From assembly GCF_035084215.1 (NCBI RefSeq), contig NC_090353.1, positions 32,984,001-33,048,000 of the forward strand: 64,000 nucleotides of DNA, in the 5' to 3' direction. Shown here piece by piece: positions 1 to 64,000 of the stretch; positions within the stretch are counted from its first letter, which is position 1; every line of letters starts with the position of its first letter. This stretch comes from Heptranchias perlo. Its lineage: Eukaryota. Position numbers and translations under genes: made by a program. The notes beneath the pieces are model-generated. The model was not told the origin of the DNA and did no database searches. It saw only the letters and a list, made by a program, of their open reading frames with translations.

Positions 1-185
1 ATGTACATTCAAGTGTAAATGAAAACCCTTTGAGGTTAAACCTTCCTTTTTTGTTGTCAGTCGTAGCTTTTTGGAACTTCCTCTTTTCTTCTGAACACTT
101 CTTTTCCCTTCAGTAACTCCCTATTAAGCCTTTAGCCCCTCCGCCTTGGAGAACCCCGCGCTGTCCTGGACGGGGAACTCTATTA

Positions 186-1470
186 GCATACAAGGCTACG
201 GACCAAATGCTGGAATATGGGATTAGAGTAGACAGGGCTTGATGGCCGGCGCGGACACGATGGGCCGAAGGGCCTCTATCCATGCTGTATAACTCTATGA
301 CTCTCTATGACTCTAAGAAGAAACTGATCATCTGAAAGACGATCCCACGCTCCCCTCCAACCTCGCCGTCGCCTCTACATTTTATCAATATTGCTGTGTA
401 CGTTGCTCCTCAGGACATTCTTCTTTCATTCCCCCTGAGCTCCAAGTACACCTCCTTTCACAATATTCCCCACTCCCTGCATCCTGAGATCAAGACTCAT
501 TGCACGATTGAGTAGAATGGGTCTACGTTCCCTAGAGTTTAGAAGAATGAGAGGTGATCTCATTGAAATGTATAAAATTGTTAGAGGGCTTGACAGGGTA
601 GATGCTGAGAAGCTGTTTCCCCCTGGCTGGAGAGTCTAGAATTAGGGGTCATAGTCTCAGGATAAGGGGTGAGCATTTAGGACCGAGATGAGGAAAAATT
701 TCTTCACTCAGAGGGCCGTGAATTTTTAGAATTCTCTACCCCAGAGGGCTGTGGAAGCTCAATCGTTGAGTATATTCCAGACTGAGAGCGATAGACACTA
801 GGGGGGAATCAAGGGATATGGGGATAGGGCAGGAGAGTGGAATTGAGGTAGAAGATCAGCCATGATCTTGATGAATGGTGGAGCGGGCTCGAGGGGCCGA
901 ATGGCCTACTCCTGCTCCTATCTCTCATGTTCTTATTCATCATTTGATTGAGGTCTTCCACAGAATGAAAGGATTAGACTTGGTCCAATTGGATAGGCTA
1001 TTTGAGCTAGATAGGTTAGGGAGGTCCAGGGGACACAAGTTTACGTTGCTTAAGAATAGAACTAGCTTCGGTGTCAGGAGGTACTTCTTTTCACAGAGAG
1101 CGGCTGACATAAGGAACAAGTTGCCGTCGCGTACAGTGAGTGCAGATTTGTTGCAAGCGTTTGAAAGGGAGCTGGAAGGGTTCCTGAGTGAGACCGAGGT
1201 AATTACGTATGGAAGATAGGTGGCTATTGGGTGGGTCGGGGGGGAATGTGTCTCCCAATCACTCCTGGAATTTGATTATTCTCCTTCAGGAGCGAGAGAA
1301 GAATTTCTCAAGAGTTTTTTGTCCGAAATTGGACGAAGGTATCTTCTCAGGAGATTGATTTTTGGTGGATAAGTGGGTGGGTCGTATGGGGGTCGAGGTG
1401 TGCACAAGTTACACAGCGACAGTGTGGGATAGGCTCGATTGACCAGCTGGTCTTTCCTGTCCTTTGTTTT
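186..1470 (+). mobile_element. Cluster of CR1-type LINE 3' fragments
   Basis: 186-315 tail ending in (actctatga)n; ~510-930 and ~940-1470 encode degenerate RRMRGDLIE..RGH..FFSQR ORF2 C-termini. Confidence 0.85.
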
Positions 1471-2446
1471 AATGCGTTGCTATCATCTACTCCGACTCAT
1501 CCTTTCGCAGGTCTCGAAACTCCAATCTCTTGCCTCACTCCTTCTTCCCCTTCCTCCTACAAGCCTTTAAACCCAAGCATGGCATCACCTAACTCCTTGA
1601 ATTATCTGGTTTTGCTCTCCTACGCTTCTCAACGTTAGACAAAAGAGAATTGTACCTTTTTATGTTAAGATTATTTCAGGTCCATTGGTGTTTTGTTGTG
1701 AAAGATGCAAATAAACGGGTAGAAAACAACGGGTGAAATTGGGAACAAAACGTTTGTATCAAGTTGCTCTCCCGATTATGAAAGAAACAGCCGAACACCT
1801 TAGCAGAGGAATTTGATCGGGACGTGTTGCTATCGCACCTCGTGAGATGTGAGATGTTCGAGGACATCGCAGGACGTGATACTTACGGTAGGGGGGGTGG
1901 TCTCTTGGGATCACGGTGCACTGCCGTACCTGCGATTTTCCAGGGCGCACTCCCTGCGAGCATCACCCGCCCCCTTGACCTCCCCCCCCCCACCCCGCCC
2001 TCGAACTGGCAGCGTTAACCACTATCCGTTCGCTGCAGTCCCTCTCCAAGGGCGGTTCCCACTGTTGCAGACGGTTATGTCATCCTCGTGTCTGAATCAT
2101 GAGGCCCCCCCCCGAGATGGAGAATGTCTGGAGGTGCTGCGTGCAATAATCAGTTTCATGCAGGCACAGGTTTCCTGTTTCTAGGGAACTGATAGCCAGA
2201 ATTTACTGCTAAGTCAATTTGTAGCAAACACCCCTGACCAACAATTATCTCTCTTAACAGGCCTGTGAGCAGTTAAAAAAAAAACACTGGGACGATGTCA
2301 TTAACTTTTTTTCTTATGTTCCAGCCTGTGTTTTCCAATCAACAAGTCTGTGTTTTCCAATCAACAAGTCTCTGCTGATTGGAAAAGCCAAGACTTTCTC
2401 TTCGGGAGGCGACAGGGAGATTTTCCTCTGTGGGTATCCCCTGGGA

Positions 2447-2700
2447 GTAGGGTTGCCAACTCTGGTTGGATGCATTCCTGGAGGTTTCATCTGCCTCCAA
2501 CCGCCCCGCCTGGTCAAACAGCCTTTTCCCTGTCTCCAATACCTTTATAACCTAATAAACAAAAGTGTTCAAAGAAAATGAAAATAAAAACAATTTATTT
2601 AATGCCCTCATGATTTTTCTCCTGAGTTTCTTGCAGCGACGTCCAGATTATTAATCTTCAATTCCTGGAGACTCCAGGGCAATCCTGGAGAGTTGGCAAC
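2447..2700. mobile_element. MITE with (TAG)GGTTGCCAAC terminal inverted repeats, copy 1
   Basis: TAGGGTTGCCAACTC ... GAGTTGGCAAC; hAT-like assignment is inference. Confidence 0.7.
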
Positions 2701-2891
2701 TCCACCTTGGAGCCCAACAAGCAAAGTGCAGCTCAGGTATGTTGCTCCGAGGAAGAGGTTGCTGCCTCTGCTTTTCCTCCGTGGCCCGTTTTTCTCCTCT
2801 CTGCAGGCTGAGCTCTTAAGCTGCCCGCATCAGGGCCTTCTGGTGAGCAGCAGCCAGAGGACCCCCGAGTGGCCGAGATCGTTCCAGGGTC

Positions 2892-3265
2892 GGGTTGCCA
2901 ACTCTGGTTGAATGTGGTTGCATCACATGACCTCCCGGCTCCAACCGCCCCACCCTCATGCTCCCGCCATTGGTCGCCCAACTCGTCCATCGTCACCACG
3001 CACCTTCCTATGGCCAATTGGAAAGCGAAAATACTCTTCGTTAGCCAATTGGATGATTCGTGACTGTCAGGCGAACAGTATTTTTTCCCCATCTCCGATA
3101 TCTTTATAAATAATAAACAGAAGTGTTCAAAGAAAATGAAAAACACATTTTTTTTCTTAAAGCCCCTATGATTTTTCTCCTCCAGGGTTTGCTCGCAAGT
3201 GTCCTGGAGATTCAGCTTCAATTTCTGCAGACTCCAGGACAATCCTGGTGGGTTTTCAACCTTAT
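2892..3265. mobile_element. MITE with GGGTTGCCAAC TIR, copy 2
   Basis: Same 5' end and shared internal blocks (aataaacagaagtgttcaaagaaaatgaaaa; gactccaggacaatcctgg) as copy 1; right TIR degenerate. Confidence 0.7.
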
Positions 3266-3687
3266 TCTAGAGGAAGGCTTCTTAAATAAAAACTGACGGT
3301 CTCGATTGCCTCCAGCCTGTTCCCCTCCCCACAGGAACCCCCCTACCAGCGGGTGGTCAGGGGCATTTTCAACAAAAGCGTAGAGGAAGTTAAGGCAGGA
3401 GCCAGACAACGGCCCCCTCCCACTTCATTTGAATTTGATCTCCGGGCCTGTACCTGCTCGAGGTGTAGGCCCAGTTACAGATCCTGGGAAATCCATGCAA
3501 CGGGGAGCAGGCAGGGTTTAAAGGGTCCTCTCCCACCCCCTCCTTCCTCTTCCCTGCTTACGGGGGAAAAACACTGATTCCCCAGTAGCACATTTACTCC
3601 TACCCACTGCTTACCGACTGTGCCGAAGTCAATGCTAACAGCCCCAAATGCTGCCCGGCCTGAGGCCAGTGAACGCAGCACAGAACA

Positions 3688-4182
3688 GTTTAGGAAGGAT
3701 GTCAAGGCCTTGGAGAGGGCGCAGAGGAGATTTACAAGAATGATACCAGGGATGAGGGACTTCAGTTTTCTGGAGAGACTAGAGAAGCTGGGGTTGTTCT
3801 CCTTGGAGCAGAGAAGGTAAAGGGGAAGATTTGATTTAAGTGTTCAAAATCATGAAGGGGAGATGAGGAGAAACTGCTTCCACTGGCAGGAGGGTCGGTA
3901 ACCAGAGGACACAGATTTAAGATAATTGGCAAAAGAACCATGAGGGAGATGAGATGTTTTTATGCAGCGAGTTATTACGATCTGGAATGCGCTGCCTGAA
4001 AGGGCGGTGGAAGCAGATTCAATCGTAACTTTCAAAAGGGAATTGGATAAATATTTGAAAAGGAACACAATTTTGCTGGGATTTGGGGAAAGAGTGGAAC
4101 CAATCGGATAGCTCGTTCAAAGAGCTGAGCAGGCACAATGGTTCAAATGGCCTCCTGTACTGTAAAATTCTATTCTATGATA
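3688..4182 (+). mobile_element. CR1 LINE 3' fragment
   Basis: FRKDVKALERAQRRFTRMIPGMRDFS..LEKLGLFSLEQRR; tail ending attctatga. Confidence 0.9.
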
Positions 4183-4403
4183 ACCGGGGAGGCGGGGGGA
4201 GATATCGAACCTGGGACCCTCTGGGCTGGATATTCCACTGGGAAGTGCAGTTACCCGTTATGGTCAGGAGAACATGCCCTCGGTCTGGAATTTGGAGACG
4301 ACACAAGCTCACTGCGCTGCATCGTCGAAACTGTTTCAGAATCTGATACAAAAGATTAAAACGAGCCTTTAACTAAAAGATTTTTTAAAAATTTCTTTTG
4401 TCA

Positions 4404-4425
4404 TTTATTAAATAGTTTATGTACA
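4404..4425 (-). terminator. Candidate distal poly(A) signal of the ZNF367-like 3'UTR
   Basis: Minus strand reads TGTACATA (Pumilio-type element) ... AATAAA (4404-4409); another AATAAA at 5466-5471. Confidence 0.5.
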
Positions 4426-5105
4426 GTGCAATTAAACTACAGTCTCTTTTCAAAAATCAATCTTTCTTTTTTTTTTCTAAATTACATATTCACACCAGCC
4501 AGATCCACACTCTGGTGGTGTGCAAGGCAGCTTTCAGGTCAAATCTCTTCAGTGTACGGAGGAAAGAATTCGATACAGAACATTAATGCTGTGGAAGACT
4601 CTCCCAACAATGATTTCAAATCTGTCAGCTCAGAGTTATGTGCACGCCCGCATCTTAAATTTTTAGTACAAGCCCCAACGCAGTAGAATCTGTCCAGTGT
4701 TAAACCCCTTTGATCTCTAATGAAGATCGATATTGAAGACTCCTCAAACCTTCTCGAAATATTTTTTAAGAGCTTAATTTTTTGTTAAAAAAAAAACTTA
4801 GGGCTACTCTTCCTTCCTGACTATTTACATGAGTTTTAAAGAGATTGCGGATAAATTTTTACATTCTTTCCCCTGGCCCCACCCTAATTTTAAAATAGCC
4901 AAAAAGTGTTGCACTCATGAGTTGAAGTGCCAGGCCAGCGGCCTTCAGTCGGACCGAATGGCCGCCCCCCGTCTTTCCTCCTCCCCCAGGAACACGAGTG
5001 GCTTAAAGCTTGGTTCCATTTCCGATAACTGTGTCTCAAAGAAGGAATTTGTTCCTTTGTTACCTTTCAACACACACTACACGGTGGACAAAACGATACA
5101 GTAAA

Positions 5106-5128
5106 ATATATATATATATATATATATA
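5106..5128. repeat. (AT)n microsatellite
   Basis: Direct reading. Confidence 0.9.
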
Positions 5129-5619
5129 ATTTTAAAAAAAGCTACAGCCAGTCAGCCACCATTTTAACACCACTGCCTCAGGCCGTTGGATAGGTGGATT
5201 TGGCAGCCATTTTGTTTCCCCCTCCTCCCTCGACCCCCAATGGGCAATCGGCCCAGTTCAGTACCTTTGTGTCACAGCGCACGCACAAACAGAAGTGGGT
5301 TGCCCTGTAGTGCAAATTCAAGTATCGCTGCCTTTCCATAAAGTATAATTTACTGTGAGTCACAAAAACAGGAGCTACATGGAGGGGGGATTAAAATCGG
5401 CAACAAACCCATCCCTGCACCAGTTTGTTTCCTGGCTTTGTTGTTAAATTGTATTTTCCATCAGTTTTATTATTTTAATTTTAAAAAGTGCTGGCGTTGC
5501 TGTTCTGACAAAAAAGAATCAATAAAGTCAAGCTCGGGGCATTAACATGTGCAAGTCCATAATAAGTATGGCCAGTCTTTCCCCTCCTCATCGTATATAT
5601 AGTTCTCCCCTCAATCCCC

Positions 5620-5910
5620 AATACTTTGTTTTCCCTCGCCTCTCCCCTTCTTCTCCCTGTCCCAGTCGCCCCCACCCCCATGTCCACCTCCTCTTCCAAA
5701 CTCCTCCCCTCCCTCTGTCCCTATTCCCCTCTTCTTCCCCCCTAGCTCTTCTCCTCCTTCCCCCAGGTTTCTCTTCTTCTGCTCCTCTTTCTCCTCCCTG
5801 ACCCACTCTTCTCGTACTCCTCCCCTCCCTGTCCCACCTTCTCCTCAGTTCCCCTCTTCCTCCCAGTCCTCTTCTTCACCACTCCCATCCCCTCCGCCCC
5901 ATTTGCTGCC
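5620..5910. repeat. Polypyrimidine/polypurine low-complexity tract
   Basis: ~290 nt that is almost entirely C/T on the plus strand. Confidence 0.85.
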
Positions 5911-6518
5911 TCCATCATTGGAAACCTGTATTACAGAAATTTTCTTTACTGTTGGATTATTCCAAACCTTTCCGACTGAGGAGAGCACAAAACCATTTGA
6001 GGTGTTTGAAGAGTCTAAAGGGAGAGCTGTGTAGGGCTTCAATGGGCCGAATGGCCTTTCCCTGCTCTCCTTATGGCGTTCTCCTGAATTCCCCCTCCCC
6101 ATTCTTTTTCTTCCTATCACCCGCCATCCTTCTTCACTGGGCAAGGAATGTACCAACTGAGCAGTCGGGTAGGGACAAAAATTGAAAAATTACCAGGTTG
6201 CCTTACCTTTTTATAATTTAAATTGGTTTCAATCTGTCTTAATCCTCATCTAGCGGTCCCCCCCCTCCCCCATGCCAGCCCTTGCCCACCTCTGTAACCT
6301 CCTCCAACCCCATAACACAGAAGGCGTGCCATCTCTAAACACTAGCGCACTGCGCAAGCAACAAAGGTTGAACATTATATTATTCTTGGCCTCACAAGCG
6401 AGTACAGAGCGTTAATGTGAAACCAGCGGTTAGTTGAATGAAGATGGAAAAAGCAAGTGATTGACACAAGACAGAATGGTAATTAATGTGGGAGCTGTTA
6501 AGTGCTGCAGTCTCAATG

Positions 6519-6536
6519 CGCACCAGCAGGTGGCAA
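6519..6536 (+). promoter_or_regulatory. Candidate CTCF site
   Basis: CCAGCAGGTGGCA matches CCASYAGRKGGCR. Confidence 0.45.
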
Positions 6537-6714
6537 TGTATTGTCAGGTTATTGTTTCTGAACATGGGAACGGGACAGAAATGTAATGACGTTCGGTGAA
6601 TGCTTGGCACGTTCCCATTGACTGCTCTGTCCGCTACTTTAATTCTGGCATTAACCAGTTCATCTTAAGCTGAAATTGTGGAGCAAACAGCGTCGCACGA
6701 ACACCTTAAGGAGT

Positions 6715-7140
6715 CAGTCTTGCCTCAGTGGGTCGCGCTCTCACTTCATGAGTCGGAAGGTCGTGGGTTCGAGTCCCACTCCACAGACTCGAGCACATAA
6801 TCCAGGCTGACACTCCCAGTGCAGTACTGAGGGGGTGCTGCTCTATCGGAGGTGCCGTCTTTCGGACGCGACGTTAAAACCGAGGCCCTGTCTGCCCTCT
6901 CAGGTGGACGTAAAAGATCCCACGGCACTATTTTGAAAAAGAGCTGTGGAGTTCTCCCCCGGTGTCCTGGCCAATATTTAATCCCTCAACCAATATTACG
7001 AGAACAGATTAGCTGGTCATTATCTCATTGCTGCTTGAGGTTTCCCTACATTACAACAAGTGACTACACTTCAAAGGTACTTCATTGGCTGCAAAGCACT
7101 TTGAGGTCGTGAAAGGTGCTATATAAATGCAAGTTCTTTC
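6715..7140 (+). mobile_element. tRNA-derived SINE (DeuSINE/SacSINE-like) with L2-type tail
   Basis: A box CTCAGTGG, B box GGTTCGAGTCC, body, tail aaaggtgctatataaatgcaagt; related copies at 11202-12260(+), ~21910-22170(-), ~40775-41207(-), ~43905-44300(-). Confidence 0.85.
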
Positions 7141-8795
7141 CAATTGCCCAGTACTTAGACGCTGGCCAAAAGCCTCCTGTGGGGGTATTTTTTAATGTTG
7201 CATTGTTCATGGAACAGCCAGCGTTACAGGACCAGACCTGAACAAGGAGGGAGGGGGTCCCCAATAAACCTTTGAGCTGCAGCAGAGTCCATCACCGCGT
7301 TCCAGACGCTCATTGAGGTCTAACCGCGGTTCCACCCTGCGCTCAAGTCCACCGGCTCGCCGCGCCGATTGGTTTTTGCCGACGTTCGGCTGACTCCCCT
7401 CCCGCAACCCCCAGCGGAGGGAGGCCTGTGGGACACCTCACGGGGCCTGTGACACATGCACGGCCCGTTGTTTTTAGCGGTAGTCCAACAATCTGCACGT
7501 TCCTGTGCCTAAAAAAAAAAAGGGTTAAGTGCAAAGAGAGGCTTGTCCGGGAGCAGCGAGACTTCGACATTCAAAACACGACAGCAGGTCACAAAAAACA
7601 CAAGAGCAAAACTAAACTAAAAGGTGCTGGTTCCTGCAGCAGAAATTCTTCCCACTCCATTTATATTAGAGAAACAAATCTGCATTATTTAAAAACCTTA
7701 AACTCTCGACGCTCAAAGGTTTTTTGTGGTTGGAATTTTTGCACTGTGACCGCTCGATGGTTAATAATGGATCAGAAACATTCCCAATCTTTTTTTTTTG
7801 GTTAAATTTCCTATTCACTATCAAAAATAAAGTGGGGTGGGGGGTCACCACTACAAATATGGAATTGAGATCAGAGGGGTTGGGGGGGGGGTTGTTATGA
7901 AGTTTTACATCTTGAAGAATTTATATATTTTTTAAAAAACAGCCCACAAGAAATTGTAAAACCACCACTGACAGATATTAATAAATCAGTTCACTTTTTG
8001 AAGTGCTATTCGAGTACACTAATAACATTAAATGGTTTTAAAACAAAACTGGCACAGTGCAGCACAGAGTGGCAGGACACAGATCTGAATCCCTCATCTG
8101 CCCCCACAGCGAGTTCCCAATGTCAGGTGCACTGTGCAGAGAGGGGAGAACGATAAAGAGAGATCTCTCCCCTTTCCCCCCCCCACCCCCTCCCCACAAC
8201 CCCCGTTTAAAAGCAGCAGGAAGAGCACGCTGATCACTTTCCCGCAGGTAAAAGACGATGATCGTCACATTAGACAGTCAGCGGATCAGAGGTGAAACTC
8301 TCTGCCAATGCCCGCGCTGCACCAACGCAAGGTAACTCCAATTAAACCGTCACATCAGGAGCGTGAAGACCTTTCTTGCTGAATAGCCGGATGTCAATAT
8401 AGTCGCCAACTTTACAGTGCGGATTAATATTTAGAAGCAACTGGGGGCCCCAGTTAAAAGCACAGTGAGTGAGCAACCAGAGTGAGAGGCAGTTTTCACA
8501 AGTGCCTAATTAGAATCCTCACTGCTGCCGTACAAAATAACAAGGACAAGAAAAGAAACATCTGGGACAAAAACCTAGGACCTTCCTCAGGAAGCTACGG
8601 ATTCCGAGGGGCTCGTCGGCCAGCCAGATCAGTGGGGTCAACCGGAGAGGTCAACCAGAGGGATGTCCAGGGGACCGTATAAAACAGCGCGCGCCAAACT
8701 CCTCTGTCATTTTTTTCCAGTCCCCCCCCTCCCTCCCCTCTGTTCAAGGGAATCCCTTTGGGTGTAAGAAAGAGGGACGAGGGAGAAGGTGGTTC

Positions 8796-9036
8796 TCAGT
8801 AAGGCTGAGCCTCCGACGAAAGGTTTGCCAGCTGGATCAGTGCCAGCGCCCCGTACCACCGCTCCTTCTGTTCCTGCAGGTGCCTCCGGGAGCAGCGTTG
8901 TTCCCCCCCCTCCTCCTCCTCCTCCTCCTCCTGGCGATGGAGGCGGCCCATCGGGATCTTCTGCTCCTGGTCAGGTTTCTGGACGCACGTCTCTTCCTTG
9001 GCTGGGGTCGGCCGCTGTTCTCGGCTCTGCCAGTAC
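8796..9036 (-). CDS. ZNF367-like exon 5 (terminal)
   Basis: YWQSREQRPTP...QKPDQEQ...LQEQKERWYGALALIQLANL..* matches the ZNF367 C-terminal GALALIELAN motif; phases join to 900 nt. Confidence 0.93.
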
Positions 9037-9404
9037 CTGCGCGAGTTACACGGTCGAAAAGAAAAGAACTTCAGATGGGTAAACAAGCGCGAGCGGTCCA
9101 ATGTTTATTTGTATCCGGCTGTTTTAATATCCGCAACAACCCCACCCCCCTCTGGCTCCTAATGGTTCAGCCTGTAATTCTGTGGTCCTTCCCCCATCAG
9201 GCAGCTCAGTTGGTACTTTCCCTTCTCAGTCCGGTTCTGAGCTGCACTCCCACTAAAACTTGCATTTATAATTGCACCTTTAACGCAGAAAAAACATCAC
9301 GGGAGGCGTGAGGAGAAACAGATTCCGATCCAAGGGAGGAGCGATAGGATCGACAGCTCGGTCAAAGAGGTGGGTTCTTAGGCAGGTCTTTAAAAAGGAG
9401 GGGA

Positions 9405-9695
9405 AGTACTGGAGAGATCAATAAATCCAATCGGGAATCCAGGAGAAACTTCTTTACCCAGAGGGTGGTGAGAACGTGGAACTCGCTGCCACAGGGAGTA
9501 GTTGAGGTGAATGGCATAGATGCATTCAAGAGGAAGCTGGATAAACACATGAGGGAGAAAGGAATAGAAGGATATGGATGTAGGGTTAGATGAAGTAAGG
9601 TGAGAGGAGGCTCGTATGGAACGTAAACACCGGCATAAACCTGTCGGGCCGAATGGCCTGTTTCTGTGCTGTAAATTCTATCTAATTCTATGTAA
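9405..9695 (+). mobile_element. CR1 LINE 3' fragment
   Basis: RRNFFTQRVVRTWNSLP-type sequence; gggccgaatggcctgtttctgtgctgta tail. Confidence 0.85.
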
Positions 9696-10002
9696 TTTAG
9701 GGAGTGGATTCCAGCAAGTGGGGCCTGTACAGGTCAGGAATCGCCTGGGCTCAATCCCTTGTCTGGAAGGACTTTGCTGGTCTTGGCCATGGTGTAGGGA
9801 TGATTCCATTGGCCTCAACACCCAGTAGGACGGAGGGAGCTAAGAGTCCCAGGCCTGATCCCTATCCAGCGAGTCTGGCTGGAAAGAATAACAGCTCCGG
9901 CCACAAGGCCCGATTGCCATACCGCCAACCACCCACGGTTGAATATCCCGTCGCGACCTAGGCACACACATGAAAAAGTGGCCACTGGGTTCTGAGGTGA
10001 GG

Positions 10003-10042
10003 TGGGGGGGGGGGGGGGGGGGGTGGGGGGGGGGGGGGGGGG
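10003..10042. repeat. Poly-G run
   Basis: ~40 nt of G with one T interruption. Confidence 0.9.
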
Positions 10043-10160
10043 AGTGGGTGCTTCCCCCTTTGGAACTGTCGGGCAGCAGGAGTTGGTGCCGAGAGAGGAG
10101 AGGGGGAAAAAAAAATACACCGCGACAAATACGAGACGGCACAGGAGCTCAGTCGCTCAC

Positions 10161-10302
10161 CTCGCGAGCCACTCCGCCACCGCCTTGTCCTCTTCGGCCG
10201 TCGTGACCTTGTCCTGATTGGTCGCGCCCTCCTGCCGCCTCAGTCTGGCGTACGGGTGTCTCGAGCAGTGCCGATTGGCGTGGGTAAATTTGCTGGCACA
10301 AC
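10161..10302 (-). CDS. ZNF367-like exon 4
   Basis: GCASKFTHANRHCSRHPYARLRRQEGATNQDKVTTAEEDKAVAEWLA; ctccag| and |GTGAGC; 142 nt. Confidence 0.95.
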
Positions 10303-10569
10303 CTGGAGAGAATTTTTTTTTTTAAAAAACAAACATTTCCAGGTCACTTTGCTTAACAGAGATACTTTCGCAGTAATTAATCTCCACACAGATCAACACT
10401 CAACACTAAATCTCATAGGCCCAGCACGGGCTGCATTGTTTGTTCAAACTTTGCCTCACTGGAGTGAAAAGGCACAAAGTTTGACTAAAACTGGGAGCAT
10501 TTTGTCACCTCCTCCCACAGGGCAGGCAACAAGTCCAGTTACACTTCAACAGAGAACCTTACAGCAATG

Positions 10570-10910
10570 ACTTGCATTTATATAGCGCCTTTGACGTAGT
10601 AAAACTTCCCGAGGCGCTTCACAGGAGCGTTTGTCAAACAAAATTTGACACCGAGCCACACGAGGAGATATCAGGACAGGCGGCCAAAAGCTTGGTCAAA
10701 GAAGTGGGCATTAAAGAGAGTCTTAAAAAGTAGAGAGAGGCAGAGAGCCTCGGGAGGGAATTTCAGAGCTTAGGGTCTAGACGGCTGAATGCACGGCTGC
10801 CAACGGAAGTGGGGGATGGGCAAGAGGCTATAGTTGCAGAGATCTGAGGGTTGTAGGGTGGGAGGTTACAGAGAGAGGGAGGGAGGGGCGAGGCCATGGA
10901 ATGATTTGAA
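10570..10910 (-). mobile_element. L2-type LINE 3' fragment
   Basis: Reverse of the ..aaggcgctatataaatgcaagt tail and body shared with 22973-23560. Confidence 0.8.
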
Positions 10911-11215
10911 TGCAGTTGAACCCTGGGTTGAGTCAATGGGTTAGATGCTGAGTTTTGATGAAGACTGCCACTCAAAGTCAACTCTCAATCGCAGACTTGG
11001 TAATCGCATACCCAGGCCCAGGCCGGGCAGACCTGCAGTACTCCACTGATTGAGCAGCCACGATCACTAAGGGGACCTGGAGGGTAAACCTGTCACTGGG
11101 TCTAGGAATCTTCCCATTCAGGTTCAGATGACCTTGCAGGGCAAAACACTAACAGGCAGGATGGACCTTGCTGGACAAACACCAGGCAGGCTAACCGAGG
11201 CGTCAGCCGTAGCTC

Positions 11216-11826
11216 CGAGGGTCCCGAGCAGCTCCGTAACACACGACTCTGTGCTCTACGGGCTGTTCCCGGGGACGCACACCGAGACAGATATCAACTG
11301 CTGCTGGAAGACCGTCAACTCGGTGAAAGACGCCCTTTGGTCTGCCCGAAACCTGCTGGTCTTCCAGTGCACGGAGCTGTCCTCGACCGAGTGTTGCAGA
11401 CTGGCACATTTCAAGGTCCAGGACTACGTGCTCAGGGACACACCGATGCCGGGTGCGGCCGCCGCAAAGGCTCTGTGGGGAAAGGCAACCATTTGGAGCC
11501 TTCCCGCCATTGTATACCGAGGGGCTGCAATCAGGGAAAAACCCCCCCAGGCAAAATGTAAAATTCAAATTGATGTAATGTACCTGAAATGAATCTGTAA
11601 TGTACCTGAAATGAATCTGTAATCAGTAATCTGTATTGAGTATAATGCAATGAGACACCCCAGAGTGTCATGAACTGTAATTATGTACAATGTGTTCATT
11701 GAACTGTACTTGATGTAACCTGCAAATTGTATAATCTGTATTGTGTACATTTGGAATGTGGTATGATAACTGTATTGTATGTTTTGCTGCAAATTTTATG
11801 AATAAAGTATATTTTATGAAAAAAAA
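11216..11826 (+). mobile_element. Tx1-type (L1 group) LINE 3' fragment with poly(A) tail
   Basis: SVLYGLFPGTH..CCWKTVNSVKDALWSARNLLVFQ C-terminal ORF2 motif, TG-rich 3'UTR, AATAAA, A8 tail. Confidence 0.75.
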
Positions 11827-12477
11827 GGTAGCACTCTCGGAGTCAGAGGGTTATGGGTTCATGCCCCACTCCAGAGACTTAAACACATGATCCAGGCTGA
11901 CACTCCAGTGCAATACGGAGGGAGTGCTGCATTGTCAGAGGTGCCGTCTTTTGGATGAGACATTAAACCGAGGCCCGGTCTGCCCTCTCAGGTGGATGTA
12001 GAAGATTTTGTGGCACTTTTCTGAAGAGCAGGGAAGTTCTCCCTGGTGTCCTGGCCAATATCCTTCAATCAACATCAATGAAATATATTATCTGGTCATT
12101 ATCACATTGCTGTTTGTGGGTCCTTGCTACATGCAAATTGGCTGCTGCGTTTCCTACATCACAACACTGACTACACTTCAAAAATGCTCCATTGACTGTA
12201 AGGTGCTTTGGGATGTCTTGAGGTTGTGAAAAGTGTGATATAAAATGCAAGTCTTTCTTTGACCTGCTCTGGTAAGCAGTGAGGGTTTTACATGGTTAAA
12301 CTCCAGTAACATCCCGGCACGCAATTGGAGTTCCCCCAAGTCTTGGCTCTGCAAAACCCATCCTAAACTCTCTGGGTTTAGGGAAAAGTGACATGCCCTA
12401 TAGGGAGAGAGTGTTGCACTCCATACTGGGTAAGCAGAAACCTGACAGCTGGGTTCGGAATTGGGAGAAGATTGCAT

Positions 12478-12505
12478 TGGACACCTGGTGGCACTGTGCT
12501 GCAGC
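12478..12505 (-). promoter_or_regulatory. Candidate CTCF site (ZNF367-like intron 3)
   Basis: Minus strand GCTGCAGcacagtgCCACCAGGTGTCC: imperfect core plus upstream GCTGCAG. Confidence 0.35.
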
Positions 12506-13469
12506 CCTAACACTGCACCCCCCAAAACCAGCCCAGTGCTGTAGCTACAAGTCTGGGGAAAGTTTGTGCCTGTAATCCGTGCTTGGGGATTCGTGCTGCT
12601 GTCCACCTAGTGACTATACAAGTCCACACTCAGTCACTCCACAACCAAAGTGAAGAAGGTTCCTGCTTGTAGAATTTTTACAGCACAGAAGGAGGCCATT
12701 TGGCCCATCGTGCCTGTGCCCTCTCTCTAAAACAGCCATTCACTGAGTCCTATTCCTCTAACCTTTCCCCAACCCATTTAAAACTCTTCCCTTTTCAAAT
12801 ATTTATCTTCTTCCCTTTTAAAAGCGATTGTGGATTCTGCTTCCCCCACATTCCGTACCCCAACTTAAAAAAAAATTCTCGGAACGCCAGGCTGATTGAA
12901 AAAGAAAGTCACCGTGACTCTGATTTTACAAGTCCTGCAAGACTCTTCAAGGGAGGGTCTCCAGAGTCAAACAAGCAACATTAGGCGATGCGCTTCCAAA
13001 CAGAGGCAACATGTGCAGCACTTCCGAGGCCTTTTAAACGGGACCAAGATGCTTAGGGAGGACGAAGGCCGTTCAGCCCATTCTAAGTCATCCATTCAGA
13101 GAGATCGGAAAGTCCCCACATTGCTGCATCCAATTGTTTCTTAAATGATTCCACTGCTCCACCTGGAAATTTATTCCACGTTTTGAAGACTCTTTGTGCC
13201 AAGAAGACTTCCCTGATAGCAGTCCTAAAATGTCCGTTTATTAGTATGAATATATGTCCCATTTCCTAACTCAATTTAAAGTAATATTCCAGATTTGCAT
13301 TCTCCATTTCCTTAACTATCTCAAATGATCACCTCTCAGGCACTTCTTTTGGGTGTATTCCGTAAATAATCCGTAGTGGAATCTAGTTATTTATGAACGG
13401 GACGAAGTGGATTTAAAAATAAACTAAATCCCGTGCAGTCTCCCCTCACAGTGAAATCTAAATTTTAAA

Positions 13470-13800
13470 AAATTCATTCTTGGGACGTGGGCCTCACTAG
13501 CAAGGCCGGCATTTAGAATCCATAGACTCTCACAGCACAGAAGGAGGCCATTCGGCCCATCGTACCTGTGCCAGCTCTTTGAAAGAGCTGTCCAATTTAG
13601 TCCCACACACCAGCTTTTTCCCCTTAACCCTGCAAATTAGCCCTCTTCAAGAACATGTCCAATTGCCTTTTGAAAGTTCTTATGGAATCTGATTCCACCA
13701 CCCTTTCAGATAGTGCGTTCCAGATCTTAATTTATTGCCCATCCCTAGTTGCCCTTTGAGAAGGTGGAGGTGGGCCTTCTTCTTGAACCGCTGCAGTCCA
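13470..13800 (-). mobile_element. CR1 3' fragment (13516-13729) nested in a LINE/SINE tail
   Basis: Host tail ..gcaaggccggcATTTA [CR1] ATTTAttgcccatccc.. with a 5-nt duplication. Confidence 0.8.
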
Positions 13801-14279
13801 GGAGACTGTACAGGTTTGATCACAACAGGAGCTGGGTGACAAAGGCTCAGGAAGTGTACCAGTGCTGCACATGCTCAGCAAATGATGCCGAGACTGACTG
13901 ATTGTGTGCCAGGACTGTACAGGTGAAAAGAGGGTTTCCAGTTCAGGGACCCTTTTCCTGAACTGCAGCAGAGCTGGAACTCGCTGCATTCCTCTGCTTC
14001 TTCACACTGGGAGCCAGGCTGCTCTACTTTAACCCAGTACTTCGCAAAGGATCGCAAGCCTGAGGTGGCAAGACCCTCCGCTGCTGACCTCTGACCCACA
14101 ATTCTTACCGTTCCTTCCTTCACCTTCAGTCTACTCCAATTAACTTTGTGTGTGAACACAAGAGCTGGAGTCGAATCTGCAGTGAGCGCATCCATCTGAT
14201 GATATTATTGCTGTGTTTTTATGTGTCGTCAAGTACACGCATGGTCAAGATATTAATGCACACACGTGTATATACGTGC

Positions 14280-15150
14280 AACCTTTGAAATTGGATATAT
14301 ACTTGAAAAGGAAAATTTTGAAGGGCTTTGGGGAAAGAGCAGGAGAGTGGGGCTAACGGGATAGAATTATACTGGGGCTTAGAGGGTTAAATTATGAGGA
14401 CAGGTAGCATAAATTTGGCTTGTATTCCCTTGAGTATAGAAGATCGAGGGGTGATCTGATCGAGGTGTTTAAAATGTTAAAAAGATTCGGTAGGGTATAT
14501 ATGGAGAAACTATTTCCTCTGGTGGGGGAATCAAGAACGAGGGGGCATAATCTTAAAATTAGAGCTGGGAGGGAGGGAAATCAGGAAACTTTTTCCATAC
14601 AAAGGATAGTAAAAATCCAGAATTCTCTCCCCCAAAAAGGCTGTGGATGCGGGGGACAATTGGAGCTTTCAAGCCTTTTGGGGGAAGAGATCGATAGATT
14701 TTTGTTAGGTAAAGGAATCAAGGAATATGGAGCAAAAGCTGGTAAGTGGAATTGAGATACAGATCAGCCGCGATCTCACTGAATGGCAGAGCAGGCTCGA
14801 GGGGCTGAATGGCCTACTCCTGTTATTATGTTAGCTCTTTCAAAAGCCGGGACAGGCACAATGGGCCGAATGGCTGTACATAAACTGTGTCAGCTGTGGC
14901 TCAGTTGGTAGCACCCTTGTCACTCAGTCACGAAGGTTGTGGGTTCAAGTCCCACTCCAGAGTCTTCACCTCATAAGCTAGGCTGTCACTACTGTGCAGT
15001 ACTGAGGGAGTGCTGCATTGCCTTTTTGGACTCTAAGGGATATGGGGATCAGGCGGAAAAGAGTCGAGGTCGAAGATCAGCTATGATCTTATTGAATGGC
15101 GGAGCAGGCTCGAGGGGCCCTATGGCCTACTCCTGCTCCGATTTCTTATG
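14280..15150 (+). mobile_element. Nested CR1 fragments plus partial tRNA-SINE head (~14889-15020)
   Basis: YSLEYRRSRGDLIEVFKMLK..RTRGHNLKI; CR1 tails; gtggctcagttggtagc..gggttcaagtcccactccag. Confidence 0.8.
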
Positions 15151-15187
15151 TATCTTCTGAATCGGTCAGCTGCGGACCCCCACGTTA

Positions 15188-15364
<177 letters not shown>

Positions 15365-16254
15365 TCAAAGAGAGAGAGGAGGGGGAGGAGGAAGAAGAAG
15401 GAAAGAAAATAAAATACTTTTTTCCCCCCCATTAACTTAAAAACCACCAATCTCTTCAGCTTATAGAGATAAGGTCACACACGTCCGTGGAATTTAAAAC
15501 ACACCACAGTATTCCCAGTAGGTTATTCTTTCAGGGAGATCCCAAGACTCGGTTTTCAGAGAATGCAGACAACCGATCGAAATCGGCAAAAAAGCGAAGA
15601 CATTTTTTTAAACCGCATCTTAAAGAGCCAATAATTTGCTCTTTGGCGGCTTCTTCAGTTCCATCGCCCGTGGAACCAGTAGGACTATGCAGACTGACCA
15701 GTTGCCCCCACAAAAATGGCAATCGGGTTCTTATTTACGTCACAGGATCCCAATTTCCATATTAAAAGGGCCCCCCCCTCCCCCCGCAATCGTCTGAAAC
15801 AGCCGGTCGCTTTGGATACCCGGCGGCAGGCCCCTTTCAAAATGGAGCCGCCCACATCGCTGTCGTTAACGGGACAGTGAGGCGACCGAACCCCGAATTA
15901 CGAGGCCGTTGCTGCCCCGTCAACGCCAGGCGAAGGCAGCAAAAATCATCCCCCCCCCCGCCCCCCCACAATGCTTCATTATTGAAAAACCCGGGTGAAG
16001 TTGATGGATTCGGACACCAAAGTTGAAAAGAGTAGGAGCGACGGCCACATCACAGACTTTCCAGAAGAGTCACCGGACAGCAGTCAGGAGCAGAGGTCAC
16101 TAAGGCCTAATTGGAGATCCCCAATTAAGATCAGTTAGCTCAGCACAGACCAGGAACTAAACCTGCAACCTCCTGGGTGCGTATGACACAGCCACATGCT
16201 GCATTTATCAACTGATCCACGGGGAGAAATTCCCAACACCATTTTTATTTTAAA

Positions 16255-16500
16255 CAAAAGCAAAGTACTGCCGATGCTGGAAATCTGAAACAAAAAACAG
16301 AAAATGTTGGTAAACACTGGTCAGGCAGCACCTGCGGAGAGAGAAACAGAGTTAATGTTTCAGGGTGACCATCCATCAGGACACATCGTCAGCAGTTCTG
16401 GTGAGAGGTCATCGACCTGAAACGTAAACTCCGTTTATATCTCTCCACGGATGCTGCCTGACCTGCGGAGTGTTTTTCAGCATTTTCTGTTTTTATTTCA
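16255..16500. mobile_element. Palindromic Penelope-type element with degenerate hammerhead cores
   Basis: Arms ~16286-16380 and ~16395-16500 are imperfect inverted repeats; CTGGTGA GAGGTC ATC GACCT GAAA CGTA at 16398-16426. Confidence 0.7.
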
Positions 16501-16951
16501 TTCTTTTGTAAATTGAAAGATCAAGGTCCAAAAGTGCAGATACCACCAAGGTGACGATTGCAAGGGGAGAAGCAGTGTCGAGTAACACCAAACTTGCCCC
16601 TAGATTCACCCACATAACAAACACAAACCTCCAAAAAGTAATTCACGTGAAGCACTTGGATACATTTTCAGCTACAGGATGAGGCGCTACGTAAACGAAA
16701 GTATTTTTAGATTGCAGAAGGAAGGCAAGACTGAAGGTGTTAGGGGGGTTCCACGATGGGGACCCTGGGAAAGAACGAGTCGGAGATAACGTGAGGAGTC
16801 TTGAGCTCGATGGGTGGGTGAGAAGATGGAGCAAGAGCGGTGAAGGTAACGATGGTGAATATTTTTTAAACGGAGTGGCCTCCTTCTGTGCTGTACGATT
16901 CTATATGGGCAGGAGCGACGAGCTGCCTGTGCTGTCCCCTCTTCCACTTAC

Positions 16952-17102
16952 CAGTGTGCGTCCTTCTGTGAGCTTGTAGTGATTTTTCCCGCGGGAATAC
17001 TCGATTGCAGATGTGACAGCGGATCCGGCTGGTGGACACAGTGCCCTCAGTGATCAAATCTCGGACTATTTCTGCTCTTGGGCGGCCACGTCGAATCCCA
17101 TC
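16952..17102 (-). CDS. ZNF367-like exon 2 (first C2H2 finger)
   Basis: DGIRRGRPRAEIVRDLITEGTVSTSRIRCHICNRVFPREKSLQAHRRTHT; cag| and |GTAAGT; 151 nt. Confidence 0.96.
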
Positions 17103-17702
17103 CTGCAACACAGAACCCGAGGATGTCATTTGTGAACACCCACATTCCCGAGTTAGACCCCTGGCCTGCGCCGAGTTAGCCGATCTCTCAATCTAATCGG
17201 GGGTCGGGGGGTGTGGAAACAGTTGGGATGCTGCAGTTGGCATCAGCGCTATTGAACGAAGCAAAAATAGTATAATAATAAAAAAAAAATCGGCCAGGGT
17301 CCCTGCTCCTGCTCACTGTTCAACGACCTCTGCCAGGGATGGACGTCAGGTCAGGACCAGATCAGGCTTAGCTCTGAAACTCTTCAGAGCACAGAAGCCT
17401 CCCAGTCTTCAGTATTTAGGCCTAGAAAGAACGGCCACTTGCGCGAGGTACTGGGAGGGCTGTTTCCACCATACAGCAGCATGGGCAGTCCATGTGATAT
17501 TCTTTCTGGCAGCTTGGCTCAGTGGAGGCACTCTCACACGAGCTAGAAGGTTCTTGTTTCAAGTTCAATCAAGGCTGACATTTCAGTGCAGTTTGAGGGA
17601 GTGCTGCCTTGTCAGAGGTGCTGAGATGTTAAGCAGAGCCTATTCAGGTGAATTTAAAAGATGGCACTTTTGTGAAGGGCAGGGAAGTCATCCCAGTGTC
17701 CT

Positions 17703-17865
17703 GGCCAGGGGCAGACTGGCCAAATGGGAAATCAGGAGATTTCCCCAAGTGCCCCCCATGAACGTTTCCATAGCGCTGTATTATTAGCACCCCCACCCCC
17801 CCCCCCCCGCCATTTTCCATGAGAATCTCACACTCTCTTGGGGGAGCCAGTCTGCCCCCCTGGCC
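17703..17865. mobile_element. Small MITE inserted in a SINE
   Basis: GGCCAGGGGCAGACTGGC ... GCCAGTCTGCCCCCCTGGCC inverted termini; SINE sequence resumes on both sides. Confidence 0.6.
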
Positions 17866-17962
17866 TGACCAACATTCACCCCCCCAACCAAGTCAAAACT
17901 GGTCATTCATTTTATTTTTTGTTTACGAGATTTTGCTGTGCACAAATTGTCTACCACATGGA

Positions 17963-18335
17963 CGGGTACAGTAGTGCAGTGGTTGTGTTACTGGACTAGT
18001 AATCCAGAGCACGTTAGTTCAAATCCCACTATTGCAATTTAAAAAATCTGGAAATCCGGTATCAGTAAAAGTGACCATGAAGCTGTCGTATTGTCATTAA
18101 AAACCCAACTGGTTTACTAATGCCCTCTAGGGAAGGAAACCTGCCGTCCTTACCCGGTCTGGCCTCTATGTGACTATTAACTGCCCTCTGAAGTAGCCTA
18201 GCAAGCAACAGAGTTGTATCAAACCATTCAGCGGTTCAAGAAGAAAGCCCACCACCACCTTCTCAAGGTCAACTGGAGACGGGCAATAAATGCCAGCCTT
18301 GCCAGCGATGCCCACATCCCAAGAATGATTTTTTT
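17963..18335 (+). mobile_element. tRNA-derived SINE sharing its 3' tail with the LINE at 48960-51708
   Basis: TAGTGCAGTGG A box, GTTCAAATCC B box; tail gcggttcaagaag..ccaccaccttctcaagg..gggcaataaatgc..gatgcccacatccca. Confidence 0.85.
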
Positions 18336-18689
18336 TAAATTGCCTACACTGCACTTCAAAAGGACTTCACTGGCTGCGAAGCTTGAGAATGCAAGTTTTT
18401 TTTAAAAAACCCTTTGACTGCAGTGGAGGCAAATAATGCGGGGGAAATTTAAGGGAGATTTGGGAAGTTAGTTCAGGTAACGGGGGTGATTGAGAGGAAT
18501 TAGTTTTTTTTTGGGCGACTGCAGAGCCTGTACTTTCCTAGGTTCCCAATCAATAAAGATGCGGCTATCACGGTGACGGTCACCTTGGAGCAAATTTAAA
18601 TAACGACGAGGAAATAAAACACAAAAAGGATGAGGATTTTTTTTTTGTGCAGAAAAGCCCCGGGATTTCCTCCTGTTTGACAGTCGGGA

Positions 18690-18820
18690 TGAATGGGCGC
18701 GCCCCGGCAGTAAGCCAATCACACGGCACGTGGGGAGGGTGGGCGGGGCCGCCCGGTGTCCCGTCGCCATGGCGATAGAACGTTGGCGCCTGCAACATTT
18801 TGGCGGGTTCCGCGCGGACT
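18690..18820. promoter_or_regulatory. Intronic CpG island with promoter-type motifs
   Basis: CCAAT 18715, CACGTG 18727, GC box 18741, RFX X-box-like GTCGCCATGGCGAT 18763-18776, E2F-like TTGGCGCC 18783 and TTTTGGCGGG 18798. Confidence 0.6.
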
Positions 18821-19410
18821 GTGGCAATTTCAGGTCATTCAAGGAGGGAAGAATCTCAACCATTCATTAAAAACCCCTTGCATTTCTAACAACATAATAA
18901 TCAAGGCCACGATCGTTTTTTTAAAAAAAAGAAAGAAAGTGAGGGAAACTTTGCAAGTGAACAATTCGCAAATTGAATTGAAAAATGCGTTTCATTTAAA
19001 ACGAAAAAGGGACTTTGATACATCTGGAAATTGACCTGTTCGGTTGAGAGAGCTCAATTACATCTGTTAAGTTATTTTTAACAACTGAAAATCACGCTGC
19101 CCTTGGAGAGAGGGGGGGGGGATGAACAGCAAGGGATTTCCAGCAAAACTTGCTGGCCCCAAACCAAATATAGATCTGCAATTAGAAGTTCGAAAAACAC
19201 TGCACCTTTTGACTGACTTACATGTTACAATTATAAATTATATTTAAGTACAGTTGCAGTAGTGACAAACCAAGTGCAATGGGTTTTATTGCCATTATTA
19301 TTCCCTGCATTAGGTATTAAAATCCCATTTGACAACCTGTGCACCGCATCTCCTTCTAAAGTCGCTGGGTCCGCTACAGGGACACCAACAAAGAACGCCG
19401 CCTCCTTTAC

Positions 19411-19656
19411 CTTATACGCGGGGATGTCAGGACTTTGCCCGGGTGAAGTTGACCCTGTTGATCCGGCGCTGGGAGTCGGGCTCAGGCTCATATTGTTGGA
19501 GTTTTCCGCCCATTTGTAGGGAAAAACCACTGAAAAATCCCCCAAACTTAACTCCTCGGCCCCGCGCTTGGATTTGAACGGCGTGGATTTAATCACAGAG
19601 ACGATCATCCGCTTGGGCGAATCGCAACCCGCGCTCCCGGGCATAATAATATACAT
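19411..19656 (-). CDS. ZNF367-like zinc finger protein, coding exon 1 of 5
   Basis: MYIIMPG..CDSPKRMIVSVIKSTP..FPYKWAENSNNMSLSP..SPDIPAYK resembles ZNF367 DSPKRVLVSVIRTTP/YPWRWGENAHNVTLSP; donor AAG|GTAAAG phase 0; alternative ATG at 19644. Confidence 0.85.
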
Positions 19657-19659
19657 TGA

Positions 19660-19870
19660 TTTTTCTTTTAAATAAAAAGAGATGGAAAGTCCGGTTCTTG
19701 TATGTTTCTTGTCCTCTGGCGCCTTTCCCGCGTATTTTGCCTGCTGGGAATTCTCGTTAACCAATCAGTCCAGAGATACGGGGGCATCCCCGCGCTTTCC
19801 GTCCAATCGGTTGGTGAGCTGTCGTGTGTCAAAACAGGCATTTAAACTGAGTTTAAAGCTGGGTCCGTTT
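19660..19870 (-). promoter_or_regulatory. Cell-cycle-type promoter of the ZNF367-like gene
   Basis: E2F site TTTCCCGCG 19724-19732, CCAAT boxes at 19761 and 19803, TTTAAA (CHR-like) at 19667, 19841 and 19852; CpG-rich. Confidence 0.7.
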
Positions 19871-22800
19871 TTTTTTAAAAAAGTATGAAAATGACTCAGG
19901 CTCTGGCAAGACAAGGAGGCACAGATCATTGCTGAGGCATAGCATTACTCTATGAGTGTACTAATCAGTACCTCATTGTGTTAGTAATAAGGAAAGTATG
20001 TCCCTAAATAGTAATACCTTACAGTAATGTCTAATGATCTGCATAATACTGTACAGGAGAGATTCTATTTAAAGGGTCACTGTCTTCTTGCAAATATATT
20101 CTTTTAACTACCCCAAGCCCCTTTATGTGAGGCTTAGAATCTTCAACCTTCATGCTACCATTGAGCCACGGCTGACTCATATTGGGATGTGGTTTCATGG
20201 ACATCAGTTAGTCTCTGGTACTTAGTGCTTTCCCTATGCGTGAGTGCATTGCGTGTCAATACGCTATTTGACTACAGCAGGAGGCATCTCAGACAAGTGA
20301 TCCTGCCCTCGGCCAGTGTCCACATACGAGCACTTCCTGGTGTGGCTGACTGGACAGCAGTCAGCAGCAGGGTCCCTGGCTCACTTTTCTTCCGACCCAA
20401 GCCCAGGTAATCTGAGACCAATTGTAGTGCCCCTACCATCAACCCTAGCTGAGATCAGCAGATCCGGGACAATATTTTTTTAAATGGGGAAAGTAGTAAC
20501 TTTGAGTTGTGACTCTCTAGCTACATCTTTAAAGGAAAGTTGAAGATTTTAACAAAAAGAAAACACTTAGTCAAATCAGCCTTATTAGGAACACTTTTTG
20601 TTGTATAAGTCAGTCTATGAGATGATTACAGTGAGGGCAGTATCTCTTCAGTGTAGTAACCTGTCAGATTGAGCAGAGAAAGTACAATAAACTCAAAGTA
20701 TGATTGCTGACATTTCACTGAGGGACTCCTTATAATTTTGATGTCAGATGATAAATCTTCTAATGGGCTCCTCTAAGCCTTCCCTTCCACCTACGATCTG
20801 CAAGCTTTTGAAACTCAAGCTGCATATCATCTAATTCTTGATTTTCCTCATCTCCTCTCTTACTCTTTTCAAATGATGCCCTGCACTGTAGGTCCTGGAT
20901 CGTGATCTGGGATTATACATAAAACAAAAGGTGTTGGGAATTTCCCCAGTGGTTCAACAGCATCAAGAGTTTGCACTTAGCATCTTTAGCTCTGAAAACA
21001 TCCCAAGGTTCTTTGCACAGAGGAGAGAAATAGGTGCTGAGCCATGAGGAAAGAGATTAGGAGAAGTGGCCGAAAGCTTAGTCGAAAAGATGGGTTTCGG
21101 GAAGGTTTTTAAAGGAGAGAGAAGTGGAGGGGCAGAGGGGTTTAGGGAGGCGGTTCCAGTTTGTGGGGATGCTGAGAGCAATTGTAATACTACTGCTTCC
21201 CTGTCTGAGATCACTGAACTCAGTATAGGTTGTGGATTAAAACTGGAACCTTCTCGTTGTGAGGATTAGTTAAACACCATGCGGTCCATTTAACTGATGA
21301 GCCATCAGCACACTGATACATCATTGCAATACTGCAAACGCAACAGCGCCCCTTTAAAAGGCATAAAAAGGAGAATCAGTGCCCAGAGAATGAATTTTAA
21401 AATACATATTGATTCCCTCTGCTGGATGACTGAGGTATCGCACTAACACAGAACTACCAACAACAATTTACATTAATAAAGCACGTTTAATGTGGAAAAA
21501 TGTCCTACGGAGCTTCATACAGGCGCATTTCTTTTTTTAAAAATGGATGCTGAGCCAAAGAAAGATATTAGGAGGGATAATCAAAAGCTTGGTCGAAGAG
21601 TTGAACCCTAAAGGAGGAGAGGGAGGTGGAGTAGCAGAGGGTTTTAGGGAGGTTAATTCCAGAGTGTGGACCGAGACGACTGAAGGCATAGCCCCCTGTG
21701 TTGGGGAGAAGTGACGAGGGATGCACAAGAGGCCAGAGTCAGAGGAAGGGGTGGGGGCAGGACTGGAGGAGGTTATCGACATGGAGAGGAGCAAGGCCGT
21801 AAAGGGATTTAAACATGAGGCTGAGAATTTTAAATTTGAGTCCTTGGGGGACCAGGAACCAATGTAGGTCAACAAAGAGAGAAAGATACGTCTTTATTGT
21901 GGAGAAAGAATAAACTTGTATTTCTATAGTGCCTTTCATGTCCTCTGGACGTCCCAAAGTGTTTCACAGCCAATGAATACTTTTGAAGTACAGTCAATGT
22001 TATGTAGCAAATGCAGCAGCCAATTTGCGCTCAGCAAGGTCCCACAAACAGCAATAAGATAATGGCCGGTTAATATGTTTTTTCGGTGTTGGTTGAGGGA
22101 TTAACATTGGTCAAGACACCGGGAGAACGCTCCTGTTCCACTTCAAATAGGATCTTTTACATCTACCTAAAGATTGAATTACAGGGCTGACAGCTCCTGG
22201 ATTGCTGCAAATTGGGAAGTTTGTTGCTCATTTTCTAGCCAACAAGCCTGCAGTGCATGTTTACCCTGCTGAGCTCTCCGGCTGTTTATTAGTCAACCTG
22301 TGGCTGAGTTTAAGCCGATGAGTGTTTTTGAATGTTGTACTTTGAGGGGCTTCCCCAGATTGAGATGGGAAAGCCATGTGCTCGGTAACATGTTCAGTGC
22401 CTCATGGGATTTGTCAGATTCGGTGATGCAGTCTTTAGTTTCACTCTTCTGACGAATACATATTTGCAAGTCTTTAAACATAGATTATTTATTTTTTAAA
22501 ACTGATTAATTTTTGTGCTCATTAAGGAAGGTTCCAGGAAATGGAGTATCTAGTGCCATCTAGTGTCAGGATCTCCCAGGTCAAGTATACCATGGTCCAT
22601 GCAGAGTAAAGTTCTTTCCATATTGCCACAATGTTCCTCAGAAGTTCACTCCCTACTGCATCAATAAATTTACACCACTGACAGAATTGTTCATTCCCAC
22701 ACTGGCTATTCCAGTGGTTGGTCAATTTATGCTAAATTCTAGATAATTTTGCACTGTGTGAGTCCATGGAAATTGGGTCCTCATTTCACTTATAATCAGT

Positions 22801-22972
22801 AGGGAGAATATCCTTTCAACCCATCAGTGTGGGCTAGATTTAAAAACCAGATCTCAGAGCTAGTAGGATTGTATTATACCATTGTATTTCAATTGGTCTC
22901 AAAGCAATGGGCTGGGGGTAGGGGAGAGGAATTTAGCCAGGGTTCCTCCTCCCGAGTGCTAGCCAGTGACTC

Positions 22973-23558
22973 AACAACAACAATTTGCATTATAGTGCCT
23001 TTAAAGTAGTAAAATGTCCCAAGGCGCTTCACAGGAGCGATTATCAAACAAAATATGACACCGAGCCACATAAGGAGATATTAGAACAGGAGTCCAAAAG
23101 CTTGGTTAAAGAGGTAGGTTTTAAGGAGCGTCTTAAAGGAGAAGGGAGAGAGGTAGAGAGGTTTAGGGAGGGAATTCCAGAGCCTAGGCAGCTGAAGGCA
23201 CGGCCACCGATGGTGGAGCGATTAAAATCGGGGATGTTGAAGAGGCAAGAATTGGAGGAGCGCAGAGATCTTCGAGGGTTGTAGGGCTGGAGGAAGTTAC
23301 AGAGATAGGGAGGGGCGAGGCTATAAAGAAATTTGAAAACAAGGATGAGAATTTTAAAATTCCCGAATCAGGAGCCAATGTAGGTCAGCGAGCACTGGGG
23401 TGATAGGTGAACGGGACTTGGTGCGAGTTAGGATGCAGGTGGCAGAGTTTTGTATGAGCTCAAGTTTATGGAGGGTGGAAGATGGGAGGCCGGTCTGGAC
23501 AGCATTAGAATAGTCGAGTCTGGAGGTAACAAAGACATGGATGAGGGTTTCAGCAGCA
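22973..23558 (-). mobile_element. L2-type LINE 3' fragment inserted in an older SINE-like repeat
   Basis: (TTG)n tail on minus strand; GACTC duplicated at 22968-22972 and 23559-23563; host repeat continues on both sides. Confidence 0.8.
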
Positions 23559-24631
23559 GACTCCTACTGGAAAGCGTGCATGTCAGAGATCAGGTTTGTG
23601 ATGCTGTCTGTTGTTGAATAACCTGCTGACATTGGTCTGGGCTCACACATGAAGAATGGCTCCTTCAGAGTGGTGTTTGGGGGGATGCTAGTACCCATGG
23701 AACTGTAACTCAGCATAAATCAACACTTTCAAAAAAGGAAAGGGAAACAAAAGACGCTACTATGAAAAAAAGGGCAAAAAACTTTGTGAAAAATACGTGG
23801 TATCCAACTTGAATTTTGCACACACCTTTCAGAACTCTTTTTTTCCTGCCTCAAATGGCTTACTCCACATCTGAAGTAATAAAAACACAAAAAAAGATGT
23901 GATCCAGTTTTATTCAATCAATTTCCAAAATATATTTCTGGTAGAAGCCTTTCCATCATTTTGCACGTGCACCAAAACCCCAGCAGATTATCTTTTATTT
24001 AAGATTTTGTTCTACAAAAAGCTCAATAAAGTTCCAGCCCAACCATCGGAGATGGTAAATGTGTTGATTGAAAAGCAGCTTTCCAGGGCTCCATATGCAT
24101 GGCGTATTTCCCATAGTGTGCCTTTAGGCACTTGTGTATTGATGGTGTGCGGTTAATGGCAGGTGCGCAGTACTCCCATTGATGTATTATTGTAAACCAG
24201 GCGAATACCGTGCTTCCAGTGTTGCCCAGGGCTTGTTCTGGGGGGCCTGAGTGTTTAGGTGTGATGTGCAGTACAACATAGGCCCTCCAAAAGGACCAGC
24301 GGTACAGTAAAAATGGGAAGTCGCAGGTCTCCACTTGAGCACCACAATGGCAGCAATATAAAAGCATTCTTTGTACCAAACCTTATCTAATTCCCTAGTA
24401 ATGTACTTTGTTTAAATTCTGGTTCAAGTCTCTGAAGTTACGAATGTAACCTTCTAGTATGTGATCATCACTCTTTTAGACCCCTTGTAACAGCTACCCC
24501 TCAGGTTTTTTGTTTGCATATATTTTATCATATTTTTAAAACATTCCCTATCTTTATTATAATTATTCCCAGATACTAGATCTCATCTCCCAACTGCTTT
24601 CTTGCTAGTGTGGTCACCCAACCACACACTT

Positions 24632-26690
24632 ACATAAGAACATAAGAAATAGGAGCAGGAGTAGCCCCTCGAGCCTGCTCTGCCATTCAACAAGATCATG
24701 GCTGATCTTCTACCTCAACGCCATTTTCCAGCACAATCCCCATAATCGCTTGATGCCTTTAATATCTAGAAATCTATCGATCTCTGTTTTAAATATACTC
24801 AATGAGCAGCCACAGCCCTCTGGGGTAGAGAATTCCAAAGATTCACCACCCTCTGAGTGAAGGAATTTCTCCTCATCTCAGTCCTAAATGGCCTACCCCT
24901 TATTCTGAGACTGTGACCCCTGGTTCTAGATTCCCCAGCCAGGGGAAACATCCTCCCTGCATCTACCCTGTCGAGCCCTGTAAGAATTTTGTATGTTTCA
25001 ATGACATCACCTCTCATTCTTCCAGAGAATACAGGCCTAGTCTACTCAATCTCTTCCCATACGACAATCCCACCATCCCAGGAATCAGTCTGGTGAACCT
25101 TCGTTGCACTCCCTCTATGGCAAGTATATCTTTTCTTAGGTAAGGAGACCAAAATTGTATGGAATACTCCAGGTGCAGTCTCACCAAAGCCCTATATAAT
25201 TGCAGTAAGACATCTTTACTCCTGTACTCAAATCCTCTTGAAATAAAGACCAACATACCATTTGCCTTCCTAATTGCTTGCTGCACCTGCATGTTAGCTT
25301 TCAGTGACTCATGTACAAGGATACCCAGGTCCCTTTGAACATCAACATTTCCCAATCTCTCACCATTTAAGAAATACTCTGCATTTCTGTTTTTCCTACC
25401 AAAGTGGATAACTTCACATTTTTCCACATTATATTCCATCTGCCATATTCTTGCCCACTCACTTAGCCTATCTATATCGCCTTGCATCCTCCTCACAACT
25501 CACATTCTCACCTAGTTTTGTGCCATCAGCAAACTTGGAAATATTACATTTGGTCCCCTCATCCAAATTATTGATATAGATTGTGAATAGACTGGGGCCC
25601 AAGCACCGATCCCTGCGGTACCCCACTAGTCACAGTCTGCCAACCTGAAAAAGACCCGTTTATTCCTACTCTGTTGTTTTCTGTCTGTTAACCAATTCTC
25701 AATCCATGCCAGTATATTACCCCCAATTCCATGTGCTCTAACTTTGTTCACCAACCTCCTGTGTGGGACCTTATCGAAAGCCTTCTGAAAATCCAAATAC
25801 ACCACATCCACTGGTTCCCCCTTATCTATTCTACTAGTTACATCCTCAAAGAACTCCAATAGGTTTGTCAAACATGATTTCCCTTTCATAAATCCATGTT
25901 GATTCTGCCAAATCCTATTTTTATTTTCTAAGTCATTGTTATCACATCCTTTATAATAGATTCTAGCATTTTCCCTCCTTCTGATGTAAGGCTAACAGGT
26001 CTGTAGTTCCCTGTTTTCTCTCTTCCTCCTTTCTTAAATAATGGGATTACATTTGCTACCCTCCAATCTGCAGGAACCATTCCAGAATCTATAGAATTTT
26101 GGAAGATGACAACCAATGCATCCACTATCTCTATAGCCACCTCTTTCATAGCCCTGGGATGTAGATCATCAGGTCCTTGGGATTTATCGACTTTTAGTCC
26201 CATTAATTTCTCTAGTAATATTTTTTTTTACTAATACTAATTTCTTTCAGTTCCTCATTCTCACCAGACCCTTGTTTCTCTAGTATTTCTGAGAGGTTTT
26301 TTATGCCTTCTTCCGTGAAGACAGACACAAAGCATTTGTTTAATTTCTCTGCCATTTCCTTATTCCCCATTATAAATTCTCCTGTCTCTGTCTGTAAAGG
26401 ACCCACATTTGCCTTCGCCAGTCTTTTCCTTTTTACATACCTATAGAGGCTTTTACAGTCCATTTTTATGTTTCTCACTAGTTTACTCTCATATTCTATT
26501 TTCCCTTTCTTTATCAATTTCTTGGTCCTCCTTTGCTGAATTCTAAAATACTCCAATCCTCAGACTTATTGCTTTTTCTGGCAACTTATATGCCTCTTTT
26601 TTTGATTTAATACTATCTTTAATTTCTCTTGTTAGCCACGGTCAGACCACTTTTCCTGTTGGGTTTTTGTGCCTTAAAGGGATATATATT
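24632..26690 (-). mobile_element. CR1 LINE, ~2 kb 5'-truncated copy with frameshifted RT ORF2
   Basis: ORF pieces GNYRPVSLTS, KSCLTNLLEFFEDVT..VDVVYLDFQKAFDKVPH, WQMEYNVEKCEVIHFG; (ttcttatg)n tail. Confidence 0.95.
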
Positions 26691-28191
26691 TGTTCCAAAT
26701 ATATATATTCATTGGAAATGCACAAAATGCTTGCATGTCAAAGGACAATGTTACAATGTAAAGAGCTTAATAATGGGTGAGAACTGTGTGTGGGACTGAA
26801 GTCACTTATTAAGAGTCTTGTCATGCGATACATCAGCTTTTGATCTAATGCCCCACTGAAAATACAGAATCTCTCCCCTCCCCACCTCCAAATAGACCTG
26901 CAGCTGCTATTTGCTCAGCCCACAGTAAGAGAACACCAGGCAACAACAGGGATCAATTCCATCCATCAGATTCCAAAACACCATTATTACGGTGCTCACA
27001 TTGCTCAGGGCTATTTGTGACCCACCTCTCCTTCACCTGGACTCTCAAAAGCAATCCTGTTCTATTTACCTCTCTGCCAAAATGACCACCTATCTGGCAG
27101 TAGGATGATGACCAAGCTGGGATTCGGTGCTGTCCCCTCTTCTTAAAAAAAAAAATTCTCCAGCAAAAGAGAAAAGCAGAAATGGTATTAGGAGGCAGGA
27201 TTTAAAAGCAGCAGCTCGCTGGAGAATCATAGGTCCAGACACACATCCCCCATCAAACGTATCTGAGAAAGATATTGGTTGGGATTGTGGCCCTTGACAA
27301 AAAGTTAGATGAGTCACATTGTGCCATTATATATTTTTTTAAAAAGGAGCAACTCCTTGTGTCACATACAGTCAAATCTTGTGTCGCTGATTTATTGCGA
27401 ACGCACTGCTCAGTGGGCACGTTATATAGCCTCTTTCCCCCTGAGAAGTTGACAAATTTGCATTGATAAAAGCCACGATTCAGATGACTAAGAAAATTCT
27501 TTCTAGCTGGTTATTCACTGTACATCCTGCGTGCACAGAAAACCTTTTTCATCAATTTCCACAATGGTTACAGTTCATTATACTGTACAACAGTGGTACA
27601 CATAATACTACCTGAGGGCTACATGTGCCCGTTTACATTTGGTGCTGAGCTGCTCACTGTATCTCTAGGGCTTAATCAGCAGCTCACGTGGCCGGGGGTG
27701 TTGTAAGAGCTAGGATTTAACACTGTTTCCTCTCCTCTTGCTCTTCAGTGACATAATGCAAGAAAACACTAAGGAGACAAGGCTGTCCAATGTCCCCTGA
27801 CAAGAGAAAATACACTCAGCAACTCCCCAATATCAAATCAGGAGCTCACTATGTTATGAGACAAGGACACAAACCTTCATCTCATCATCCCGTAACACAA
27901 ATGTTTTGGAACACTCCCAAGTGACCCTCCAGCAAGCTTAAGATTGTGACCCTGGGCAAAAAGTTAGGGAAAGACCCTCCCATATGGGAGTGTCATTTCT
28001 GATTACTGAAATTATCTTTTCCTTTAGAATTTCATTTGACGCGAGTGTTCAAAGCATAAACATTGTAAACCCACATCACGTATAAGAAGCTAGCTCACAC
28101 GCACACTGCCTCCAGCTGCACTGGAACCAAACCACAAAGGAATATAATGCACCATTAAACCCAAATTATTTTTCTTCTCTAATGTTCTGCC

Positions 28192-28644
28192 TTTATTCTC
28201 ATGCTCAGATACAATTCCACAGGTGGCAAAGGCGCTCGGCCCATCACCCGTGTGGCAGCTTTTCAAATATGGTTGTTGGATAGCATTCAGGAGCGGGGGT
28301 GCTGGCTGATTCCCCCCTGCCCTAAACCAGGTGTGCAAGCCAAATGTAGTGTCTCGAGTTGACAGAGCACAAACTGGGAACCTTCCTGGTTTGTGTGGCT
28401 CAGTACCACATGGAGCAGTGCATTTACCCACCAGGCCATCAGGGAAGTTTGTCAACGATTTCTATCACCAAGGTCATATGATTAAACGACATTCCATCAA
28501 CACTCACTGCATATTCTTTTCATCATGGAGCAAAACTTAAAGGGAAAGAAAAGTGTAGAAAACAAGCATATTCCCTCAAAAACGACCCATTCATCTTAGT
28601 ACCTGTAATAAAAATATTTATGTTCTAAAAATTAATTATTTAAT
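28192..28644 (-). terminator. THOP1: Candidate THOP1 polyadenylation signals
   Basis: Minus-strand ATTAAA at 28639-28644 and AATAAA at 28192-28197 downstream of the stop; which one is used cannot be determined. Confidence 0.35.
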
Positions 28645-29351
28645 CTTAAACCATTAATTTGTTCACACTGACATTTAGATGCCTTTGCTGCTTTCTTGGT
28701 GCTTTGTAAAGGTAGGTATTTATCACTAACAGTAAGTGGACATTCCTTCCGCCTTCTCCCCTCCTCTCCTGAAGGTTATGATTTCTCTTAGGGGAATGGA
28801 TGTTGGTGCCCTTTGCCCAAATAGCCGTGCTTTGTGTCGGTGTAGACAGAGAGTACTGGCAGGCTATCCTACTCTGGAGGATATCACAACCAAGCTCCAT
28901 CCTGTCCTCACTCAATACCCTCACACACGCACCAGCCAGCAGGAGTCGCTGCATGATAATCAAGACCAGGACGCTCAGCTAATTTTGCCCCTCTCCAGCC
29001 CAGGGGCACTGAAGGAAATTCTGCCACCCCAACTGTTGCAGTGAAGGGTCTATTTTTATGACTAAGAGCCTGTTTCTTAGACCTTCTTTCCCCTTTGATT
29101 ATGCAAAAATTACAATTGAAAAGATTTCACAAATTATCATATGCCTGTCTGTTTCGTTGAGTTTAATGTAGGGTTTCTGCTGCAACTCAGGGAGCTCTGG
29201 TTAACCTGTTACCCCACTGTAGTTGTGCAATAGATTAACAGTCGTAAAAAAATCAATTTGGAGACCAGTCCATTTGTGATATAAGGAGAGATTCCTGTGC
29301 CACTGTGGAAGGAGATCGGTGCTCACACGAAGTGCAGTGAAATGAACAATC

Positions 29352-29516
29352 TCAACACGCAGAAGGGGCAGAGTGTTTGTCCTGATCCACTGTCAGCCCT
29401 TTACTCAGAAGGAAGGCCTCCTGCTTTGGCTCACGCCCCAAGAAATGTTTCAGCATCTCCTCGGCATCCAGAGAACCACCCGGTTTAAGAATGAAGTCTC
29501 GGTAATCCATGCCGAC
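29352..29516 (-). CDS. THOP1: THOP1 coding exon 12 (terminal, TGA)
   Basis: [54 protein letters not shown]; all exon phases join to 2070 nt = 689 aa + stop. Confidence 0.96.
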
Positions 29517-30169
29517 CTAGAGGGTGAGCACAAAATGGGTAGGTTAGGGGCTTCTTTTAAAAGTGAATACGATATACTTTCATTAAATGCTAATTTATTT
29601 ATAAGCTTACCCATTGGGAAAGTTTATAACTGGGATGCACAACAAAGGAACACCGGGTCTTGGCTGTGATTATATTGTATTAGAGGATGGTAGCTGTAAA
29701 GTGTGAGGTGCAACCAGCAGGTACGTTGAACTACACTCGGGCTGCCAGGAGACCTCTCTGCACGTGTAGTATTTTTTAACGTTAGGATTGTGGGAGTGCC
29801 TGCTTTCTCATAACACTAAAAAGATTATAGCGATTTTATAAAGTGCTTACAAGATCCAACGGGTCATCTGAGCCTTTTAAACTTTGCTTGGCACCACAGT
29901 GGAGTTATATTCCACATGATGCCAAACCCAAACGGTGAGAGACAGCCTCCTGGAGGAGGGGGTCGCATATCACCTGGTTTTAGTGCATTCAGATTAGGAC
30001 CTGACTCTGAAGTAATGCTGCCACTTTCATGTCAATGTGCACCAAATGGATATACCTCGATACAAATGTTGTAACATAAACTACAACCAGGCTACAGATT
30101 CAGGATACAACTGGACAAAGCAAAACGTGCAGTCGTTTTTTAAAATAGACTAGAACATGTTCAAAAGAT

Positions 30170-30562
30170 TTCCAATTTTCTGAGCAGAGAAGGCTAAAAG
30201 GAGATTTAATAGAAGTTTTTAAAATTATGAAGGCTTTTGAAAGTGTAAATAGGGAATGACTATTTCCTCTGGCTGGGGAGTCAGTGACGAGGTGTCATCA
30301 ATTTAAAATTGTCACTATGAGAGTGAGGAGAGAGATTAGCAGAAATTTCTTTACGTTGTTGGAGCATGGAATGCTTTGTGACAGAGAGTCAGAAACCACT
30401 GCATCTCCTAAGGGAAAATTGGAAAAATATTTGAAGTGGAGGAAAATGCAGAGCTAAGGGGAGAGAATGAGGCTGGGGGATTAGTTTTGAATTGTTCTAT
30501 TAAAGAACCAGCACAGATATGATGGGCCGAATGGCTTTCTTCCGTGCTGTAAACTCTTATGG
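30170..30562 (+). mobile_element. CR1 LINE 3' fragment
   Basis: EQRRLKGDLIEVFKIMK-type sequence and gggccgaatggc tail. Confidence 0.8.
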
Positions 30563-31032
30563 TACTTCTCCCCCTTTCCTGAGAGTGTTCACTAATACTG
30601 GAATATTATTCCGCTGGTGCTGGCAGTCTCCTAGTGCATTGCACTGGTGGAACTGTCGCCAAGCAGTGGAGACAATCTAACTGGCCTCAGCCAGAGCTCC
30701 TGCTTCTGATTGTTCTAATCTGGATAGCCCGGTGAAGGATAGAATACTAGATCCTGGTCTTCAGTTGCTTCCAAGCCTTTATTCACAGAGCTCAACATTA
30801 CTGATCCCACACCCTAGATAAGCTCTCATATAAATGGATACAAGAAAGTCCCCAATTGATACGCACCACCTGAATACAATTAACACTAATTGATATAAAT
30901 CAAACGGATACAATTAACACTGATCACTATTTAATAACCCTTCTTGTAAGATGAGGACAAACAAACTGGTTATAGATTTGGACATCAGTTTTCTATCAGA
31001 GATCAAAACTCTGGATAAAAATCGATCTGTAC

Positions 31033-31169
31033 CTTTGAGCTCATGACTCCTTCTTGTCGAAATCGGGTGTAGAACATATCCATCGAGTAGACCTCACTCC
31101 AGAGATAACCGTAATACTGGGCATCATATCCCCCAGCCAGGTGCCCAAATGTGGCTGGCATATTAGTTC
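31033..31169 (-). CDS. THOP1: THOP1 coding exon 11
   Basis: [46 protein letters not shown]; 137 nt. Confidence 0.97.
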
Positions 31170-31651
31170 CTGAAAAATAAATACAATTACATTCTCATCT
31201 GCCTGAATTCTTAAAAAAAAATTCAATGTATTAATATTTAGTGTCATCGATATATTTATTAAATGTTCATCGGTGAGCGAGGTTTGTGTTAGGTTACAGA
31301 CTGGGTACACACATCCATTGCTGCACATGGTTAATTATTCAGCTGTATCACAGAGCAATGGGCAGCCTCTTCCTTGCAGGGTGTGTGGGAGGGAGAAGGT
31401 CACATCAAACAAACAATTAACAGCAACTCATTCGATGGCTCAGTTGACTGCATCATACAGACCAGGAGGGTCCCAGGTTGGATCCCCAGTCTATGCTGAG
31501 ATAGCGCATCTCATCCAAAGCAGCAGCAGGGTCGCTACAATTGGTCTCAGCTCATCTGGGCTGGGTGGCTATTCTATGCTGCGGTACCTGCCTATCTGCC
31601 ATTTGCATCAATGCCAGAAAAGGAAAGTTTTTATTTTCAGCTGGCAGTTAC

Positions 31652-31780
31652 CTGGTGATGCTGGAACTCCCATTATTTCTTTACATAGCCTGGCATACTC
31701 TTCCTTGGCATCCACATCCATGCTCATGTGCAGTGACTGGTCAACCTTCGCCAAAACTATCTGTCGCAAATTAAAGAGAC
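31652..31780 (-). CDS. THOP1: THOP1 coding exon 10
   Basis: [43 protein letters not shown]; 129 nt. Confidence 0.96.
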
Positions 31781-32751
31781 CTGTTGAAGAAGGAAAGAGG
31801 GAGAAAAATAATTTTTTGTGTTTCTTTGCAATAGCACAAATCTGTGTATTTTCTTCCTAGTTTCCCTGCCTTGGTCTCCCAGCCTAAGCATCATTGTGAT
31901 CAGAAGAACAAGAAGGCAACCTGCACCCAGGCCCCTGCTAATGCCACTCAGAGGCAGGTGATAAATCTCCCTTTGGTTTTTTTCTGTCCTCTGTAGGGAG
32001 GAGGTCTTGATTTTGCCTGACACCTTCAACTAACCCTTGCCACGGCGTCAGAAATAAACTCAAAAGCATCTTGCTCAGGTGCCAACCATCAGATCCCAAC
32101 CAATATTAAATACTCTCATTCTGCTGGGATTGGCATTGAGGGTTGGAAAGGATGCCAGGGATACAGAACCATCAAATATATAACCCGAGAGGGTCTTTTC
32201 TGATCAGGATACCTGTCAGAAGCAACACAAAAACAAAGGCCTCCATTTATGCAGATCTTCTCCAAGCTGCTTCCTGGACTGACAAAAAGAAGATACTCTT
32301 TCAGATAGGAAATATATTTTTTTTCAAAATGTCTTATATGCATTTTGAAACTGTCCCTTGCACACCACTCTCCCTGGCTTTCTTTGACTGTCTGCCTTCA
32401 GTTCTCTGTAGTGGGTTAGGAGATTGGAGGTCCACATATGTATTGCCTCAGAAGGCAGATCTCAAGACCCACAAAAAATCATGTTCTTGACATCAGAGGT
32501 GCTGAATTTATTTCCTCAACACCAATATTATTGTGTAGTCAGCTACAGGAATACCATATGCCTACTGATGATGCCACATTATCAGTGCAAAAGTGCCGTT
32601 ATGGTAAATCTGTGACCGGAATGCCTGCATCAGGCACAAAGTGGAAAAGTAAGTCAACTCCGATGCAAACCGTCTGTGAGCTCTTAACCTTTGTTCACCT
32701 GTTAATTTGCTGTAAGACTACACAGGCGTGAAAAATGTTGTCAATACCTAC

Positions 32752-32938
32752 CGGTGTTAGCTAGCCTGGATTTAAGGAGTTTTTCCAGCAGATCTTGTGG
32801 AATCACTTTCCCATCCTTGTAGTGCTTGGACATCCGGAGTAGGGGTTCCTTCTCCCAAACCCAGTTTTCCAACATCTGAGACGGAGCCTCCACAAAATCT
32901 CTCTCAACATGTGTTCCACTGAACATGGCAAATTCAGC
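32752..32938 (-). CDS. THOP1: THOP1 coding exon 9
   Basis: [33 protein letters not shown]...RLANT (third zinc ligand Glu); 187 nt. Confidence 0.98.
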
Positions 32939-33769
32939 CTGCAAGACAATAGCAGGATCACTGCGTCAATTCACTTCATGGAATATAGGATTGTGTTTAA
33001 CTGTACTGAGAAGAACTTCTCCCCTCCAACCCGCTCCCTCCTCTCCTTAAGGCGCAGACTCACAATGGGTTACAGTTCCACAATTACCAGCCACCTTCTG
33101 GCACCTCCCCTAAGCGGCTGTTCTTCATGAGCGAGTGTATACAGTGACAGTCAGCGGGGTATTCTATCAGGGGAGGCATCACAGCCAAAGTCCATGCTCG
33201 TATAATTTCCAGTAGGAGTCACTGGATCATGATCGTCAGCAGCTTGTTTTCCTCCCCCTCTAGCCAAGCGGTGGGGAGGGGGGAGATTGCAGTGCTTTTA
33301 CTGTCAGCCTGGATGAAATCAGCTAACATCACATCCCAGGGATCAAACCGAGCACTTTCCTGGTCTGTGTGGACATGGTGTAGGGCAGTTACCAGCTGAG
33401 CAATCAAGGGACCCTTTAGACTGTTTTATGAGATGAATTCAAGCAGATGAGATACAGCAACGGAAGTACAAGTCTCATTTGTGGCAGATTTTTGACTGTG
33501 AAAGTGATGATCTTGTTGAGTCTCCTTCATGCTTCAAATGTCATATGCAACCAATAGTAAGCCCAGGTCACCAACTGGAGAGTCACAGATGCAATCACCT
33601 TTTAAGACACTCATTACTGCGAATGGCAACATTATGATGTTGCTCATGAAGTACATAAGGAGCACATTCCTCCCAATGGCTCATTTCAGATATTTTTATA
33701 CCATACCCGTATCAATTTTCTCTTTCGGTAGGGGCAGCGGTCACTGGCAATGAGCACTAAATTTCAAAG

Positions 33770-34800
33770 CCATTGAGTGGGGACGAACTTGCTTCTCTCG
33801 GTCACCAAAGACTAAGACCGTGAAGACCGATTGTCAACAAGGAATTGTCACTCATGGGGGAGCAGTTGAAAGATGTGAGCTCTTTCATTTGTCTGGTAAA
33901 CATGATAACGATTGATGGAGAAGTGAAGAAAGGAAATGAATGCAAGAATTGGCAAGGCTTCTGGTATTACGGGATCCTGGGCTTTATAAATAGAGACAGA
34001 GAGTACAAAAGTATGGAAGTCATGATGAACCTTTATAAAACACTGGTTCAGCCACAACTGGAGTATTGTGTCCAGTTCTGGGCACAGCACTTCAGGAAAG
34101 ATGTGAAGGCCTTAGAAAGGATGCAGAAGAGATTTACTAGAATGATTCCAGGGACGAGGGACTTTAGTTACGTGGGTAGACTGGAGAAGCTGGGATTGTA
34201 CTCCTTGGAACAGAGACGGTTGCGAGCAGATTTGGTAGAGGTATTCCAAATCATGAAGGGTCTAGACAGAGTAGATAGAAAGAAATTGTTCCCATTGGCA
34301 GAAGGGTCAAGAACCAGAGGACACAGATATAAGGTGATTGGCAAAAGAACCAAAGGTGACATGAGGAAAAACTTTTTTTAAAAAACACAGCGAGTGGTTA
34401 GGATCTGGAATGCACTGCCCGAGAGGGTGGTGGAGGCAGATTCAATCATGGCCTTCAAAAGGGAACTGGATAAGTACTTGAAAGGGAAAAATTTGCAGGG
34501 CTAAGGAGAAAGGACGGGGGAGTGAGACTAGCTGGATTGCTCTTGCATAGAGCCGGGCGGATTCGATGGGCCAAATGGCCTCCTTCCGTGCCGTAACCTT
34601 TCTATGATTCAATGATTTTTCTGCAGCTATCTAAGATCTGAAAGCTACAGAATATTAACATGAAAACTAAATTCGAGACCTGTAAGAGTTTGGTATTATC
34701 TGTCCTTGTCTACAGCAGTGAAGCCTGGCAGAAGGTTAGATCATTTCTACGTTCAAGGTTTAAGAACAACAATGAAGACAAAATGGCAAAGCTGTATTAA
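33770..34800 (+). mobile_element. RTE-like LINE fragment interrupted by a CR1 fragment (~33968-34615)
   Basis: GEQLKDVSSFICL..RIGKASG then F.QLSKI..KTK..SLVLSVLVYSSEAW on the two sides; CR1 LYKTLVQPQLEYCVQFW..RTRGH in between. Confidence 0.75.
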
Positions 34801-35132
34801 GAAAGAAAATCAATCCATGTTCCCATTCCAAATTGTCTTCCGTTGGTCTTTGTTGAAAAGTGCAAGTGTGGCCATTGGGTAAGAACAGGTTCGGGCTCAG
34901 TTGTGGTGCGTTCCAAAATCAAATAACCTGTCAATAAACATTGTCTAGGCTCACACATGAAGAATGGCAACTTGGATAAGGGAATGGAGGTGCTGCTGGT
35001 ACTGCACCACTGCAAGAATTGGTATCTTCAGAGGAGGAGGGGGGAATTGGGAGAAAAATCCCTGGGATTTATGACACTGATACCAATAGCAGCAACTGTA
35101 ATGGCAGTGTCGGGAGGGGAAGAGTTTCTTAC

Positions 35133-35334
35133 CTGAGAGCAGATCTGATGCATCACGTGTCCAAACTCGTGGAAGTAGGTCTCAACCTCATCGTGTTGAA
35201 GTAATGACGGTGCACTGGGGGTCGGCTTGGTAAAGTTTGCCACCATAGCGGCCACTGTGAGCTGCCTGGTACTGTCAGGTAGCAAGCATCCTGGCTGAAG
35301 GCCAAAGCAAGCAGCATGTCCATACTTCCCCTCC
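35133..35334 (-). CDS. THOP1: THOP1 coding exon 8 (HExxH zinc-binding motif)
   Basis: [16 protein letters not shown]...[23 protein letters not shown]; M3 peptidase active site; donor CAG|GTAAGA; 202 nt. Confidence 0.98.
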
Positions 35335-37416
35335 CTGTAAAACAAACAGATTTGCAACAAGGACATCAGCCCCTCTGGTGGTCACTATTGGTAGCTATAA
35401 TTAAATACACCCATAACCTGATAACGTCTCAAATAGTTTGCAAAGGTCATATTTTAATTTGGATTTGTATACAATGGACGTGAATGGAATTTACTTCCTG
35501 GATTACCATCATGGGTGTGTTGAATTTCTAATCATTCAAGACTTGAACCTTACTCCCGTAGCACCTCTCCCCCCTACTCCTGGGCAGGATACAAGAGAAA
35601 GCTCGTCAACCGATTCACAATTCTTCTCTGACCATTGCCCCCAATGACCCCCTTCTCTGAGCTTTACCTTCCTCTACTTTATTAATACTATTCTATGGTC
35701 ATTGCTCCCCTGATCTTTCTTCTCGTTCCTCTTCAGCTCTAAATAAACCCACCGTCCTACACACTCTTCCTCCTTCCTGCGTCTTTACTGTGTTGAAATC
35801 TAAACTTATCACACCATTTCCTACTCTGATTCATTTAGGCCCAGGAACTCAATACTGTGGAACTCCTCACCTCCCTTCCTCTTACAATTTATAGGCTTTA
35901 GAAAAAACACAAGCTTAACCTAACCTACACTTTTCAACCTTGGTTGTGATCTACTCTAAGGGCCCTTGGTCTGCGTGTCTCAATAATAAAAAAAAATCCA
36001 TCAGTTCTATTCCATGACTTTTGACAAATGAAACCTGAACAGTACGGCTTTCCTATCTCCCCGAGTAGCCCCTGTCCCAATTTTCGCCTGAGCTCGGACG
36101 GCAGCGGGGTGTAAAATGCAGCCCTGGGGCTTAGTTCACATTTTAGAAAATCCTGGACATTCCTTCAAAAACCAAACAGGTGACAACCCCAACTCTGAAA
36201 TGGCCTTTTAGCAAATAATTACTATGCAATTTTGTCAGTAAGAAAATCAGTAAATCAGTGATGTGAAAAAGAAATATGTTTCTCTCTCCTCTAATAATAC
36301 AATAAAATTCAGCAAGCCAGCTCTATCACATCCATATGCCAAATATTCTTAGATATACCTACACAGATTTTATCCGTTTTTATTTTCTCTGAGTTTTCAT
36401 TTTAGGGCCCATTCTAACAGAAGCTGTAATGTTGATTAAAGGAGTGAAAAATATTTTTATTTTGTTTTATTATCATAGAATCATACAGCAAAGAAGGGGG
36501 CTATTCGGCACATCATGCCGGTTCTTTGAAAGAGCTGTCCAATTAGTCCCACTCCCCTGCTCTTTCCCCAAAACCTTGCAAATTCCCATGGCAATTTTCT
36601 CTCCATGTCACTTGAAGCCAGCAGCCTCCTGGTACTTTGCTCAAGTGGCCGTTCTTTATCCATGAGCCCAGACAGTGAGTACTGGCTGGCAATTCCACCA
36701 TTACAGCTCAGCCCCATCCCAATCCCACCCAACACAGGCTCACATTTCACCATTACACTGTCCTTCAGATGTGACTTAAACAGCCGCCCTATTCCAGTGG
36801 TTCAGGTGAATGTTAGAGATCTGCTAGCACTATGTAAAGGAGTTCTCCTCGCTGGTCTACAAATCTGCGTCAACTTTCCTCCTTCAACCAAAACCATCCA
36901 AAATTCATTTTTTACTAGTCATTCGTCTCATTTTCTGTTTGTGGGATCTAACTGTGCACCAAATACCTGACACTTTCATGTACACAGCAGCAATGACTGC
37001 ATTCCAAAAGTGATTTATTGTACGTGAATCACTTTGGGATATTTCTGGGATGCTATAAAAATTCAAGTTCTTTTATTAACATCCACACACACAATTTCCA
37101 ACAGGAGTCACTGGATACCAATCAGGAACAGGAACCCTAGCTGATTTTTTCTCCTCCCTAGTCCAGAGATACTGAGGCTAATTGTGCTGTCCCAACTACT
37201 GACCTGGTTGATAGCGACTAACTCAGCATAGACCAGGGATCAAACCCAAGATTTTCTAGTCCATATGGATCCATTTCACAGTGGGCAATGCATTTTACCC
37301 AGATAAGATATTTTGATAATGATACTGGAGGGCCACCTTAATGAACTATAACTTGATGCAGGACTATCTATGTTTTTGAACAAGTATATTCACTCCTTAG
37401 TTGATTAAGAAATCAC

Positions 37417-37783
37417 CTTGGATATAAATCCAAGTAGAATTGTCCCAACATCTCTCCGGTTGCCGTGTCCTTCACCGAGTACAGCTTTACATCCTCGTGC
37501 CACACAGGTTCTTTCTCAATGAGCTGAAAGGTCAATCCTAGCAGTTCCTGGTAGATTTCCAGCAGGCCAGATGTTACCACTTCCATCGGAAAATATTCCT
37601 TCAGTAGATTCTGATCCACGAAGTACTTCAACTCCTCCACCTGGTTCATGTAGTAACGCAGATCCCAGGCATTTATCATACTATCGAAATCCAGCCCTCG
37701 CTTCTCACATTCATCCCTCTTCAGGTCTATGATAACTGCCCGCTCCTCTTCACCAAGTGGTTTCAGCTTCCGTGCCAGTTCAT
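37417..37783 (-). CDS. THOP1: THOP1 coding exon 7
   Basis: [18 protein letters not shown]...[15 protein letters not shown]...[10 protein letters not shown]; 367 nt. Confidence 0.97.
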
Positions 37784-38637
37784 CTGAAACACAAATTCAA
37801 AAGGTTTAGAAGCACGGATTTTGTCCCTGGGCAGTCACTGATGTCCTCTACATGAGGCCCAAGCCTCATTTCCATATTCCTGGTGAGCTGCGAGTGCTGA
37901 AGGTAGCTCGCTGGTCGGGGGTGTAGCTTGGTGTGGGTGGGATGGCAGCGGTTCAGAAGATCCTCCTGGCCCACAAAAATTAAAAAGAAACCAAATAAAC
38001 TAAAAATTTTGAAAACATTAAACATATCCTTGCAGCGGTCTCTTTAAGGACCGCTGGTTAGGCTGCTTAAGCCAGGTACCAATGGACAGAGACCCCAACC
38101 AAAATGGCAGCAGGTGGGAATGAGACAGTAAGTGAATCCTCGTGACTTTCCAGGTGCGACTAACCCGTTCCCGCTGGGAGGATAGAGTTAAAATTGCCTC
38201 CGTTATTTCTTTTCCAGTTCAACTCAGCTTTTGCAATACAGCAGACCAGATTGTAGGCAGACTATTCAATTTTAGGACTCATCACAATCTAACCCAATCC
38301 AGTCCTCACCCAACACGCATGCACACAAAATCCGAACCAGTAAGAGCACCCCTTGTTGCACCAAAGCGATTTTTTCCCCCATTTTCCACAACAGTGATCC
38401 TACTGCCCAAGCCTGCCAATTTGTGGACAGTTCTATGGTACAGTATCAGACCCATTAAAAATGGATTCAGACTGTGCATGTTAATTTTATAAAGGACCTG
38501 TCTAGCTGGCAGAGTGCAGAGACTTTCACCCCACCATCCAGGGCTGGTTTCAAACCTAGATCCTTGAGGTGAAAAGCCAGTGTGCTAACTCACTGCGCTC
38601 AAGGTAAATGCAATGGTTCTAAACTGACATTCATTAC

Positions 38638-38773
38638 CAAGAAAGATGTTGACATTCTTGCTGTTCTTAGCCATGTTCATTTCTAGTATGAAATCCGAGT
38701 GAGTCTTAAAGTCCAGGAGCGCAGATTTCTTTTTACGAAGTTCCACCAGTTCTTTAAGGATTTTTGCATTGTC
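38638..38773 (-). CDS. THOP1: THOP1 coding exon 6
   Basis: DNAKILKELVELRKKKSALLDFKTHSDFILEMNMAKNSKNVNIFL; AG/GT boundaries; 136 nt. Confidence 0.95.
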
Positions 38774-39840
38774 CTAGATCAGTAAGAGAAAGTGATTTCT
38801 TTTTGACTCTGTTTTCAATACTAAGCAATACTTTCCTAAGTAGAATCACATGTTACTGGACTGCCCGGTAATCCTCAATGCAGTAAAACAGATATCTTCC
38901 TTGCTGCTCTATTTTATACTTTGAAACTGCTCACTGAGCTTCCCTATTGAATAGTTGCATCACCTGGTGTGGAACCATGCAGAACAGGAATGTCCCACAT
39001 TTGATCCCCCATTTGAACTGACCTAGCTGATCTCAGCTGGGCTAGTAGATGGGCTGTTACAATTGGCCTCTCTTCTCTGGGTCAGGAAGGGGAAGAAAGA
39101 AATATCAGCCCAGGTTCCTACTGCTGATCGCAATCTTGTGACTCCTGCTGGAAAGGAAGTTGGATGCGTGGGATCAGGTTTGGCTGCAATGTATAAACTT
39201 GGGTTATATTCCCGGCTGATAAGGATGTTAAGGAGTGATTGGATCAAGGTGTTTAAAATAAGGAAAGGAATTGACACGGTAGGTAGGGAACGACCCTGTC
39301 CTCTAGAAGGGGAATCAGAACAAGGGGACATAATCTTTACACTTTGAACTGAACTAATTAAAAAATACAGGAAAAAAGGCTGTATGAATATGGAACACAT
39401 CAACACAAAAGATCAGTGAGGCAATATCAATTTAAGTGTTTAAAAAGGAGATAGATATTTACTTGGAGAGTGAGGGTATTAAGGGATATGAAGAAAATAC
39501 ATGGAATTGGGATTAAAAAGTTAAGACTGCTAAGACTAACAATGACTCGATGGGTTGAATGATCTACTCCTGCTCTTAAGGATTCTCTGGTTGTTACAGT
39601 GATATCACTGGCATGCTGATTAATCTCAATTCAACTGCTAACTTTGTGAAAACAGTAATTGCCATTGCATAAACAGGACTGTACTGATACATCTAATATC
39701 CCATTTATATTGCAGCACTCACAAAGTAATGTTACTTGCTTCCAGAGGTACGTATGCCATCGCTGTCGACCCTTATGCTATCCCTGTATTATGAATTGAG
39801 AATAAAAAGACCAGAGACTGTCAAGGAAGGCTTGACCCAC

Positions 39841-40001
39841 CTCCATACAGCGGGAGTTAAAGGCTTGCTCCATTCTTTTCCTGGTTTCTGGAACGTAACA
39901 CTTCTTCATTAAGGGAAAGTAGTGGGGATACTTCAGTGTCACCTTCAGCTTCCCATTCTCCACTTTTTCCAGGCTACTGACAAAGTCGTCAGGGAGACCA
40001 C
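39841..40001 (-). CDS. THOP1: THOP1 coding exon 5
   Basis: [54 protein letters not shown]; AG/GT boundaries; 161 nt. Confidence 0.96.
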
Positions 40002-40139
40002 CTAGTAGCAAAATATATTAATATGATCAACACCACTGAACGGAAATCACTTAGACAAAACAAAACTATTCATACCACTCGTTAACCTTAAATGTCGCAA
40101 TGAAATTACCAGATGGAGATTGAAATGAGAAACTGAGGT

Positions 40140-40520
40140 GCATCCCTGCTGGCTCAGCCTGTAACTCATTCATACGGACCAAAAAAGTCTCTGGTTCAAT
40201 CCACAGTCTGTATTGAGTTATCTGAACTCAATCAGTTGGAGAACTCCAATTGGCCTCGGTAACCCCATGGAAAATACAGGAAAACAGGCCAAGATACCAG
40301 CACTTGATCATTATCCAGTCAACCCTGCTTGAAAGCATGCATGTGAAAATGTCAGATGAGGATGAAATCAGGCTCGGCTGTGGTGCCCCCATGTTCAACT
40401 ATTATTTTTTCCTCATACATAAAGAATGGCCACTTGGGTGATGTATCAGAGGGTGTTCAGGACCCGATGAACCATAATCCCAATAGGATTCAACTCAGTC
40501 AAGAGAGGGAAAGAGGAGAG
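40140..40520 (+). mobile_element. Representative of an abundant old SINE-like family (unclassified)
   Basis: Shared blocks ggttcaatcc..ctgagttagctga..aatcagccaggg..ctgctggaaag..ggctcggctgtg..cacatgaagaatggccactt recur ~20 times in the window. Confidence 0.7.
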
Positions 40521-41791
40521 GGAAAAGGGGGAGAAAATTAGCAAAATAAAGGAACGGGATAACGAATGGTTTGGAAGCAGAAACGGACACGTGCATACCC
40601 AAGGATATCGTACAGCCAGTATTACAGCAAAACTTAATGCCGGAGGTATGAAATTTTCCTGTGTCAACTTTAGCTATGAGAAACACCCAGTGGTACAATT
40701 CTAGACAATGTCATTCTGAACTTAGTTGTATCTACAGAGAGCATTTTGAGCTGTATAGCGCTGCGGTGAAATAAGAAAGAACGAACTTGCATTTATATCA
40801 CACCTTTCACGACCTCAGGAAGTCCCAAATCACTTCACAGACAATGAAGTACTTTTTAAGTATGATCACTGTTGTTATGTAGGGAAATGCAGTAGCCTTG
40901 TAAACAGTAAGGTCCCAATGAGATAATGGCCAGATAATCTGTTTTTGGTGATGATGGTTGAGGGATAAAGTTGGCCAGGACACCAGGAGAATGTCCCTGC
41001 TCTTCTTAGAATAATGTCATGGGATCTTTTATGTCCACCTGAGAGGGCAGACAGGTCCTCGGTTTAACATCCCATCCAAAAGATGACACCTTAGACAGTA
41101 CTGCGCTGAAGTGTCTGTCTAGATTATGTACTCAAGTTTATGGAGTGGGGCTTAAACACAACTTTCTGCCTCAGAGGCGAGAGTGCTACCACTGAGCCAA
41201 GGCTGATACCGGACAATACTTTCCCTGATGGTGGTATGGATGGGAGAAATTTCAGATGATGAATTGAGAGCATCACACAACATCAAAACATTGCAAAACA
41301 TCAAAATTATTGGCTAAATGGGGAAGAAAAGTCCACGGAGTACTTTTTGCTCCAAGTTTTCCACCATGGTATATATTCAAAAAAGATATATTCAGAAAAA
41401 TACTCGACATTTTCTCAATTTGTTTTAAACCACAACAGAAACTCACCATGGCAACAAAGAGCACATGGTATTGGCAAATATTCATTGTAGGCAATGAATA
41501 TAACCAGGTGATTTCTGTCATCACCCCTCCAAATGGGCAGACAGTCTTTGCCAGATCATAAATGAGTAACCTGATGTCATATTCACCTCTATGCTCAGTC
41601 TGCCTAAGGAACAATGAAACCTTCCCAGTGACAGGCTGTACTCCAGTCAAATGCACAAGCCGTCTGAAGAGGGATAATCTTGTGCTTGAAACTGAGGGCC
41701 ACTTGGCTGCACAAACGGATATACTTTCATTTGGCATTTACAGGGCTAAGTTCCAATCCTGTTTTCATCTACAAAATAACTTTTTGCTTAC

Positions 41792-41894
41792 CCAATTCAT
41801 CTTGGGTAAACTCCAGAAAGGTAGTATTCTCGTTCAGGTTCTTGCTGAAGTCTATACACAAAGTGCTGATTCTCTTCTTGATAGCTTTGATCTC
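41792..41894 (-). CDS. THOP1: THOP1 coding exon 4
   Basis: ctttag|..G|GTAAGC; [34 protein letters not shown]; 103 nt. Confidence 0.95.
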
Positions 41895-43520
41895 CTAAAG
41901 CACAGAATAAATAGACCTTGAGCTCTTTCACTAGCATCTCATCATTTACCAAGATTTTCAGCAGGGGAGGGTATTGTGTATTTCCAGAATAAGGAATTTA
42001 TTTAGATGTGGTGTTAAATACCACAGCAAGATCCAATGTATCCAAACTAAACTGCTATTCATTAGGCTAAAAATAAAAGGCTGGCGTTTCCCCAAAGACC
42101 TAGTGGATAAATTTATATGGCGTGATACTTGGACATATTAAATAGAAAGTTTCAGGTTCAACCTCTGTTCTGTGCTCAGTCAAACGGTCTCAGCTAGTGC
42201 AGCAGTTAGGGTGCCACAAATAGCCTCAGCGCCCCAGAGCTGGGGAAAGGGTAGGGGGGAGAAGAGAATGTCAGGTTTTCTGTAAAGTACATGCATGTGT
42301 GAGGATCTGGCTTGGCTGTGATTCCTTCCATTATCATATTGCCTGACAACACTCCCTGTCCAGGCTCACACATACGAACATACGAATTAAGAGCAGGAGT
42401 AGGCCATTCGGCCCCTTGAGCCTGCTCTGCCATTTGATAAGATCATGGCTGATCTGATTGCGACCTCAACCCTACTTCCCCGTTTACCTACTACAAGAGT
42501 GACCAGAGGAAAGCCAAAACCCGTGAAACTAAACCCTGCCTGAGTAAGCACCTTGAGAAGAGGAGAGAAAGCTATTTAAAAAGTAGTGACTTATACACCT
42601 GAATTTCCTAGATAAGCAAAATTGCCTTCAGGTCAGTGTCAGCAACACTGAAGCCATCTTTTATTACTGCTGCCAGCAATTGCATGCCTCTGGCCTAGAC
42701 TCCATCAACTTCCAGGTTGTCTCCTGCATCTAAACCCCAAGGCTAAATCCCCAGGTCTGCCACCTCAATGTCCTATTGGAGCCTGAGCTGAGCATTCCAC
42801 CCTCCATCTGGCCTTTTGTCAAGGCCGCTTTCTTGAAGCTCTTAAACACTGCCCATTTTTATTCCTATTTTCTCCCCCTGATGCTCAACATCTCAAGAAT
42901 TGATCAACTTCTCTTTGCCAACCTCCTGACTCCACAAACTCCAACATGTTCAGAAGTTCAAAGCCTGCGTACTTTCCTGCACAAAATCTCGCACTCCTAT
43001 TATCCCCATCCTTGCCAAGCTCCACTGGCTCCCTGTGCCCCAGCAAATTGATTTTGAGACCCTCATACTTATTTTCAAATCCCTTCACAGACCATACTCT
43101 GCCATACCAAGCAATATTCTCCAGCCATATATCTACACGGATTCTTAGCTTCCGACACTGGATTACTGCTCGTTTCCTGCTTCCTTCACTCCACTATCCG
43201 AAGTCATTCTTTCAGTCACTACTCCTTTTTCTCTGACATTATCAAGTGAGAAAAGCTTTACAAATGCAAGTTGTTGCAGATATAAAAAGAAACTACCTCT
43301 CCTTGACTCAAGACAACAATACTTACTCTTGACTTTTACCAGTTGTTCTCTCTCCTTTCTTTGTTTTGTTCAATTCTATAAAGGGACTCATTTGCTTACA
43401 GTTTCCAGCACTGTCCACACCCAAAATATTTTCAGGCGGAAACAGACATGCTGTGTATTTCCAGCATTCTCTGTGTGGTTGGATGACTCATCTACAAATG
43501 CCATTTTTACTGCTACTCAC

Positions 43521-43628
43521 CTCTTGCTTGTCTTTACACATGTGTAGTCCATTTCTTTTTCCTAGTTTCAGCAGCCTTTCCATGTAGCGTCTAGCCTCTG
43601 GCCGTAGTTCATCAGCCTGACACTTATC
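43521..43628 (-). CDS. THOP1: THOP1 coding exon 3
   Basis: ctttcag|..GAG|GTGAGT; DKCQADELRPEARRYMERLLKLGKRNGLHMCKDKQE (hand-translated, not in ORF track); 108 nt. Confidence 0.95.
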
Positions 43629-44873
43629 CTGAAAGAACCAAACCCCACAGAGTGACGCAGCACAAAGAAATTATCTCTAATATATTTATTTTTCTTCTAA
43701 TCAAATGTGGAAAAGATTTCGGTGTGTCAACAAAGTTCGTCTTTCATGCAAATGTGATTTTTAGTAACCTATTCTGGTTTGCAAGCTAGAACAGTGACAA
43801 CTAGAGGATCTTACTCCAAAATAACATGGCTTTCCTTCAGAGGTAGCTGAAAGATGATCCATTTTACAACACAATCCCATGCAAATTTTTTGTTATAATT
43901 AATAATGGTTGCATTTATCACATTGTCAAACATTTCAAAGCATTTCACACATCTTTTGAAGTGTAGGTAAATGCTACAGCCATTCTGCACCAGTGGAATA
44001 ACAATGACCAGTTAATCTATTTTTGGTGGTATTGCTTGATGAAAGAATGATGGCCAAGACATCAGGAGAACTCTCTGCTCTTCAAGTATTGACATGGGAT
44101 CCTAAATATTCATCCGAACATGCAAAGATGACCTCAGTTTAACGTCTCATCTGAAGAACGACACCTCCAACAATGCAGCATTCCCTCAGTACAGCACTGG
44201 AATGCCAGCCTAGATTGTGCACTCAAGCCCTGCTGTGCAAATGAAATCCACAATCTTCTGATGTAGAGGCAAACGTGCTACCAACTCAGGCAAGTTGACA
44301 CTTTCAAGGGTGTTCTCTACTTGTTGGGGTGGGATTTGAGTGAGCCAACCTGTTTAAAGAATGCTACAAAGAATGTGATAGGACAACCGGAAAAGTGACA
44401 GTCAGTCATGGTCTCAGAACAATGAGCAATCATGGTGTCTGATACTGGAACAATTTAAACCCCAAATTTCTCACTTTCTCTCCCAAAGGGGCTGATTCAT
44501 GCTGAGGGGGAGGTGGGGGTCCACGGCAGTCAAGTGACCATTCTTCATGTGTGACCCTAACTGATGAGCTATTCAACTGTGGCGGACATCATATCAGAAC
44601 TTGATCCTGTCCTAAAGGATGTTCACACATGAGTACTTTGCAGCAGGAGGCAATAGTCATCAGGAGCAAGAACTGTGATTGACTTTTCTCCTCCTTAGCC
44701 TGAGGTCAATTGCAGCAGCCCAACTGCAAGAATAGGGGTGCTCTGCCCATAATTTTTTAACAAATATTCTAAAACTGTCAGAAGGAGTCCAGCAAGATAA
44801 AAGAGGCCTTAGAGATGCTACCGCTTTCCACACCAGTTCCACTATTCTTTACTCAGTTGGTGTCAATTCTCAC

Positions 44874-45022
44874 CTGAAGAGCAACAAGCCTCTGGTAGAC
44901 GTCTTCTCTCATGCTCATCTCCACATCAAACTCCGACAGTTGTTTGTCCGCCTCGGTGCTTGCAGCCCGAACCTCTTTGCAAGGAGAAACATGCTGGGGG
45001 AAGTCCAGAATATTCCGTTGTA
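44874..45022 (-). CDS. THOP1: THOP1 coding exon 2
   Basis: tttcag|..CAG|GTGAG; [50 protein letters not shown]; 149 nt. Confidence 0.97.
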
Positions 45023-48000
45023 CTGAAATATCAAATAACAAGTCTCAGCATCTGAAGCAAAGGGTTCAGCATATCAATTTTACTACTGTACTAGAGAGGT
45101 GGGTAGGAGCAGGTCCAGTTTAATAAGGATGGTACAGCACACCAGGGAGGGCACTTTTACTTTCCCCAACTCCTATAATGTTGATTTTCTGCTTCTTTCT
45201 TGAAGGTTCTGATTCATACTGAGGTAAAAGTCCATGGACACTGTGAAGGACATCACAATGTAACCTGATATTGTGCTCACCTAACATGCACACTTTCTAA
45301 CATGCCTTAGCAACAAGGAGTGGGATCACAGGCTGATTTTTGCTCCATCAAGCTCAGAAGCCAACTATGGTACCCCAGCTGCTGCCCCAGGCCAGATCAG
45401 CTAACTTAGTGCAGATCAATGAAAATGAAGACATTCTGGTTTCTGTGACTCAGTTAAATACTGCTTTCACCAACCGAACCATCAAATGAGCGAAAATGTA
45501 ACTGTTAAAGGGAGATCATCCCTCTGTGATTTTTCCCTAAGTAGAGTTTGGAGGATGCCTGAAAATGAAGAAGTATGTTCATTTGCTTTCTATGGTTTTA
45601 GAGATTCAACAGATTATTCTGCTTCTGGAGATTAGCAGGCAAGGCCAATTTATTGCTGTTCACAAGCATGATTTTTTTTATGATAGCAACATATTTGAAT
45701 CAACACATTGGAAGGAGAAAGATAATTTATAGGGGCTGGGAGTCCTAGATAGTGAGAAGCAGGTCGGTGTACCAACCAACATGCTACATTGCAGCAGCTA
45801 GAGGTGGATGCCAGCGACTGATCACATTCAGGGGATTTTGTTCTCACTTGGGTAGCAGTTAGGGTATCACAAATGGCCTTGGTATCCCTGAACAAGGGAG
45901 GCAATGTGCTGAGAACAAAGAAACAGGCAGGTGAATCCAGGTCACTCTCACGGCACTCCCAAGATACAGAATGGCACTGGTTACTTCACTGGCGTCTCCA
46001 CTGAGGAACGGCGCAAGCCACTGGGGAAACTAAAAGGGAAAAAGATATACTTTTAATGGAGAGCTAAATTATTTTTAAATTGGAAATATATACTCTTGTG
46101 TAGATGAGGAAATTCAGCTAATGTACCAATTCCTGCATTCACGTATCTATTCAGTGTTGTCACTACGATTTCAGTAAAATGAAATGGTGGATATGTGAAA
46201 CTTTCATACGATGTCCACTCAAACTATGAAAAACGACCAGCAGTACAATACTAGATATTGTCCTTCGGATTGTGTTTTCAGATACTACATTGTGCTATAG
46301 GACACTAGCGTGAAATACAGGTGGTACAGGTCCATCACTGGTGGTAGTCATGGTGGGAGCAATTTGAGGTGAAGAACAAGAGCTGTATTGTAAAACATTA
46401 AAAGTATGATTGGCTAAAGTAAGCATGCTAATGTACTAAATAAGCCTAGTAACACTACTGATTATCTGTTTAAGTGGAAATTTTGGGATCCGGATTGTGT
46501 TCGTAGTTCTGAAATGTCTGCAACTTTAAGGTTTTGTAATTTTCCAGGGAATAACAAAGATTTACCAAGGAATAGTTGGTGTAGTTGGTTAGATACTGAC
46601 CATACACCTCTTGGATTTTGATTCAAATGCAACCTGTACTTAGACGGAGGAAATTTCTCCCGTCTATGGGCTGTAAGGGTCTGTGAAATTAGGTTGGGCA
46701 GTCTCAATCTAGCCCCAAAGTAGGCGCAGGCCCACAGCACAATCTGCCCCTAATTTGGCACTACATAGGGAATGTTGCACAGAATGACTGCTAAAGGAAG
46801 TGGAAAATATCATTCCAGTGCAGATAGTGTTCCTCTTCAGAGTTATGGGCTGATGCACATTATTGGGACAGGGAACAGGGAGCACCATACTCTGCATCGC
46901 ACCTGACCTGGGTGTGCTTGATGCTGACTCAGTGTTCCATTTCCTACAAATAAAATCATCAGAATGTTTTTTTAAAAATGAGGACGAAGCATTGAAAAGA
47001 ATTTTATAGTAGAAGAATTAGCATTTCAATTTACAATAAAGTTGAAACATTATTTTTTTGAAAAGTAACATACTGAACTCTCCCATTAATGTGCAATGTA
47101 TTCAGTTGATTGGACAGTTCATAACTTTGGTGTGTGACTTCTAGGTTCTACCATACATTGTGAAAACTGACATAACCCCAGAATTATTAGTCCAACAAAG
47201 CCATGGAGAGAGTAAGATAAAGCCTCCAGTCAGCAGCTCTCCACTCACAAAACAGCTGAATGTTTGGACTATTGCTTACATCTGCTTACAAAGGTTTTTC
47301 CACAATACGTACCCCTCTGACCAGTGCTTTCTAGATACAATGTCGGACAGTTCGAGGGGATCACATGAGAAATTTCTTTATGTTTCATTGTCAGTTCATG
47401 TTAAAAGTATGACAATCCCCCCCCCATTCAGTTTAAAATAATTTTATTTCAGAAATTAGCAGCAAAGTGGAATTTTCCATTCACAATGTGCACGGATCAG
47501 TGTTTGCAATTAGAACATTACAGATACAGGCTGAAAACAAAGGGATCTATTGTGGTCAAATGGCATTTGAGGCAATGAAAGAAAATACCAAGCAGTCCAG
47601 TGGTCAACGTTCGAATACGTTTAGCTGCCATTTTTCCCTCTTCACCTCTGTAACGTACCCTGGTGTTTGGTTCCATATGTGTTGGCTACTTTCTGGTATG
47701 CCAATCTTTATGTACAAGCCTCAACAATGAACTGCCAACAAAAAAGACATCAGGTGTGCACAGACCGATAAACAACTGAGACGCAGAAGCTGCTGAGTTC
47801 AGTTGTGTGTAATAAATACTGCCATGCCACATTGTTATTTCTAAATCATTCACGAAGGAGTTTGCTGTACTGTATTCAACTACTATTTATGTCTCCATGA
47901 ACAAGGACAATCCAACAGCTCATGAGTGAAAATCATAAGTGAGTTATTGGGTCATCTTCCCAGCTAAGAATATAGGCAGTATTTCAATTTTGGAGGAAGC

Positions 48001-48399
48001 ACTTTAGCTATAAAATTGCACATGTAGAAAGCTATTATTACACAATAAATGTAAAGAGCAATTGATTTTCACCCATTGCTCAAGAAATGATTTATAAGTC
48101 GGTTTTATTATTTTCCTCTCAGGATTTCTCCTCTTGTCATCTGAAGGGGCTAGCCCATGGTTGGATACAGTTCCAGTAGCCGCAGCTACCTTACAGTCTA
48201 GGCAGCAACTGCCGGCAAGCTATTCAACCACAGGAGTTATTACAGCCAAGCCCAATTCTGTCCATAACAGAGGTCCATTTTTCAGCAGATGTCTCCGGAA
48301 GCTGTGATCAGGAGTCAGAGACTTGTCCAATTTTCTTCCCCATTCCTGCTTATGGGAACACTGAGACAAACTGTTCAAAACAATGGAGAGGGATAAACC

Positions 48400-51300
48400 T
48401 GATAACTGTGGTCCAGCCAGCCCAACATCGGTGGTGGGGAAACTTCTAGAGATCCATAATCTAGGAAAAATTTAATTGTCACTTGGGAGAACATGGGTTA
48501 GTTCATAAATGACAGCCAATACAGATTTGTTAAAGACAAATCGTGTCTGACCAACTTGATTGTGTTCTTTGATGAAATAATGGAGACGGTTGATGAAGGT
48601 AGTGCAGTTGATGTGTGTATGGACTTACAAAAGACGTCGATAAAGTGCCACAAAACAGACTTGTTAGCAAAATCTAATCCCACAGGCTTCAAGGGGCAGT
48701 GGTAGCGTGGATATGAAATTGGCTAAGAGACAGAAAGCAGAGACTAGTGGTGAATGGTTGTTCATCAGACTGGAGGGAAATATACAGTGGTGTCCCCCAG
48801 GGGTCGGTATTAGGGCAACAGTTCCTTTTGATATATACTAATGACCTGGACTTGGGCACAGGAGCCATAAATTCAAACTATGCAGATGACACAAAATTTG
48901 GAAATGCAATAAACCATCAGGATAGCAGCAGACTTCAGGAGGACAGACAGACTGATGAAAGTCAAGCAACAGCCTGACATAGCCATACTCACAGAATCAT
49001 ACCTTTCAGCCAACGTCCCAGACTCCTCCATCACCATCCCTGGGTGTGTCCTGTCCTAGCAGCAGGACACACCCACCAGAGGTGGCGGTACAGTGGTATA
49101 CAGTAAGGAGGGAGTGGCCCTGGGAGTCCTCAACATTGACTCCGGACCCCATGAAATCTCAGGGCATCAGGTCAAACATGGGCAAGGAAACCTCATGCTG
49201 ATTACCACCTACCGCCCTCCCCAGCTGATGAATCAGTCCTCCTCCATTTTGAGCACCACTTGGAGGCAGCACTGAGAGTAGCAAGGGCACAAAATGTACT
49301 CTAGGTGGGGGATTTCAATCTCCATTACCAAGAGTGGCTCGGTAGCACCACTACTGACCGAGATGGCCAAGTCCTGAAGGACACAGTTGCCAGACTGGGC
49401 CTGCGGCAGATGGTGAGCGAACCAAGGGAAAAACCTACTTGACCTCGTCCTCACCAATCTACCTGTCGCAGATGCATCTGTCCATGACAGTATTGGTAGG
49501 AGTGACCACCGCACAGTTCTTGTGGAGATGAAGTCCTGTCTTCACAATGAGGAAACCATCCAACGTGTTGTGTGGCACTACCACCATGCTAAATGGGATA
49601 GATTCAGAACAGATCTAGCAGCTCAAAACTGGGTATCCATGAGGCACTGTGGGCCAGCAGCAGCAGCAGAATTGTATTCCACCACAATCTGTAACCTCAT
49701 GGCCTGGCATATTCCTCACTCTACCATTACTAACAAGCCAGGGGATCAACCCTGGTTCAATGAGGAGTGTAGAAGAGCATGCCAGGAGCAGCAGCAGGCA
49801 TACCTAAAAATGAGGTGCCAACCTGGTGAAGCTGCAACTCAGGACTACGTGCATGCTAAACAGCGGAAGCAACATGCTATAGACAGAGCTAAGCGATTCC
49901 ACAACCAACGGATCAGATCAAAGCTCTGTAGTCCTGCCACATCCAGTCGTGAATGATGGGGGACAATTAAACAACTAACGGGAGGAGGAGGCTCCGTGAA
50001 CATCCCCATCCTCAATGATGGCGGAGTCCAACACATGAGTGCAAAAGACAAGGCAGAAACATTTGCTACCATCTTCAGCCAGAAGTGTTGAGTGGATGAT
50101 CCATCTCGGCCTCCTCCTGATATCCCCACCATCATAGAAGCTGGTCTTCAGCCAATTCGATTCACTCCACGTGATATCAAGAAACGGCTGAGTGCACTGG
50201 ATATAGCAAAGGCTATCAGCCCTGTCAACATCCCGGCTGTAATGCTGAAGACTTGTGCTCCAGAACTAGCCACTCCCCTAGCCAAACTGTTCCAGTACAG
50301 CTACAACACTGGCATTTACCTGACAATGTGGAAAATTGCCCAGGTATGTCCTGTCCACAAAAAGGACAAATCCAATCCGGCCAATTACTGCCCCATCAGT
50401 CTACTCTCAATCATCAGCAAAGTGATGGAAGATTTCGTCGACAGTGCGATCAAGCGGCATTTACTCACCAATAACCTGCTCACTGATGCTTAGTTTGGGT
50501 TCCGCCAGGACCACTCGGCTCCAGACCTCATTACAGCCTTGGTCCAAACATGGACAAAAGAGCTGAATTCCAGAGGTGAGGCGAGAGTGACTGCCCTTGA
50601 CATCAAGGCAGCATTTAACAGAGTGTGGCATCAAGGAGCCTTAGTAAAATTGAAGTCAACCGGAATCAGGTGGAAAACTCTCCAGTGGCTGGAGTTATAC
50701 TTAGCACAAAGGAAGATGGTAGTGGTTGTTGGAGGCCAATCATCTCAGCCCCAGGACATTGCTGCAGGAGTTCCTCAGGGCAGTGTCCTAGGCCCAACCA
50801 TCTTCAGCTGCTTCATCAATGACCTTCCCTCCATCATAAGGTCAGAAATGAGGATGTTCCCTGATGATTGCACAGTGTTCAGTTCCATTCGCAACCCCTC
50901 AGATAATGAAGCAGTCCGTGCTCGCATGCAGCAAGACCTGGAAAACATCCAGGCTTGGGCTGATAACTGGCAAGTAACATTTGCGCCATCTCCAATAAGA
51001 GAGAGTAACCACCACCCCATGACATTCAACGGCATTAACATCGCTGAATCCCCCACCATCAACGTCCTGGGGGTCACCATTGACCAGAAACTTAACTGGA
51101 CCAGCCATATAAATACGTGGCTACAAGAGCAGGTCAGAGGCTGGGTATTCTGTGGCGAGTGACTCACCTCCTGACTCCCCAAAGCCTTTCCACCATCTAC
51201 AAAGCACAAGTCAGGAGTGTGATGGAATATTCTCCACTTGCCTGGATGAGTGCAGCTCCAACAATAATCAAAAAGCTCGACACCATCCAGGACAAAGCAG

Positions 51301-52502
51301 CCGGCTTAATTGGCACCCCATCCACCACCTTAAACATTCACTGTCTACACCACTGGCGCACCGTTGCTGCAGTATGTACCATCCACAGGATACACTGCAG
51401 CTATTCGCCAAGGTTTCTTCAACAGCACCTCCCAAACCTGCAACCTCTACCACCTAGAAAGACAAGGGCAGCGGGCACATGCGAACAACACCACCTGCAT
51501 GTTCCCTTCCAAGTCACACGCCATCCGTCGTTCCTGGGTCAAAATCCTGGAACTCCCTACTTAACAGAACTGTGGGAGAACCTTCACCACATGGACTGCA
51601 GCGGTTCAAGAAGGCGGCTCACCACCATCTTCTCAAGGGCAATTTGTGATGGGCAATAAATGCTGGCCTTGCCAGTGATGCCCACGTCCCATGAACGAAT
51701 GAAAAAAGGCCTACACATGCAGATGAAATTTAATGCAGCGATGTGTGAAGTGATGCATTTTGGAAGGAAGAATGAAGAGAGGCAATAGAAACTAAATGGT
51801 ACAATTTATCCATTGAGAGATCTGGGGGTTCACATATACAAATCTTTGAAGGTGGCAAGGCAAGTGGATACGGCTGTTAAAAAAGCATACAGGATCCTGG
51901 GCTTTTTAAATAGAGACATAGAGTACAAAAGCAAGAAAGTTATGCTAAGCCTTTATAAATCACTAGTTAGGCCTCTGCTGGAGTATTGTATCCAATTCTA
52001 TGCGCCACACTTTCAGAAGGATGTGAAGGCCTTGGAGAAGGTGCAGAAGAGTTGACCTAGAACGGTACCAGGGGTGAGGGACTTAAGTTATGTGGAGAGG
52101 CAAGAGAAGCTGGGGTTGTTCTCCTTCGTGCAGAGAAGATTATGGGAAGATTTAATAGAGGTGTTCAAAATTATTAAGGATTTTGATAGAGTAGATAGGG
52201 AGAAACTGTTTCCACTGGCAGGAAGGTCAGTAACCAGAGGCAAAATACCCAGGGGGGGGGGGGGGAGATAAGGAGATTTTTTTTACACAGCAAGTTGTTA
52301 TGATCTGGAATGCTTGAAAGTGTGGTGGAAGCAGATTCAATAGTAACTTTCAAAAGGGAATTGGATAAATACTTGACAAAGAAAAAATTTCAGGGCTTTG
52401 GGGAAAGAGCAGGGGATTGAGACTAATTAGATAGTTCTTTCAAAGAGTTGGCATAGGCACAATGGGCAGAATGGCCTCCTTCTGTGCTGTGTGATTCTAT
52501 GA
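48400..52502 (+). mobile_element. CR1 LINE (outer) split by a second LINE
   Basis: KSCLTNL..GVPQGSVLG..YADDTK to 48960; resumes at ~51709 with QMKFNA..CEVMHFG..LYKSLVRPLLEYC and CR1 tail. Confidence 0.9.
48960..51708 (+). mobile_element. ~2.7 kb CR1/Jockey-group LINE (endonuclease + RT remnants)
   Basis: GDFN..SDH endonuclease motifs, NPANYCPISLLS, ALDIKAAFNRVWH, GVPQGSVLGP, FPDD; several stops; tail gggcaataaatgctggcc..gaatgaaaaaa. Confidence 0.92.
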
Positions 52503-53196
52503 ACTGTAACACTCCAACTGAGGTCCAGGTGGAATCAGCTAACTCAACAGGAAAGCTTTCTTTTTGTTAACAATGCAATTTGATATCATTTTATGAGATG
52601 TATCAGTCGTGGTTGACATCATTTTCAAACTGACAATGATCAGTCTTTCACAATTTTTTTTTCCAGGCTGAAGTACAAAATGTGTATAAGCAGATTAAAC
52701 AACACAATTACCAATACAGTACTAACTTTTATTGTACATTAAACCATTTTCTGAGTCCAACCTAACAAACCTCATTGATCTTTAATTCTAAACAGTCCCT
52801 TGATGCTTTTTACCTAAGCGCACACTTTGATGCTCCTGGGAGTTTAGTCTTGGCACAGTAACCTGGAAATACACGTAACCTAAATGAAGACCTAACCATC
52901 AGCTTCTTAGAACAATAGATGTTTACAGCATAAAAGGAGGCCATTCCTGAACTGGCTCTTCAATAGGGCAATCTAAAACTAACCCCATTGGCATGCTCTC
53001 TCTCTCTCTCTCTCTCCCTCCCCCCACAGCCCTGTATCTTCCTCTGCTTCAAATATTCATTGAATGATACCATGCAGGAGGCCATTCGGCCCATCGTGCC
53101 TGTGCCAGCTCTTTGAAAGAGCTATCCAACTAGTCCCTTTCCCCATAGTCCTGCCAATGTTTCCCCTTGAAGCATTTATCCAACTACCTTTTGGAA

Positions 53197-53361
53197 TGAT
53201 GTGGAGATGCCGGTGATGGACTGGGGTTGACAATTGTAAACAATTTTACAACACCATTTCATTTCCACATTCACCTGAGGAAGGAGGAAGCCTCCGAAAG
53301 CTTGTGGATTTTAAAATAAAATTGTTGGACTATAACTTGGTGTTGTAAAATTGTTTACAAT
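53197..53361. mobile_element. Penelope-type insert with hammerhead motif, nested in a CR1 tail in THOP1 intron 1
   Basis: 25-bp perfect inverted repeat (53232-53256 / 53338-53362); TACCTTTTGGAA duplicated at 53185-53196 and 53362-53373. Confidence 0.8.
53270..53308 (+). ncRNA. Minimal type I hammerhead ribozyme-like motif
   Basis: ttcac CTGAGGA A GGAGG-aag-CCTCC GAAA GC TT gtgga: core, stem II, palindromic AGCT stem III, stem I with a G-U pair. Confidence 0.65.
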
Positions 53362-53651
53362 TACCTTTTGGAAGTTATTATTGAATCTGCTTCCACCGTC
53401 CTTTCAGGCACTGCATTCCAGATGATAACAACTCGCTGCGCAAATATTGATTCAAATTTTACCCTTAATAAAGATTAACAAGTACAAAATTACCAATCAA
53501 AGCTCCTTTTACGTGTTTGTTAATTATCTGCCACAAATGAATGAATGAATTAAATTCTAGGGCTTTGCAATCCCTTCCCTCTCCTCCCGAAGTTCTCCCT
53601 CATCAATGCGCATGGCAGCCCCAGGGGGGTTCGCTCACTCGCTCGCTTTAC

Positions 53652-53877
53652 CAGTATATTCCACCTCGATGTCCGCCAGCTCCTTCAGCGTGTTCTCGTA
53701 CTTCACCTCCGCCAAGTCCAGTAACCCAACGCGATCGTACACCTGCTTTGTTCGTTGGATCAGGGCCTGGGCCTCCTCCTCGATTTGCAGCTTGCTCAGG
53801 TTCCAGCGGAGGTGGTTCGGGCCCGCGGGGTCTCCTCTCCCGCTGCTGCCGATCAGAGATTCGCCGGTGGGAGACAT
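53652..53877 (-). CDS. THOP1: Thimet oligopeptidase, coding exon 1 of 12 (MSPTGES...DIEVEYT)
   Basis: ATG at 53877; NHLRWNLS..IEE..IQRTKQVYD..YENTLKELADIEVEYT matches the THOP1 N-terminal region; donor G|GTAAAG, phase 1; in-frame TGA ~35 codons upstream with no intervening ATG. Confidence 0.9.
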
Positions 53878-53999
53878 AGTGATCGGTGATTTTTTTTTAA
53901 AAAAATTCTGATCACAGGAAGGTTTCGAGCAGTCGGTCGGGTGATGAAGGCTTTGAGGTACAGCCGTCGCTTGATCGTCCGATCGCTGTCACGCCGGTC

Positions 54000-54900
54000 A
54001 CCCCACGATTCAAACGTGGGAATTCTCAGCCCAACGAACAATCGCCAAGTCCCGCCTCCCTCTCATCCTCATTGGCCAAACTTACCTCGCGTGTAGGTTT
54101 TCGATCATCTCCATTGGTTGGTTCTACTGTCAATCATTTCCACGCCTCCAAAGAGGCGGGGAACATGGACGGTGAGTGACAGGCCGCATATCCCGCCTCT
54201 GTGTCTCGTTCATTGGACGGAATTGTTAGGTTACTGCTCATCCATTCGTTACTCGGGATGTCATTCATATTATCCCGTCCGGGGGGCGGGGTATAAAGCG
54301 AGGAGGAAAACGTCAGCTTCTTTGACAACCGAGAGTCCCGCCCCCTCCAGCTCTGAACAGCTGTCATGGGACTTTAGTGTGTTGGTCTAATGTCGTTAAC
54401 CTTGATATCACATAAATAAACTGGATTCTACACAGAAAGTCCGGGCTCCTCTTATTTTTCACGTTATGTGCAACAAGAATCAGCTTGTCACCAGCGCGCA
54501 TCAAGAAATATCCAGATAAATTATAACATGTGTATGTCACATATCAAGGTGATTCATTCGATGCATTTTACGAACTATTATTCCTAGCACGCACCATACA
54601 ATTTTTTAAATCATTTTTTTAAAATAAAAAGATATGATCTGCTCAACAGCCAAGCAGCTCGCTGCCCCGAACCGGCCGCGTGGAGAACCAGGTCACGCAA
54701 ATCTCACCGCCTCCCCCAGCGCATGCGCAGCACGTCCCCCCCGTTACGACACGTCACGGGTGAAGGGAACGCGTGGTCGGCGAGCGGAAAGAGCGCATGC
54801 GCTCTGAGATCTGGACGTCACCACCACCACCCCCCCCCCCCATTTTTGACGGCGCTTGCGCAGAGAGGTGCCGAGTTGGTGGTGGAAGTGTCCGTCTTAG
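54000..54900. promoter_or_regulatory. Bidirectional CpG-island promoter (THOP1 / divergent plus-strand gene)
   Basis: Minus-strand CCAAT boxes at 54071, 54113 and 54212, several GC boxes, TATAAA near 54292; two perfect NRF1 palindromes GCGCATGCGC (54719-54728, 54793-54802), CRE-like GACGTCA 54814. Confidence 0.8.
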
Positions 54901-54912
54901 TGTCAGAGAACG
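54850..54912 (+). other. Probable non-coding first exon of a divergent gene (SGTA by human synteny, inference)
   Basis: Follows the NRF1 cluster and ends in ACG|GTGAGT at 54912/54913 (alternative CAG|GTAAGG near 54973); human SGTA is head-to-head with THOP1; start approximate; no SGTA coding sequence seen in the window. Confidence 0.55.
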
Positions 54913-56744
54913 GTGAGTGTAAGGGAGTATTTCTTAACGGGGCGGACGCGAGGGAATTGCATGTTGCCCCAGGTAAGGCTTCACGACAGGGCAATTTTAC
55001 AGTTCGGGTCCCATGAGGAGGGTTATTTTCTTGACGGTTGTGTCGGTACGTGTGAGTGAGGAGGGACTCGGGTATAGTAGGCCCAGGCTGGAATGTTCTG
55101 CCCTTGTGTTGCTCTGCCTTGTGTTACCTGCGAGTCACCGTTTCATGCAGTGATTGCTGGCACATTCTTCGCTGAGACTATTGCATAGCTGTTCTTCTGT
55201 CATACTGATGAGCCTCCAAGAGTAGGGGGATGTTTGACGATAATTCAGTAGGGTTAATCGTTTATTGGTACCAATATGGCATAAGCACACTTAATTCAAT
55301 AAGTTATGAGATTCTGTGATATTTGTTTGCTGCTTATTATTCTTCCAAATTACTACCGTTGCCCATAACAGACCTGTACTTCTGCATGAAATGTTCCCTT
55401 CATACACAATCCAACATTGAAAGGACTGAATTTAGAATTATGCTGCTGAGCCTTCATAGTTCAAGTGGACAAGGTATGAAAATTTTGCATGCCCACCTAC
55501 TGACAGCACTGCATTTTCAGTTAATTGACATCGTGCTGAAAGTGTTGGCGGTACACTCGGAGTCTGACCTCTTCTTTCCCAAAATTAGTATAATGTTTCT
55601 ACAGTGAATTGCAACAGATAAAATAAACAAACTTGGTAGAGATTGAAATAACAAATGTTCCAAAATTTCTTTTAGCATCTGTGTATGAGATGTTTTTCAT
55701 ATACTATGTTCAAATCTATTGTATATCATTCCTTCATTGCTGTTTTTTCTTTTGACTTTTTGCTGTTTGGGATTTCCTTTTTGTTTTCCTTTTGTTTTTA
55801 TGTTCTCTTATTCCATGCTTTTCTAAGCCTTATTGTTTGGTGTATTCCACACATGGATTCTTTTTCTTCTTATGCCCAATGCCTCTTGCGCCCAGGATGC
55901 CATGTTTGCTTCCTGATTCCTTTTCTCCTTTAAATATACCAGCTGGCTTCTATTCTTGCAGTTGGTTCATTAGCCTTACTGAGGGGTAGGGCTGACTCAT
56001 CTCTTCCTCATTTCCCCCTTCTCTCCACCCTCGATAGAATTATTCTATTTCAACTACCAGGGAAATTGACTATTTTTGCACTGCAATGGAGGAAGGGATA
56101 ACCTTGCCTCTCAGTATAGTTCCCTGATTTTCACTCTAAGAACAGGAGAAAACAGTGGGAGGTGGACGAGGGAAATCGGACGGGGATCCCAGTACTTCAT
56201 GATCCAGATGCAAGTGTGATATTTTTGGCTCATTTTATAACTCAACAGATGTATGGCATTTGGTTGCTCTACTCACATCCCCCACTGAGCAGTTCTGTGC
56301 AGCTGCTAGAGTAACTCAAGCTTTATTTTTATTTGTGCATTAGCGTAACTACATATTTATGAAATCAGTTTTGGTAATTATGTTTTTCTGTCTTTGTTAT
56401 TTGTACTCTGATTAAAAAGGTCCAATCTGCTATTGAGGCATTTTACTGTTTGACTTTGGAGACCTCATCTGAATCATAAGAGTACTGTACAACATTCTTG
56501 ATAAGAAATTAGAATGTCATGTTAGGGACTATTGCTGTATTTATCCTTTGTGATATCAAACTTATTTTAATCTGATAAAAACACTTTGCCAAGCAGTTAT
56601 ACAATGCTGAGCACTTTTGAGCTGAAACTGACAAAACACGTTCCAGTCTGCAACACCCCTGACCAAACAACAGTTGAGCTGACCTTGGATTGTGGATTGT
56701 GTTGACTTGTAGAAATTAGACTTTATGGTCTTTAAAAGGACATG

Positions 56745-56798
56745 CCAGTTTAAACATGGCTCCAGTTTAAACATGGCTCCAGTTTAAACATGGCTCCA
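56745..56798. repeat. 17-bp tandem repeat x3
   Basis: (CCAGTTTAAACATGGCT)3, exact. Confidence 0.95.
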
Positions 56799-59772
56799 TC
56801 TTAGCAGAACAATGCATTGTGCATTGCATGGTATAGTACTCTTTATTATAAAACCACATATGTGGTATACTCTGAGCAAAACTATGGGAGATCTGGTACA
56901 TATTAAAGCATAGAAGCCCTTTCCACTAATGAAATGAAATGAGCCATACAGATCAGAAGGTCCCTGGTTTGATTGCTGGTCTGAATTAGCTGATCTTAGC
57001 TAGGGTAGGAGTAGGAATGCTACCATTGGCCCTGAGCTAAACAGTGGGGAAATCAGCAAGGATTCTTGACGATTCTATTGATCCCCTACTGAAAAGTGTG
57101 CAAGTGTAAATGATGGGTGAGGATAGGATCCCGTCCTCAAAAGTCAAATAGCCTGCCAGGATTCAGTTCCTAGATGCACACAAGGAACCACTTGGAAATG
57201 GAATGGCTGCTTAGAAAAGGTAGTGTAATCATGCTCCAGTCCCTTCACACTAGGAGGAGAGAAAAACAAAAGAAAATTACTCTTTTTGTTATGGCCATTG
57301 TCTCAACAATCAATACGTATCCTGCAGCAGCAATTCTGATAGCCAGAGATGTAGAAGAATCTAAAAATTCCTGCCCCAAATTCATAGTCTCTCGCCGTAA
57401 GAGGTTTTCAGGAGTTGATATGATTAGCAATCTGCATAATGTTCTTTCCTGATGAGAATTCGTACAGTTCTGTGTCAAATTCAGAGAAGTCTATTCTTGG
57501 AGGAGCATTGATTAAAATTGCAAAGAAAATCAAGAGTCTTGAGACAAAACTGCATCTGTGAATCATTAGACCAGTTCTACTTCATTGGAAATTTAACTTG
57601 CTTACAAATCTATAAAAATCTCATTACCTATATATAGATAATTCATAATTCTTGCTACAGAACTACAATTCTCAAAAGATCCTTATGAAGCTTAATAGAA
57701 TAGGCTTCCAGAAGTTATTTCTTTAATGTCTTGATTAGATCTGGGACTTCGTAAATGCTGAAGTTACTGAATTTTTGTTCATCTGACTTTTTCTCTCCTT
57801 CCTAAAATTACTTACTCATTATGCATTATAGTTCTATAGGTGCTTTCTGGTATCTCACCTAAGTAGCAATGCTTTCTTCATGTGTGAACTAGACAGTGAA
57901 GGCTGCAGGTTATTTTGCTGTGGGGACGTAACTGAGTGTCCTTGCCCGATGTCCCTTGCCTTGGGCTAACAATTAAAAATGGGAGCCTCTGATTTTGCAC
58001 TCTTACTTTCTTCCCGTAACTGTATTATTCACCTTGTTTTTCATTAACTTTATTAATTTATCCCAGTGTTTGTTACACTCCCTCTTCATCTCTCATTTTT
58101 CTTCCTGGACTAGTTCTACAGGGGACTGTGGGATGGAGGGAGGGAAAGGATCTGGAGCCAGCGATGTAGAGCAAAGAGAAATGGAGTCCTCGACATGCAC
58201 GTGCACTCTTCATGTTGGGCTTGTTTGCAAAGTATCTCCTTTAATATTTTTTTCTTACTCTGACCTGGAAAATAGGCAGTTGATCTGCTCCCAGACCTTT
58301 GCCCATGTCACAGTAATTAGTTGCTAAGAAGTTGCAAAATCTGTGTTGTTTGCCTGTAAGTGTGTGCTTTTCTTCCTCCCCCGAGCCTGCCAAGGTAGAA
58401 AATATTGCTGTTTCTGCTTGTCGTACCACTCCATGCCATACGGAGCTTTAATGTATTTCATGTCACTGAACTCCCTCTTCAAAGCATTTTTATTAATGCA
58501 GTTGTGCAGTGACTTAAGACTGATCCACTATGCCACTGAATGGTGATTACAAAATCAAAAATAGCCTTTGATAACTCATTCATTCATGTAGTTGGATGAC
58601 AAGTAATGGAAGCATAAGACAACTGAACTGTGTCCTCCTGATAAGTCCTAAATCCCAGGAACAGAACACAAGAATTTAGAGCAATTATCTGAATATCAAA
58701 ATTAGATTGTAACAGTGAGATTGCTCAGGTTTCCAAAGCTTTTAATTCACAAGAAAAGTTTATTTTATAATCTAATAAGATAACTCTACATTTTCGTGAA
58801 TTTCATGTATGCCACCTCACGCATCTGTCACAATTATAGGAAGATGTGGTCCAGGCAATGACTCAAGCAAATTTCTTCCAAAAGATCTTTTTGGAGAAAA
58901 GTCAGTCAACATCTGTAACGAGAAAAGACAGGTTATAATGTTTTGGATATGTACCCATCACCAGTCAGGCCAAGGTTGCAGATGTCATGGCTTACTCTAT
59001 CTTGCTTAGAACCATAGGATCTTGTGGGGTTGATGCCTACAATATAAAACTTTAGCAGGGAAGAGTAGTAAAGAAGCTGTTATGCTTCAAGCTTTAATGG
59101 CCACTATGACAATCAGCTGTTTTTTAAGGGCAAAGTTATTTTAAAATCAGACTGCCTCAGTCTCACTTTTGTTTGATGTGCCTGATCCCAGAACAGACAT
59201 TTAATTGTTTTTGGTGGAGAAGTGAGTTAGTTTATTCTGGGTTCTGCTGACATTTGTATATCAGCCAAGCTTTGCATTTATTGTTCAGTTATCTGAACAT
59301 CTTGATTTTAGACTACTTACTAGTCTCACTCTGTAGCATCTAACTATTTTCAAACCTAAAACATTGATAAGCAATGTTTATTTTGTGTTAGTTGTGCTCA
59401 GTTCAAAATGTAGTGATGTGGTACCAAGGTAAGTGGATGTTCTGGTAGCTGAAAATAGTTTTCAAGTATTGAATTGTTCATTCATTTGTGCTGTTGACCG
59501 GAGGTATGAAGCTTTCTTTAGGAGAAACTTCTAATGACAGACTCTGCTTTTTGGAGGGTTCCTGGTATTCCCTTGCTAAGAGTTAGTATGGAAGTTTACA
59601 GCATGGAAGCAGGCCATTCGACCCATTTTGTTGGCTCTTTACTCGAATAATTCACAACTAATCCCGCTGTTCTGTCTCCAGATAGCCCCATATCTTCCTC
59701 TGTGAACAACCAGGGAAGTTTTTGACGTAGCATTTTGGAAATTGGATCTCTAGGCAGATGGTCTGGCAAGGA

Positions 59773-59807
59773 ATGTATGTATGTATGTATGTATGTATGT
59801 ATGTATG

Positions 59808-59840
<33 letters not shown>
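59773..59840. repeat. Compound microsatellite (TATG)n(TA)n(CA)n
   Basis: Direct reading. Confidence 0.95.
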
Positions 59841-61659
59841 GGGCGGGTGCCCGCCCGCCCGCAGGAAGGTGAGAACGATGGAACTGTGGAGAGATCGACA
59901 TACGCTCCCCTGCCCACGTGCCATCCAACGTGACTGTCCCATCCCCCACCCAGTCAGTGGGCACCCCATAGCTGTAAGCCGTCAGTAAGCCAGTGCAGGG
60001 ATTGACCGTCTACCAAAAGTATTTATACATGCACAACGTGGAACAAAGTTTGTGAGGCATCATGGAGAAATTTGCTCACACTTATAGGAGAGTGAAGTGA
60101 GCACTTATTGGGATACAATCTGTCAGACAGTCACACTCCCACATACTAAAGAAAAACTAGTATGACTAAACATGGTGGTTTTGCTTTAGCATGATACTGT
60201 TTAATTTTGATCTACAACTTAATAGAATTTAAGCACGAATCGGTTCAGAAAATTTTAAATATACAAACCCAGAAATTGACCTGAGAATGTCACCAAGAGT
60301 CGGTGTTTGTTTGGTATGGGAAGAAACTTTTATAAGGTCATTTTATTGCATAAATATTTTAGAAATAATCTAATTGTAGTGCCATGGATCCACAGGACTG
60401 AGCCTCCCAATTGATGATTTTCTTTAGAAGGATAAATAACTGGAAATATTTTAAAATGATAAATGAAATGTAGGCAATGGCAACAACAAATTGCATTTAT
60501 GTAGTGCCTTTAACACTCGAGGCATGTCACAAAAAGGGGCAAGGAAAATAGACCCCGAGTTTGGAAGTTAGAACAGCACCAGGTAAATCTTGAACCAGGA
60601 AAAAGAGTTCAGAAAAAGTCTTGAGAACCTCAACGGCAGAATAAACCTGGCAGAAGCAGGTTGTTAGGAATGGCCTTTGACCATATCAGTGAGGGATCAG
60701 TGGGCAGCTGTTATTCTGGACCAATATCAGATGAGTTATTTTATTCACGTGTTTCACAGTCAATTGACAGTGCTCAGGGCGGACAGTCATTTAGCAGCTC
60801 AATGTATAGGTACATATGTAAACATGTATGTAAATAATAAACACATATACATACATTTACTATGAGGCGGACAAATATATTAGGAAATTCAATTTGCAAG
60901 TTAAAAGTGTAATTCTTAGCATTAATAATTCTACAGAAGTTTAACAAAGTTAACTGACTTATTAGGTAACTGGGAGGCAACGCAGTTCCTTTTCCCAGGG
61001 GGAATCTGGTCAGGAATAAGTAGTGTATAAACAGTTTTTCTTCCTTCCGGACCCCCTCCAACCTGCCATAGCTATAGGATTACAACACTCGGCTGGTGAC
61101 TTGTTCATTCTGGAGAACATTACGCTCAAAGCATATGCTCATTAAGATCATGATGTAAAAATGTGTTGAAGTTGGTGACACTTCAATAACGTGTTAAGTC
61201 TGGGAAAGAGGGTCTGTGGGCTGCCTGCGGTTATTTGACTCTGATCACAATACTTTCCAGAGGTAAAAAGATATGCCATGTATACTGGAAGTCTGAGATT
61301 AAAACAGAAAATTGAAGGACCCTCTCTGTCTCAGCTGCCGACTAACCTATGTATTTTCATCTTTATCTCCTTTTTAGTTGAAAAGTTTAGTACGTTATTC
61401 CAATCTCACTGCTTTTTAGGACACTTTTTGTGACGTCATACTTTAGGATCTTAGCCATGTTCTTGTCTTCCAATGGATAATTTTAAACAAAAGAAAGGGG
61501 GAAAAAATCCATTTATATGCCCCCGTCTAACATCCCTTAAAATATCCAAAAACACTTCAGGTAGAAGAAGTTGCTTTCAAATGGAGTTATTATTCAATGA
61601 ATACAGCTGCCATTTTATGGACAACAATGTCTCAGTCACCTGAGACATTGTTGTCCATA

Positions 61660-61763
61660 ATCGTTCACATCGTTCACCTGAGGAAGGAGGTAGCCTCCGA
61701 AAGCTTGTGAATTTAAAATAAAATTGCTGGACTATAACTTGGTGTTGTAAAATTGTTTACAAT
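61660..61763 (+). mobile_element. Penelope-type 3' fragment
   Basis: Near-identical to 53268-53362 (..aaaataaaattg.tggactataactt.ggtgttgtaaaattgtttacaat). Confidence 0.8.
61673..61711 (+). ncRNA. Minimal type I hammerhead ribozyme-like motif (second copy)
   Basis: ttcac CTGAGGA A GGAGG-tag-CCTCC GAAA GC TT gtgaa; perfect 5-bp stem I. Confidence 0.68.
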
Positions 61764-64000
61764 CAGTCAACAGGGTATACTTTTGCCTCATCCGTCTGGG
61801 CTGGATTTGAACTTGGGTCCCAGAAGTGTAAGACCAGCGCCTAACCAGAGGTCTGTTAATTTTTAATTTGTTGTCCTATCACACAACTTAGCTCAAAATT
61901 GTTTGTGGGAATAATCTAAAGCTGTTTTTGTAATGGTGCCATTTAATTTGGATTCCGAAAGACTGACATCTGTGCTCCAACTCTTGGTGTTTACGTTGCT
62001 GAATCTGGCTCCGTTATCCAGGTGGTAGACCAACTAGTCTACCGCAGGGTTAAGGAAGCCAGTTATAACAGCGTAATTTATGGGAGCGGCATCATAGACA
62101 CCAGTCTGTTTTCCCAGAATCTGAATGGCACCAGCATAAAACCAGCTCCAGCTACACGCGTGCAGGACCAATAGCATGAGACTTGTAAAGCTTAGTTCCC
62201 AGAAGTGCCCCATTCCTCCTGCTTTTAGCACCTGAGTCATTCATAAAGCATGTTATACATGAAGCCATTTGAATGGGTAGTGCTTGACTATTGGTTTCTA
62301 TAAATGTGACTAAATCCTAAAAGCAGGAATATGGATGAGACCATTTGAATATTGGAGTCTTGTGATACATATAATAGGTTTAGTAACAAAATGCCTTTTA
62401 ATATACAGTTTATGCAGATTGTTTCTCAGCAAAATGCTCTTCAAACCACCTCACAACCCCAGCCTGGCTACAACATTGCAAAGATGTAGGACATTGTCCC
62501 TTTTTATTCCATGTCGGAGTACATAGGGTGGTCAGTGGCAATAATAAAATCTTTTTTCCCCCCCACCAAATAAGACTTCTCAAGTGACCATTCCCTAAAT
62601 AAATAAATGTGTAGTTGTAAATGCCTACAGTAATATCAGAATTCCTCCAGTTACAGATTGTTCTCCAACAGATTTTGCAGTATCAAATAATTTAATGTTA
62701 CTCATTTAGAGTCAAGTGATAAGCTTGCACTTTTATTCCACCATTATGAACTCATCGTACTCCTCCAGGACCTTATGCACGTCAGAAATATCTTCCCTCA
62801 GTAACTGTTTATTTTGAAGAGGATAAGAGCTAGGAGAATTTTTGGGGGCGGTAACATTTCTTGTTTCAGTGACATTGATAAACTGGTATTGCAGTTTTTA
62901 ATATATCATCTAAAGTACCCACTGTGTTACTGACATTAAACACATACCAAGGTATCTTTTACTCTAAATTTAAAAATCCTTATCTTATTTAAACTCTGAG
63001 GAAAATTATCAGGAGGTTATGATTTATCCTCCTGCATGTTCCACAAACTTCCTAATAAATCTGTGAGGAAATTTAATAGGGGAGTCTGCATTTAGTCTTG
63101 CTCAATTGAATTTTTCCTTCTTTCCACCCATGCACAGTTATACCTACAAGATGTTGCATTTGCTAAGTTCTTTTTTGTTTTCTCCTATCAACGAACAAAG
63201 ATCATTTAATGGAGAGTAAAAGAGAATTATTATTTCCCAGTGGATGAAAAGAGAGCTAACTCCTTGTAACCTTATCTAACCTCAGCAATGTGGGGCAAAT
63301 CTGAATTAATTTGAATGAAATGTAGCTCTATCTCTGATCAATTCTAGTAATAGAGTCTCGTTCTTCCTCTGTAAATATATATTACTGCTATTGACTTTCT
63401 TTAGGATCGATAATTTAAATTAATAGACCATTTTATAAAAAGCTGAGTGTTTGCACTTTAGTTTGCATGCCAGTGTACCTGCTAATTAAAATTTTCTTAA
63501 ATAGATGTGGTGAAGAATGATGATGTTTTGAGTAGCTCGTCATTTGATTTTGATTTGTCTATTTAGGGCCCCACAATTTCTTAATAGATGCTTTTACGTT
63601 GCCACTTGTTTAGTTCGGGTCATGGGAGAGCGATGCTGAAGTTGGTTCTCGTATCCTGGCGACAGAATCTTGGACCCACATTCTCATGGGTATGGACTGT
63701 CTCAGAGAGTCTAGTGGCGAGCGGCAATGCTCGTTGCAGTATTGAGCTCTACAGACCAGAAATTCCCAGTTTCCATCCCCATTCTACAGAGTTAGTTAAC
63801 TTCCCCCTTACACCTGATCTGAACTCTCTGTCTTTATCTTCCTACATTTCTTCAATCAAGTTTAACATCTCATCTTTTTCCTAGGCCTCCAGGTCTGAAT
63901 ATTAGCTAAGTAACTTCAGACTTTAGTCATAATCGCCATTTGCCTTTCAGCTACAGATGTGGCAATGGGTCCATTGGCATCTGAGGGAGGGGAGGTAGTT

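Follow-up and report, generated by a model that had tools for sequence, protein, structure and literature searches.

The window, a stretch of 64,000 nucleotides from the shark Heptranchias perlo, contains a ZNF367-like gene of five coding exons and, upstream of it, the peptidase gene THOP1. We refer to the shark contig that carries the ZNF367-like gene as C32, to the contig with the canonical ZNF367 as C4, and to the ZNF367-like proteins as the like-group. The features are:

~29355..53850, minus strand: THOP1, upstream neighbour of the ZNF367-like gene (approximate extent of coding exons)
19761..19807, minus strand: two inverted CCAAT boxes (19807-19803 and 19765-19761), upstream of the E2F-type site
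19724..19731, minus strand: E2F-type site GCGGGAAA, 75 nt upstream of the ZNF367-like ATG, putative in function
19411..19656, minus strand: coding exon 1 (246 nt, 82 aa, ATG at 19656), with SPKR and an eroded YPWxW-type motif
16952..17102, minus strand: coding exon 2 (151 nt), with the RRGRPRA basic motif and C2H2 finger 1
15235..15354, minus strand: coding exon 3 (120 nt), with C2H2 finger 2 and the beginning of finger 3
10161..10302, minus strand: coding exon 4 (142 nt), with the remaining part of the shortened third finger (FTHANRH-x3-H) and an AEWL helix
8796..9036, minus strand: coding exon 5 (241 nt), with an acidic stretch, the C-terminal W-x-GALALIQLAN and a TGA stop

The exon borders have AG acceptors and GT donors throughout, and splicing gives 900 nt encoding 299 aa plus the stop, with no internal stops; the product is identical at every residue to the RefSeq model XP_067824831.1 (‘zinc finger protein 367-like’). 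The preliminary description had proposed five canonical exons with an open frame of ~299 aa, ZNF367-type fingers, and distinctive motifs at both ends of the product, and all of these are borne out: there are five GT-AG exons, the recognition helices match those of ZNF367, and VFPYKWAENSNN, KSTPFK and GALALIQLAN are present. An alternative acceptor at 17192 is also in frame and would yield a 329-aa product, but this form is less likely because the 151-nt exon 2 matches exon 2 of the C4 gene in both length and acceptor. The gene is not a chance assembly of open frames: another gene in this genome has matching exon sizes and phases, and 22 further species have orthologues.

Motifs were counted over 23 like-group, 79 bony-vertebrate and 119 invertebrate proteins. 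Pfam zf-C2H2 marks two stretches in the ZNF367-like protein, which also has the shortened third finger F-x-HANRH-x3-H. The finger 2 recognition helix is one and the same sequence in 23/23 like-group and 77/79 bony proteins, and that of finger 1 is the same in 21/23 and 76/79. Finger 3 of the like-group has a fixed R-to-K change immediately before its helix, and a T-to-A change in at least 8 of the 23. Because its fingers match those of ZNF367, the ZNF367-like protein is predicted to bind the same DNA sites, and from the identity of the helices it would be a nuclear, sequence-specific DNA-binding protein with a transcriptional effect. A 2004 title by Asano reportedly speaks of a ‘unique Cys2His2 motif’, and going by the title alone this may be the shortened third finger. 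No solved ZNF367 structure is found among the 28 matches listed.

The termini are a different matter. A C-terminal A-L-A-L-I-[EQ]-L helix is present in 23/23 like-group, 79/79 bony and 95/119 invertebrate proteins; in the ZNF367-like protein it resembles Sin3-interaction helices, and it may recruit a corepressor. A literature search combining ZNF367, SIN3 and repression returns passing mentions alone. The PAH1 domain of Sin3 is split across exons in this genome. A tryptophan near the C-terminus occurs in 23/23 like-group proteins and, before A-x-A-L, in 67/119 invertebrate proteins, and in 0/79 of the bony ones; at this position L or M is found in the C4 gene and in every one of the 79 bony proteins. 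The tryptophan is ancestral, lost by ZNF367 and kept by the ZNF367-like copy. At the N-terminus, a [YF]xWxW motif (YPWxW in ZNF367) is present in 75/79 bony and 71/119 invertebrate proteins and in none of the 23 like-group ones. TSPGxSD is found in 71/79 bony proteins versus 0/23, TPxK in 71/79 versus 2/23, and SPKR is retained in 21/23; the proline-directed TSPG and TPxK sites are probable kinase sites.

The peptidase gene upstream matches THOP1 with 191.8 bits against 178.7 for NLN, which confirms the proposed THOP1 adjacency and rules out NLN as the neighbour; an SGTA-family exon lies 1.5 kb past the window end. The C32 block comprises S1PR (32.96 Mb), the ZNF367-like gene, THOP1, SGTA (33.05 Mb), a ZIP transporter (33.09 Mb) and DIRAS1 (33.12 Mb). 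There is one further ZNF367 in the genome, intact and on C4 at 79.11 Mb, and genome searches with exon 2 (140 candidates scored) and exon 4 (3 candidates, E up to 1) each identify two loci. The two proteins are identical at 180 of 290 aligned residues (62%), the genes share intron phases 0,1,1,2 and identical exon 2 and exon 3 lengths, and the exons 2 are 82% identical; over the finger region dN is 0.063 and synonymous sites are saturated (pS 0.997). C4 carries, besides ZNF367, a HABP4-family gene (79.17 Mb), CDC14 (79.25 Mb), S1PR3 (80.29 Mb), DIRAS (81.68 Mb) and NLN (24.69 Mb). The features expected of an orthologue of human ZNF367, grouping with the bony-vertebrate proteins and HABP4/CDC14B neighbours, are both found for the C4 gene and neither for the ZNF367-like gene.

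C32 and C4 thus carry paralogous pairs in THOP1/NLN, DIRAS and S1PR, with collinearity that is partial, NLN being 54 Mb from ZNF367 on C4. A further contig, C9, has third copies of DIRAS, the HABP4 family, S1PR and CDC14, and no ZNF367 match. The sole SGTB-like match is weak (E 0.04) and on C1 rather than C4, and a TPT-family search placed no SLC35D genes near either ZNF367 locus. The same arrangement occurs in the skate, in which LER29 (8.27-8.35 Mb) has Slc39a3, Sgta, Thop1-2 and Znf367-1, and LER3 (71.55-71.58 Mb) has Habp4 and Znf367-2; LER3 is assigned as 2alpha and LER29 as 2beta of the same linkage group, a 2R pair (Marletaz 2023, PMC10115646 supplement). From the shared neighbours we infer that C4 corresponds to LER3 and C32 to LER29.

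The ZNF367-like gene is present in 23 chondrichthyan species, including sharks, rays, skates and a chimaera, in keeping with the suggested retention in cartilaginous fishes. Among the best 120 of 475 matches listed, whose named entries include no gar, bichir, sturgeon, coelacanth or lungfish, 109/109 non-chondrichthyan proteins are nearer to the C4 protein than to the ZNF367-like one. Three trees, with long-branched invertebrates as the sole outgroups, recover the like-group (98/99, 98/96 and 99/99) and join the C4 gene to bony-vertebrate ZNF367 (89/88, 95/90 and 81/90), such that the ZNF367-like protein lies outside the ZNF367 orthologue group in each. In 20 columns the like-group and bony vertebrates are each fixed for a different residue; the C4 gene matches the bony vertebrates in 18 of them and the like-group in none, although the majority of the 18 are derived on the like-group side and do not inform the position of the root. 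Other searches are less informative: one with the N-terminus found 8 proteins among 27 candidates, missed known members and is too insensitive to show absence, a 50%-cluster search is dominated by long multi-finger proteins (ZNF367-type in 2/150 rows listed), and an Atlas search returned ZNF367 clusters alone.

We consider it highly probable that this is an intact five-exon ZNF367 paralogue, likely of 2R origin and kept by chondrichthyans, and predicted to be an E2F-driven nuclear factor of dividing cells acting at the DNA sites that ZNF367 uses. The ZNF367 pair would have arisen in the second doubling of the genome, that of jawed vertebrates, and the ZNF367-like copy likely derives from the beta chromosome and would have been kept by the cartilaginous fishes. 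The preliminary description had likewise suggested a whole-genome-duplication ohnologue, for which the shark and skate synteny and the published 2alpha/2beta assignment provide backing. It had also noted that a lone ZNF367 in the genome, together with a place within the orthologue group, would point to simple translocation; the canonical gene on C4, with its HABP4- and CDC14-family neighbours, and the three trees show otherwise. A moved orthologue or a dead copy is accordingly ruled out for practical purposes: a UniRef entry gives the chimaera protein the unqualified name ‘Zinc finger protein 367’, but the canonical C4 gene is intact, and the open frame of the ZNF367-like gene is conserved across 23 species.

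A duplication in the chondrichthyan stem, which placed a copy beside THOP1 and was followed by rapid divergence, would account for the lack of bony-vertebrate like-group members among the best 120 of 475 matches listed, and for the longer like-group stem in two of the three trees (0.50 versus 0.15, and 0.35 versus 0.15). AU tests do not reject a clade of the like-group with the shark C4 gene (p 0.078 and p 0.236), but their power is low in this setting, for a control in which the like-group is joined to teleosts likewise escapes rejection (p 0.214); because the chondrichthyan-only duplication is left standing by these tests, it is the synteny that carries the case for 2R. Such a duplication requires an intron-preserving jump onto the 2R partner chromosome of the donor, amid paralogues of the donor's own neighbours. 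The C-terminal tryptophan, which invertebrates share and for which the C4 gene and bony vertebrates have L or M, also speaks against it. All three best trees also favour a split older than the chondrichthyan–osteichthyan divergence (81-95 bootstrap), and we regard a stem duplication as very improbable. We give a similarly small chance to an origin of the pair in the first doubling, shared by all vertebrates, or in a segmental duplication of still greater age, for which the trees without cyclostome sequence and the saturated synonymous sites leave room; the listing of the skate chromosomes as the 2alpha and 2beta members of a single unit, the slightly closer match of C32 DIRAS to the C4 copy (81%) than to the C9 copy (78%), and the single ZNF367 entry in a hagfish gene table all argue for the 2R date.

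Cell-cycle control of the ZNF367-like gene is suggested by the E2F-type site in its promoter. The C4 ZNF367 has an identical 8-mer 122 nt before its ATG; such a site is held by 122 and 243 of 2000 local shuffles, and the window has four copies against 3.5 expected. The C4 promoter also has two inverted CCAAT boxes, a motif that is common in the window (0.8 per 300 nt) and weak evidence alone, and an alignment of the two promoters is no better than expected by chance (64/300 shuffles as good). Human ZNF367 is a listed RB-E2F target (PMC9090780). In a table of skate fin RNA (PMC10115646) both loci shift in one direction in anterior versus posterior fin, Znf367-1 with baseMean 48 and log2FC -2.2, and Znf367-2 with baseMean 38 and log2FC -2.4. 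Three RNA runs from H. perlo are dominated by repeats and uninformative, with no exon junctions among the joints listed.

The ZNF367-like copy would be E2F-driven in dividing cells, with targets in common with ZNF367, and would likely share dosage with it. The effector motifs of the ancestral protein would have been split, the copy losing YPWxW, TSPG and TPxK and keeping the C-terminal tryptophan; loss of the N-terminal motif and proline-directed sites with retention of the tryptophan makes different post-translational and cofactor control likely. An origin as above with a new role, in which the protein occupies ZNF367 sites as a competitor or tissue-specific factor and has no share in the cell-cycle role, is less likely yet worth serious attention, given that YPWxW and TSPGxSD are gone from the entire like-group and TPxK survives in just two members. 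Shared cell-cycle function is favoured over it by the parallel change of both skate loci in the fin, the E2F-type site in both promoters, and the retention of SPKR. More tentatively, and with somewhat greater doubt than trust, we suggest a fully reciprocal pattern, in which a 2R beta copy exists only in cartilaginous fishes, ZNF367 having kept YPWxW and the kinase-site cluster and the copy the C-terminal tryptophan.

Compared with vertebrate ZNF367 (also ZFF29 or Zfp367), the ZNF367-like gene likewise has five coding exons, in the intron phases seen in the shark's own ZNF367, as well as RRGRPRA, SPKR, two C2H2 fingers and a shortened third with the same recognition helices, the C-terminal ALALI[EQ]LAN helix and an E2F-type promoter site. 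It differs in lying on another chromosome in a THOP1-SGTA-SLC39A3-DIRAS1 block, in its terminal motifs, and in the Q that replaces E in the terminal helix. The invertebrate ZNF367-type proteins (from Ciona, molluscs, a nemertean, a priapulid and arthropods) share the finger array and often the tryptophan, but many have the N-terminal motif that the ZNF367-like protein lacks; they are also longer, in a search restricted to proteins of at least 379 aa.

Machine annotation already covers the gene, which RefSeq calls ‘ZNF367-like’ and the skate tables (PMC10115646) list as Znf367-1. The RefSeq models XP_067824831.1, XP_055514501.1 and XP_007896947.2 correspond to it and its orthologues, under automatic labels that state neither origin nor function. 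Marletaz et al. 2023 report 68 cases of differential ohnologues, 19 of them lost in bony fishes, with wnt6b and cspg5 among those named (PMC10115646); in the portions of the article consulted ZNF367 is unnamed in the text, Znf367-1 and -2 appearing solely in data tables, and the gene resembles the chondrichthyan-retained ohnologues described there as a beta-segment copy of a 2R pair in a slowly evolving gene set. No publication linking ZNF367 with ‘ohnolog’ was found, none of the matches listed for ZNF367 and ‘paralog’ concerns such a paralogue by its title or the start of its abstract, and none of those listed for znf367 with shark or outgroup terms does so; searched supplement files of PMC7269912, PMC10927551 and PMC8455134 (12/24 files for the last) contain no znf367. 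To our knowledge, ZNF367 is single-copy in mammals.

The human gene is on chromosome 9q and its literature is mixed, describing both an activator and a repressor (PMC6081467); ZNF367 forms a hub in the cell-cycle gene networks of neural stem cells, and research on ageing and on cancer has dealt with it (PMC4326923, PMC6081467). Mapping of the effector regions of the protein is poor, and a conserved paralogue with the same fingers and reciprocally changed termini flags two motifs to mutate in the human protein. If the proposed division of motifs is correct, same fingers with different tails would constitute a natural domain-swap experiment for activation or repression of cell-cycle genes by ZNF367. 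Events of this kind are familiar, so the surprise is moderate; the gene lengthens the list of 2R beta copies that chondrichthyans have kept, and a ‘ZNF367’ label in shark expression data may stand for either of the two genes.

The five coding exons of the ZNF367-like gene lie on the minus strand, have AG/GT ends and sum to a spliced length of 900 nt, giving an open 299-aa frame whose product is identical to P0003, the Heptranchias perlo protein XP_067824831.1. Pfam recognises two zf-C2H2 stretches, and a third, shortened finger can be read from the sequence after them. The gene is real and intact and lies next to THOP1, as the preliminary description had reported.

Neighbours and related genes on C32 (the contig holding the window) and C4 (the contig of the canonical ZNF367)
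THOP1: first upstream neighbour of the window gene
SGTA: upstream, beyond THOP1
ZIP transporter gene: upstream, beyond SGTA; taken as SLC39A3 from its position and the skate table
DIRAS1: upstream, beyond the ZIP transporter gene
S1P-receptor gene: about 30 kb downstream of the window gene
C32:31,954,163-31,955,158 (locus L038): S1P-receptor gene, closest to S1PR3
C32:32,961,984-32,963,225 (locus L025): divergent S1P-receptor gene, the downstream neighbour named above
C4 80.29 Mb: S1PR3
C4 81.68 Mb: DIRAS, 81% to the C32 copy
C4 24.69 Mb: NLN

An in-frame acceptor upstream (window 17103-17192, minus strand) would lengthen exon 2 by 30 aa and is not supported by the homologues seen. Broken reverse-transcriptase fragments, LINE-type as judged by eye, lie inside THOP1 and between THOP1 and the window gene (window ~49000-51500, plus strand, and 25000-26600, minus strand). 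Part of the SGTA N-terminal exon recurs at C32:33,052,302-33,052,370 (87% over 23 aa), 2.8 kb downstream of the first copy, as a duplicated exon or a remnant.

A translocated ZNF367 orthologue had been entertained for the case that the genome held no other ZNF367. A second one is present: exon 2 matches in two places, in the window and at C4:79.11 Mb (genome search, 140 candidates scored), exon 4, searched with E up to 1 (three candidates), hits the same pair, and a search with the whole protein returns them first, with generic finger arrays following (best 150 of 358 matches). The C4 gene has exons of 270, 151, 120, 139 and 235 nt (phases 0,1,1,2) and an open 304-aa frame, with 180 of 290 aligned residues identical to the window protein. 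A HABP4-family gene lies 60 kb from it and a CDC14 gene 140 kb away, which we take to be the neighbourhood of human ZNF367 as well; because C4 holds a separate ZNF367 in this setting, the window gene being a moved orthologue is ruled out.

Several neighbours are paralogous between C32 and C4. Against full collinearity, NLN and ZNF367 are 54 Mb apart on C4 and the single, weak SGTB-like match is on C1 (C1:73,241,689-73,241,775), whereas SGTB and NLN presumably adjoin in human. On contig C9, DIRAS, HABP4-family, S1PR and CDC14 genes each have a third copy, and ZNF367 has no match. In the HiChIP bait rows for skate, Slc39a3, Sgta, Thop1-2 and Znf367-1 lie in this order on chromosome LER29 (8.27-8.35 Mb), and Habp4 and Znf367-2 on LER3 (71.55-71.58 Mb); the linkage table of the same source assigns LER3 (chicken Z) to 2alpha and LER29 (gar 19, chicken 28) to 2beta of one unit (PMC10115646). 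As the two skate loci lie on chromosomes assigned to 2alpha and 2beta of one unit, we infer that the pair arose at 2R, and the window gene is very likely the beta ohnologue, in agreement with the earlier proposal of a second, ohnologous ZNF367-family gene.

The trees favour an old split of the chondrichthyan like-group from ZNF367. The like-group and the grouping of the C4 gene with bony ZNF367 are supported at 98/99 and 89/88 (45 rows), 98/96 and 95/90 (23 rows), and 99/99 and 81/90 (18 rows, simpler model), so that the window protein falls outside the ZNF367 orthologue clade in all three, rather than within it as a translocation would have it. Rows were selected by hand from the hits, and the outgroups are long-branched invertebrates. 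The split is not thereby proven, because two alternatives pass the AU tests unrejected: one clade for the two shark copies (p 0.078, 0.236) and, as a control, the like-group placed with teleosts (p 0.214). A polarised character helps: three residues ahead of the C-terminal ALAL, 23/23 like proteins and 67/119 invertebrate rows have W, whereas the C4 gene and 79/79 bony rows have L or M. For these and later motif counts the like set has a single protein for each species, after removal of six partial or isoform rows; the bony set combines three cluster members with 76 non-chondrichthyan hits, the other 33 of the 109 being shorter than 300 aa and left out; and the invertebrate set is 119 of 120 rows listed from 142 hits (one primate dropped).

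The window copy occurs in 23 species (13 sharks, nine rays and skates, and Callorhinchus), and its protein outscores the C4 protein for all 22 other chondrichthyan orthologues; among the hits listed, the C4 protein scores higher for 109/109 non-chondrichthyan ones. Retention in cartilaginous fishes, as first described, stands, and restriction to them is somewhat more likely than not; the hits listed were the best 120 of 475, and their named rows include no gar, bichir, sturgeon, coelacanth or lungfish. Chondrichthyan retention of 2R copies is an established pattern, with 68 cases reported (PMC10115646). The gene has been labelled automatically, in RefSeq as ‘zinc finger protein 367-like’ and in the skate tables as Znf367-1; we found no publication describing it, and the 68-case list and other supplements may include it.

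The window gene belongs to the ZNF367 family and is predicted to work alike, yet is not its orthologue. Recognition helices are those of ZNF367 in 21/23 like proteins (finger 1) and 23/23 (finger 2), HANR of finger 3 is kept throughout the listed variants, and dN over the finger region is 0.063 between the window and C4 genes, with synonymous sites saturated. From these residues the protein is predicted to bind the same DNA sites. Its C-terminal helix may, by resemblance, be Sin3-binding-like. Outside the fingers, [YF]xWxW is found in 0/23 like proteins vs 75/79 bony and 71/119 invertebrate ones, TSPGxSD in 0/23 vs 71/79 bony and TPxK in 2/23 vs 71/79 bony, and SPKR is kept in 21/23; the last three we take, by resemblance, to be putative CDK sites. 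Given the 2R origin, we lean towards dosage sharing, in which the ancestral effector motifs would be split between the two copies; the main rival, for the same combination of kept fingers and missing motifs, is a copy that acts as competitor or has a new role. At least eight like proteins (P0007-P0009 and further orthologues from rays and skates) have FAHANRH instead of FTHANRH in finger 3, and the region following SVIK is shortened in ray orthologues.

In both promoters, those of the window and C4 genes, GCGGGAAA lies no more than 125 nt upstream of the ATG, and each also has a pair of CCAAT boxes; a site of this type arises in 122/2000 and 243/2000 local shuffles of the two promoters, and over the whole window the 8-mer is not more frequent than chance. 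Translated residues of the predicted 5’ extensions of the catshark and skate models match the stretch upstream of the window gene, which has an in-frame stop in Heptranchias perlo, and the match is read as conserved promoter DNA. Human ZNF367 appears in an RB-E2F target table (PMC9090780) and, in neural stem-cell niches, ZNF367 is a hub among cell-cycle genes (PMC4326923). When ZNF367 is knocked down in Xenopus, fancd2 and ska3 go up, and an activator role has been described for one human isoform (PMC6081467). Skate Znf367-1 and Znf367-2 are both in the anterior-versus-posterior fin table, at similar level and direction (PMC10115646). The window gene is predicted to be an E2F-driven factor of dividing cells.

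Mammals have five S1P-receptor genes, and the Heptranchias perlo genome has six, two of them on C32. The divergent receptor at 32.96 Mb is, judged by a motif, probably S1PR4; its PDB matches include no S1PR4 chain, and no publication on it was found in the literature. Two exon-like frames downstream of the C32 S1PR gene (L021:3945-4310, plus strand, and L025:5231-5605, minus strand) have no Pfam match. The third DIRAS, at C9:48,176,380-48,176,871 (locus L044) near a HABP4/SERBP1-family gene, is well conserved (78% to DIRAS1) and occupies what we assume to be the place of the much more diverged mammalian DIRAS3. The receptor at 31.95 Mb scores 468 bits against S1PR3 and 427 against S1PR1, has its best pair score with C4 S1PR3, and may be another retained copy.
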